64,000 nt of DNA. It comes from Welwitschia mirabilis (taxonomy: Eukaryota). The notes beneath the pieces were generated by a model, which made no database searches, was not told the DNA's origin, and worked only from the letters and a program-made list of their open reading frames with translations. Positions within the stretch are counted from its first letter, which is position 1; each line of letters starts with the position of its first letter. Shown piece after piece: positions 1 to 64,000 of the stretch. The stretch lies in NCBI GenBank assembly GCA_051453625.1, contig JBOZIK010000001.1, forward strand, positions 18,135,247 through 18,199,246. Direction: 5' to 3'. A program made the translations under genes and the position numbers.

Positions 1-31
<31 letters not shown>
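1..31. repeat. (TA)n microsatellite
   Basis: Pure TA dinucleotide run at the window start. Confidence 0.95.
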
Positions 32-34
<3 letters not shown>

Positions 35-3000
35 TATCTTGATTCATTAAAGTAAAAGGATTGCAAATATATGCACTGCAACAGGGTTTTAGAAAAATAA
101 TAGAATAGTAGTAAGAAGAATAAGAAGAAAAGATTTTTCATGATCTATCATCTGTTTGCTCTCTTTCTCTTTACATTACTTCACATGTACCTCAAACAAT
201 GTGTAGAAGAGCTAAAATGCCTATTGAAGAATCTTATCATATTTCTTCTTATCCTCTTACTTCTCCTCTTTATCTTCTACATTTTCCTTCTTTTTCTTCT
301 AGTAAAATATTTCTACAATAAGTACTTAACAGTTAAAATACTTGGATAGAATAAGTATTTAAAAGTTAAAATACTTGGATTTGTAAGTTGTGAAGAAAAA
401 AAATAAGATCACTAAAAATTAGAAGAAAATTACACACAAACATGATGAAGTTGATCAAAAATTAAGAGAGTAATTTCTTATAGATGCTTCATTAGTTAGA
501 CTTTTTCCTTTTTTTTCTTTCTTATGTATGATAGTTTAGTTTTGCATTGCTTTACATTGTTTTCTTTTCTTTTCTTAGTTGTAATAATATGACATGTAAA
601 AAAGCATCTTTTTTCTTTTATGTACCTCCTCATGTTTGCACTAATTACTCTTAAAGACATTAGTTTTTTATCTTTTTAAATTTGAGGAAAAAGTTAAACT
701 TTGGTTGGGGTTATGACATTTGAACTTAAATTTTTTTTTAATACATCATCTCTTTAAATAAAATAAAAAATTAGTTAAAATATTTCAAGTTTTCATCATT
801 TTTACATTATGCTTAAATGTTTTCACTTATAAATTTTTCACTGTTAGTCATCTTTATCACATTTTTGTTAAAAGCTAGTAAAATTTTAGTTGGAGGTTAT
901 GTTAACCTCTAAATATTATGATTTATTTTGAGTATTCTAGGAAATTTTAGCATAGTTAAGATATTATTTTCATTTTTTAATTATAAAAACATGTCTTATA
1001 CCATTTTTGATGTCATATATAACTTTGTGCTTTATTCCATAACATTTCTAGATAGTTTAGAGTACATACCAATTTAGAAGTCATATCTAGAGGAATACTA
1101 ATTTGGAAGTCATGTCCTAGATTCATCATTATGAGACAAGTTATGTGTAGTTTCAGGATACTTATTTGCTACATCTAAATATTTTGCTATGTTTAGCCAA
1201 AAATAATAGAACCCTAGATGTCAAAATCTTAACTCTAATTTTCAATATAAAAATGCCTAGAACCTCTTTTTATATTAATCTATCTTGGAGAATAGAATAG
1301 TATTTGGAGTTGAAATAGCTTCCTATTATGTATACTTTTTAATTCCCTTTCTTTTGAAAATAGGATAGCCTTGAGGATAGCATGATATTTCAAATTCAAA
1401 GTTAATGGTTTCCTTCTATGATGTAATTAGTTATTTTTTTCTACAATAAATGTCATTGATTTAATTCCTATTTCAAGTTATGATTGTTTTCATCCTTATA
1501 ATGCTTGAAGGGAATCTATATGTTTATCAAGTTTATAATATTTCTTAAGTGAATCTTTATATTTATTTTTTAATTTCATGATTTGATCTAATTTGGTAAT
1601 TTTTGGGATACGTTTTTTACTTCTTATGCTTATAAATAGACTATGAAGGCTAAGAGTAATTTAAGGATATTACCATGATGTATGTGGTGTACTTGTAGCT
1701 TTGTAGTGATCCAAAATTATTTTAGTATACATTAGAATCATTCTTTCACAAGGATATATGTGATAAATTTAATCAAAAGATACAAGATTATTTTACTTGA
1801 AATACAAACTCAAATAAAATAAAGTTAGAATTTTGAGAAATAGATGATCTTTGATCAATGATGTAACGGAACATAAATGCTCCAAGGATCTAGTGATTCA
1901 TCCAACTCTCCTCCTTTATTATAATGATTCTTGTATCTTAAAACTTGAAGATTAAGTAATATCCACCTAAAAATTACTAATGCTAAATAATCATGTAATA
2001 ATAATGAAAGAATGAAATACACTTAGAACTAATCCTATCTAAATATTACTAATGCCAAATTGATGTGTAATAATAATGAAAGGGTTTAAACTAAGTATAG
2101 AAATAATTATATCTAAACATTGCTAATGCCAAATTAATGTGTAATAAGAATGAAAGGGTTAAAAATAGCTCTTATATAAATTACATCAATAAAGGAGAAG
2201 AATAACTCCTTAACTAGCCTTGGTTTCTTTCATTCCTAAGAAAGGTTATTAAAGCATCATAACATCCTAGCATCCAAGTCACTCCCACATTAAGCTAATC
2301 ATTCAAGACCCTTTTATAGATGAGGAAAGGCTTAGATAGTTACATCATAATTGTATTAGATGGCAATTACATAAGGGGGATTACTTAAGGATGGTTACAT
2401 AAGGAAGGAGTTACAAATGTGTTTCACATGTAGCCATAAAAAGGATTCTTTATCTTTAAGTACAAACATGATGATGACATGTTCTTTGACTGTTTATGGT
2501 GTTGCCAATAGATTCCATGTCATGTATCTTTGTCTTGATCATCCTCATTATGCCACATGTCACTGTGATGTATTAATTTGTATTTATGCCATGTGTCACT
2601 AGAGTTTAAAATTAACTTTAATTTATTTCTAACTTCACTCATATGCACAATGTGATAAACTTACAAAATTATAATAGGGATATAAGATTGGTGCATGTTC
2701 TTCTTAGAAGGCCAGTGGAATTGATAGTCCTAGCCACTGGCACTAGTATTTGATGCTAAAATCCTTTAAGGTCTTACACGGTTCTTTAGAAATTAACAAC
2801 AATCCTACTAATTCTAGGAAAAAGTCTATAATTTCATTAAAAGTAATAAAAAGGGTATAAAACATTAATATGTAATAAAATAATGCATTTTAATGTTTCT
2901 CCCTATATTAAATTAATCAATTACTTGCTAAGAATGTTAATTTTAGCATTCAAACATGGTAAATGAGATAATATCACCATGTTTGAGCTTCATTATTACT

Positions 3001-3353
3001 TAGAATAAACTAGGGATTAATGTAGAACAATGCATATATTATGGAATGTAAGTCTTTTGTCTTAGTAAAATAATCATGTTAGTACATAAGAATTACGATA
3101 CATTCTTAATATTTTATTCATTGATCTAAAAACATTTTCTTTTTTCTCTCAACTTAAAACATCACTTAGATACTTACTAGAATAGTTTTGTCTTGATTTA
3201 CTAGTATTTATATCACATCCAGACCCTGAGAAAGAATGACACTGGGACTATATTACAAAAATAAAACTCGTAGTATTTTTATTAGTAGAAGTTAAGATTT
3301 AGCCTCATAAGAATTATACCTCTAAGACAATATTATATCACTATATATCAACA
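32..3353 (+). mobile_element. 3' portion of an Athila-like gypsy element (H): internal 3' region plus putative LTR 900-3353, interrupted by solo LTR G
   Basis: 680-730 and 865-899 resemble the reverse complement of X's 3' internal/PPT region (5260-5300, 5087-5120). TGTTAAC starts at 900 right after the purine-rich tract, and a TATCAACA end lies at 3353. Confidence 0.4.
1690..2956 (-). mobile_element. Solo LTR (G) related to the X-family LTR
   Basis: 2180-2956 is colinear with X LTR 52240-53009, ending AAACA. Left end TACTTG matches TGCTTG at 3372. Flanks are TGGTG (1685-1689) and TGGTA (2957-2961), a 4/5 TSD match. Three ~70-bp tandem repeats at ~1965-2165. Confidence 0.6.
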
Positions 3354-3371
3354 TCAGGATACAATCATAGT

Positions 3372-5086
3372 TGCTTGTCAAAATTTATTCATTATATTAT
3401 AAAGATGAACATGAATAAAAACTAAGTAAGCATAGACTATTATTCTTTTACAAGGATAATTAGAATAAAATTAATAAAATTACAATAAGATTATCAATCC
3501 TATAATAAAATTAAAACAAAGAAAAATTAATTTTAAGATTTTACTAAACTTCATATTGAGCTATAGTGATAACAATCACTCAATACATGCTACAACTCAC
3601 TTGGTTATACTACAGTAAGAGGATAAAGGAGTGTTAATCCCCCATACTCCACTTAGGTTTACATCGAACAACAATGACTACATATGTAATCCCCCCATAC
3701 CATATATAGGGGATAAAAGAATGTTACTTAATCCTCCATACTCCACTTAGAATTGCTTGATCAACAATAGCTATCATATGTATTTCCCCCATATCATATG
3801 TAAGGGATTGGTGGATTGTGTAGGTTTCATTAGAGGTGGGTACCCTTATACAAGGGAAACGACATGGTAATGTAGGGAGAAGAACATGCTATAAAGGTAT
3901 AGCTCAACTTGTTCAAGAGTACATCTTTACTTCAATGGTATCATATAATCTTCTTAAAACATAAGCTTAAATTATTAATTCATAATATCTCAAAGCATGA
4001 TAACATAATCTGATTTGCCACATGAGTATTGGTGAATTAAATAGCTACTTTGATCTTTATAACCCTTCATAAACATAGAAAGTAAGGATAATTATACTTA
4101 AGATCTATAATATGATAGTGACTATAACTAGTAAACAAACTCAAAGAATTCACTTAGTGTCAATAGGTATTAATAATGTAGTCTTAGCTAAGGATTAAAA
4201 GTACTAGGTTACATGCACTAGAAATCAAAGAATGAAAAACTACTTTTGATGTTATTGAAACAAGATATAATCTCCTTTAAGAATTAAAAGTATAAGGTTG
4301 CTTGCACTAGAAGTCAAAGAATGAATAACCTATCTTGTATTAAAATAGGAAAATACATTGCATTAAAGGAGGAAGATTGCCTTGAAATAAGTTCATTCCC
4401 AAAGAAGATTCTTAAAAAGACATGTTGATCTGATGCTCTAAGTATTTCATTATGTTTGCCCAATTAAATATTCTTTACAATGAGGTTTATAGATGAGGGA
4501 ATGATTAAAAACTTTTAACTTGTAGTGGTTAATGGCAGTTACAAAAGTAGGGTTACACTTTGGATGGTTACAATTTTGGAGGTTATAATTTTTGTCATGT
4601 ATGATTTTTTTTATTTTCTTGTGGTAATGACATGGCCTTTGAATGATGATTCTATTGCCATCAAATGCCATTGACATGTGTATTTCATATCATTATACTT
4701 ATCTATACCCCATGTCACTACCATATGTTACTTACATCTCCATCACATGTCATTGAAGTTAATGATCATTTCTAATTTAATGTTTTATTAGGCTCATAAG
4801 TGGAATGTGATGCAATTTTCATGAAAAATTTAAAATGTAGCTTTTAACCTATTATACTCTAAGATACTAATAATGTCATTAAACTAGAGGCCAGCATCAA
4901 AATTTTATTCAGATGTTCTTCAATTTTCATCATGTCCTTTAAAAAGTAGTAATTAATCTGAATTTATCATGTGAAAGTGCATAAGTTCATAAAACAAAAA
5001 TGGCATAAGATGTAATTTTATGATAAAACTACTATTTTAATATCTTCATCTATGCTAAATTAATCAAATATACTTATTTTGAAATA
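3372..5086 (-). repeat. 3' LTR of element X
   Basis: Direct repeat of 51535-53009 (e.g. 3940-4330 vs 51795-52190), with ~300 extra bp at 3560-3865. Confidence 0.8.
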
Positions 5087-7187
5087 CACCTCCTAACTAG
5101 ACTTTTGCTAATCTCTTAGCAAAACATTGATAAAGAAATGATCAATGAAAAAATTGTCTAAGGAAATATTCAAGCATGGAAATGATATAACTTTTTTAAA
5201 AAATTGATTTAATTATTTTTTGAAAAATAATCATCAAAATTAGTAGAACTCATTGAAAATTAAATGTCATACACCTAAACCAAAACTCATCCTTTTCCTT
5301 AAAAATATTAAAAATTCTATACAACTTTTGAAAACTTTCTTAAAAAAGAATCTAATTACATAGTTTTTATTATATTACAACCTACAAAACTACTTTAATG
5401 TAGCACATTATTATGTAAAACAAAAACTATAATGCATAGAAGAATAAAGTAGAGATACTCTTAGAAATGATGATTAATCAATTGCTTTACAAATTAGGAT
5501 TATTGTAAATGTGAGAAGAATGGAGCCCAATGTGAAAATGAAAAAAATGAAGAGGCAATGTAATGGTTGGAAATGGATTATAGTTAGTTTTTTAAAAATT
5601 TAGAGTAATAAAAATCTGAATAAATTATAGTATATGATGTCTTGAAGAGTTTGAAAGTAAAAATTAAGAAATTAATAATGGAACTAACTAGAATTAATAG
5701 TGGAACTAGCTATTTAAGAAGTTTGAGATTAAAATTTTATGAAAGGGATATTAGCTAAAATGAAATGATTTGGTGTTATAAGATGAATTCACTGGTGAAT
5801 AGAATGGATAAAATAGGGATGGAATACAAATTTTCACTACATGATAAACAATCATTACAACTAGATCTTTTATTTATAATGCATTAGAATGGAAATGAAA
5901 ACTAGTACAAACAACCTATGAATGTGAAAGATAAAATTACCTAGGATGATAACTAATTTTATTGGTTTTTTTATGAATTTTATGTTTATTCAAATAGATC
6001 ACAATATAAAACAAATAATATATTCATTAAACAAACTTATAAAAATTTAAAAATTAGGAAGCAAATTTTTAAGTACATAAGTTAAAGCAAATAATCATAA
6101 AAGTATCTCCAAATCTCATCTTTTCTTTTCCATAATTTACCTTTTTCATGATAATACATGTTCCTTGTTTTAAACATTTGAATTAAATTAATCATTCAAT
6201 CTTATGAAATTTTTTTACAATAAAATTAAACATGTTATTTTTTAAGGAAATCTGATCATGTCATAAATAGATTATTAGAGTTACATGCCAATGAATGTCC
6301 ATAGCGCTAATCATAATAAAATATATTTTTAAAGAGAAAATATTATATTATCTTTTTATTCTACTTCTAGTATTTATTTTCTTAATGAAATAGATGGGGC
6401 CATTGGCTTGTTACCATAATCAAGAAAGATCTTATTCTCATAAAATGCTTGAAAACAAATAACATAATATAAATGTATATTCCACCTTTTTCAACTATAT
6501 TTTTCAATTTTAGAGACTAATTTTGAAGACTTCAATTGAAAATAACCTTAACAAGATAATTAAAAAATAAGATAACTAAAAAACAAGCATAAGCTTTTCT
6601 TAAAAAATTTGAGTGAACTTGAATTCTACATAAATTTCTTTGATAAGATGGTCATTTATTAATAGCTCATTCATCAAGGGTTATCAACTAGAATTATCAA
6701 GTACTATAAAATCATGAATGAATGGTAAGGGATGTACTTAATGAGGTAATATAAAAATGAATTGAATGTACAAAATGTTTTAAATGTGTGATGATGTTCA
6801 TGATCATTGATAAGAAAATATCCTTGAGTGTTGATGAGTTGGTTTCACTTTGGAAAGTGTTGTCATAAGAAGATTTTTATAGGAAATGTAATATGTAATG
6901 TTTAAAAATTTTGAGATTATAAGGCTTAAAACTCATCCCCAAGAACTAGCTTCATTGAGCTCTACTAGAGTTTTGAAGCTCTTCTAGGCTTAAGTAGATT
7001 TGGAGTGTAGGAGGCAGTAAGGCTTGAAAGGCCTAGATTAGTGGAGGTAGTTTTGGTCCCTAGACACGGAGTATGGGGGCAATTTTGGCCACCAGAAAAT
7101 CATTCTATGGGTAAGTTACAAAACTTTTTCATATAGTAATTGTAATCCTTTTTTAGGGTTTTTTTTTTCAAGGGGTTTGACTTCAAC

Positions 7188-8042
7188 ATGAAGAAGACTC
7201 AGTTCTCTAGAAAAGGGAAATCCCTAGTATTGAACATTGATAAAGATCCCTATAGTGAGATTAAGGAGAAACTTAGATATAGTCTAATTGGAAAGTTTGT
7301 CTCTTCTAGTCCTTGACTAAGGTTGGATTAGATCCTTGAATGAGTTGCCACTAAATGGATAGAAGTTAACAAAGTTGATGTTATTGCAATACCGAATGGG
7401 TTGGTGTTATTTTAGCTAGATAACAAATGAGATTGGAATAAAGTAATTTTGAGAAGACCTTGGTTTTTTAGGATTTGAGGTTTCATCCTAGCCAAATGGA
7501 TGTCAGGGATGTAATCAGACATGATTTTATTTAAGAAGCTATGCATCTGGATTGGTATCCATAAGTTGGGATGAAGATCTATTAAGAAAAATGATAGCTC
7601 AATTTAGTAAACTCATCAAACTTAACAGAATCACTATTAAATAGAGAAAACTAGTGTTAGCCCAATTTTGCATTTGGATAAGCGTAGAGGATATCAGAGA
7701 AATTCAATCTATAAAATTTATATTTAAAATGGGGTATTTGTGAGTTTGATGTCACTTACAAGAATCTTTTGGTTTCTTGCATAGTATGTAAAAAATATAA
7801 ACATCTCTCTGGGAGATGTGCTCCTCCTGAAAATAAATGTTCACATTGTGGAAGATTGGGTTATCTAAAAGAAGAAAGTAGAAAACAATTGATTAACATT
7901 GAATAAAAGCCAAAGGAAACCTATACTTTTTATGGGAAAACTAGTCACAATCATAATATATATCAGTATGAGTAAATGAAGGAATAAATGGAAAAAAGTA
8001 ATACTATTTTTCTTAAGGAAACTAAAGATAGCAAGAAAAAGA
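7188..8042 (+). pseudogene. L1 ORF1, N-terminal part (DUF4283 plus zinc knuckles); remainder at 23024-23260
   Basis: Translates to KEKLRYSLIGKF, IPNGLVLF*LDNK*DWNKVILRRPWFF..FILAKW, CIVCKKYKHLSGRC and KCSHCGRLGY, with stops and frameshifts. Confidence 0.85.
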
Positions 8043-9584
8043 TGATAGGATCGAGAACCCTAGAGGGGGAGTGAATAGGTTCTTTAAAAATTTAATACAA
8101 TATACAAAATGAATCCAATCTAAAATAGAACTTGCATACAAAAATAAACTAATCTAGAATGTGCATAATATAAAAAAATGATAAAAGTAAAGAAACAAAA
8201 ACTGAAAGCATAAAAATACCAATTTGATACAAGCTAGATTTATAGTGGTTTGAAAAACCTCCTACTCCACTCTCAACGATCTGCTTATCCCCAAGCTAGA
8301 TCTTGGATCTTTGTTTCTCAACCAGGTATTCCAGGTTTACTTGTAAGCTTTACAAATGGACTTTTCTAGGCTTAGTCTCAATCTTTAGAATGGACTTTTT
8401 AAGACTTAGTCTCAAATTTTAGAATAGACTTTTTAAGACTTAGTCTCAACCTTTAGAACACATTTTTCAAGGTTTAGTCTCAACCTTTAGAATGGACTTT
8501 TTAAGGCTTAATCTCAACCTTTCACAAAGTAAGGTAATGATGTAATGATGCCTTTAGAGAACAGATATAACTTATTCTTGATTTAGTAAAATTGATGAAG
8601 CTCTTCTCCTATAGAAGAAAAACAAATAAAGCTTTTGATCTAACCTTAAAGGTAGAGAGGATGCCAATAGTAGATATCCTTTAGTTAGAAATATATATGC
8701 CAAGATACAATAGTGAAAGTCATCCCAAATAAATACTTGATCCTTTAGATCCAATAGATTTATTTAAATGAAACTAGTTCCAAAAATATTCTTTGGTCAT
8801 CTATGTTCTAGCTATTTATATTGGAAGTATTTTATGGTTTATTACATTTGAAATGCACTTTCAACAACTATAAATGGCTAGAAAACAGCTACTCTATGGC
8901 TATACAATAGATACATAACATTTAGAAAAATTTTACTTCCATTTCATCTGGTCGACTTTACAAAAATCCAGTTGACTCCATGTGGTGTTGTGAGTTACAT
9001 AAGTCATCTAAGTAAGAAATTTGGTTATCCAAATTTATTATGGCTCCCTATCTAGTCGACCTCATCTAGGATTGTTCGACCCCAGTCTAGTCAACTGCTA
9101 CTTTATCAAGTCACCCACTTCTCTAGTAAAATTACTTTTTCAGTTTCCTGCATTGAGTCTAGTTGATCCCACGACAATCGTTTTAGGCATATCAGTGAAC
9201 CCATCATAAGTCTGGTTAATCCCTTATCATTCAGTTTGGGATACTGTTTATCAAGTCCTCAAATTCAGTTGACCCCATAAAAGTCTATTCGACCCCTTTC
9301 CACTTGGTTTAGAAATGCTAGTTCTCGAGGTTAGAGGTTTGATCGACTCCATCAAAAATTCGGTCGATCCCTCTGGATGAAATTTTATTTTTCTATCTAC
9401 TTCAAGTGGAGTTGATCCCATCTTAAGGGTAAGTAGAATGATACATTTTTAGTGCTTAAAAGTTTGATGATTTTAGTTCCATATTTTGACCTGCAAGTGA
9501 TTTAACATCTTCTACACAAGATACACAAAATTTTTTATACAAAAAATATTATTTTGATATTAATTGACAAAACATAATCCAAAA
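8043..9584 (-). repeat. 3' LTR of array A
   Basis: Starts TGATAGGATC on plus and is homologous to the blocks at 13813 and 20882. Five 34-bp tandem repeats at ~8346-8520. PPT remnant follows at 9585. Confidence 0.88.
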
Positions 9585-10189
9585 ATTTCCTATTTTAACA
9601 TTAATGTCAAACAATACTTAGTTTTGAAAAATTAAACTCTTAGAAAATCTTTCCTTTACAAAATTCCTATTTACAAAATAATATTCCTTTTGTAACAAGT
9701 TAAGACATTTTGAATCAATCAAATTTTGTGCTTTAAATAAAACAATTTAATATTCACATGTGAGAGTTTCAAAAGGCACAAATTTATGATAAGCATAATG
9801 TAATCATGTAAACTTATTTAACATTGAATCAGATGTCACAAATTATAGTTTATTTACAATGTTAAAAAACTTTAAATTTTTCAAGTTAAGCACTTAGAAT
9901 ATCAAAAGAAAAACATATTTAGCATATATAGTTTGGAAAGGCATAAATAGATTTGAGATACCAAATGAAACACAATTTTGTGCTAAATTAGATAAGTGAA
10001 TTTCATTAGACAAAAGAAAACATTACAAAGTAGAAGTACAAGCATTAGAAACTAGAAGCTCTCATTAAGAGAATACAACTAAAATCATAAAAAACATTTA
10101 GCAATACATAACTAATTCTTCGCCTTTTAAGATCAATAAAAAGAAGAGAACATAAACACAAAACATAATCTAAAGGGAAAAAAAAAGTC

Positions 10190-11234
10190 CAACTCTTCTT
10201 CTTCTTTTTTTTTTCTTCTTCTTCTTTAGAGTCTTCCTCTGACTCTTCTTCATCACCTCCTATGCAATCTGAACTAGTGGCCTCTGTGGCGGTATCAGCA
10301 ATATCATAACTAGCTGTAATGAGGGCTTTCTTCATGTGTTTAGTACGAGAGTCAATCTGTCTCAGATATGAAAGGGTCTCATTAAGAGAGGATTTCTTTG
10401 GAAAAAGAGATTTCAAAAATTTCTTATAAAAGGTAAAGATGTGCATGCGAGATAAAGTTGCACATCTAATGGGTGCCATGGATAAGAGGGTCTCCAGTTT
10501 TAGATGAAAGGTAACATAAATATGGCAGAAAATACTTGTGATAAGCATAGAATAGAGTAAAGCCTTAGTTTTGTGATACTCTAGTTGTGAGACCATATTC
10601 TTTAGTAATATGGCAGGAGCATTAATAGAATGCTCAGTCCCTATCAAATACATTAAATAGGCTCAATAGTAAAAGGCTTTATTACAATGTCTAGCCAAAG
10701 GTAAGAAGTTATAGATAAAAATCAAGTAGAGAAAGTGATATTTTAAAGTTGACAAAGAAGTAGACAGAGTGTGCTTCCAAGTATGCATCTTACCATAAAT
10801 ATCTCTGGTGATTGTAGGTTTATCCTCCATGATGTCCCTAAGAGGCCAAAACTCTTCTAGTTACCCCTTGAAAGGTTAGTTAGCTTTGAAATAAGATTGG
10901 CTGTCACTCTTGTCCGCTTGTCCAAAACGAGGGTTTCAAAGGTCCTAGAGTAATGATCATAAGAAGTATTACAGTAAAACATTCAAGTGAGAAAAGAATA
11001 TGTAGAACCAGAAACATCCAAAAAGTGATCAAGATCTTAATTTCTCAAGAGTTGAATAACTTTCCTAGGCTCTCTAAGGTTTAAAGTGGTTGCCAATCAA
11101 TCCTAGCACATTCCTTTTTTCTCAAACTTCTCTAAGAACTTGTCAATGTCCTCCTTTAACATCCCCTAGTAGAAAATAGTTGGATCCCTTGAAGGGACCT
11201 CCTTCACTTTCCTCTTGGATGAACTTTCAGCTAT
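10190..11234 (-). pseudogene. env-like (extra) ORF of Sirevirus, unit A1
   Basis: Includes the 202-aa track ORF, a YSFLT*MFYCN..TFETLV motif like plant-transposon env-like proteins, and an acidic tail. Lies between truncated pol and the PPT. Confidence 0.7.
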
Positions 11235-11659
11235 TTTAGGACTTTATAAGCAAAAAGGCTAAGAGAAAAACACTAGATCTAGAAGCAAAGCTCTAGATCT
11301 TAAAGAAAAAGCATTAGATCTGAGAGCTAAAGAGGGATAGAACATAATGAAATCAATTTAGGATCTCTTTCTTTTATAGGTTATGCGAAATAAGGTGAAA
11401 TGAAGAAAGAAATCAAGTCCATCAATGGTACTTCCACACTATAATCCATCAGGTTTGGTCAACTGCTTAAGATTTTGGTCAACCCATTGAGATGTGGGTC
11501 TAGAGTACTAGAAGGGGTCCGGGAGACCAGGCTTTTAGGCTGGTCATCCAGCCATTCTGGTCAACCAAATCATAGATCTGATCAACTGCCCTAAAATTAG
11601 CCAAAGGATAACAACTAAACCTTCAGTTCATTTTCATAATTGACAATTAAGTTATAGAC

Positions 11660-13747
11660 ACAGGGTGTTACACTAGAATTCCCCAAAAAATGTTCCATTT
11701 CAGCAAGATTTAGACTAACATCATAGTTTGCATGAAATAACTGATTAATCAATTTAGTATCTATTTTATAAATATTATCTACTTATTTTGCAGAAAATAA
11801 AAAAATATTTGTTTTCTCGTTTACAACTTTGTATTTTGATTTTTCAAAAATTACTTTGTGACCTTTGTTACATAATTGACTAACACTTAATAAATTATGT
11901 TTCAATCCATTTACATAAAGCATATCATCAATTTTAGGCAACTTACCTTCCTTAATTCATCCTATACCTTCTATTTTTGTTTTTTTGTTGTTTCTAAAAA
12001 TGATTTCTCCTCCATTTATACTCCTCAAGTATTAAAAGCTTGATTTTTCTCATGACATGTGCCTTGATCAACCACTGTCTAGATACCAAGAGTTTATACT
12101 TGTTCCTCTGAGAGATATTTATGTTAGAAAACTTTAAATATTGTTAGCGCTAATCCACTTAGTCTTATTAGACATAGGTGGTTCAATTCTCTTAGGAATA
12201 AATTTAAAAGGTAAGGTATTCGCAATTTCTGAGAAAAGTGTTAATTGTCTAATTTTGCAAAAAAAACTTTAAATGACCAAATTTACCATCAAAATTACAT
12301 GAAAGTTTAGAATCATACTTACTCTTCTAATTTACTAATTCTTAAGATTTTTGCAAACTAAAGCCAATACCTCATCTGTCTCTAGTAGGTTTTCACACTC
12401 TAAGCAACTATTCTAATTTAGAAGAGCTATCAAATAATTTATTTACAAAAAAAAAGATCTTTTACTTAAGAAATTAGGCTGGTATTGTCAGATGTTAGCA
12501 TATTATATTTCTCTTGCAATTCCTCGTTTTCTTTGGTGATAGTCTTCATTGTTCTATTCAAATCATTTATCTTCTTAGCTAGCTTTTCACATTCTTCATA
12601 CAACTCCTTACATGTGTCTTCTAACTCATCCTTTTCTTTATTTATCATATCCAAATCATTAATCTCTATTGTACTAGGATTATCTTTGAGTGATGTCACA
12701 AAATCCATAAAGGACAACCTTCTATCTCTGTCTAATTCTTAATTTGAGTAGCTTTCATCATCATCATTATCTCCATTATTCCATGTAGTAATGAATGAGG
12801 GATTGTTTGATTTTCTGTTATCTCTTCTTGTGTTAGGGCACTCATTTCCATATGACCAAATCCTTTGCATGAGTAGCATTAGATCTCTTTACCTTTTCTT
12901 GCTCCTTTCTATGTTTCAAATGATTCCTTTTTGCATTTATACTTGATTCTCCTTCCTTTTTCTTCTTATGAAGAAATTTTCTGAATCTTTTAACTAGAAG
13001 AGCTACTTCATCATTATCCAAGTCCTTATCTGATCTATCAGATCTATAGTCTTCCTACACACATTTTAAAGCAATACCTTTCTTCTTATCCTTAACAAAT
13101 CTAAGATCATAATTTTGCAAATTACCTTGAAGTTCTTCTAGTTCCATTGTATTAATGTCCTTTCTCTCTTTGATGGCTGTGACCTTTAGTTCAAATTTCT
13201 TTGGTAGAAATCTCAAGACTTTCCTTGTTACTTTTCTTTCCCCCATGTGTTCTTCAAGGCTTGTCATTGAGTTTATAATATCAGTAAGTCTAGCAAAAAA
13301 TTCTTGCAATATTTCTTCTTCATCCATATGGATATATTCAAATTTCGAAATAAGCATTTAAAGTTTTACTTATTTTACAGTTGAGGTTCCTTCATGTGCT
13401 ACTTTGAGAATGTCCCAAACTTCCTTAGAATGATTACAGTTTACTATGTGTTTGAATTCATCTATACACACTGCACAAAATATGGCATTAAGAGTATCAG
13501 CATCTATGGTGGATTTTGACTTGTCAGTGATGATCCATTAATCTCATGTTTTGGGAACTAGGATAGTGTTGCTAGTTACATCAGTTTGAGTTAACATAAG
13601 CATAATGTAATCTTTGTAGATGACTTTTTCTATGTCAGCATCTAAGAATCTAAGAAATATTCTCATCCTAACTTTCTGGTAAGCATAGTTTAACCCATCA
13701 AACATAGGTATATGAATGGTGAAAAAACCATTAAATGGATTACTAAT
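11660..13747 (-). pseudogene. gag: Copia gag-protease, truncated at the GAG-pre-integrase region, unit A1
   Basis: FDGLNYAY, UBN2-like EEEILQEFFARLTDIINSM, zinc knuckle CYSCKGFGH, coiled coil, protease WYLDSG*SRHM and HNLLSVSQLC. Confidence 0.9.
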
Positions 13748-13797
13748 TTTAGGGTTCTAAGGTTAAGGTTGGTTAAAATCTAAAGAAGGCTTAACTT

Positions 13798-13810
13798 AGC
13801 TCTAATATCA
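13798..13810 (-). promoter_or_regulatory. Degenerate PBS (tRNA-iMet), unit A1
   Basis: TGATATTAGAGC versus canonical TGGTATCAGAGC, 2 nt from the LTR end. Confidence 0.75.
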
Positions 13811-13812
13811 AA

Positions 13813-15769
13813 TGATAAGATCTAGAATCCTAGAAGGAGGGAGGTGTATAGGTTATTTTAGAAAAAAATTCAATACAATAATCTAAATAAATCCAAACTA
13901 AAATAAAAACTTTCATACAAAAATGTACTAATCTAAAATGTATAAAATATAAAAAAATAATGTAAGTAAATAAATAAAAACTGAAAGCACAAAAATACTA
14001 ATTTGATGCAAGCCAGATTTATAGTGATTCAGGAAACCCCCTACTCCACTCTTGACGATCAGCTTATCCCTAAGCTAGATCTCAGATCTTTGTTACTCCA
14101 CTAGATATTCTAGGTTTACTTGCAACCTTTACAAATGGAATTTTCTAGGCTTAGTTTCAACCTTTAGAATGGACTTTTCAAGGTTTAATCTCAACCTATA
14201 AAATGGACTTTTTAAGGGTTAGTCTCAACCTTTAGAACAGACTTTTCAAGGCTTAGCCTTAACCTTTCACAAAGTAAGGTAGTACTAGTGATGTCTTTAG
14301 AGCATGGATATTACTTGTTCATGATTTAGNNNNNNNNNNTGATTCGATCTTGAAGATAAAGAGGATGCCAATAGTTGAAATTCTTTTGTCAGAAATATAG
14401 ATGCCAAGATGCAATAGTAAAAGTCACCATAAATACAATGCTTGATCCTTCAGATCCAATAGATTTGTCTAAATGAAAATAGTTCAAAAAAAATTCTTTA
14501 GTCATCTATGTTTTAGCTATTTATATTGAAAGGCTTCTAGGGTTTATTACATTTGAAATGCACTTTTAATGGCTATAAAATGGCTACGTAATGGCTACAC
14601 AATGAATACATAATGTTTAGAAAAATTTTACTTCCGTTCCGTCTAGCCGACTCCACAAAAATCTGGTTGACCCTATGTGGTGCCGTGAATTACATAGATT
14701 GCTTGAGTAAAAAATTTAATTGCCCCAATTTCTTATGGCTCCTTGTTCAGTTGACTCCATCTGGGTCTAGTCGACCGCAGTTCAGTCACTTGCTACTTTA
14801 TCCAATNNNNNNNNNNNNNNNNNNNNNNNNNNNNNNNNNNNNNNNNNNNNNNNNNNNNNNNNNNNNNNNNNNNNNNNNNNNNNNNNNNNNNNNNNNNNNN
14901 NNNNNNAAAAAAAACTAACCTTTTATCATATATGTCTTAGCTATTTATATTAGAAGGCTTTTAGGATTTATTACATTTGAAATATACCTCAAATGGTTAT
15001 AAACAGCTAGAAAATAACTATCTAACAACTACATAATAGATATATAATGTTTAGAAAAATTCACTTTCTATTTTTTTTAGTCGACCCCACAAAAATTCAA
15101 TTGACCCCATATGGTATCATGATTTATACAAGTCACCCAAGTAAGAAATTTGGTCATCCCAATTTCTTATGGCTTCCTATCCAGTCAATTTCATTTGGGT
15201 CTAATCAACCTTAGTTCAGTTACCTGCTATTTATTTGGTCATCTGCTCCTCTGATAAAATTTCCTTCTAGTTTCCTGCATTGAATTAGTCGACCCCTTTA
15301 GGTGTCTAGTCAATACCATGAGAATCGGCTTAGGTGTACGAGTTACATAGTGCTCAAGTCTAGTCGACTCCATTTTAGGTCTGATTAACCCCTTGTTATT
15401 AACCAAGGATATTATTTATTAGGTCTTCAACTCTCATCAACCTCATAAAGGTCTAATTGATCTCTTTCCATTTAGTTTAGGAACAATGATTCTTGAGGTT
15501 ATAAGTTTAATTAACCCCATCAAAAATCTAGTTGATCCATTTAGATGTAGTTCATTTTCTATCTGCTTCAGGTGCAGTTGACCTTTTGAAAATCTGGTTA
15601 ACTCCATCTTGAGGATAAATAATCTAATAGGTTTCTAGAGCTCAGAAGTTTACAATTTTAGTTTTATCTTTCAAACTGTAAGTAATTGAACATCTTCTAC
15701 ACAAGATACACAAAATTTGCTATATAGAAAATATTAGTTTGACATCAATTAATAAAACATAATATAACA
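13813..15769 (-). repeat. Internal shared LTR block of array A (probably two LTR copies joined across a 100-N gap)
   Basis: PBS on one side and PPT (AAAGGGAAAGAT) on the other. Segment 14490-14806 recurs, diverged, at 14907-15235. Confidence 0.8.
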
Positions 15770-16369
15770 ATCTTTCCCTTTGACATTAATGGTAAATAAT
15801 ACTTAGTTGTAAAAAATTATAACTCTTAGAAATGATCTACCTTACAAAATGCCTATTTGCAAAGTAATATTCTATTTGAAATAATTGAAAGCATTTTGAA
15901 CAAACCAATTTTGTGCTCTAAATGAAATAATTTAATATGTATATTTGAGAATTTAAAAAGCATAACTTTATGATAAACATAATGTAATAATGTAACTTAT
16001 TTAACATTGAATCAAATTTCACAATTTTTAGTTTATTTTCAATGTTAAAAGACTTTAAAACTTTTCAAGTTAAGTAGATATGATACCAAAAGAAAATATA
16101 TTTAACATGTATGATGTTGAAAGGTATAAATAGATTTAAGATATCAAATGAAATAAGATTTTATGCTAAAATAGATAAGTGCATTTTATTAGATATAAGC
16201 AAACATTACAAGATCAACATACAAGCATTACAAAATAGAAGTACTCATTAAGAGCATACAACTAAAATCATATAAATGACATTTAACTACACAACTAATT
16301 CTCCCCCTTTTGACATCAATGACAAAGGAGAGAATACAAAACACAATTTAAAAAATTTTAATTAAACTC

Positions 16370-17401
16370 CTCCTCCTCTTCTTCTTCTTCTTTTTTAGAG
16401 TCTTCCTCTGATTCTTCTTTATTACCTCCTGTGCAAGATGAACTAGTGGCCTCTACTGAGGTATTAGTAATATCATATCCAGTTGCAATGAGTGCTTCCT
16501 TCATATGATTGGTACAAGAGTTAATCTATCTCAGATATGAGAGGGTCTCATTAGGAGAGGATTCCTTTAGAGAAGGATAATTTGAAGATTTTTTAGAAGG
16601 GGAAAAACATGCATGCAGGATAAGGTCACATGCCTAATAAGTGCCATAGGCTGGAATCTCTCCAGTTTGGGATGAAAGATAACAAGGAAATGATAGCAAA
16701 TACTTGTGATAAGCATAAAGTAGGGTAAATTCTAGTTCTATGATACTCTAACTATAAGACCATGTTATTCAATATTATGGCAAGAGAATCAATAGAATGC
16801 TTAGTCCCTACTAAATACATTAGACATGCTCGATAGCAGAAGGCCTCATCATGATGGCCAGCCAAGGGTAAGAAGTTATAGGTAAAAATTAAGTGAAAAA
16901 GCATTATTTTAGAATTAACAAAGAAGTAGACAAAGTATGCTTCAAACTGTGCATCTTGCCACAAGTCTCCCTAGTAACTGCAGGCTTATCTTCTATGATA
17001 TTCTAAAGAGGCCAAAACTCTTTATAATTACCACATGGAAGGTTAGTCACCTATGAAATAAGATTAGCTATCATTCTTATCCACTTTCCCAAAACAATGG
17101 CTTTAAAGATTCTAGTTTTATGGTTAAAATATGCATTATAGTAAAATATTCTTGTAAGGAAAGGATAATTAGAACTAGAGACATCGAAAAAGTGATCAAG
17201 ATCCTAATCTTTTAGGAATTGGATAACTTGTTTGAGCTCTCTGAGCTCTAAAGTAGCTATAGATCACTCCTAGTACACTACTTTATTCTCAAAATTTTTA
17301 GAAAACTTATTAGTATACTCCTCTAACATTCCTTGGTAGAAGATAGCTGGATCCCTGAAAGGAGCCTCCTTTACTCTTCTCCTAAATGAAATTTTAGCCA
17401 T
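16370..17401 (-). pseudogene. env-like ORF, second copy
   Basis: Colinear with 10190-11234; ATG at 17401. Confidence 0.7.
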
Positions 17402-17791
17402 TTTAGGACTTTGCAAGCAAAAGGACTAAGAGAAAAACACTAAAACTGGAAGCAAAGCTCTGGATCTTGAAGAAAAAGGCACTAGATTTAAGAGCTAAAG
17501 AGGGCTAGAACACAATGAAATTAATTTAAAGTCCTCTTTCTTTTATAGGTTATGCGAAATAAGGAAAAATGAAGAAAGAAATTAAGTCCACTGATGGTAC
17601 TTCCGTACTGTAATCCATCAGGACTGATTAACCACTCAAGGTTATAAAGACCTGTCAAAATGCAAGTATATAGTACTAGAAGGAGTCCATGNNNNNNNNN
17701 NNNNNNNNNNNNNNNNNNNNNNNNNNNNNNNNNNNNNNNNNNNNNNNNNNNNNNNNNNNNNNNNNNNNNNNNNNNNNNNNNNNNNNNNNNN

Positions 17792-18308
17792 AAATTAAGT
17801 GAAAAAAGTGGTATTTTTGAGTTAACAAATAAGTAGACAAAGTGTGCTTCCAAATATTCATCTTACCATAAATCTTCCTAGTAACTGCAGGCTTATCTTT
17901 CATGGTTTCTCGAAGAGGCTAAAATTCTTCATAATTACCACTTGGAAGGTTAGTCAGCTCTTAAATAAGATTGGCTATTACTCTTATCTACTTCCCCAAA
18001 ATGAGGGTTTCAAGGGTTCTGGTATCATGATCAAAAGAAGCATTACAGTAAAACATTCTAGTTAAAAAATAATAAGTAGGACCAGAGACATTCAAAAAGT
18101 GATTAACATCCTAATCTCTTAGGAGTTGAATAACTTCCTTGAGTTTTGTGAGCTCTAAAGTAGCCACAAATCAACCCTGAAATACTACTTTCTTTTCAAA
18201 CTTCTCTATGAACTTTTCAAAAAACTCCTCTAATATTTCTTAGTAGAAGATATCTAAATCCCTTAAAGGATCCTCCTGTACTCTTCTCTTGGATAAACTC
18301 TCATCCAT
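17792..18308 (-). pseudogene. env-like ORF, third copy (5' part, runs into gap)
   Basis: Diverged repeat of 16885-17401; ATG at 18308. Confidence 0.65.
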
Positions 18309-18729
18309 TTTAGGACTTTGCAAGTAAAGAAAAAAAGAGAAAAATACTAGATCTGAAATCAAATCTTTGGATCTTAAAGAAAAAGCACTAGATCTAAGAG
18401 TTGGAGAGGGCTAGAACATAATGAAATCGATTTAGGATCCTCTTTCTTTTATAGACTATGTAAAATAAGGCAAAATGAAGAAATAAATTAGGTTCACCAA
18501 TAGTACTTCTGCACTATGATCCATTAAGTCTAATCAGCTGCTCAAAGTTCCAGTCGACTCATCGAGACATGGATCTATAGTACTAAAAGGGATCTGCACA
18601 ACTGATCTTTCAGGGTAGTCGACCAATCATTTTCGGTTGACCAGATCTATGATTCATTTGACCACCCTACAATCATTCAAGGAATAGTGACTAAATCTTT
18701 AAATCATTTATATGATTGACAATTAAGTT

Positions 18730-20816
18730 ACAGACACAGGGTGTTACATTAGATTTCTCTAGAAAATGTTTAGTTTCAGCAAGATTTAGACTAACATCAT
18801 AGTTTGCATGAAATAACTGATTGATTAATTTTGTATCTATTCTATAAATATTATCCACTCATTTTGTAGAAAATATAGAAACATTTGTTTTCTCATTTAT
18901 AACTTTGCATTTTGATTTTTCAAAAAGTACTTTGTAACCTTTGTCATATAATTGACTTACATAATAAATTATGTTTTAATCCATTTATATAAAACACATC
19001 AACAAGTTTAGACAACTTACCTTCCTTGATGCATCCTGTACCTTCTACTTTACCTTTTTGTTGTTTTCAAAAATGAATTCTCCTCCATTTGTACTCTTTA
19101 TGTATTGAAAGCTTTATTTTTCTCCTAACATATACCTTAAGCAACCACTGTCTAGATACTAACTGTTTGTACTTGTTCCTTTGATAACTATTTATGTTAG
19201 AAAACTTTGAAGATTATTAGCTCTAACCCACTTAGTCTTATTAGACTTATATGGTATACTTTTTTTAGGAATAAATTTAAAAGATAAAGTATTTGCCATT
19301 TTAGAAAAAAGTATTGATTGTCTAATCTTGTAGAATAACTTTATATAATCAAATTTATCAAAAAAATTACATGAAAGTCTAGAAGCATACTTTTTCAGTT
19401 TACCTATTCTTAAGATTTTTGTAAACTAAGTCCAATACCTGATTTGTCTCCAGTAGGATTTTGCACTCTAAGCATCTATTCCAATTTAGAAGAGCTACTA
19501 GAAAATTTATTTACAAAAAAAAGAAAGCTTTTTCACCTAAGAAATTAGGTTGATGTTATTAGATTTTAGCACATTATATTTTTCTTCCAATTCCTGCTTT
19601 TCTTTGGTGATAGTCTTCATTGTCTTGTTTAATTCATTTATCCTCTTAGCTAGCTTTTCATACTCCTCATACAACTCCTAGCATATATCTTTTAACTCAT
19701 CCTTTTCTTCATTGATCATATCATAATTATCGAGCATCAATTTCCCAAGAACATATTTAAGTAATGGCACAAAAGAAATAAAGGACAACCTTCTATCTCT
19801 ATTTGATTCTTGATCTGAGTAGGTTTTATTATCATCATCATTGTCATTGTCTCATGTAGCAATTAATGAGGGATTCTTTGATTTTTTATTATCTCTCCTT
19901 GTGTTAAGGCACTCATTTTTCATATAATCAAATCCTTTGCATGAGTAGGATTGGATATTTTTACCATTTTCTTATCCTTTATATGTTTCAAATAACTTCT
20001 TTTTGTATTTCTACTTAATTATCTTTCCTTTTTCTTCCTATGAAGAAATTTTCTAAATCTTTTGGCTAGAAGAGCCACTTCATCATCATCCAAGTCCTTA
20101 TATGATCTATCAGATCTATCTTCTTGCACACATTTTAAAGCTATACCTTTCTTATTAATCTTTAATAAATTTAAGCTCATATATTTCCAAATTACCTTAA
20201 AGTTCTTTTAGTGCCATTGCATTAATGTTCTTGCTCTCTTTGATGGCTGTAACGTTCAGGTTGAATCTTTTGGATAGGGATTTCAAGACTTTCCTGATCA
20301 CTTTTCTTTCCTCCATGCATTCTTCAAGACTTATCATTAAGTTTATAATATCAATAAGTCTAGTAAAAAATTTCTACAATGTCTCTTCTTCATTCATATG
20401 GATATGTTTAAATTTTGAAATAAGCATCTAAAGTTTTGCTTATTTTACAATTGAGGTTCCTTTGTGTGCTACTTTGAAAATATCCCAAGCTTCTTTATCA
20501 TGGTTACAGTTTACTATGCATTTAAATTCATCTATACATACTGCACAAAATATGGCATTTAGAGCATAGGCATCTATGGTGATTTTTGACTTGTTAGCGA
20601 TGGTCCATTTGTCTTGGGCTTTGAAAACTAGGATAGTGTTGCCATTTAAATTAGTTTGATTAACATAAGCATAGTGTAACCTTTGTAGATAACTTTCTCT
20701 ATGTCAGCATCTACGAATCTAAAAAATATTTTCATCCTAACTTTTAAATAAGCATAGTTTGATCCATTAAACATAGGTAGATGATCAGTGCAAAAACCAT
20801 TAAATGGATTACTCAT
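18730..20816 (-). pseudogene. gag: Copia gag-protease, truncated at the same point as A1
   Basis: MSNPFNGFCTDHLPMFNGSNYAY start and YLDSGCLR protease motif; colinear with 11660-13747. Confidence 0.9.
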
Positions 20817-20867
20817 TTTAGGTTTCTAAGATCAAGATTAATTAAAATCTGAAGAAGACTCAACTTA

Positions 20868-20879
20868 GCTCTGGTACCA
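20868..20879 (-). promoter_or_regulatory. PBS (tRNA-iMet)
   Basis: TGGTACCAGAGC, 2 nt after the LTR end ...CCTATCA. Confidence 0.85.
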
Positions 20880-20881
20880 AA

Positions 20882-23018
20882 TGATAGGATTAAGAACCCT
20901 AAAGGGGGATATGAATAGGTTCTTTAAAAATTCAATACAATATCTAAAACAAAACTTGCATTAAAAAAACTAATCTATAATGTGCATAATATGATAAAAT
21001 GATAAAAGTAAAGAAATAAAAACTGAAAGCACAAAAATACCAATTTGATACAAGCCAAATTTATAGTAATTCTGGAAATCTCCTACTCCACTCTCAATGA
21101 TCAGCTTATCCCTAATCTAGATCTTAGATCTTCATTATTTCATTAGGTATTCTAAGTTTATCTATAAGTTTTACAAATGAACTTTTCTAGGCTTAGTATC
21201 AACCTCTAGAATGGATGTTTCAAGGCTTAGTCTTAAGCTTTAGCATGGACTTTTCAAAGGCTTAGTCTCAACCTTTCATAAAACAAGGTAGTGATGTAAT
21301 AATGCTTTTAAGCACGGGTATCATGCATTCTTGAATTAGTAAATCTGATGGAGCTCTCCTCTTATAGAATTAAAATAATTGAAGCTCTTTTCCAACCTTG
21401 AATGTAGAGAGGATGCTAATAGTAGATCTCCTTCGGTTAAAAATATAGATGTCAACATACAAAAATGAAAGTCACCCAAATACAGTGTTTAATCTTTCAG
21501 ATCCAATAGATTTTTTAAAATAAAAGTAGTTCNNNNNNNNNNNNNNNNNNNNNNNNNNNNNNNNNNNNNNNNNNNNNNNNNNNNNNNNNNNNNNNNNNNN
21601 NNNNNNNNNNNNNNNNNNNNNNNNNNNNNNNNNNNNNNNNNNNNNNNNNNNNNNNNNNNNNNNNNNNNNNNNNNNNNNNNNNNNNNNNNNNNNNNNNNNN
21701 NNNNNNNNNNNNNNNNNNNNNNNNNNNNNNNNNNNNNNNNNNNNNNNNNNNNNNNNNNNNNNNNNNNNNNNNNNNNNNNNNNNNNNNNNNNNNNNNNNNN
21801 NNNNNNNNNNNNNNNNNNNNNNNNNNNNNNNNNNNNNNNNNNNNNNNNNNNNNNNNNNNNNNNNNNNNNNNNNNNNNNNNNNNNNNNNNNNNNNNNNNNN
21901 NNNNNNNNNNNNNNNNNNNNNNNNNNNNNNNNNNNNNNNNNNNNNNNNNNNNNNNNNNNNNNNNNNNNNNNNNNNNNNNNNNNNNNNNNNNNNNNNNNNN
22001 NNNNNNNNNNNNNNNNNNNNNNNNNNNNNNNNNNNNNNNNNNNNNNNNNNNNNNNNNNNNNNNNNNNNNNNNNNNNNNNNNNNNNNNNNNNNNNNNNNNN
22101 NNNNNNNNNNNNNNNNNNNNNNNNNNNNNNNNNNNNNNNNNNNNNNNNNNNNNNNNNNNNNNNNNNNNNNNNNNNNNNNNNNNNNNNNNNNNNNNNNNNN
22201 NNNNNNNNNNNNNNNNNNNNNNNNNNNNNNNNNNNNNNNNNNNNNNNNNNNNNNNNNNNNNNNNNNNNNNNNNNNNNNNNNNNNNNNNNNNNNNNNNNNN
22301 NNNNATGACTATAAATGGCTAAAAAATGTATACATAATGGATACATAACGTTTAAAAAAAATTACTTTGCATTCTGTTCGGTTAACCTTATATGGTATTA
22401 TGAGTTATACATGTTGTCTGAGTAAGAAATCCGGTTGCTCTAATTTTTACAGCTCCCTATCTAATCAACTCCATCTGGGTCTAGTAGATCCCAGTCTGGT
22501 TGCCTGCTATTCATCCATCTGTCCACTTATTTGATAAAATTTCTTTCTAGTTTTTCACAGTGGATTCCATGACAATCAACTCAGGCATACCAGTTGCACA
22601 GTGCTTAGGTCCGGTCAACTCCATCTTAGGTCCAGTAAACCCCTTATCATTCAGTCTAGGGATACTGTTAAGTTTTCAAATCTAATCGACCTCATAAAGG
22701 TTCGATCGATCCCTTTCCATTCAGTTTAGGGACACTGGTTCTTAAGGTTATAGGTCCAATCGATTCCATCAAAAATCTAGTTGACCATTCTAGATGCAGC
22801 TCATTTTTTATCTGCTTTAGGTTTGGTTAATCCTTTAAAAATCTAGTCGAACCCATCTTGAGGATAAATAAATTAATAAGTTTCTAAAGCTTAGAAATAA
22901 ATAATTTTAGTTTTATCTTTTAACCTATAAATAATTCAACATCTTCTGTACAAGATACACAAAATTTGCTATATATAAAACATTAGTTTGACATTAATTG
23001 GCAAAACATAATCTAACA
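20882..23018 (-). repeat. 5' LTR of array A (contains an N gap)
   Basis: TGATAGGAT...ATCTAACA termini; homologous to 8043-9584. Confidence 0.88.
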
Positions 23019-23256
23019 AAAGGAATCACAAGAACTAGAGGATAGCCCCTTTCAACCTTTTGTGGAAGAGGAAGGCACCTAACAACCTCTAAATAATGAT
23101 AAACCTAATGAAGTAGAAACCAAATGAAGGGAAGTCCTAATAATAAAACTCTCTAAGAAGGGAAAACGACAGAGAACATTGCAAATACTTCCTAAGCCAC
23201 CATTGAAGATACTATAAGAAAAGATCAAGCACCCAAAAAAAAGTAAAAACACCTCT

Positions 23257-26200
23257 AATAAATTATCTCATATGGAATTACAGGGGATTAGGGTCCTCCT
23301 ACAAGAAAAAAAACCTATAAAATATGATCAATTAATTTAATATCGATTTAGTTTACTTACATGAAATGAAGATAAAAAATGATATGAAAAAAATAATTTT
23401 AAGATAGCAATGGAATTTCCTTAATGTTACAGCCTAAGGCAACTCTGGTGGACTCATAATATCTACCAAAAGAGATGCAGATCTGATTCATAGCAGTAAG
23501 AACCATATCACAATTCTTCTAATAAAAGAGATTTAGACTGTTACAAATCTTTATAATCCCCAAAATAATTAGGACAAGGCTTCTATCTTGGACTGAATCA
23601 AGAGGTTAGTAATAGACAAATCCAAATGGCTTATCCTAGATGATTTTGATTAATGTCTTCATCACTAAGAAAAATCAAGAGGTAAATAACTAGAATTTCA
23701 GAGGTTCATCAATACTAAAAGACTTTTTGGCAAGAAACTCTCTCATAGATGTCCCTATTGATGAGTGCAAGTATACTTGGTCAAATAGAAGAGTGAGTAA
23801 AGATCTAATTATGTCTAAGATTGATAAAGTTCTAGCTGGGAAGAATCTAGCTAAACTTCCATTTAAAGCTTGTGGTTTAAATAGGATTACTTCAGATCAC
23901 CATCTTATCAAACTTAGAGTGGGGGCAAATTTTTCCCAGAAAACTCTATTTCATATGAAATGATATTGGATTAATTAGACTAAAACTAGAATGTTAATGA
24001 AAAAAATAAGAACATGGTATAATGGAACTTAATTCATAATGTTTCTATATAAGGGCCTAAGTACCCTAAAGACCTATGTAATAGATTGGAGAAGCAAAGA
24101 TAAAGAGAAGTTTGAATCAAAAACTAAGCTTAAAAAGAAACTCAAAAGAATTCAAACTGAGTAGGAGAAGAGAGGTGATCAGAAGAGCCTACGGAACAGA
24201 GAATACCAATGTCTAATGAATCTCTAAGAAATAAATAATGATGAAAAAACTACTAGATAGAATGCTCAAGGATCGAATGACTAAAAGAGAGTAATAAACA
24301 TACCAAATTATTATTTTAATAGGCTAACTAGCATAGATCAGATAACAGGACTAGAAGATTATCCATTAGAGGTCAAACTATAGATAATGAAGAGGATATA
24401 GCTAAGGAATTGCAGGCCCATCTTAAGAAAATCTTGAAATGGGATGATATAGCCCTAGTCCTTATTCTTGAAAATAAGAAAATCTCAAGTGAAGATAACT
24501 TTATGTGATCTAAACCTCTGAGTAAAAAGAAGGATTTATTTATCATCAAATTCATGAAGAGTAATCGAGCCCCTATCCCTAATGAATGACCAGTTAAACT
24601 TTTTAAATCTCACTTATTTATTTTAGAAAATAAAATTTATGATATGATGTAGGGAGTCTTTTAGAATAAGTGGATTCCCAAGGAAATAAATATAATTAGA
24701 ATGGTTGTTATATCAAAAAAAAAGGTGGGATGCTAGCAAACCAAAATATTTTAAGCTTCTAGGTATTTGTAATGTTATTTACAAAATCCTTGCGAAAATC
24801 ATGATTAGCTGTATTACCCTTCTTCTTTCTAATGTAATTTTAGAGAACCAAGTTGGCTTCATCTAATCTAGGTATATTCAAGATCAAATCCTTTTGACTT
24901 ATGAGATCGTTGACTCTATCAAAAAATATAGATTTCTTCTTCTTATTGCTAAATTGGATATCACTAAAGCTTTTGATTTGGTTAGTTAGCAAGCATTAGA
25001 CTATATCCTTAGGAAAATAGATTTTTCTCAAGATTATATTAACCTCTGGCTAGACATGTAGGCTTCAACTAAATTTAGTATGGAGGTTAATAATCATAGA
25101 TCAAACTTTTTTAGTAGGCAGAGGATTAAGACAAGGGAACCCCCTATTTTCATACCTTTTTCTATTTGTAATGAATGTGTTATAGGTTTTCTTAAAAAGA
25201 AATGGAGTTATAAAAATCACAATTAGAGGTCAAACCTTTATCAATAATCACTATACAGATGATACTCTCATTGTGATCAGGGCTTCATGTCAATAAGTAA
25301 AAGTAATTAAAAATTCTGTGAACATCTTTACAATGGCAACAGGTCTTCATACCAACTAGAATAAATCAAGAATCCATACTTTATGTAGAAAAAGTATCAG
25401 AGGGGGTGAAATCACTTGAATCCTGAGCAAAAAATTAGGAGATGTATAGGATATATACCTAGGTATTTCTTTTCGAAATTGACACAAGACCTTTACCTAG
25501 AATTACATCTTGAAATCCATCCAAAAGTGGTATAACTTATGACAAAATAACTTTCTCTCATCCAAAGCTAAAATTATTCTCACAAACTCTTGCTTAGTTT
25601 CCTCTTTTCATTACATATCTTTTATTGTTGCTTTCCTAGAGAAATATCATCTAAAAAATTAATAGGATCTTAAAAGAATTTATTTGGTCAAGACGAAAGG
25701 ATCACCATCAAATTCATCTCTATAAATGGGAGACTACTATGCACTCAAGAGAATCAAGATGGTGGGGGATTCAAACAAAAAAGAATTACATCCTCATTAG
25801 AGCTCATAGAAGTTTAAAAAGACTGCAAGAAGGAGGTTATTCCTAGTGTGATTTAATCAACTACAAATACAAATATTAGATCACTAATCATGGGGATTCC
25901 TACTTAAGGAAACACCTCAGTAAAACTCGATAACAACTTATTAACTTAAACATCTATTAGTTTGATTCAACTAAGTAAATCCTTTTAAATAAATATGGGA
26001 AAAATAACTCATACAATAAATATTGAAAAGGTCAAATTCTAGAAAAAATTAAGGTCTTTTATTAGTTAAAAGACTATAATAGAATCTCAACTAGAGACCA
26101 ATTACTTAAGAGGGGATTCTAAGTGGATACAAACTATCCCATCAACTAGTCAAATTTAGAAACAACATAGTATCTATTTCATCATTGCATTTGGAGCAAA

Positions 26201-26880
26201 GAATTAATCTTCATTATGAAGAATTACTATCAAACCTGTAATGCCCCTAACATGTATTTATTAAATGGATTTCACTTGATATTTTGGTAGATTTAGAGGA
26301 TAAAAAATGATCTTATTTTCAATAACATCTTTCTACCCTTTTTTGTAAATACAGTAAGGAGGATCAAGTACCTACATTTTTAAATCATACTTACTATGGA
26401 AGCCATGACAATAATTGATCCTTCTGATCCTAGCCTCTTAGAAGGCTTTGCTACCCTATGGAAAAAAGTGTAGGCAATGGGATGGAAACCCCTTCTACAC
26501 AAGCTTAGAGGATACTAGAAGGTTGATATCACCCTATGTTATAGATAATAAAGAGGAGGACACACCATGTTTATAAGAATTCCTATAACAATTCCTAAAG
26601 ACTCCTTCTCTAGGCTACTGGAAATCCCTGTAGAAGGAAAACATATTTTGTTTGGAAGCAGAGGAAAAAAATAAATACTTCACTTCTTCCCTAATGGGAT
26701 TCTTAAATTGCCAAGAGGGCACATCAGAAAAAATATGTTACTGCCCCCTAGAGACTAGGCATAGATCTTTTGAACTACTACTTCATTTAATCGGGGAATT
26801 GCTCCAAACTTTTAGATATTTATTTTGCTTTTCTTAAAAATCTTGACTTAGGACATTAGGTAAACCTATCATTTTTTTTA
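23257..26880 (+). pseudogene. L1 ORF2 (AP endonuclease, reverse transcriptase, Cys-rich zf-RVT, possible RNase H-like start)
   Basis: WNYRGLG, YTWSNRR..SKIDKVL..SDHHLI, ICNVIYKILAK, NQVGFI, KLDITKAFD (24951), GLRQGNP (25123), HYTDD (25249), YLGI, LFHHCIWSK (~26175) and WKP..KVD (~26483). The 3' end is uncertain. Confidence 0.9.
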
Positions 26881-26881
26881 T

Positions 26882-27619
26882 CCAAGTTATTAAACAGAAG
26901 GATTTATCAAGGCACTTAGGCTTAGGTTTAGCCCTTTGAAAGCAACACAAGAAGTTAGGACAAGAGAGGTTCCTCCTTCTCCTCATCATCTCTCACATCA
27001 AACTCCTCCTAGGAGTATCTTCAAAAGAAGAACTACTTTATAAAGGACCCCTATTCTAGAGGAGATTACTAGGCATGGCAACCCTAGCTAGAAAGGAGCA
27101 ACTCTACTTCTAGGCTATTTAGAGGAGACATATTTACCCTTGACGTAACAAAAGATAACTTAGGAGTCTAAGCCTGGCATAGCTCAGGAACTAGCTTAGG
27201 ATCAATCATCATCCAACTCTCAGAAGTAAGGTAGGCATGGTCAGATATCCTCTACTCTAGCATCAGGCCCTAGCTTTTCTTATAACTCGAATTCAAACTT
27301 TTTCCTAGTAGAAATCCTGCTTCAATCTTAAGAAGACATTAACATGAATGCTGTTCGATGGGAGGTTCTACTAGCAACCATTTAATATCTGAAGAGATAC
27401 CCCTTTATCACATTAGGACTCTCTTATAAAGCCCTCCATCAAGCTAGCAAATCAAGCTATAGGAATAAAGCCCTAATTCTATACTCAAACAAAAATCCAG
27501 CAGGTGTTAAATAATTTAAGAAGATAAATCAAGCATTTGATATTTTCTTTGATGATATGGGTAGATTCTTTTTTGACCACAATTATGATAAGGTGTTTCC
27601 ATTTTATGGAGGGCTCTAA
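26882..27619 (+). pseudogene. L1-borne extra reading frame: P/S/Q-rich linker plus C-terminal DnaJ (J) domain
   Basis: 27398-27577 translates to YPFITLGLSYKALHQASKSSYRNKALILYSNKNPAGVK*FKKINQAFDIFFDDMGRFFFD. This matches J-domain spacing (PY..LG......IK.AYR.LAL..HPDKNP....FK.IN.AY..L.D...R..YD). Confidence 0.75.
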
Positions 27620-27920
27620 TCCTCCTCCCTTAGGTCTATTCCTTATTAAAATTAAGTTTTTTTTTTTTTAACTCTTGGTATCAAGAGGCATTTTTGCCCC
27701 TAGTCTATTAGAAGAATAATGTTTTTCTTCTTTCATGCATTTACTATTCCAGATAGGCAGTTCCTCGTGACTGTGTCGCTAAGGGGATGGTTTCACCTCC
27801 ATTTTTATTTTATTTCATAGTTATTTCTTCAACAATTAGTGAAATAACCCTTTTTATAAATAGTTTAATTGTTCTATCATTTGTAGGTGTTATTACCACC
27901 TAATGTACATTTTCTAGTTT

Positions 27921-27946
27921 TATATATATATATATATATATATATA
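27921..27946. repeat. (TA)n tract at the LINE 3' end
   Basis: TA run lies at the junction where X sequence resumes. Confidence 0.9.
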
Positions 27947-28199
27947 CACTTTTTTTTTTAAAAAAAGGGTATAGTACAAATATCATTTTCATGGATTAAC
28001 TCTACACATACATGTAAGAACTTTGAAAGAATATGAGGATGTAATTAGAAGAGTATAAATGTTTAAAGTTATATTTGGTTCATCCTATTACATTTCTATA
28101 CTTTTCAAGAGTCCAAAGCATTAAAATCATTATAATAAGAAGAAGTATTTTGTTCAACTAGATAAGGATTAATATCATGAACTTTATGAATAAAATTAG

Positions 28200-29736
28200 T
28201 ATTATTATTGTTCCTTGGTAATTCCACAGTGTTAGAAATATACAAGTGAACTATTATGTTACTTAAACAAACTTTCATGTAACTATTTTTATAATTAATA
28301 AGAGTGTTTGAAATTGCTAGAAAATGTCTACCTAAAATAACTAGAACTAAATTATACTTTATTAAATTTATTTATAACATAATGAAATTAACTAGAATGT
28401 ATTAATTATCTATTCAAGTAGTTACATATTTAATAATTCCTAATGATAATTTTAATAAGTTATTTATTAACTACAATTAGATTTTTTTCTTTTTAAGATT
28501 ATTAAGGTCAAGTTTTTGTAAACCAAGTGGGGTGAAAGATTCACGCTTACTTCTAGACCTAATAAGGCTTGCTTAAGATGTTTATCTCTAATTATAGTAG
28601 TGATTGTAAGGAAACCCGAATATTTATAATTTAAGGGAATTTAGTCTTTCATGATTGCACTTGTCTACTAGGATAGAAATGTCTTTTTCTTAACATGAAT
28701 TTTCCTCTTGATTGTACACATACCTTTTAGGAATTTAGCATAAGAGGGATTGTTTTAAATAATGTTTAATAATATCATGTTGATGTTAACCTCTTTAAAA
28801 ACCTCTAAGACTTATAATTATTTATTTAAAATGTTTTCTTCCTTATGTTATTGTGGAAATGATAGATATTCTTAGTAATTAGGTAAAGTCATTTCTAGAG
28901 TTTCATCCTTCTCATTATATTCTATTAGAGTTACTTCTTCTTTAGTAGCATTTTGTTCAAATTAATTATTAAATTCTTTTCCACTTCTAAGATGAATGAC
29001 CCTAGTTTTTTTTATTTGCTTAGGCTCTAATCCTTTTATGAATATAACTTATTTTAGGTTTAGCTATGAGCTCATGGGAATTTTACTAGATTATCTATGA
29101 TTTAAAGAAGAGAGAATTTTAATGGTAAATTTCTTAAATCTATTAAAAGAGTAAGTATGTTGATGTGTAGTGTGTTCTAGATTACTCAAGGAGGAGGAAT
29201 GTTACTTAAGAGTTTATTCAAGATTACAAATAGTTTGGATTTGATTATGGTTAGTTTAGACTACCTTATAATTATTTTGAACTTGGGTTTCTATGAATTT
29301 CCTTAATGATTCCTCTAATAGAGTAGATGATAAAGGTTGTTATTAATTTTATAATGATAGAAATGGATTTCTTAATTAACTAGCATGGTTTTAATCATAG
29401 GAATTATCTTATCTCCAAGAAAACTTGGGATGGTTCCTCCACTTAGGATTGTAAGTATTTAAATATAGATCATTTTTCTATTTTTCCACTAGTGTCTTAT
29501 GGCATTAACTTATTCTTTTATAGTATTTTAAAATATGAATATATAGGAACACTCACTTGTTTCATGGGAGTTTAGGTAGTATATGAGACATTGAGATTTG
29601 AATGTTGATTATTTAGATGAATTGGAAAGGGGTTATACTCTTCTTAATAGTTCATCTATTAAGTTATTAATGTCAAAGTTATTAAGCACTCTAAAAATAC
29701 TTATGGATCTAATGGATGATTGGGATATAGGTGGTT
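28200..29736 (-). pseudogene. Athila-like gag C-terminal part and aspartic protease, X unit 1
   Basis: NTYNPKWRNHPKFSW, IHLRSGK, IPSYAKFLKGMC, ALLGLEVSVNL (decayed DLGAS) and IILGRHFLA. Confidence 0.85.
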
Positions 29737-31310
29737 TGTTGGAAAATCTAGTTTTGATCATTCCACTTATCAAATATTTCATGTATTTATAAAGATGGGT
29801 TATTGCAAAGTAAAATTAGATCATCATAAGCATAAGATGATGTTAGAACCTCAAGATAATATCTCATGAGAAGGATCTATTAAAGATAAAAATTAGTTAT
29901 TTAAAGACATCTAGAAAATTAAAGACATTTCAGGTAAAGATGTCTAGAAATTTGAAGACATCTTAGATGTACTAAAATTTAAGCCATATGCTTAAGATAA
30001 TTATCTCATCAAAGATAACTATTCTAAAAGTTAAACCTAACAGAAATAAAAACATCTACTTGTTTGAAGATGGCTATACTAAGCTAAAATAGGTAATAGA
30101 TTTAATTTAGTTTTTGACTAATATCTTATGTTTTAGATGAGCTATTAACTTATACATCATGGATTCATGATCACAAAGGTCGAAGGATTATATAGAGTAA
30201 GTTTCATCAAAGTCTAGGTAAGTTCACTAAAAATGTCTACAAGATAAAGACATCTAACTATTAGTAGACATCTATAAAATTGAAGAGGTCTTAGATCAAA
30301 GTTTATGTCGATAAAAATAAAAAGTATGCACTTGATGCCTAGACATTTCCTATTTGTTACATAATGGTTACAAAGTTAAATGGATACCTTTCAAGTCAAA
30401 TGACTAGATCTTATTCAATGATATAAAGGCTCGACATCATAATACAAATCATAACTTTTGGAACTTTAATGAACACATAGCTCTTAAACTTTTAGCACTC
30501 AATGATGATATCAAATATAGAATGAAGATTGCATGGGTGAACGAAACATCTCATGAAGGATCATAAGCATAATTTGCAAATGAGCTTACATAATCTACAT
30601 CATTCATTCTTACATCCCTTATTATATCATTTATCTATACTTGTGAAAACTATAAAAACAGGGAACTCAAGTTTTCTTTAAAGCTACATCTTTTAGGATT
30701 ATTTTTTAATTGTATTTTTAATTATACATTGTTATACTATCTTATTAATGAATATTGTTGTAAGTCCATTATTAAATCAATATCTTTAAAAGGAAACACT
30801 TGTATGATTGTGTGTCTAAGATAGTGCTTATGATTAATTACTTATTATAAGGTTACTGGTAAGCCAGAAAACCATTATTTACTTATAGATGAAAGAGTGC
30901 TATCTTACAAGGAGACTCTTATTATTGTAAGGTTTGTGATGTACTTGTGAAAACCAATATTCCTTTATGAGTGAGAGAATGCTATCTTGCGAGAAGATTC
31001 TAACTATTGTAAGGCTTGTAATACACCTGTGAAAACCACTATTTCCCTATGGGGAAGAGAATTCTATCTTACAAGAAGACTCTCACTTATTATAAGTTTG
31101 GTAATGCACTATAAAACCACTATTTTCTTATAGATTAATAATATCTAGAGGTGTAAGTAAAAGCTACCATCTATGTATGAACATACGAGGGTGGAAAACC
31201 AAAATATCTTAGTAAGGTATATTATTGTGCATATTTCATTCTATTATTAGGTTAAATTTTTTATTTGGTAGAATTAATTCACCCTTCCCCTTTGAGTTTA
31301 ATGATCCTTA
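29737..31310 (+). repeat. 5' LTR of B
   Basis: Direct repeat of 48730-50284, with AGACATCT/AGATGTCT motifs and ~80-bp tandem repeats at 30845-31135. Confidence 0.9.
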
Positions 31311-31312
31311 AG

Positions 31313-31324
31313 TGGTATCAGAGT
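31313..31324 (+). promoter_or_regulatory. PBS (tRNA-iMet) of B
   Basis: TGGTATCAGAGT directly after the LTR. Confidence 0.9.
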
Positions 31325-31369
31325 GGTTACTCACAAAAAGGAGTAACTTTCTTGAGTGAACAATAAAAG

Positions 31370-32100
31370 GGGTGCCATCCATTAAACCTCTACTCTTTAA
31401 TGGAATAAATTATGCTTATTGAAAGATGAGGATATGCATATTCTTATAGTCTTTTGTGTTTTAGATATCGCAAAGCATAAAAGAAGGATATGTAGATTGA
31501 ATAAAAACCACAATAGACACTACCAACAATACCATTACATAGATTAAGAAATAAAGGTTGAAAAGACAAAGAAAAAGTTGCTTTTATGTATGATTCTAAA
31601 GCTAAAAATGCACTTTATTTTGTTTTAACTATAGAAGAATACAATAGAATAATAGGTTGTAAGACATCATAAGGAATTTTAAATTTTATTATTGGAACAC
31701 ACAAAGAAACTTTAGTTGTCAAATAATCTAAGCTTCTCATATAGATGAATCAATTCAAAAATCTCAAGATGAATCATGGAGAAATAGTTCACAAATACTT
31801 TATTAGAGTTTTAAACATTATGAATGTAATATGTGGCATTGAATAATATCTTCTAGAAGTAAAGGTAATACAAAAGGTTATTAGATCACTAATCCCTAAA
31901 TATAGGCCTAATAATATAGTTATAAAATGGTTAAGAGATTTTAACACCATGAAGATAGAAGAGTTACAAAGTGCTCTTATAGCTTATGAGATAAATCTCA
32001 AATAAGATGAAGCCTTAAAAAAAAAACCTAATGCTATTAAGATAAGTAAAAGTACAACATAGAATTTAAAAGGGAAGGTAAAAAAGAATAGAAAGAGGAT
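31370..32100 (+). pseudogene. gag: Copia gag N-terminal part of B
   Basis: LLFNGINYAY*KMRICIFL, DSKAKNALYF and MKIEELQSALIAYE. Confidence 0.85.
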
Positions 32101-35100
32101 TATTGAGTTATGTTATCAAGTTAATGTCAAACTAACATATATTTGTGCAAGTTAAATATGTTGTAAATTTGTTAGATTAATAAAGTTTTATATGTTAGAC
32201 ATAAAATTGGTTTTTTTCTTAGATTTCATTCTTTCTTAAAAAGACTATCAACTTTGATAAGAGATTGATTGGATTCAAGAAGGATTTGACTAAACCTAGA
32301 TAAATGGGATCAACTAGACCTAATAAGGGGTTGACTAGACCTAGATAAAGGCAGTCAACCAAATTTTACATGGGGTTAACCAGATTATGAAATGTAAGCA
32401 AATTGGATCAACTAGAAGAAAAAGGATTTGACTGAGTTAACTAACAGTAATTAATCAAGTCAACTAGATCCTTTAAGAGGTCAACCAGTCATAGCAGAAG
32501 CTAAATGTTTCAGACTATTTTCTAGGTACTACTCCTTCTATTTCTAGTTATTAAAGTATTAGATTTGCTTTTTAATTTTTTAAACCTATTTCCTATACAA
32601 ATGAATGAATATAAATCTTTTTTATGGTCAATTATCTAGAAGAAAAACACATTTATATTATTGATACCTAGTAGTCAAAAGCAATCTACTACACTGTATG
32701 GGTTTATACATGTGAACTACTTTTTAAGAAGTGTACTCCATTATTGTTGTACTTTAGATCTAGTAAACCTAGTGCTTTCAAGAATAGTATCCTCACTAAA
32801 ATCTTTGCTCTATAAATGTTGAGATTAGGCCTCAAAAGTCCTCTTGCAAAGGTTATAGGTTGACTTAGAAATCTAAAAAGATAGAAATAAGAATACAATA
32901 TTAGGATTGAAGCTGATATCCAAGAATGGAGTAGTAGAATTTCCCTAAATCACTATAAATCATTTTGTCTAATGTAATTTTTTAGTATTTTCATTTTAGT
33001 TATTTTCTTGAGCTTTCAATCATTAAGATTCTTCTAATATAATCTTGTCTTTTTTTCCAAATATATTACTATCTTATTATGAATATTTTTAAGGGTAATA
33101 TCTTCTTATAAAACCTATTTATCCCCCATCTAGATTTGTAGATATTTTATTTGATATCAAAACAGGTTGAGTCAATAGTAGATTTTAATAAATCTTAACT
33201 CATAACCTTATCCATAAGTAATCCCTCAGATGAATCCTCTACTAGAAGGTCATCGTTATTTGATGAAATCAACTATGCTTATTGAAAGACCAAGATGAGA
33301 ATTTTCCTTAGGTCTCTTGATGTTGACATGGAAGAGGTAATTTACAATTGGTATGAACAACCTACAATGACCAAAAAGGATAGTAGTGGAAATACCAAGG
33401 CCATTATGAAATGGAGAGATCAGTGAACTTCTATTAATAAGGATAACACAACTATTGATGACCATGCTCTTAATGCTATTTTTAGTACACTTTGTATAGA
33501 GGAATTCAAGAGGATTGTAAATTGCAAATTTACCAAAGATGCATGTGATATTCTTGAAATAGTTCATGAAGCTACTTCCATCGTAAAATAATTAAAATTG
33601 TATATTCTCATCTCAAGTTCGGAGATACTCATATGGAGGAGGAAGAAACTCTTCAAAAATTATTTACCAAGTTGATAGATATAGTGAACTCAAAAGTGGT
33701 AAGAAAAGTAAGAACATCAACTTGATGGCCATAGATAAACTACAAGGTAATCTTCAAACTTAAAAATTAAAATTTTCTAAATATAAGAAGAAGAATCTTA
33801 CATTAAAAAGTATGCAAGAGGAAGCCAAATTTGAAAGATCAGATGATAACCTTGACAGGGATGATGTTATTAAAAAAAATTTATATAGGAGAAGAATAGA
33901 GGGGAAATCAAGTAAGGGATCTAGAAGGAGTCAATCTAAGCTAAAGAGAGATTAAGATAAATCAAAAGAGATCTAGCGTTATGCATGTAAATGATATCAA
34001 CATGTTATGAATAAATGTTCAAATAAAAAAAGGAATCAAAGAAAATATAAGAGACCATCCTTTATGGCTAATTGGAATAACATGAAGGAGGAAGAAGGTA
34101 GCAGCTCTGATCAAGAGTTAGAGGGAGATAAATGACTCTTTTTCATGATAATAGTTTCATTCTTAAATGAGGTTCATTATTCAACTAAACTAGATAATTT
34201 AGATATCATAAAGGAAGGATAATAAAAAAATAGAAGATACCTATCAAGAGTTAACTGAGAATGTAAAAATTAAAAAAAAATAGTAAAGTCTTTAAACAAG
34301 GAAAAGGAAGCTTTGGAAGCTAACTATAAAAAAAATTTCAGAAAAGAATATGGAGCTGACTCAAGAGATAAAAAGTTTGTTTCACTTTATAAGAAAATTT
34401 TTTGATAGTTCTAGCTAATTAGAACATATTCTTGAAATAGAAAAATCGGTCCATGATAAAAGAGGTATTGCATTCACTTCCAAAAAATCATCTGCTTTTT
34501 TAGATTAAATAACATGCTAAAATAATAATTTCATTTCAAAGATTACCCATTATTTTCATGGCAAAAATAGGTTACTCAAATATTTTGCAAATTCAAAAGG
34601 TTATGCTTGTTTTAACTCATATAATTACTTTTTCTTTTAAATTTTTTTCTAAAATTTCTACATCATAATAATCCAATAAAATTATATGGGTAAGAGCTAA
34701 CAATTTTAAAAGATTATTGATTCAAATAGCTTTCAAGATTAGTAGCAGAACTTATTGGTACTTGGATAGTGGATGCTCTCATCATGTGACAAGTAACAAG
34801 TTAAGATTCCAATGCTTAGATGACTTTGATGGAGGGGAAATAACCTTCGATGATGAAGTAAAGGCAAAAATTGAAGGAATAAAAATCATTAGTGGAGGTA
34901 ACATGCCTAAACTTAATAAAGTTTTTTATGTAAATGGCCTTAAACATAATTTACTTAGTATTAGTAAAATTTGTAATAAAGGTCATAAAGTTGTTTTATT
35001 ATCAAAAGTTTAAAGTCATGCATGGTAGAATAGATGAAGTTCTTCTTAAAGTAAATAGAATAAATAAAAATATTGATCAATACTCTTCTATTTGTCATTT

Positions 35101-37031
35101 TTCTCAAATTAACCAAGAATAATTATGGCATTAATGATTAGGTCATGTAAACTATGATCAACTTAAAATCATCATCAAAAAGGAAATTGTAAGAGGTATT
35201 ATGTGATGCTTGCTAAAAAGAAAAATAAATAAGAACCTCCCATAAAAGTAAAAACTTAGTCTCCACAATAATGCCCCTTAAACTTATCCATATGAAGTTG
35301 TGGATCCTTTCCAAAATAAAATATTTATATGAAAAATATATTTTTTAGCAATGATGAATGACTATTATAGGTTTAATTGTATTGTATTCCTAGGAAATAA
35401 GACTAAAACTTTTAAAAGATTTATTGAAATCTACAACCAAATTCAAAATAAAAAGGGATATTCAATTAAATGAATTAAAATTGATAATAGAGGAGAATTT
35501 AAAAATGATCTTTTTAAAAAATATTATATGGACAATGGAATAGAACATGAGTTTTTAGCATCAAAAACTCAATAAAAAATGGGATATTAGAAAGAAAAAA
35601 TAGGGTCCTTTAAGAGATGGCAAGAATAATGTTAAATCATAATGAGGTACTAAAAACTTCTTGGGTTTAAGTAATAAGTACTACATGTCATATTATTAAT
35701 AGAGTGTATCTAAGATCTAATATGGATAAAACTCCCTATGAGCTATGGAAAGAACGAAAATCAAATGTGTTTTATTTTAAAGTCTTTAGAAGTAAGTGCT
35801 TTATTTGGAAAGATAGAAAACATTTAAGTAAGTTTGAGTCTAAGGTAGATGAAGTAACTTTTCTTGGATACTCAACAAGAAGTAGAACTTGTAGGATCTT
35901 CAACACATGAAGTCTAACAATAGAAGAATCCATAAATGTATAAATTAATGACAATAATCCCAAATCACTATCTACAAGTAATGAAGAGGATCTCTTACAA
36001 AACTTTACAAATAATAAGAAAGTTATAAGTAAAAAGGAAAATGAAACAACATAAAAATCAACTCCCATACATTTCAAAGAAATAAAAGATTATCCTCTTG
36101 ATTTATTTACTAGAGATGAAAATTCAAGGATGTACATTAGAAATTCTCTTAAAACTTTTTGTGCTCACATTTGCTATGTGTTTCAAGTTGAACCTAAAAA
36201 ATATGAAGAGGTTAAAACTCATGAAAAGTGGATAATGGTAATGTAAGAGGACTTATAAAAGTTTAAAAGAAATGATGTTTGAAAATTTATTAAAAAAGCT
36301 AAATGATTATAATGTAATTAGAACAAAGTAAATTTTTAAGAACAAATGTGATAAATGCAAGTAGAGACACGTGGTAGGGGTAAATGAACTGAACAAAGTG
36401 ACCACACTATAGGTCTTCAATGGTACGGTGGTTACTAGCCCCAAGTAGCAAAACTTGCTCAAGCAAGAATCAATATTTTTCAAGAAGAATACAAATATGA
36501 AATGAAAAATACCTTGACCTTTTTAGAACAGGTTTAAGTCAAATAGCAATAATTTTAAATAGTTTTTTTCTACACTCTAAACGTAAGGACTTGATCGAAT
36601 AGATATGGAAAATACAAGATTTTTAGTTATAGAAAAAGAAATAAAGGAAAAGAATACTCAATGAAGAGTGAATAAGCATCATTAATATGCATAAATAATA
36701 GATTTCATCTATGCAAATAGAATCATGTGAAAAGTTGTATTCGATAAAATTTGTATGTACAGTTTGGAGGGAGATATTTCATACCAGGGATATAATCAAA
36801 TTGAAGGAATTAATATATGAAACACCTTTGCTCCTATGGCTAGGCTAGATAGAATTACAATGTCTTTTTCATTTATAGCCTTTAAAAATTTTAAAGTTTT
36901 TGAAATGAATGTAAAGAGTGCTTTCTTAAATGATGTTCTTAATAAAGAGATGTATGTAAAGCAACTAAAAGGCTTTATAGATCCTCATAAATCGAATCAT
37001 ATCTATAGAATTAAAAATGATTTAAATAGAT
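32101..37031 (+). mobile_element. Copia/SIRE element C (5' LTR 32101-~33148 plus gag-pol), 3'-truncated within RT
   Basis: LTR start resembles the reverse complement of the A LTR end; degenerate PBS TGATATCAAAAC at 33152. Confidence 0.8.
33215..37031 (+). pseudogene. gag-pol: Copia gag-pol polyprotein (gag, protease, GAG-pre-integrase, integrase, partial RT)
   Basis: LFDEINYAY, YWYLDSGCSHHVT, GLKHNLLSISKIC, LWH..LGHVNY, IDNRGEF, ERKNRVL, KTPYELWK, FLGYS, EPKKYEE, GYNQIEGI, FAPMARLD and MNVKSAFLN. Confidence 0.92.
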
Positions 37032-40000
37032 TAACATACAAGGACAACACCACTTGCATGCTAACTAGGATGCTGATTGGGCCAATATGAAGGATAAATA
37101 TAGAACTCTATTGATGTGGCATCATCCTAACCATCATCCAGATGATCACAAGAACAATCATCTAATTTTATTCAATGTACCAACTTCATCAAACTTCTAT
37201 AATATGTCATGTACCTTCTTGTGTGCTATTAGAATTTCTCATGCATCTATTAGATTTGCTATTGTTATAGTCTATTATTATTAATAAATATTATATTCAC
37301 TCTTAACTTCAATCATCTTTGTTGTATCCAAAATTCCTATGATAGGAGATCGAATGGCCAAATATCTCTCTGATAGTTGTAGAGAGGAATCTTCCTTGGT
37401 GTTGGGCTATGTATCCTTTATTAAGATGCTACTACTTTGTAATAGGATGTTGGTTTGACTTTTAATGAAAATATTATTTTAGTTTTGTTCATATCTTTAT
37501 GAATCTCCCTTATGGTTTATGTTGTTTTTGATTTCGTGATAGCTTCATCTATGATATAGATCATGAGGGAACCTTTATTAAGGTTGAAATCATTAGTTTA
37601 GGATTTTGCATTGCATTTTATATTTCACAAACTAAATCATTACATGTTTTCATATTCTATCTAATGCACTTAATAGCTTAGGTTGGTTTTGGTTAGTAAT
37701 AGTTTCATTGATTGATTTAGGTTATGCAAGGTCAATCTTAGTGATATAGATTTGATAGTTGGATAGATATTGCATTTAAGATAGTTTGCATTTTTATTTA
37801 CATTATGTGTTTACTTTTTTTACATGGTTGATTTTCATTTTTGAACGTTTACTTTATGAAAAGCAATTCTCTAGCTTTGAGTCTAGTTCTTTTGATGTAT
37901 TACAGCATTTGGGTCCACTCCCTTCTATATTAGTGTATTATGTTTATGCATATATTTATGATTGATAGGATTCAATAAAGGATGTAAATATTTACATAAA
38001 TATGCACTACAACATCTTGGCATTATTACTGAGGAAGGCTATAAGATTTTCGAGAATTGTTATTACCTAGACAAGTGCTTTGAGTTTTGATTCAAGTATT
38101 TTTTTATAATAGCATTTTGTTTTTACTATAAATATCGTGATCTTTTATTTTTACTTTTTTTTTAAATTGTTCATTTTTTAAACTGCATTTTTTGAGCCTA
38201 TTATCCTATATATCATTTAGACACCACAGGCAAATGATGGCCTCAAGTTAGGGTTTTCTATTTTTTTTCCCTTTTTAATAGGTTTGTTTTCATTTTTTAT
38301 TATGTAATAAGTCAAGATCATCTACTCTGTCATCTGAACAGCACAAGAAGACAACTAATAGTAGGTTTCTATTCTAGTTTTTAATAATTCTATTTTCATT
38401 TTTCTCTATTTTTTTGTTTTTTATTTTTTGGTTATTCAACATATCATCTTTATGATAAAAAAGATAACAAATAGGAAGACATTTTGATAAGCATGCAAGG
38501 ACATGATAAAATCTAGTGAAAAGCTAAAATATTTAAGGAAGCAAAGCTTAATCAGAAAAATATCAGAAAAGGCTTACTTGATGAAAAATAAAATACAATT
38601 ATGCATACCCCAAGTATGTAAATTTTGAATATTTGAAAAAATGTTTTTCTACTTTTATGATTTTAGAACCAAATTTTTTTCCCAAATAGTAGTAGTAAAA
38701 ATAATAAAATAGGAAAAAAATCATTTTATCCCCTTCTTATTAATGAGAAGCATTACTTAACACAAACATGATAAAATTATCTAGTTTAAATGTGAGCATT
38801 ACTGTAGGAGAAATAATTACTAGAAGAAAATGTGAAAGACAAAAATCTCATAACTTATCTTCTAATGATGATTTAGAACTTAAAACCAAGAATTCTTCTT
38901 ATTCATCCTCCTGATCAACTACTAAGAATAATAATAAAAGACTAGTATGATAATTATTAACTGAAATAAGAGCTAAAAATAAGGAAAAAATAGAAATTTT
39001 AAGAATAATGAAAATAAAATACTTAGAGAAATGTTTCAAGAACAACTCTGGGGATCTTCAAATGATGTTGAGACCAAGACGCCTTTATCTTTTTAAACTT
39101 CTTATTTTTCCCCTCCTTCTTTTCAAATTTTATATGAAAATAACAATGATGACTTACAGTATTTTAGGGGTTCCACTTCATTTAGTCAAACATCCTACAA
39201 TTATTTTAGTGAATTCCAACCATTTTTTATGAGTTATTATGAAGAAAAACCCTCTTCCATGAGCTATTATCAAGAACAACCATCTTCCATGGATGATTAT
39301 GAAGAACAACCATCTTCCATCCAATATCATGGAGAAGATCCATCTACCACAAGTTACTATGAAGAAAGTAATAACTCAATAACAAAAATACTTAAGGAAA
39401 TGAAAATAAGGCAAGAAAGTACAATAAAAACTTAGAAAATTTGATTGAAATGTTTTAGGAAAATTTATTACATATTCAACAATCTCAAGGTTCCTACTAC
39501 ATCCTACTACATCCTACTTTGAGACACATGAGGAGAACTTTAAAATAACAAGTAACAATAATTCTTGTTTTTAATAAATAAAATGAAAGTATGTATAAAA
39601 CTACAACATCAAACTTATTAGGATATGAATAACAAAATAACAACAATAATGATTTAACTCCATTATTTAATAATAAGGATGGAAATGATTATTTCTCATA
39701 TGATGAACTAGGTTATAATCCAATTCAATTCCTATTATAAAATAAAGATGAAACAAAAAAAATTAACTCATGAAAAATCTGAAGATTTTTTAATCCATGA
39801 TAAACATAATGATTACATTTCTCCTTTTAATGAATGTAATTAATTAAAAAATAATAAAATGTAATAAGATGATGAGAATGATGAAGAAGATAATGATGAT
39901 GATATTGAAATATTAGATTATATTCCTAGTTTTCACTTACTTTGTGATAAGGATGAAAGAGTTCAACCTTTAAAAAAAGTTTAACATATGATATTAAGGT

Positions 40001-43000
40001 AGAATTTAACTAATAAAATAAAATCAGTGGAGAATTTACATTATTAAGGGAGTCATCCACTTAGGTCATCTGAATAATAGTCCAAGACAATAATTAGTAA
40101 TAGCAACTCAACAATAGAAAATAAGGATTATAGTTTAGAATTAATAGAATTATTCAACAAAGAGGAAGAAGATACAACTTAATAAATATCAAAAAATCAT
40201 CCATCACATAATGAAAACTTTTCTTTCTATGAATTTTTAATGATATTTTTGAGGAATCCACTGATTTAGAAAATGAAAATAGTCCTCAAAAAAAAATAAT
40301 AAGTTCAATAAAGAAGAGAAATATGTCATCAATAATATTAATAAAGATAGTGAAGAAGAAGAAGATATTATTAAAGAATATAATGGAGAAAGTAAAGAGA
40401 GCATTCAACCAAGTAATGATGAAGTCAATAATGAGGAGAAGAGAAATAAAGAAGAAGCAATTGAAATTCAAATAAACTTAATAGAGAATAGACTTATATC
40501 TATCAATGAAATAAACCAACCTAAAAAGTCTCCACATGTTTCTCCATCACTTTGACTTGTACTTTCATTATTAAAGGACATCCCTACTTCTACTTCTACT
40601 TTCACATTATCTTGTGATCTTGATAATGATAAAATTTCTCCCTCTCTTCCATTTTAACATTTAAGTAATTCTTTAAATCACATCCCTTTCCTTGAATTTA
40701 ATGAAATATAGCACTTTAAAAAGTCTAATTCAAAAATATCTCAATCTTTTCCTTTTAAAACTTCATGTGCTACAAAAAGTAATATATTTTTCTCTTTTAT
40801 AAATTCAACTCTACTTTGTATTTTTAATGATTACACCTTTTAAAAACAAAACTTGGAATACTTGAAACTCTAATTTGGGTTAATATTATATTGTTAATCT
40901 GAATCCATTCTTATAATTAAATTCTAAGAAGATTCTTAAGTATGTTAAGAAGTTTCTTTTAAAGTATTAGATCCCAAATAAAACCATTAATGTCTTCCAT
41001 GTTTAATATTAAGCTTTGAATTAAATACATGTTTCAAATTTTTTACATCATGAATTTGATAAGAAATTGTTTTTTCAAGAGTTATATTAATTTTTATCTC
41101 TTATATTGCTAATAAATTTTGTGGATATAAAATGCCATTTGACCATGCTAATTGAAAGGCTTTATTTCTTTAATAAAAATTCATATCTCGAATTGAATGA
41201 TAGAAATTGGCTTAATCTTATTAGACATTTTAAAGAGCCCTTAAAATCTTCTTTGATACTTTCTTTGAGTATTTCCTTGCATGCATTATATGATGATATT
41301 CATGATTTACATTATTCCAATAAGAGATTATTCTTTAATGAGATTTATCACTTCTTTATCTCTTTTTTAAAATCTAAAATTTATGCTATTAAAGTTTTAT
41401 CCTTTTATTGTTTTTCCCTCCAATTGATTTTATTAAAAATTTAATTTTATGATTGTAATACTTTTTATCTTTGATTTTTAGTTTCAATAAATTAATCTCT
41501 AAATGATTTAGTTATTATCTTTTAGAGAAAGTACATTTTTAGTAACTCAGTTAAGATTTCCAATTTCAACACTGGGGAAATTACAAATTCATGAATTACT
41601 TAAAAGTGTTAAACATAGTAGAAGCAATTGTTTTGAAAAATTCTTATTTCATTATCTAAATTCTTTCTTAGCTTATTCTTTTGTTGGACATCATGCTATC
41701 ACTTGAACATCTTTTAAACTTGACTTATGTTTTATTTTATGAAGTTACCATGACCAGTAATTTTTATTTAGGAATTAAAACGATAAGATTGAATTCATCC
41801 AATCTTAAAACATTCAAATGTCTATGAACTTCATTTAAAGGAAGATTCTTTGGTTTTTTTGTTTTTTTCTCTTAATGGTAAAAGTTTTTTAGTATTAGTG
41901 GTGTTATTTATTATCTTGTATCTTATTTCTTCACTTCTTCTTTATAAGTGTGTGGTCATATGAAATTTATTCTAAAGAAGTATATTATCCAAAAAAAGAG
42001 AGAGAGAGAGAAAAAAGAAGAAAGAAAGAATAATGACCATTAACTATTATTTTTGTGATAAATACATGATCACCATGATGTCCTACCACATCGAGGTAAA
42101 TTTTCCTAAGAGGAATCCTTGGCAGTATTGGTAGCTATAGGAACTCCACTGGGGGGTTAGTTGGACATGCTTTATAGGTTCTTACTTCTCTGACTATGGT
42201 TGCACTCCCCTCATTATGGATTAAAAGAAAATATTTCAAGGCTATGGAATCAGTGATGTTCATGGTTTCATCAAATGCATTTCTTGTTATCTAGAATTAT
42301 TGTACTTATAGTATTCCCACATGAACATTTTACTTTTCAGGATTTAGGTATGTTTTAAGGTGTTAGAAAGTGAGTTTATTTGTGATAGCTTTTGATCTTA
42401 GCATTTATTATTTGAAAACATTAGTTACTTAGCATCATCATAATCACTGCTTATTTAAGTGGTACTTTATAAAGTTTTTGCATTATGTATGCATCATTAA
42501 TAAGGCATTTTTATGATTTATTTCATGAGGGTTTACTAGGTTTGGATTTAAGGTATGTATACAATATTCTTCATGTTTTTAAGTTGTCCATTTTTGTTTT
42601 GTTTTCCTTAGTTATTTTAGTTGGTATTTCAAAGTCATTTCCATACTTTTTCATCACAAATTCTTAGGACTTAATCATTTAGTAGTTTTCTTATTGATTT
42701 TTTAAATTATTATAACTTTTCTTCCTAGAAGTTAACTTTCTTTTTGCAAATAAATTTCTTTTAGTCTATGATGAAAATTATTTTTCACATCTATTATTTT
42801 AGTGTCTTTTTAAGTTTAGTTAACTTTAATTTTCTTTTTGAGTTTTGACACATCTAGTACTATTTTTCAATAATTATGAGTTCATAGCACATTTATCTTC
42901 ATTATCTTAGTGCATTCACCTCCTTTATCATTCCTTATCAATCATAATTATTAGCCATTTTCCATTGTTTAGACTCTCTGGTACCTTTCTAAAGCCTTCA

Positions 43001-45294
43001 TGATGTTATCTAAGCTTTATTGATTCTACTGCTAATTCCAAAATTTCTAATCTTTTGAAAACCCATGTCATCCTTCTTGTCATCTAGATGACTAGGTGGA
43101 TGATACATAGATATTTTTTAAGTAATAACACTTTATCTTTCACCTTTTCCATCTTTTCATGACTCTTCTTTTCATGCATAAAACATTATTTCTAGTCTAT
43201 CTGTATTGATTACTTATACTTGAACTTGCATATTGATCTTTTTAATCTTAATTTGAGCCAATACTAGATGTATTGGCTCCCCTATTGGAGGGGAGGTTAG
43301 GACATATATATTGAGATATCTTGAGTAAAAATTTAAATTTTTTAGGGTTATTTTTACATTTTCATGAGACATATCTATAATGTACTAATCTAATTATGAA
43401 TTCCTATTATTTAAGTGATATACATTATTGATAATGTTTAGTAAAATAGTAGCAGAATACTTATAGTATGTTTTCATTATAGGAATGATACAAGCAATTC
43501 ATGAGACCATGGATGAAGGGAATGATGTTATGATTGATTATTTTTAATATACTTCCCTTGTAGATTGTGTTTATAAAATCAATGTTTAATCTAAGAATAT
43601 CCTTTTTGAGTTATTACTCTTTCTAATTATATATACACATCCTTTATGTGTAAGTTATTATAGTCATATCTTATGATGATTATTTTTATTATGACATTCA
43701 ATTTCTATCTTTTCAATGTATTAAATGTTTTAAGTAGGGGGTTAATGCATAGGTAAGTGTTTTAATCTTATTTTTTGATGATCATGATTATAATCAATTA
43801 ATTTTATAGATTGACTTTTAGGAGCTTGTTATCCTCATAATCATTTAGACGACAGTCTAGATAACACCATGGTTATTTCATCTCCTAAGGTAAAACATTT
43901 TAATTTATCTAAGTTTGGTGATTTACTCTTACATATTAATATTTATAAAATTTAATTACATATCCCTAGATAGTATTTTATCTTAGTCAATTTGGCTCAC
44001 AATTATAGTCATTCATTAACTTTATCAAAACTGACAAGGCTAAGTAGGGGGCTATGTTGTGATGCTAAATTGTATGTTTTTTATGGAGTATTTTAAGTAG
44101 TTTTATAGGACATTTAGATAGGTTTAAGCATAAAATGATGATTATTAAGATTCCAGAAAAAGATCATAGAAATGCATAACTACCAGTACTTTTGGAGGCA
44201 TTTTGGATTAATTCTAATACTTATATTTCAAGGAGGAATTAATGAGCTTTAAGGTTAATTTAACTTGATAAAGAACTTTAAAAAAAATATCATCCCATCC
44301 ATTATCCAAATTACATAAAAGTACAACATCACTTACATGCTGACTAGGATTCTGATTGGGCTAATATGAAGGATAAATATAGAACTCTGTTGATGTGGCA
44401 TTGTCTCCACCATCATCCAGACAATCACTAGGATGACCATCTAATTTTAGTAAATGTACCAACTTCATCAAACTTTTGTAATGTATCACACACCTTCTTG
44501 TGTGTCATTAAAATGCCTCATGCATTTGTTAGATTTTCTATTATAAGAGTCTATTATTATTAATAAATACTATCTTTGTCCTTAAATCTAATCATCTTCG
44601 TTACATCAGAAATTGTCATAATAGGAGATCAAAGGACTATAGGTCCATCCAATAGTTATAGAAAGGGGTCTTCCTTAGTGTTAGGATATGCCTCCTTTAT
44701 TAAGGTACTGCTTCTTTATAATAGTATGTTGGTTTAACTTTTAATGGAAATCTTCTTTTAGTTTTATTCATATTTATGTGTATCTGCATTATGGGTTATG
44801 TCACTTTTGATTTCGTAACAGCTTCGTCTATGATATAGATCATGAGGACAACCTTTATTAAGATTGAAATTTTTACTTTAGGATCTTGCATTACATTTTT
44901 ATATTTTATAGATTAAGTCATTACGTGTTCTCATATTTTTTCTTATGCACTTAATAACTTATATTGGTTTTAGTTAGTGACAGTTTCCTTGATTGATCTA
45001 GGTAATGTAGGGTCGATCTTTGTGACAGAGATTTGGTAGTCAGATAGATATTACGTTTAGGGTAGTTTGTCTTTTCATTTTCATTGTGTATTTACTTTTC
45101 TTGCATTGTTGATTTCATTTTTTAAACCTTTACTTCATAAAAAGTAATTCTCTAGCTTCGTGTTTGGTGCCTTTAATGAATTATGACATTTGGATCTACT
45201 CCTATCTATATTAGTATGTTTTGTTTGTGAATATATTTTCAATTGATAGGATTTGATAAAGTACATAAAATTTGTATAAATACAAATCACAACA
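37032..45294 (+). mobile_element. Athila-like non-autonomous (LARD-like) LTR element D
   Basis: 5'-truncated LTR 37032-38014 repeats within LTR 44055-45294, which has TGTTGTGAT...ATCACAACA inverted termini. Decayed Asp-type PBS TGGCATTATTACTGAGGA at 38018 and PPT TAAGTAGGGGG at 44041. No RT/INT motifs seen. Confidence 0.8.
39229..39370 (+). repeat. 30-bp in-frame tandem repeats in D internal region
   Basis: About 4.5 copies encoding MSYYEEKPSS-like decamers. Confidence 0.8.
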
Positions 45295-46227
45295 CTAAGC
45301 AAATAAGAGATGCAAGGAATTGACATGAAAATAAGGAGTTGATCAAAAAGAACTCAATAAAGCACAAAAGGCACAACAAAGGAATTACAATGCAATATAC
45401 TAATGATGTACTTGGTAATGTAATTACAAGACCGCAAGGCACTCAAAGATATATAGAATAGTAAAGTAACTTAAATATTAGTCCTTACCTAGTTAGGTAA
45501 GTGAACAGGAAATACCTTTTTTATTCTCAACTCCACATTGTAATTATCCTATGAGTTAAGATTATTAGTTAAATGTAGTTAAAATTTGAATTATGTGATT
45601 ATTATTTTCTAGTTCATAGTGTTATCATTATGATTACATTATTCATAGAATTTTTTGATGTTTTTAGAACTTTCATCATAGATGTCTTTAGTTTTGTAGA
45701 TGTCTCTAGTAAAGATGTTTTAAAATTTATAAATTTTCTTAAAAGTAAACATCTAGACTTTTTACATGTTTTCAAAGGGTAGGTACATTAATTTAATTTT
45801 GCCAAATAGACATCTTAATTTTTATATATGTATTACTAGTAGAAAAACATATTAAAGTTTCTTAACAGTAGATGTTTTTATCTTTGTCAATGTCTAATTT
45901 TTGCATTCTAGATGTCTTCTAGGTTGTAGATGTCTTGGTTGTATTATTGCAAAAAATAAAATATGCTAAAAATATAGGTTTTTTACCCTTTTCTTTTACA
46001 AAAGGAACCATAAAATATTATTTTCAAATCCCCACTAAATAGGTGTCTCTCTCATAAGATTTCTTACGCTTTATTTTCTCAAATTTATTTGTCAAAACAT
46101 CTTGAATCTTTAAGACATCTTAACAGTAAGCAAGAACAAAGTTTTTTGTTAAATAGATGCACATTTTTTCATAGTTTCTTGTATTTTAGTTAATTTTTTA
46201 ATTAAAGTTTCTCTTTATCTCACCTAC

Positions 46228-47943
46228 ATGCTTAGAAAAAATGTATTTAGTACATCAAAAGGTAAAGAACAAGTTTCAAAACAACAAAGATCATAATATG
46301 AGCCTCAGTTCTACTATGAGGTAGCTGCCAGAAGACTTAGAACATGGTTCAAAAACTCAATTATTGTATAAAGTACCCTTGGATTTCAAAAAAATCATAG
46401 AGATCAGCTTATGAGTTACTTCTCTTAGCTTGGATTGAAAATGATTATATAATTAGATAAACCTATTCCAGATTCATTGATAAGAGAATTCTAGAAGAAT
46501 ATTTGTGAAATTGACAGAAGCATGGATTCCTTTCAAACTTAAGTTATAGATATCTCTTTACATGTTATTTTTAGTTTTTTTAATTCCTTAATTAACATAG
46601 ATGATATGGATGTTCATTAGATTTATATACATTCGTTTAAGAAAATATTTAGTTTTAGAGTTAGCTATGTGTCTTTGTATAATGTGAGCAGCGTTTTATT
46701 TGGACATAGTAAAATGAACTTTGTTTAAAATATTGAGTGTAAAGAAATAATTTTATATGCCTCTATTCTCAACTTAATAATGTTTTACAATATTCTAATT
46801 AGAGAAGGAAGTTATAGCTATTATAAATCCATGCAGATATCTGTTATATATTTTTTTAAATTTGTGTTTTATTCTACACATGAATATTATATTGCTTTTT
46901 TATAAGGGTTAGACATTTAGTCACTCTTGACTTATTAGTTTAACCATAAGTAGTGTAGATATTTCAGTGTCTCATATTAATCTTATTCATTAGAAGAAGC
47001 CCTTAGCAGAGTTTAGTGAAAAATGTAGAGTACTGGTGTTACTAGTTGAGGGCATAAGTAGGAATTATTCATAGTTTAATTGATCATATTCTATTGCTAC
47101 TTACATATCCTCATCAGCACAAAAGGAACTAAAGTCAATTGCAAAAATGATTGGTAAAATTGGCAAAAACATGTTGATATTAAAGAAACATAGGTCTATA
47201 GTAAGTAATGGTGAAGAAACAAAAGAGAATTGGGAATCCATAAGGACTCCAATGTAGTTAGATTTAGAAGAAGAGTCAAAACAAGAAGAAGAAGTAGAAC
47301 TTCAGCTCCACATGGCATATAATAGGACTTTGTAGAGTGGCTTACAGTGAATGTACAGAGGATTCATTAGGAAATGATACCAAGGCTAAGAATGAGTACT
47401 AGGCTTTCATAAAGGCACATGTATAAGGAAATAAATAAGCTAGGTCCTTTATAGTAGAGGCAACCATAACAAGAGATATATTCTAAGAGCTTGAATGCAT
47501 TATCTCTTATCCTTCATTATCCACATTGTAAGATTTCTCTCCACCATCTTAGTTAGTTACCTTTATCATGCTTCATAGTTTAATCATATCCTACCCTACC
47601 TTCTTTACCTTCATTGCATTTACCATTACCATCGCCATCACATATAGAGCCCATCTAAGTAGAACCATTTTTCTCTATGCAAGTACCTTTATCCTTCGTA
47701 GAGATAGCCACCGCTAGTTTCTTTGAAATATCTATCACTTCTTAAATGTATTAATGTATAATGAGATAGGTCTTTGATGGCCTATGATAGACATCTTAGC
47801 ATCCTTCTAAGAAATGGCACACTCCACCTCTTATATTTTCCTTATCCTACACCCAAATAATCTCCACCACCCATGACAGTGATGATACTAATGAAGAGGC
47901 ACAAGACGAACATTATAACAATGACTTTCCTCTTAGTGATTAG
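46228..47943 (+). pseudogene. env-like extra ORF of B
   Basis: MLRKNVFSTSKGKEQV start, SLIREF*KNI..DSFQT*V motif and a Pro-rich/acidic tail; lies upstream of the PPT region. Confidence 0.6.
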
Positions 47944-48729
47944 AGCCTTTTCTCTACTATTCAAAAAGGAGCAAAAGTATTTACCAATCAATGATAGATG
48001 AGTGGCTTTTAGTTGGACACTATAATTTTCAAATTAAAAACACTCTATTGGGCTTGGAGTTTTTGATTATGAAATTGCATCCCTAAGTATCATCATTGTT
48101 ATTAATGATCCCTCTTGATGTTTTTGGCATATATTGATGTTATCTATTATTATTATATATTTGCACATGTTTATGTTAATACACTTTTTAATTTTAATAT
48201 CATACTTTCATTAGCATATTTCTATAATGATTAATTCTCTAATTTTCATGATCTCTATGTTATATACTGCTAGCATGTTTTCTATTATATCATGCTCTCT
48301 GATTCCTATTACTTTAATCGGATTATTTATAATAACATATTTATAATATTGGCATCAGGAATAATTAGATATTAAATGATATTTTATTAGTATAAAATTT
48401 GTATTATCAGGATCTAATTTTATTTTGTATTATTAAATATCATGGCTATTTAAATGATTAATACCATGGTTTATCAATTATCTTTATGCCTTTATCAAAT
48501 TCCTTAAGTTGCACATCAATATATCTTAATCTAATTCTTTTTTTCTAGTAATATATCTATGTGTTTTTATCTATTATTCAAGTAAATAATGCCATGTTTT
48601 TCCAATATCACTACAAAATTTAATTATGTGCATTTATATGAAACATGAATATTAAATCTATAGTTGATTAAATGGGATTACACTAATGAAGATTTGCCAA
48701 GTTTTGGACATCATCAAAAAGAAGGGGAT

Positions 48730-50284
48730 TATTGGCAAATCTAGTTTTGATGATTACAGTTGTCAAATATTTCATGTCTTTATGAACATAAATCATTACA
48801 AAGTAAAATCAAATCATCATAAGCATAAGATGATGTTGAAACTTCAAGACAATATCTCATGAAAAGGATCTATTAAAAAGCAAAATTAGTTGTTTGAAGA
48901 TGTTTGGAAAATTAAAGCTGTCTATAGTTAAGATACCTAGAAAATTAAAGACATCTTAGATGTACTAGAATTCAAGTCACAAGCTTAAGATAACTATCTC
49001 ATTAGATATGACTATGTTAAAAGTTGAACTTAACACAAATAAAGATGTCTACATGTTTAAAAATGTCTATACTAAGCTAAAATTGATAATATAATTAATT
49101 TAATTTTTAACTAATATCCTACATTTTAAATAATATATCAACTTATATGTCACAGATTCATGATCATGAAGGTTTAATAATCATACAAAGTAAGTTTTAT
49201 TAAAATCTAGTTGAGTTCACTCAAGATGTCTATAAGGTAAAGATGTCTAATTACTAGTAGACATCTACAAAATTAAAGATGTCTTGGATCAAAGTCCACA
49301 TCGATAAAAAACAAAAATACACATCTAATGCATAGATGTTTTCTATCCATTGCATGTCAATTATAAATTTAAACGATTATCTTTCAAGCTTAAATAGCTA
49401 GATCCTCTTTGATAATATAAAGGCTTAATATCAAGACATAAATCACAACTTTTGGAACTTCAACAAATACACAGCTCTTAAACTTTTGACACTCAATGAT
49501 CTGCTCAAATATAGAATGAATATTACATAGGTGACAAGAACATCTCATGAAGGATCATAAGCATTATTTGTAAAGGATCTTGCATTGTCTACATCATTCA
49601 TTTTTGGAACCCTTATTATTATATCACTCATCTATACTCATGAAAACTACAATAATAGATAACTCAAGTCTTCTTCAAAGATACATATTTCAGGCTTATT
49701 ATCATATTGTATTTTTTTAATACATTGTTAGACTATCATATTATTGAATATTGCTGTAAGTCCATTATTGAATTAGTTTCTTTATAAGACAATCCTTGTA
49801 AAAGTGTGTATTTGAGATAGCACATGTAAATACTTACTTGTTGTAAGGTTATTAATGAGTCATAAAACAATTATTTCCTTATGGAAAAGGGAGTGCTACT
49901 TTGCAAGGAGGATTTCATTGTTGTAAGGTTTGTGATGCACGTATGAAAATCACTATTTCCTTGCAGGGAAGAGAGTATTCTCTTGTAAGGAGACTCTCAC
50001 TATTTTAAGGTTCATGGTGCACTTGTGAAAACCACTATTTCCCTATAAGAATAGAGTGCTATTGTAAGGCTGTTGGTGTATCAAAAAAGAATTATTTTCT
50101 TATAGGTCAAGAATATCTAAAGGTGTGAGTAAAAGCTACATTCTATATGTGAACGTACCTAGGTTGGAAAACCACATTCTCTCTATAAGGTATTTTATTA
50201 TGCATATTTCATTTTATTAATAGGTTAAATTGTTTTATTTAATGGAGCTTATTCAACCCTTCCCTCTAAGTTTAATACTTATTA
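48730..50284 (+). repeat. 3' LTR of B
   Basis: Direct repeat of 29737-31310, followed by TSD TGGTT. Confidence 0.9.
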
Positions 50285-50289
50285 TGGTT

Positions 50290-50900
50290 AAATCAATTTC
50301 TTTCAACTTTTAGAACTTTTAGATACTATCTTAAGGTAATTCCAAACTTTAGCTAGTGGAAGACTCAAAAGGCTCCATCTACTGATCATCTAAACTACTT
50401 GCCTCTTGTCTATTGATAATATGTCATTAAAAAAACTAAATTCTCTTCCTAGCTTAAATTTATGTTAGAGATAGTTCTAAAGTAGGTTCTTCAACCTCTC
50501 TAAGGCTTGTGAGAAGGTTTTATCATATTTTTGTTCATAGTCCATGATCTCTACCTTAAAGCATTAGCTTTATGACTTGAAAAAAAATTTAAAATAAATT
50601 CTTTATTTAAATCATTTCAAGTTCTAATTGATAGAGGCTTAAGGAAGCAAATCTAAGCCTTAGCTTTTTACTTAAGGAAGAATGGCAAAAAGATGAGTTT
50701 AAGGATGTCATACATGTTGGGTACTGAGGTAAGGTAGATAGTACAAATTTAAATTCCTTGAGGTACAAGTATGGATCTTTAAAATTGAAGTCATAAAAAT
50801 GAGAAAGTAACTAGATGGTAGATGTTTAAACTCTATCCTATGTTCTATTAGTAATTGAACTACGCATGGTGGGGTACTAAATCATTGAGGTTGTAAGTAG
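50290..50900 (-). pseudogene. gag: Retrotransposon gag N-terminal part, X unit 1
   Basis: DPYLYLKEFKFV and KLIFLPFFLK*KAKA*ICFLKPLSIRT*NDLNKEF (Retrotrans_gag consensus LFPFSL..KAK.W...L....I.TW..L...F). Confidence 0.85.
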
Positions 50901-51511
50901 TTATAAAGGGTTTGCTTAGGAGAGGAGTTGTATTAGTTTTACATTGTATTTTAGCTAATGTTTTGGATTGCTTATTACTTGAGATAATATGCATGCAGAT
51001 TATCTAATAATTCCATGCTTCATTATTATTATAAAAAAGGTATTGAAAGAGAAATTAGGCATTTGGATTTGGTTATTAATTAATAAGAGTTTTCTCCTTG
51101 GGTATTATCATGAGTTTGGTTTTTAAATGGTGGTCTCTACTTTTCATTAATTTTGATGTTATAGTGCATATTTTCATTAAAAGGTATTTTAATTAGGTAA
51201 CTTAATTCATCTTAAATCAAATTCATACAATTTTAATAGAGATCTTAGTTAAATTTTTAGAGGTTTCTACACAAAATATTTAATAGTGCTAATTAAGGAA
51301 GGTGGCAGCGCCAATTCATTTGACATTCATAGTTCAAGGAAAAAGTTAGAGGTTCATAAGTCTACACAAAAAGTTTGGTGTTACAAGGTTATAAAAAAAC
51401 TTAGCAAAAAACAAATATGATAAAAAACTTAAAATAAACCTAAGGAAACTAAACTAAACTAAAAATTGCATGAAAAAAATATGTTACTTCTGAGAAGCTA
51501 TTATGCCATCA

Positions 51512-51529
51512 TCCCTTACAACGGTGCCA
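51512..51529 (-). promoter_or_regulatory. PBS (tRNA-Asp type, Athila-like)
   Basis: TGGCACCGTTGTAAGGGA versus the Athila-type TGGCGCCGTTGCCGGGGA. Confidence 0.8.
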
Positions 51530-51534
51530 AAATA

Positions 51535-53009
51535 TATTTGCTAAAATCCATTTATTTTAGTATAAATATGAACACCAATAAAAACTAGATAAGCACATAG
51601 TATTATCCTTTCATAAGGATAATTAGAGTATACTTAATAAAAGTCATACAATATTTTCAATCCTACAATATAATTAAAATAAAAAATAAAGTTTAAAGTT
51701 TTATTAAACTTTAATTGATAATGTAGGGAAATGAATGAGATCTAAAAGTCTAGGTTAAGTTATTCAATAGCACTCCTTCACTCTGATGATATTATATATT
51801 CTTTCTAAAACATAAGCTTAAATTATCAAGTTGTTATGGCTCAGGACATGTTAACATAATCTCATTCACTACATAAGTATTGGTAAATTTAATAGTCACT
51901 TTGATCCTTCATAGTCCTTCAAAAACATAGAAGGTAAGGACAAATACAATTAAGATCTATAATATAATAGTTAACATAAAAAATAAAATAACTTAAAGAA
52001 TTTACTCAGTGTTGATAGAACTTAATAATGTAATCTCATCTAAGGATTAAAAGTACTAGTTTATGCATGCTAAAAATTAAAGAATGAACAACCACTTATT
52101 AAATTAAATTAAGAAATAGTTTCACCTAAGGATTAAAAGTATGAGGTTATGCATACTAGAAATAGAAGAATAACCAACTTATTCTTGTATTAAAAAAAGA
52201 AAATACATTATACCAAATGAGGAAAATGAAGCTAATATAGACTCCTTAAACTAGCCTCCAAATAAATCTGCTTGTAAAGTAGGTGCTTAGAAAGTCATAT
52301 CGATCTGATACTCAAAGTATTCCACTATGTTTACCTAATGAAAATCCTTTACAATAAGGGTTTAAGGCCTTTTTATAGATTAGGGAAGGATTAGGAACGT
52401 TTAACTTATAGTGGTTAGTAATAGTTACAATAGGGGAATTATACTTTGAATGGTACAATTTGTAAGGTTGCAATTTTTATCATGCATCTTTAAGGAGGTT
52501 TTTTTATTTTATTATAAAAATGGTGATAACATAACCTTTGGATGATGATGCTACTACCATTAGATGCTATTACTATCTATCTTCCACATCATCATACTTG
52601 CTACTACCACATGTCATTACTACATGAAATTAATGCCTTCATTACGTGTCATTGAAGTTGATGGTTATTTCTAATTTAATGTCTAACTAAGTCCAAAAAT
52701 GGAATGTAATTCATTTTTTATGAAAGGTTCAAAACATATTTTTTGACCTATTCTACTCCAAAAGACTAGATGCACAAATGACCTAGACAGTGGTGCCAGC
52801 ATTTTTTGTCAGATGTTCTTCAATTTTTAGCATGTCCTTTAGAAAGCGGTAATTAACATAAATTTGTCATGAAAAAGTGAATAAGTTCATAAAACATGCT
52901 AAAAATGGTAGAATACATAATTTTATAATAAATTATGATTTGAATGTCTTTTCCAATGCTAAATTGATCAAATATACTTGATTTGAATGTCAATTTTTGC
53001 ATGTAAACA
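51535..53009 (-). repeat. Shared LTR between X units 1 and 2
   Basis: PBS on the left and PPT region (CACCCCAATCAG on plus) directly on the right. Confidence 0.8.
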
Positions 53010-56000
53010 CACCCCAATCAGACCTTTGCTAGTCTCTTAGAAAAAAGTTGATAAAGAAATGATTAACATGGAAAAATTATCTAAGGAAAATATTCAAGTA
53101 TGAAAATGATATAACTTTTGAAAAACATTTTATCAATTTTTTTAAAAAGGTATAAACAAATAGATAAAATTCATTAAAAACTAGATGCCATACCTCTAGC
53201 CAAAACTGAACTTTATCCTCAAAGTTAAAAAGATAGAAAATTTTACACAATTTTTGAGAACATTTTAAAATAAAAAATTTAATTACATGGGTTTTTATTA
53301 TACTACAAGATAGAAAGTCACTTCGATATAATAAACTATCATACAAATTGAAAACTATAATGTATAAAATGATAAAATATAAATACTCTTAGAAATAATG
53401 ATCAATTACTTATTTTGTAAATTAGGATTATTATGAACTGAGAAGAATGGGACTGAGTGTGAAAATAAAAAATTAAAGATAAAATATAATGGTTAAAAAT
53501 GGATTATAATTAATTTCTAGAAAACTTAATAGTGACAAAAATTTTTAATAAACTAAAAATAAGATGTATGTTATTGTAGAAGAGTTTGGAGGTAAAAATT
53601 GAAAAATTAATGACTATTTCGGCCAAAAACAATAGTGGTGTCAGTTTCTTTAGGGTTTTGAGATTGAAATTTTATGAAATGGTTTATCAACTAAATCAAA
53701 AGATTTGGTATTATGGACTAAATCAAATAGTGAATGGAATGAACAAAACAAGGATAGAAGGTAAATTTGCACTACATGATGAAAATTATTACAACTAAAG
53801 CATTTATTTATAATACATGATAATGGAAATGAAAACTAATCCAAATAATGTATGAATTTAAAAGTCAAAATTGCCTAGGAAAATGGCCAAACTATTGAAA
53901 TTTTTATTAATTTTATAATTATTTAAATGGATTAAAATGTTAAAATAATGAAACATTCATTAAGTAAGCTATAAAAATTCAAAAATTAGTAAGAAAATTT
54001 TTAATTACATAAGTTAAAGCAAGTAACCAAAAAAGTATCTCCAAATTCCACCTTATCTTTTATAATTTACCTTTTCCCCAATCACACATGTTTCTTGTTT
54101 TAAGAATTCATATCAAATTGAGCATTTAGTGTTATGACATTTTCTTCCAATAGAATTAAGCATGTTGTTTCTTAAAGAAACCAGTGCTACATAACCAATG
54201 AATGTCCATAGGTCTGATGCAATTAACTAAAACCAATTAATTAATCATATAAAATGAGATTTTAAAGAAGAGATATTATATTTTCTTTTTATTCTTTTCT
54301 TATATTCAATATTTTTTATGCACATAAAATGGGTCATTAGCTCATTATCTTAATTAATAAAGATCTTGTCCCCATAAAATGCTTGATAACAAATAACATA
54401 GTATGAAGGTAGATTTTACTTTTTTAAATCATATTTTCTAATTTGGAGATCTTTAGTAATATTTGTTATGTGTGAATTTGTACAATACTAAAGCTCTTTA
54501 GGTAAACCTGTAAATCAAATAACTTGCAAAAAAACACGTGCTAGTATAGATAGAAGTTCACCTGAATGTCGTAATCCCAATAAGGCACTAGGCTTATAGG
54601 TAGAGAATTAATTTTCAAATGTATTTTTAGTATTTTTTCTTTTAATAATTGAAAGTAAATAACAATGCAAAAGTAATGCAAGATGAATGGATATGAAATG
54701 TAGTGAACAGAAAATGGAAATGGATTCTACTTAGATCTTATTTATTTTATCATAAGGACTACCTTATCTGTAACTTATATCAATTAAGAAGAGCATCCAA
54801 CTAANNNNNNNNNNTGCAAGATGAATGGATATGAAATGCAATGAATGGAAATGGAAATGGATTCTACTTAGATCATAGTCCTTCTATCACAAGAACTACC
54901 TTCTCTATAAATTATATCAATTAAAAAGAGCATCCAACTATTTCTTAACCAACATAAACTATGAGATCTATCCAAGTAAGATAAGGAATGAAATATGAAA
55001 TGGAATAAAAAAGTAATGCAAATCTACTACTAACCAAGGTCAACCCTAACAAAGTTTGTCCTTATGATCTAGATAAATCATAGAATTCTCACAAGAAATC
55101 ATGATAAATGTAAATTAGAAGGGACATACAAAATAGAAATGAAATAATAATTGTATTGATTCAAAGAAGTATCTAAGAATATTACATCCACTTACAAAAG
55201 AATAATAGCACCTGAATGGAAGAGACTCATCCTAACACCAAGTAGACTGCTTTCTGTAGCTCTAGATGGATCTCTTGCCTTTTAATCCTCTATCACAAGT
55301 ATCAGATATAAAAGATGGAGCTAGAAATAAAGGAGGGGAAGAGTATTTATAGTTTTGAATTTGAGGTTTTAGAAGCAAAACCCTAAAGATGGGAAACAAA
55401 ACCCTAACAACCCACATGGGTCGCTTGACTCCATTTGCAAAGATAATTCTTCTAAACATGAAAACATGGCTATCATCCCATCTATCATTGGGATTATAAA
55501 GGGGACATCACCATTTGTCACATGTCTCCATGCCCATTGATAACCCTACAGCTTCTTTCCATGTTAGCAGTGTTGTCGTCCTGCCTATCGTGGGAATGAC
55601 ATAGGAGATAATGTCATGTGTCACATGTCTCTATGTGCTCCATGTACTGCTCTCAACCCTGCAGCTTCTATCCATGTTAGCAATGTCATTATCTTTCCTT
55701 TCATGGGAATGACACAGGGGACGACGATCTTTCTTTTCTCCAATATCAAAGGTAATTTAGTCTTTTTCATCATAAAGTTCTTCTTTCAAATATACAATGT
55801 TAGAATAGGCCTAAGAAACTGCTAAAAATACTAAGGATTACATCTTTTACTAATTATTTTGTCATATCTCCATAGTCATCAATATTGCATCAAAACCTAT
55901 GTGAATGTTCTACAAAAGTACTCAAAATACACCATAAAATTNNNNNNNNNNNNNNNNNNNNNNNNNNNNNNNNNNNNNNNNNNNNNNNNNNNNNNNNNNN

Positions 56001-59000
56001 NNNNNNNNNNNNNNNNNNNNNNNNNNNNNNNNNNNNNNNNNNNNNNNNNNNNNNNNNNNNNNNNNNNNNNNNNNNNNNNNNNNNNNNNNNNNNNNNNNNN
56101 NNNNNNNNNNNNNNNNNNNNNNNNNNNNNNNNNNNNNNNNNNNNNNNNNNNNNNNNNNNNNNNNNNNNNNNNNNNNNNNNNNNNNNNNNNNNNNNNNNNN
56201 NNNNNNNNNNNNNNNNNNNNNNNNNNNNNNNNNNNNNNNNNNNNNNNNNNNNNNNNNNNNNNNNNNNNNNNNNNNNNNNNNNNNNNNNNNNNNNNNNNNN
56301 NNNNNNNNNNNNNNNNNNNNNNNNNNNNNNNNNNNNNNNNNNNNNNNNNNNNNNNNNNNNNNNNNNNNNNNNNNNNNNNNNNNNNNNNNNNNNNNNNNNN
56401 NNNNNNNNNNNNNNNNNNNNNNNNNNNNNNNNNNNNNNNNNNNNNNNNNNNNNNNNNNNNNNNNNNNNNNNNNNNNNNNNNNNNNNNNNNNNNNNNNNNN
56501 NNNNNNNNNNNNNNNNNNNNNNNNNNNNNNNNNNNNNNNNNNNNNNNNNNNNNNNNNNNNNNNNNNNNNNNNNNNNNNNNNNNNNNNNNNNNNNNNNNNN
56601 NNNNNNNNNNNNNNNNNNNNNNNNNNNNNNNNNNNNNNNNNNNNNNNNNNNNNNNNNNNNNNNNNNNNNNNNNNNNNNNNNNNNNCATTATAACGATATT
56701 AGTCTTAATAAGATAACTTAAAACAAGCATAATCTTTTCTTAAAAAATACAAATAAACTTAAATTCTACCTTTGTTATATTGAGAAGGCAATTACTTACT
56801 AATAGTTTATTCATTAAGGACCATCAACCAAGTTCATCAAGTCTTGGTAACTCATGGATGGAGGGTAAGGATAGATGCTTGGTTACTTAATAGGATGATC
56901 TAAAAATGGAATGGGTATGTGAAATGGTTTAAACATGTGATTATGCTTATAATCATCTAAGAAAAACATCCTTGGGTTTTAATGAGTTGATTTCATTTTT
57001 TAAAGTTCTACCACAAGGGTTTTTTTTAAGGAAATGTAATATGCTAGGTTTAAAACTTTTAGAATTATGAGGATCAAGACATTAGTTATTTAAAAATGGT
57101 ATAGAATAGTTATCATTTTCATGTATTAACTCTACACATACATGTAAAAACTTTAAAAGAACATGAGGGATGTAATTAAAAGAGTCTAAATGTTCAAAGT
57201 AAGATGTATTTCATTTTATTGCATTTCTATGCTTTTCTAATAAGTCTTGAAAGATGAGTCTAAAGCATTAAAATCATTATAAGAAGAACACATGTTTGGT
57301 TCAACTAGAAAAGGATCAAGATTATGAACTTTGTAAACAAAATCAACATTCTTGTTATTCCCTAGTAATTCCACTATGTTAAAAATATTTAAATCCATTA
57401 TTATGTTGCTAAAATAAATTTTCATACAACCATTTTTATAATAATAAGATTATTTAACATTTCTAGAAAAGGTCTATCGAAAATAACTAAAATTAAATTA
57501 TACTTCATTGAATTCATTTCTAACATAATAAAATCTACTAAAAAGTAGTAATTATCTTTACAAACAACTATGTCTTTAATCATTCTTAGTGGGATTTTAA
57601 TAAGTTATATGCTAACTACAATTAGATTTTTGTCTTTTTAAGGTCATCAAGATGAAGGTCCTTGTAAATCAAGTGGGTAAAAGATTTACACATGCGTCTA
57701 GATCTAAGAAGACTTACTTAAGATGTTCATCTCCATATGTAATAATGATCGTACGGAAACTAGGATCTTTGTACTTTAATGGAACTTGATCTTATATGAT
57801 TTCATTTATTTGTTAGGTGAAAAAGATCTTTTTCTTAACATGCACTTTCCTCTTAATTATACACATGTCTTTTAAGAACTTAGCATAATATGGAATTTGT
57901 TTAATAAAAAACTAATAATGACATGTTAATTTTAATCTCTTCGAAAACCTATAAGCCTTTTAATTATTTATTTACAATGTGTTTCTTCCTAAGTTATTAT
58001 GGAAAGGGTATAGGTTCTTAATAAGTAGGTAAAGGATCTTCTAAAGTTTCATATTTCTCACTATTTTCTATGGGATTTAGTTCTTCTTTAGTTTTGTTTT
58101 GCTTAAATTAATTATTCAACTCTTTCCCACTTCTAAGATAAATGGTTCTAGTGTCTACAATCTAGTTAGGCTCTAATCCTTCTATGAGCCAATTCCTTTT
58201 TGATTTAGCTATAAGCTTATGAGGAGTTTAATATATTCTCTTTAATTTAGAGAAGTGATAATTTGGGTGGTGATTTGCTAAAGTCTATTGAAAAAGGAAG
58301 TATATTAATGGATTGTCTATTCTAGATTACTCAAGAAGAAGAAATGTTGATTAAGCATTTTTCCATGTTTATAGATAATTCAGGTTTGATCATTAGTTAT
58401 TTTGGGCTATCTCATGATTATTTTAGTCTTGGGTTTCCATGAATGTCCTTAATGATTCCTCCAATAAAGTATATGATAAAGTTTATTATTGATTTAATGA
58501 TGATGGTAATGGATTTCTCAATTGACTAACATGATTTTAACCATGAAAAGTATCTTGTCTCTAAGAAAAATTAGGATGGTTCCTCTACATGGGGTTGTAA
58601 GTGTTTAAATATGAATTACTTTTGTTATTCTTTCACTAATGTCCTATGGCTTTGACTTATTCACATATAGTATTTTAAAAGATAGGTATAGAAAGATACT
58701 CAATTATTTTATTGAAGTCTAGGTAATAGATGAAGCATTTGGGTTTGAATGTCAATGATTTGGATGAGGTGAAAAGGGGTTTTACTTTTTTCAATAATAC
58801 ATCTATTTGTTTATTGATGTCAAAGTTGTTAAGCACTGTAAAAATACTCATAGACCTAACAAATGTTGGGGTTCTAGGTGGCTCAATTAGTTTCTCCTAG
58901 TTTTTTGAACTTTTATATTCTATTTTGGGGAAATCTTAAACTTTATCTAGTGGAAGACATAAGAAGATACCTCTTCTTATCATCTCAATCAATTTCCTAT

Positions 59001-59489
59001 TATTTGTTAATAATCCATCCTAAAATAAATTAATTTATCTACTTGACTTAAATCCATGTTGGAGACATTTCCAAAGTAGATTATTAAGCCTCTCTAAGGC
59101 TTACGAGAAGGTTTTAAGATTTTTTTATTAATATTTTATGATCTTTCACATTAAAGCATTAGTTTTCTAACTTGGAAAAAAATTTGAAATAAATGCTTTA
59201 TTTAAATTATTTTAAGTTCTAATTGATAAAGGTTTAAGAATATAGAGCTAGAACTTAGTTTTTTCTTTGAGGAAGAATAAGAAAAGAGTGAGTTTAAGGG
59301 TGTTAAAGGTGTTCAGATAGTGAGGTAAGGTAGATACCACACATTTAAATTACTTAAGGTATAGGTAGGGGTATTCAAATTCTAAGCCATGAAAATGAAG
59401 AAGTAACTATATAGTGGATGGCTTAAACTCTAGTTTGTTGTATACTGTTACCAATTGGACTATACATTATGTAGTACCTAACCATTGAA
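53010..59489 (-). mobile_element. Element X unit 2 internal region (gag-protease relic at ~57390-59489)
   Basis: Colinear with 5087-6932, 27947-29736 and 50290-50890; stops at the CACTA terminus. Confidence 0.85.
54464..56695 (-). mobile_element. LTR insertion E (solo LTR or collapsed element), D-related
   Basis: TGTTAT...ATAACG termini and perfect TSD ATATT (54459-54463, 56696-56700); colinear with 59714-61816. Confidence 0.85.
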
Positions 59490-61944
59490 CACTACTAGAA
59501 ATATAGGGTTTTAAGGCATTTATAAAATGCCTTAAAAGGCCTCAAGAAATGCATTAAATAATTTTAAGGCATTTTGTTAAAAAATCCCTTAAAAAGCCTT
59601 GCCTTACAAGCTTACATGATTTTAAGGTGTTTTCACATTAGAGGCATTTATTTTGTAAAATGACTTTAAACCCTTTTAAGGAGTTTTCTAATATAAACAT
59701 CTTAAAATAATTTTGTTGTGGTGTGAATTTATTAAATCCTGAAGCTCTTTAAGTAAACCTAGAAATACAATAACTTGCTAAAAAACACACGCTAGTGTAG
59801 ATGTAAGTTCACCCAAATGTCGTAATCCCAATGAAGGCACTAGGCTTAGAGTTAAAGAATTGATTTCCAAAGGTATTTTTAGTTTTTTTTTTTAATAGCT
59901 AAAAGTAAATAATAAAGTAAATGCAATGAAAGATACATGTAGATGAAATGCAAGTGGAAATGGAATGAAATCTCTTAGTTTCTAATCCTTCTATCACAAG
60001 GACTAGCCTTCTCTAAANNNNNNNNNNNNNNNNNNNNNNNNNNNNNNNNNNNNNNNNNNNNNNNNNNNNNNNNNNNNNNNNNNNNNNNNNNNNNNNNNNN
60101 NNNNNNNNNNNNNNNNNNNNNNNNNNNNNNNNNNNNNNNNNNNNNNNNNNNNNNNNNNNNNNNNNNNNNNNNNNNNNNNNNNNNNNNNNNNNNNNNNNNN
60201 NNNNNNNNNNNNNNNNNNNNNNNNNNNNNNNNNNNNNNNNNNNNNNNNNNNNNNNNNNNNNNNNNNNNNNNNNNNNNNNNNNNNNNNNNNNNNNNNNNNN
60301 NNNNNNNNNNNNNNNNNNNNNNNNNNNNNNNNNNNNNNNNNNNNNNNNNNNNNNNNNNNNNNNNNNNNNNNNNNNNNNNNNNNNNNNNNNNNNNNNNNNN
60401 NNNNNNNNNNNNNNNNNNNNNNNNNNNNNNNNNNNNNNNNNNNNNNNNNNNNNNNNNNNNNNNNNNNNNNNNNNNNNNNNNNNNNNNNNNNNNNNNNNNN
60501 NNNNNNNNNNNNNNNNNNNNNNNNNNNNNNNNNNNNNNNNNNNNNNNNNNNNNNNNNNNNNNNNNNNNNNNNNNNNNNNNNNNNNNNNNNNNNNNNNNNN
60601 NNNNNNNNNNNNNNNNNNNNNNNNNNNNNNNNNNNNNNNNNNNNNNNNNNNNNNNNNNNNNNNNNNNNNNNNNNNNNNNNNNNNNNNNNNNNNNNNNNNN
60701 NNNNNNNNNNNNNNNNNNNNNNNNNNNNNNNNNNNNNNNNNNNNNNNNNNNNNNNNNNNNNNNNNNNNNNNNNNNNATCAATTAAGAAAAGAATTCAACT
60801 AGTTCTTAACCAACATAAACTATGAGATCTATCAAGTAGATAAAGGAATGAAATATGAAAATGAAATGAAAAGACAATGCAAATCTACTATTAATCAAGA
60901 TCAACCTTAACAAAGGTTGCCCTTATGATCTATATAAATCATAAAGTTGTTACTAAACTATGATTAATGTAAACCATAAGGGACATATAGAATGGAAATG
61001 AAATAATGATTGTATTAATTTAAAAGAGTATTCAAGAATACTACATCCACTTACAAATAGAATAATAGCATTTCAATGGAAGAAACTTAGCCTAACACCA
61101 AGTAAACTCCTTCCTATAGCTCTAGATGGACCTCTTTTTCTTCAATCCTCTATCATAAGTATCAGGTACAAAAGATGAAACTAGAAATGAAGGAGAGAAA
61201 GGGTATTTATAGTTTTTCATTTTAGGTTCTAGAAACAAAACCCTAGAGGTGGAAAATAAAGCCCTAATAATTCACATGGGTTACTTAACCCCATTTATAG
61301 AGCTATTTCTTTTCAAACATGCAAAAATAGTTGTTGTTCCACCTGTCATTAGGATGACATAGGGGATGTCACCATGTGTCACAAGCCTTCATGCCCCACT
61401 ATTGGCCCTGCAGCTTCTGTCCATGTTAGCAGTGTTATTGTCTTGCCTATCATGAGGAAAACATAGGGGACATTGTCATGTATCACATGTCTTCATGTGC
61501 TGCTGTCAGCCCTGCAGATTCTATCCATGTTAGCAATGTCATTGTCCTGTCTATCATGAGGATGACATATGGGATAATGGTCTTCTTTTTCTCTAATCTC
61601 AAAGGTAAATTAGTCTTTTGCATTATGAAGTCTTTCTTCCAAATTTACAATGTTAGAATAGGCCTAAAAGACTACAAAAAATGCTTAGGATCACATGTTT
61701 TACTGAGCATCTTATCAGATATCCATAGTCATTAGCATTACATCAAAACCTGTGTGAATGTCCTATAAAAGTACTCAAAATACACCATAAAATTCCTACA
61801 AATTGGCATTATAACACCTTTTAAGATATTTTCTTACAAATTAAATGCCTTAAATCTATTTTGAGGCATTTTTACATGAACATCTCAAAATGTTTTTGAG
61901 GTATCCTAGCAAATAAATGCCTTAAAATATATAACTTTAAAGTG
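59490..61944. mobile_element. Small non-autonomous CACTA (En/Spm) element interrupted by LTR F
   Basis: CACTACTAGAAA terminus, and TAAGGCATTT/AAATGCCTTA subterminal repeats in both orientations on both sides of F. Decayed right end ...AGTG, with GAA on both flanks. Confidence 0.65.
59714..61816 (-). mobile_element. LTR insertion F (same family as E)
   Basis: TGTTGT...ATAACA termini. Right end is the reverse-complement homologue of the D LTR start at 44055. TSD is poor (AATTT/CCTTT). Confidence 0.8.
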
Positions 61945-64000
61945 GAAAAAAAGGCTAGTGGAAATTAATCTCTTGAGTCCATTGATCACATATATATTGA
62001 TACACTAAGACAACCAATAGAAGGATACATTCCAAAATTAAAGGACATGTTACTTTTATTGGTAGAGAATCATAAATGGTATATTCATGAACTTCATAGC
62101 TTATATCTTAAATTCAAGAACTAAAAAGAATTAACAAATTTGATTATTACTCTTCATCAACTGTGGTTTTTTTAAAGGTTCTAATGATGGAAAAACTATG
62201 ATAGGTTTCTAGCTTACTTTATTCCTAGTCTTTGTAATGTTTTTGTTTTCAATATAATTTCACTTATTTCTATTAATATCTGAAATCTTTATTCTTTATC
62301 ATTTAATGTTGTTTATTTGATAATGTGGAAAAACTAAGATGAAAGAACTACTAGCTTGATGCGTTGGGTGACTCTCTCAATTACTTTTAAACTATATTTG
62401 AAATATAAAATTCATCATCAATTCTACTTCAAGGTCTTGGAGTAGAGGTAGTTACTAAAAAATAGAAAGTTTGAAGAGAGCATTCACTAACAACCTAAGG
62501 AAAGCACTATAGAAGGATTAGAGCTCATTTCAATAAAGGTTTTTAGTGTAGTTTCAATTTTCAAACTTTTACAAAAGTCCATTAGAAGCTTCCCTGGAGC
62601 CTTAATTTCTATATTACAAGCAATTGGCTCATTGAATAAGCTTGATAAGTCCAGCAAGAAAGCTTGACTTAATTATCATAAATTAGATTTTCAAGCATAC
62701 TACTACTATGCATACAATAAACAAGGGATCTTTGAAAAGTATTTACACATTCTTTGGATGTCGCTTTTATCTTCTAAGATATGAGCTTTTATCTATAGAT
62801 TCTTGGAAGACATTTCATGAAAAATACAAGTAGATATTAGGCATTCCACTTTATGATAAAATAAAGTGAATAATAAAGTTTTTTTATGCATGTCAACATG
62901 TTTTTTTTATTTTTTTAAGATTAAGTAGACAGAAAATAAGGAAACATTTAGACATATGCTTTATATGACTTCAAATTCCCTTTAACTCTATAATAAATAA
63001 GAATAGAGAATAAACTAATGGTAGACACAAAGCCTAAAAACAAGCAATTAGGTTAGCATTATTACAAGAAAATGGGCTTCACAAATCATGTAATTGATAA
63101 AGCTCTTTACCATTAAAACATAGTCAAATATATGCATCAATTTCCCACTTGTAACTGCAACCAACTACTCTATCAAATCTATTTAAAGGGAATTGGTATA
63201 CTTTTAAACAAACCTTCTTCTAATGCCTTTACTTCTACTTATACATCTTTCACTATCACAACTATTAGTTACTATTTGTTTCCTTCATCTCCTATGATTA
63301 AACAACAAAGAAAATTGACTAGTGAGTTTCAGAAATCAAAAAAGACAGGAACCTTGGGCAGCAAAGGGAAAAGGAAAGTTAGCCATTATTAGGCTAGTAA
63401 GAGAACATGCATAACAATTTGGTTTTTTGGATCTAAGGCTACCTAAATTGTAATTACTCTTTGATTATTTTCTATTGAATAGTCATGTTTCATTAAAATT
63501 ACTTTATTTTAGTATTATATGAGCACTTGCATTATTAGCAAGAGTTATCATTACTTTCCAAACTTATGTAAGAGTAATTTACAAGTTCATGCTTATTTCA
63601 TTTATGTAAATTTCCATGTTATGTTTGAAAGAGTTTTATACTAAAGGGAAAATATACTATGAGAGTAATGTAGTGATGCTATAAACTGTGGATTTTCTTT
63701 TTGTGTTGGAATAGGTAACTAGATGGTAACATACTATTTTTTAGCAGTGAGAGATTCATTTAAAATGAACTATTACTTTTCTCTTTGGTAATGAATCCAA
63801 AATCTGACAAAAGGTGATTTTATGTCAATTTTAAGTACATGAGCTTGTGCTTCTTGAATATGTTGAGATTCTTTCATATTATAAGTCTTATCATTCTAGA
63901 ATTACATCCTAAAATTAGTTTCTCTATGAAGCTAATACCATAAGCTATTTTGATAATGATTTTCGTTACACGTTTTTTGGCAGTAAAAGAGTACTAGTAC

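Follow-up and report, generated by a model that had tools for sequence, protein, structure and literature searches.

Whether a retrotransposon may encode a co-chaperone of its own is the question raised by a decayed stretch of DNA from Welwitschia mirabilis. A reading made from the sequence alone had proposed that an L1 retrotransposon at this locus carries a DnaJ/Hsp40 J-domain at its 3′ end, either as a fusion to ORF2 or as a third open reading frame (ORF3). The window considered here, i.e., the whole stretch of DNA that was analyzed, comprises 64 kb, and the features bearing on the question are compiled in Table 1. The answer depends on whether the J-domain is real, what lies in front of it, how often the combination recurs in the genome, and whether the J-bearing unit belongs to the LINE or merely lies next to it.

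Table 1. Features around the J-domain relic (positions are counted from the first letter of the window).
Feature	Positions	Strand	Evidence
Third copy of a repeat of ~1.5–2 kb (other copies at 8061–9585 and 13906–15770)	20951–23019		blastn within the window, junction sequences, contig breaks
Decayed ORF2 of an L1-type LINE, no ORF1	23020–26383	+	RVT_1, zf-RVT, frame reading
Start of the second reading frame, ATG and 90 codons homologous to P0002	26396–26668	+	phmmer, tblastn, paralogue letters
Stretch without recognizable homology, 13 stops in the shared frame	26669–27397	+	Pfam, stop counts
J-domain relic, class A/B-like, with DNAJA1/dnj-12 loop spacing	27398–27583	+	Pfam, phmmer, paralogue letter at 27447
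TAA closing the frame of 26942–27619	27617–27619	+	sequence
T13 run (an A-run on the minus strand, hence no plus-strand LINE tail)	27657–27669	+	sequence
13-mer matching 26370–26382 in 12 of 13 positions	27795–27807	+	repeat search
(TA)13 CAC T10 A7 microsatellite	27921–27966		sequence

The composition of the window sets the frame for all further observations. Base counts gave a GC content of 28% and an observed-to-expected CpG ratio of 0.14 for the 64 kb. CAG and CTG were counted 243 and 218 times, respectively, compared to 1411 occurrences of TAG and 1288 of CTA, making the former approximately sixfold rarer. The window is eroded by long-term deamination of CG- and CHG-methylated cytosines, which is a plant-like pattern. 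Passages of the Welwitschia genome study (PMC8275611) give a GC content of 29.07% genome-wide and of 28.77% for transposable elements, with an attribution to deamination, and the decay pattern of the window agrees with the genome GC value and the long-term deamination described in those passages. Rfam and tRNA scans of the window gave no match.

Homology to J-domains was evaluated at the level of profiles and of solved structures. With TAA and TAG translated as glutamine, residues 157–209 of the frame (27410–27568) matched the Pfam family DnaJ (PF00226) with 22.2 bits (E = 1.5e-4), and with X at the stops the score was 19.1 bits (E = 1.4e-3). The profile check suggested with the sequence-only reading hence gave a divided outcome: a DnaJ match was obtained at E = 1.5e-4, but its 22.2 bits, like the 19.1 bits, lie under the curated cut-off of 27.8 bits. 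A phmmer search against solved structures recovered 21 distinct PDB sequences at E ≤ 1, with 11 at E ≤ 0.001; named J-proteins accounted for 19 of the 21. The best match was C. elegans dnj-12 (33.1 bits, E = 5.6e-7), aligned without gaps and with a loop of the DNAJA1-type length. Because the matches to solved structures reach E-values down to 5.6e-7 and are nearly all named J-proteins, the J-domain homology is genuine and above chance, and the description of the stretch as J-domain-like holds.

Compared with the J-domains of class A/B Hsp40s (dnj-12, human DNAJA1 and DNAJB1, and yeast Sis1), the likeness is gapless over approximately 58 residues and includes helix II, the loop with its KNP spaced as in DNAJA1 and dnj-12, helix III, and the R..YD at the end. 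Unlike the class A/B Hsp40s, the relic has YSN in place of HPD, contains an internal stop, and scores below the Pfam cut-off; moreover, it is located at the end of its frame and not at the N-terminus of a full J-protein, with few G/F-region residues following it. At the HPD position (27482–27490), the codons TAC TCA AAC (Tyr-Ser-Asn) are each one transition away from CAC CCA GAC, and they are followed by AAA AAT CCA (KNP), exactly as had been read previously. The His-Pro-Asp tripeptide itself is absent from the window copy, an internal TAA occupies 27512–27514 within the J-domain, and LS has become FF in helix III through C-to-T changes. Judged by its codons, the J-domain of the window copy is dead: with its stops and no HPD, it could not be active, which agrees with the earlier view of this copy.

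Several further searches at the protein level were empty. No homologous protein was recovered for P0001 (near lengths) or for the J part of 80 aa (longer lengths, 124 aa and above), and a metagenome scan with the two-row alignment produced 102 pattern matches, none of which was confirmed. A Pfam search on both strands of 26300–29599 and in the plus frames of 27600–29599 gave no match.

The J-bearing stretch lies directly behind the ORF2 of a LINE and in the same orientation, in accordance with what had been claimed for it. The L1-type nature of this LINE was corroborated by a reverse transcriptase (RT) at 24741–25377 that is split over two frames: RVT_1 was matched with 46 bits (E = 6.7e-12; cut-off 29.6), and a second piece was matched in the other frame with 25.9 bits (E = 9.6e-6). 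The zf-RVT match at 26033–26203 (E = 1.6e-4) amounted to 22.7 bits, below the cut-off of 27.5. The best solved relatives of the RT piece are R2 and LINE-1 ORF2p structures, with E-values of 2e-4 to 1e-3. An endonuclease-like start was recognized by eye from motifs near 23266; Pfam gave no match for an APE-type endonuclease in three frames, and the only structure match of this region was a weak one to an exodeoxyribonuclease (E = 0.88). After the Cys motif, the frame continues for 60 codons to the TAA at 26381–26383, which ends the ORF2 tail and presumably corresponds to the place where ORF2 tails of plant LINEs usually end.

On its 5′ side, the LINE is truncated at 23019, where a repeat with further copies at 8061–9585 and 13906–15770 ends, and therefore no target-site duplication can be paired; none was found for the LINE. 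As regards the 3′ side, the J-domain had been described as lying upstream of the tail of the element. This tail could not be located: no A-run of at least 7 nt occurs between 26672 and 27959, and the only candidate run is the T13 listed in Table 1. RNA reads of the runs X14 and X17 partly overlap conserved stretches of the LINE in 23020–26383. The unaligned flanks of these reads differ from the window and are alike among each other (e.g., at 24846 and 25784), and full-length reads of the locus were absent; as the flanks are mutually alike, related LINE copies appear to be transcribed.

Behind the ORF2 stop, a second reading frame begins almost immediately. Its ATG at 26396 is located 12 nt past the stop, in the frame and on the strand of the ORF2 tail, with neither an A-run nor a UTR in between. 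A phmmer search of 1.84 billion representatives identified P0002 (E = 4.9e-22), a Trinity ORF of Welwitschia mirabilis and thus an expressed transcript, and a tblastn comparison with the 91 codons showed 51 of 91 identical positions without gaps, both sequences starting with M. P0002 is the sole credible protein relative found for the window. The other two of the three representative matches at E ≤ 0.001, P0003 and P0004, were set aside as long repetitive proteins with 26–27% identity. Of the two layouts that had been considered, a separate ORF (ORF3) fits better than a fusion to ORF2, given the ATG 12 nt after the ORF2 stop and its match to the first residue of P0002.

The nature of this N-terminal part is less apparent than its homology to P0002. 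A search for homologues of P0002 at longer lengths returned nothing, and no Pfam family, including Transposase_32 (PF20167) and ATHILA ORF-1 (PF03078), was found at E ≤ 10 in P0002 or in 26393–26770. In a feature-based atlas, P0002 was nearest to unnamed plant clusters (0.94), the nearest named clusters being Transposase_32 (0.89) and ATHILA ORF-1 (0.88), which serve as leads only. The mean pLDDT of the AlphaFold model for the N-terminal part was 49.3, too low for a fold search.

Between the N-terminal part and the J-domain, Pfam revealed no homology over approximately 730 nt. The frame from 26942 to 27619 on the plus strand contains nine internal stops, all of them TAA or TAG, and ends in TAA, as had been reported. 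Little else that was said about this frame was sustained. That it runs without frameshift carries no weight, as the shared frame from 26396 to 27619 contains 22 stops in 408 codons compared to 25 and 38 in the other plus frames (shuffle P = 0.17). Within the middle part, its 13 stops compare with 16 and 14. The supposed P/S/Q-rich linker consists of 11% S, 10.5% Q (half of which are stops translated as Q), and 6.6% P, a composition that does not bear out the description. However, of the 22 stops in the shared frame only 1 is TGA, whereas the other five frames have 39 TGA among 164 stops (Fisher P = 0.027); this scarcity hints that the shared frame was formerly open over its whole length. The N-terminal part and the J-domain share a frame, for which the chance expectation is one in three. 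One paralogue contig of the DNA run X1 (depth 21) joins 26876 to 27392 and skips 26877–27391, with 66 letters on its shorter side; the skipped 515 nt are not a multiple of three.

The prevalence of the region was determined by mapping contigs of the DNA runs X1 and X5, as well as reads of the RNA runs X14 and X17, on 22400–29000 with a likeness of at least 80%. The resulting contig tables represent copy counts, linkage across 26384–26395 being outside their reach. Contigs identical to the window showed a depth of ~9–10. For X1, contigs carrying a paralogue letter numbered 44 at 26345 (in the ORF2 tail), 34 at 26538, 29 at 26589, 18 at 26926, 24 at 27247, 48 at 27447, and 23 at 27608, mostly at about single-copy depth (6–9 each), and X5 was similar. 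Since each of the two DNA runs contains 18–48 diverged paralogous contigs over the unit, the unit is repeated and exists at some tens of separately diverged loci, so that the expectation of more than a single copy proved correct. The change from 44 contigs in the ORF2 tail to 34 behind the ATG also means that the contig count is smooth across the ORF2/ATG junction. Within the 64-kb window itself, no second copy of the unit was detected by blastn or tblastn.

The letters of the paralogues are informative as well. In the N-terminal part, G>T at 26538 yields F, as in P0002, and C>A at 26589 yields K where P0002 has E; both letters shift the sequence towards P0002. In the J-domain, G>T at 27447 (418 of 428 in depth, 48 contigs) yields the canonical isoleucine of helix II. 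The summed depth falls from ~990–3600 in the ORF2 tail to ~120–260 in the unit, i.e., about four- to eightfold, and reaches 51–61 at 27294–27305. Over the J core, RNA reads cover 27485–27538 only, with 12 reads in X14 and 13 in X17. By our own count, the flanks of these reads are ~67% identical to the window with many transversions, and they translate to canonical residues of helices II and III. From their letters, these reads stem from a related, undecayed, and expressed J sequence, not from the window locus; no RNA run was listed as containing this locus.

A local depth peak was observed in the J core (27508–27521), where the summed contig depth amounted to 7,979–14,890 in X1 versus 1,299–1,579 in X5, the X1 flanks being at 144–428. 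At 27512 and 27521, most contigs carry G, likewise the RNA reads. This peak may represent a high-copy, expressed J-bearing sequence whose abundance differs between the organism labels of the two runs.

Taken as a unit, the sequence behind ORF2 spans ~1.2–1.5 kb, from 26396 to ~27620–27920, and the J-domain is its last recognizable part. Our preferred reading, held tentatively and with slightly less than even confidence, is that this unit is the 3′ module of one LINE subfamily, the link to the LINE being positional. It is favored because any other origin needs a breakpoint that is flush with both the end of ORF2 and the start of the second ORF: the start codon of an expressed ORF comes immediately after the complete ORF2 tail, with neither UTR nor A-run, and the contig counts are continuous across this junction. 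Several observations count against it, namely, the drop in summed depth, the lack of a poly(A) tail and of a LINE target-site duplication, the 12/13 direct repeat around 26383–27794, the shared frame being not significantly open, the 515-nt gap in one paralogue contig, the absence of HPD and the sub-threshold Pfam score of this copy, and the nearest named atlas neighbors of the N-terminal part, which belong to accessory ORF families of LTR retrotransposons (leads only). The fall in depth speaks against a module because the 3′ end of a LINE is not expected to be rarer than its body; depth contributed to the body by other LINE subfamilies would account for the difference. Somewhat less probable, and the main rival, is an explanation in which the unit (26383–27794) is, or lies within, a separate mobile or duplicated sequence that had captured a J-domain fragment and was inserted at the ORF2 stop, the LINE 3′ UTR (~150 nt) resuming at 27808 and ending at the A7 run of 27960–27966. 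The unit is indeed bracketed by the 12/13 direct repeat (26370–26382 and 27795–27807), which is a possible target-site duplication around 26383–27794; the A7 run is located exactly at the start of the next repeat (~27962, with a second copy at 57092–58881 that is 77% identical), and the depth falls on entering the unit. The atlas likewise places the N-terminal part next to unnamed plant clusters and then to Transposase_32 and ATHILA ORF-1, and a weak Transposase_32 match was obtained in the copia-like repeat of the window. Yet a comparable 13-mer match was encountered in 21 of 347 random placements within the window (6%), neither a poly(A) nor a terminal inverted repeat or an LTR is present at the ends of the unit, and Pfam detected no Transposase_32 in P0002 or in the window copy at E ≤ 10. 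Such an insertion would further require two coincidences, i.e., an ATG 12 nt inside the inserted sequence and its landing on the ORF2 stop codon; no joint from 26382 to 27808 was present among the 15 listed of 647 joints, which is a weak argument.

Rather improbable is an origin as a one-off chimera, in which the RT of the LINE switched template onto an RNA with a P0002-like ORF and a J-domain, or a 3′ transduction took place, so that the unit would be confined to this LINE copy. L1 is known to give rise to template-switch chimeras and 3′ transductions, the LINE and the unit share their orientation and meet at a sharp junction, and the paralogues could be copies of the donor family. However, L1 chimeras of these kinds either retain the 3′ UTR of the LINE together with its poly(A) signal or have a poly(A) tail at their end; whereas the joining of foreign sequence to a LINE in the same orientation resembles chimeric retrocopies, the window shows neither a LINE 3′ UTR or A-run between ORF2 and the unit nor an A-tail after it, and the contig counts pass smoothly over the junction (44, then 34). 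Hardly credible, finally, is the notion that there is no J-domain at all and that the resemblance arose by chance in AT-rich junk, or that a live gene uses a ciliate-type code with TAA and TAG as codons for Q. Compatible with this notion are the Pfam score under the curated cut-off, the ten stops of the frame, which are without exception TAA or TAG, and the many frames that open under table 6. The opening of these frames is, however, explained by TGA being the rarest stop in DNA of 28% GC. The notion conflicts with the matches to solved J-domains (E down to 5.6e-7), with the paralogue letters that restore canonical J residues, with a LINE that is frameshifted under any code, and with the CHG and CpG depletion and the Welwitschia relative, which indicate a plant. 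The ciliate code was accordingly rejected: it opens the frame, but many others too, while the LINE remains frameshifted and the DNA is plant-like.

Under the LINE-module reading, ORF3 would have consisted of the N-terminal part and a C-terminal J-domain that was captured from a host J-protein gene and replaced the 3′ UTR, and the module would have been copied along with the LINE. We infer that the N-terminal part and the J-domain formerly constituted one ORF and that the unit travels with the LINE. Deamination of methylated cytosines would then have eroded the module, converting HPD to YSN, LS to FF, and CAA/CAG to TAA/TAG. The architecture, if real, would be class-C-like, with a specific N-terminal part and a C-terminal J-domain, and the ORF3 protein would presumably recruit host Hsp70 to the ribonucleoprotein (RNP) of the element. 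A more far-reaching version, which we consider unlikely, assumes a gnetophyte L1 lineage with a selected third ORF, encoding a minimal class-C-like J-protein by which host Hsp70 would be recruited to the reverse transcriptase or the RNP of the LINE; intact and transcribed members would still exist, represented by the transcript P0002 and by the RNA reads whose J core is undecayed, and the window would hold the deaminated corpse of one member.

Several known systems are relevant for the interpretation of this locus. Plant L1-type LINEs carry RVT_1 and zf-RVT in one orientation, as does the LINE of the window. Smyshlyaev and colleagues are said to have described in 2013 that some plant L1 lineages added an RNase H domain behind the RT, a modular change to which that of the window would be comparable if the unit belongs to the LINE. 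The RNase H of plant L1 elements differs in being fused into ORF2 and conserved within lineages, whereas the unit of the window starts from a separate ATG behind the ORF2 stop, does not encode a nucleic-acid enzyme, and is putatively linked to the LINE by its position.

Accessory ORFs (aORFs) of plant LTR retrotransposons offer a second comparison. In passages of PMC11728184, a 3′ aORF of Athila LTR elements is described that contains Transposase_32 (PF20167) and is related to ATHILA ORF-1. The N-terminal part of the unit resembles such aORFs as a lineage-restricted, fast-evolving accessory ORF of unknown function within a retroelement. Differences are that aORFs belong to LTR elements, the element in the window being a LINE, and that neither Pfam family matches at E ≤ 10. 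No J-domain is named among plant LTR aORFs in the excerpts of the aORF literature considered, including those of PMC11728184.

Retroelements depend on host chaperones, and viral J-domains are known from the T antigens of polyomaviruses. The latter represent selfish elements with their own J-domain engaging host Hsp70, as proposed here for the LINE. They differ in genome type, no homology beyond the J fold is implied, and their function has been shown, whereas the unit of the window is known from its sequence. Among the papers listed by full-text literature searches, no retrotransposon carrying its own J-domain was found. Should the unit belong to a LINE subfamily that has intact members, it would constitute a natural case of a retrotransposon encoding its own Hsp70 recruiter and, if true, a direct handle on the use of chaperones in target-primed reverse transcription. 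Should it be no more than a neighboring repeat, the locus would still clearly exemplify the capture of a host J-domain fragment and its amplification to tens of copies, as well as the loss of coding sequence to methyl-cytosine deamination in a plant genome of exceptionally low GC content; this would be an ordinary outcome.

The surroundings of the LINE are composed of further repeats. The region 8061–23019 is an array of a unit of ~6–7 kb, with terminal-repeat-like blocks at 8061–9585, 13906–15770, and 20951–23019. On the minus strand, its inner part encodes copia-type Retrotran_gag_2 (E = 1e-21) and Pol_BBD (E = 1.3e-16), in addition to the weak Transposase_32 match (E = 5e-4), and the array looks like a decayed copia-like element in an LTR-internal-LTR-internal-LTR arrangement. 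Part of the copia-like inner part (11847–14166) recurs in inverted orientation at 32813–34997 with 64–76% identity. At the right-hand end of the array, an 80-nt piece (22938–23019) shows the highest depth on 22400–29000 (bin 22842–23062: 52,422 in X1 and 43,897 in X5). Hundreds of contigs break at 22938 and 23016–23019, those at 23016–23019 continuing into other sequence, and the piece represents the end of a very abundant repeat.

Downstream of the unit, no Pfam domain was found in 27600–29599. Two further repeat families were recognized, with 27962–29734 matching 57092–58881 (77%) and 29733–31302 matching 48726–50276 (77%). Three N blocks of similar size, at 21533–22304 (772 nt), 55942–56685 (744 nt), and 60018–60776 (759 nt), each lie within repeated sequence, and gaps of 10 and 100 N are present at 14330, 14807, 17692, and 54805.
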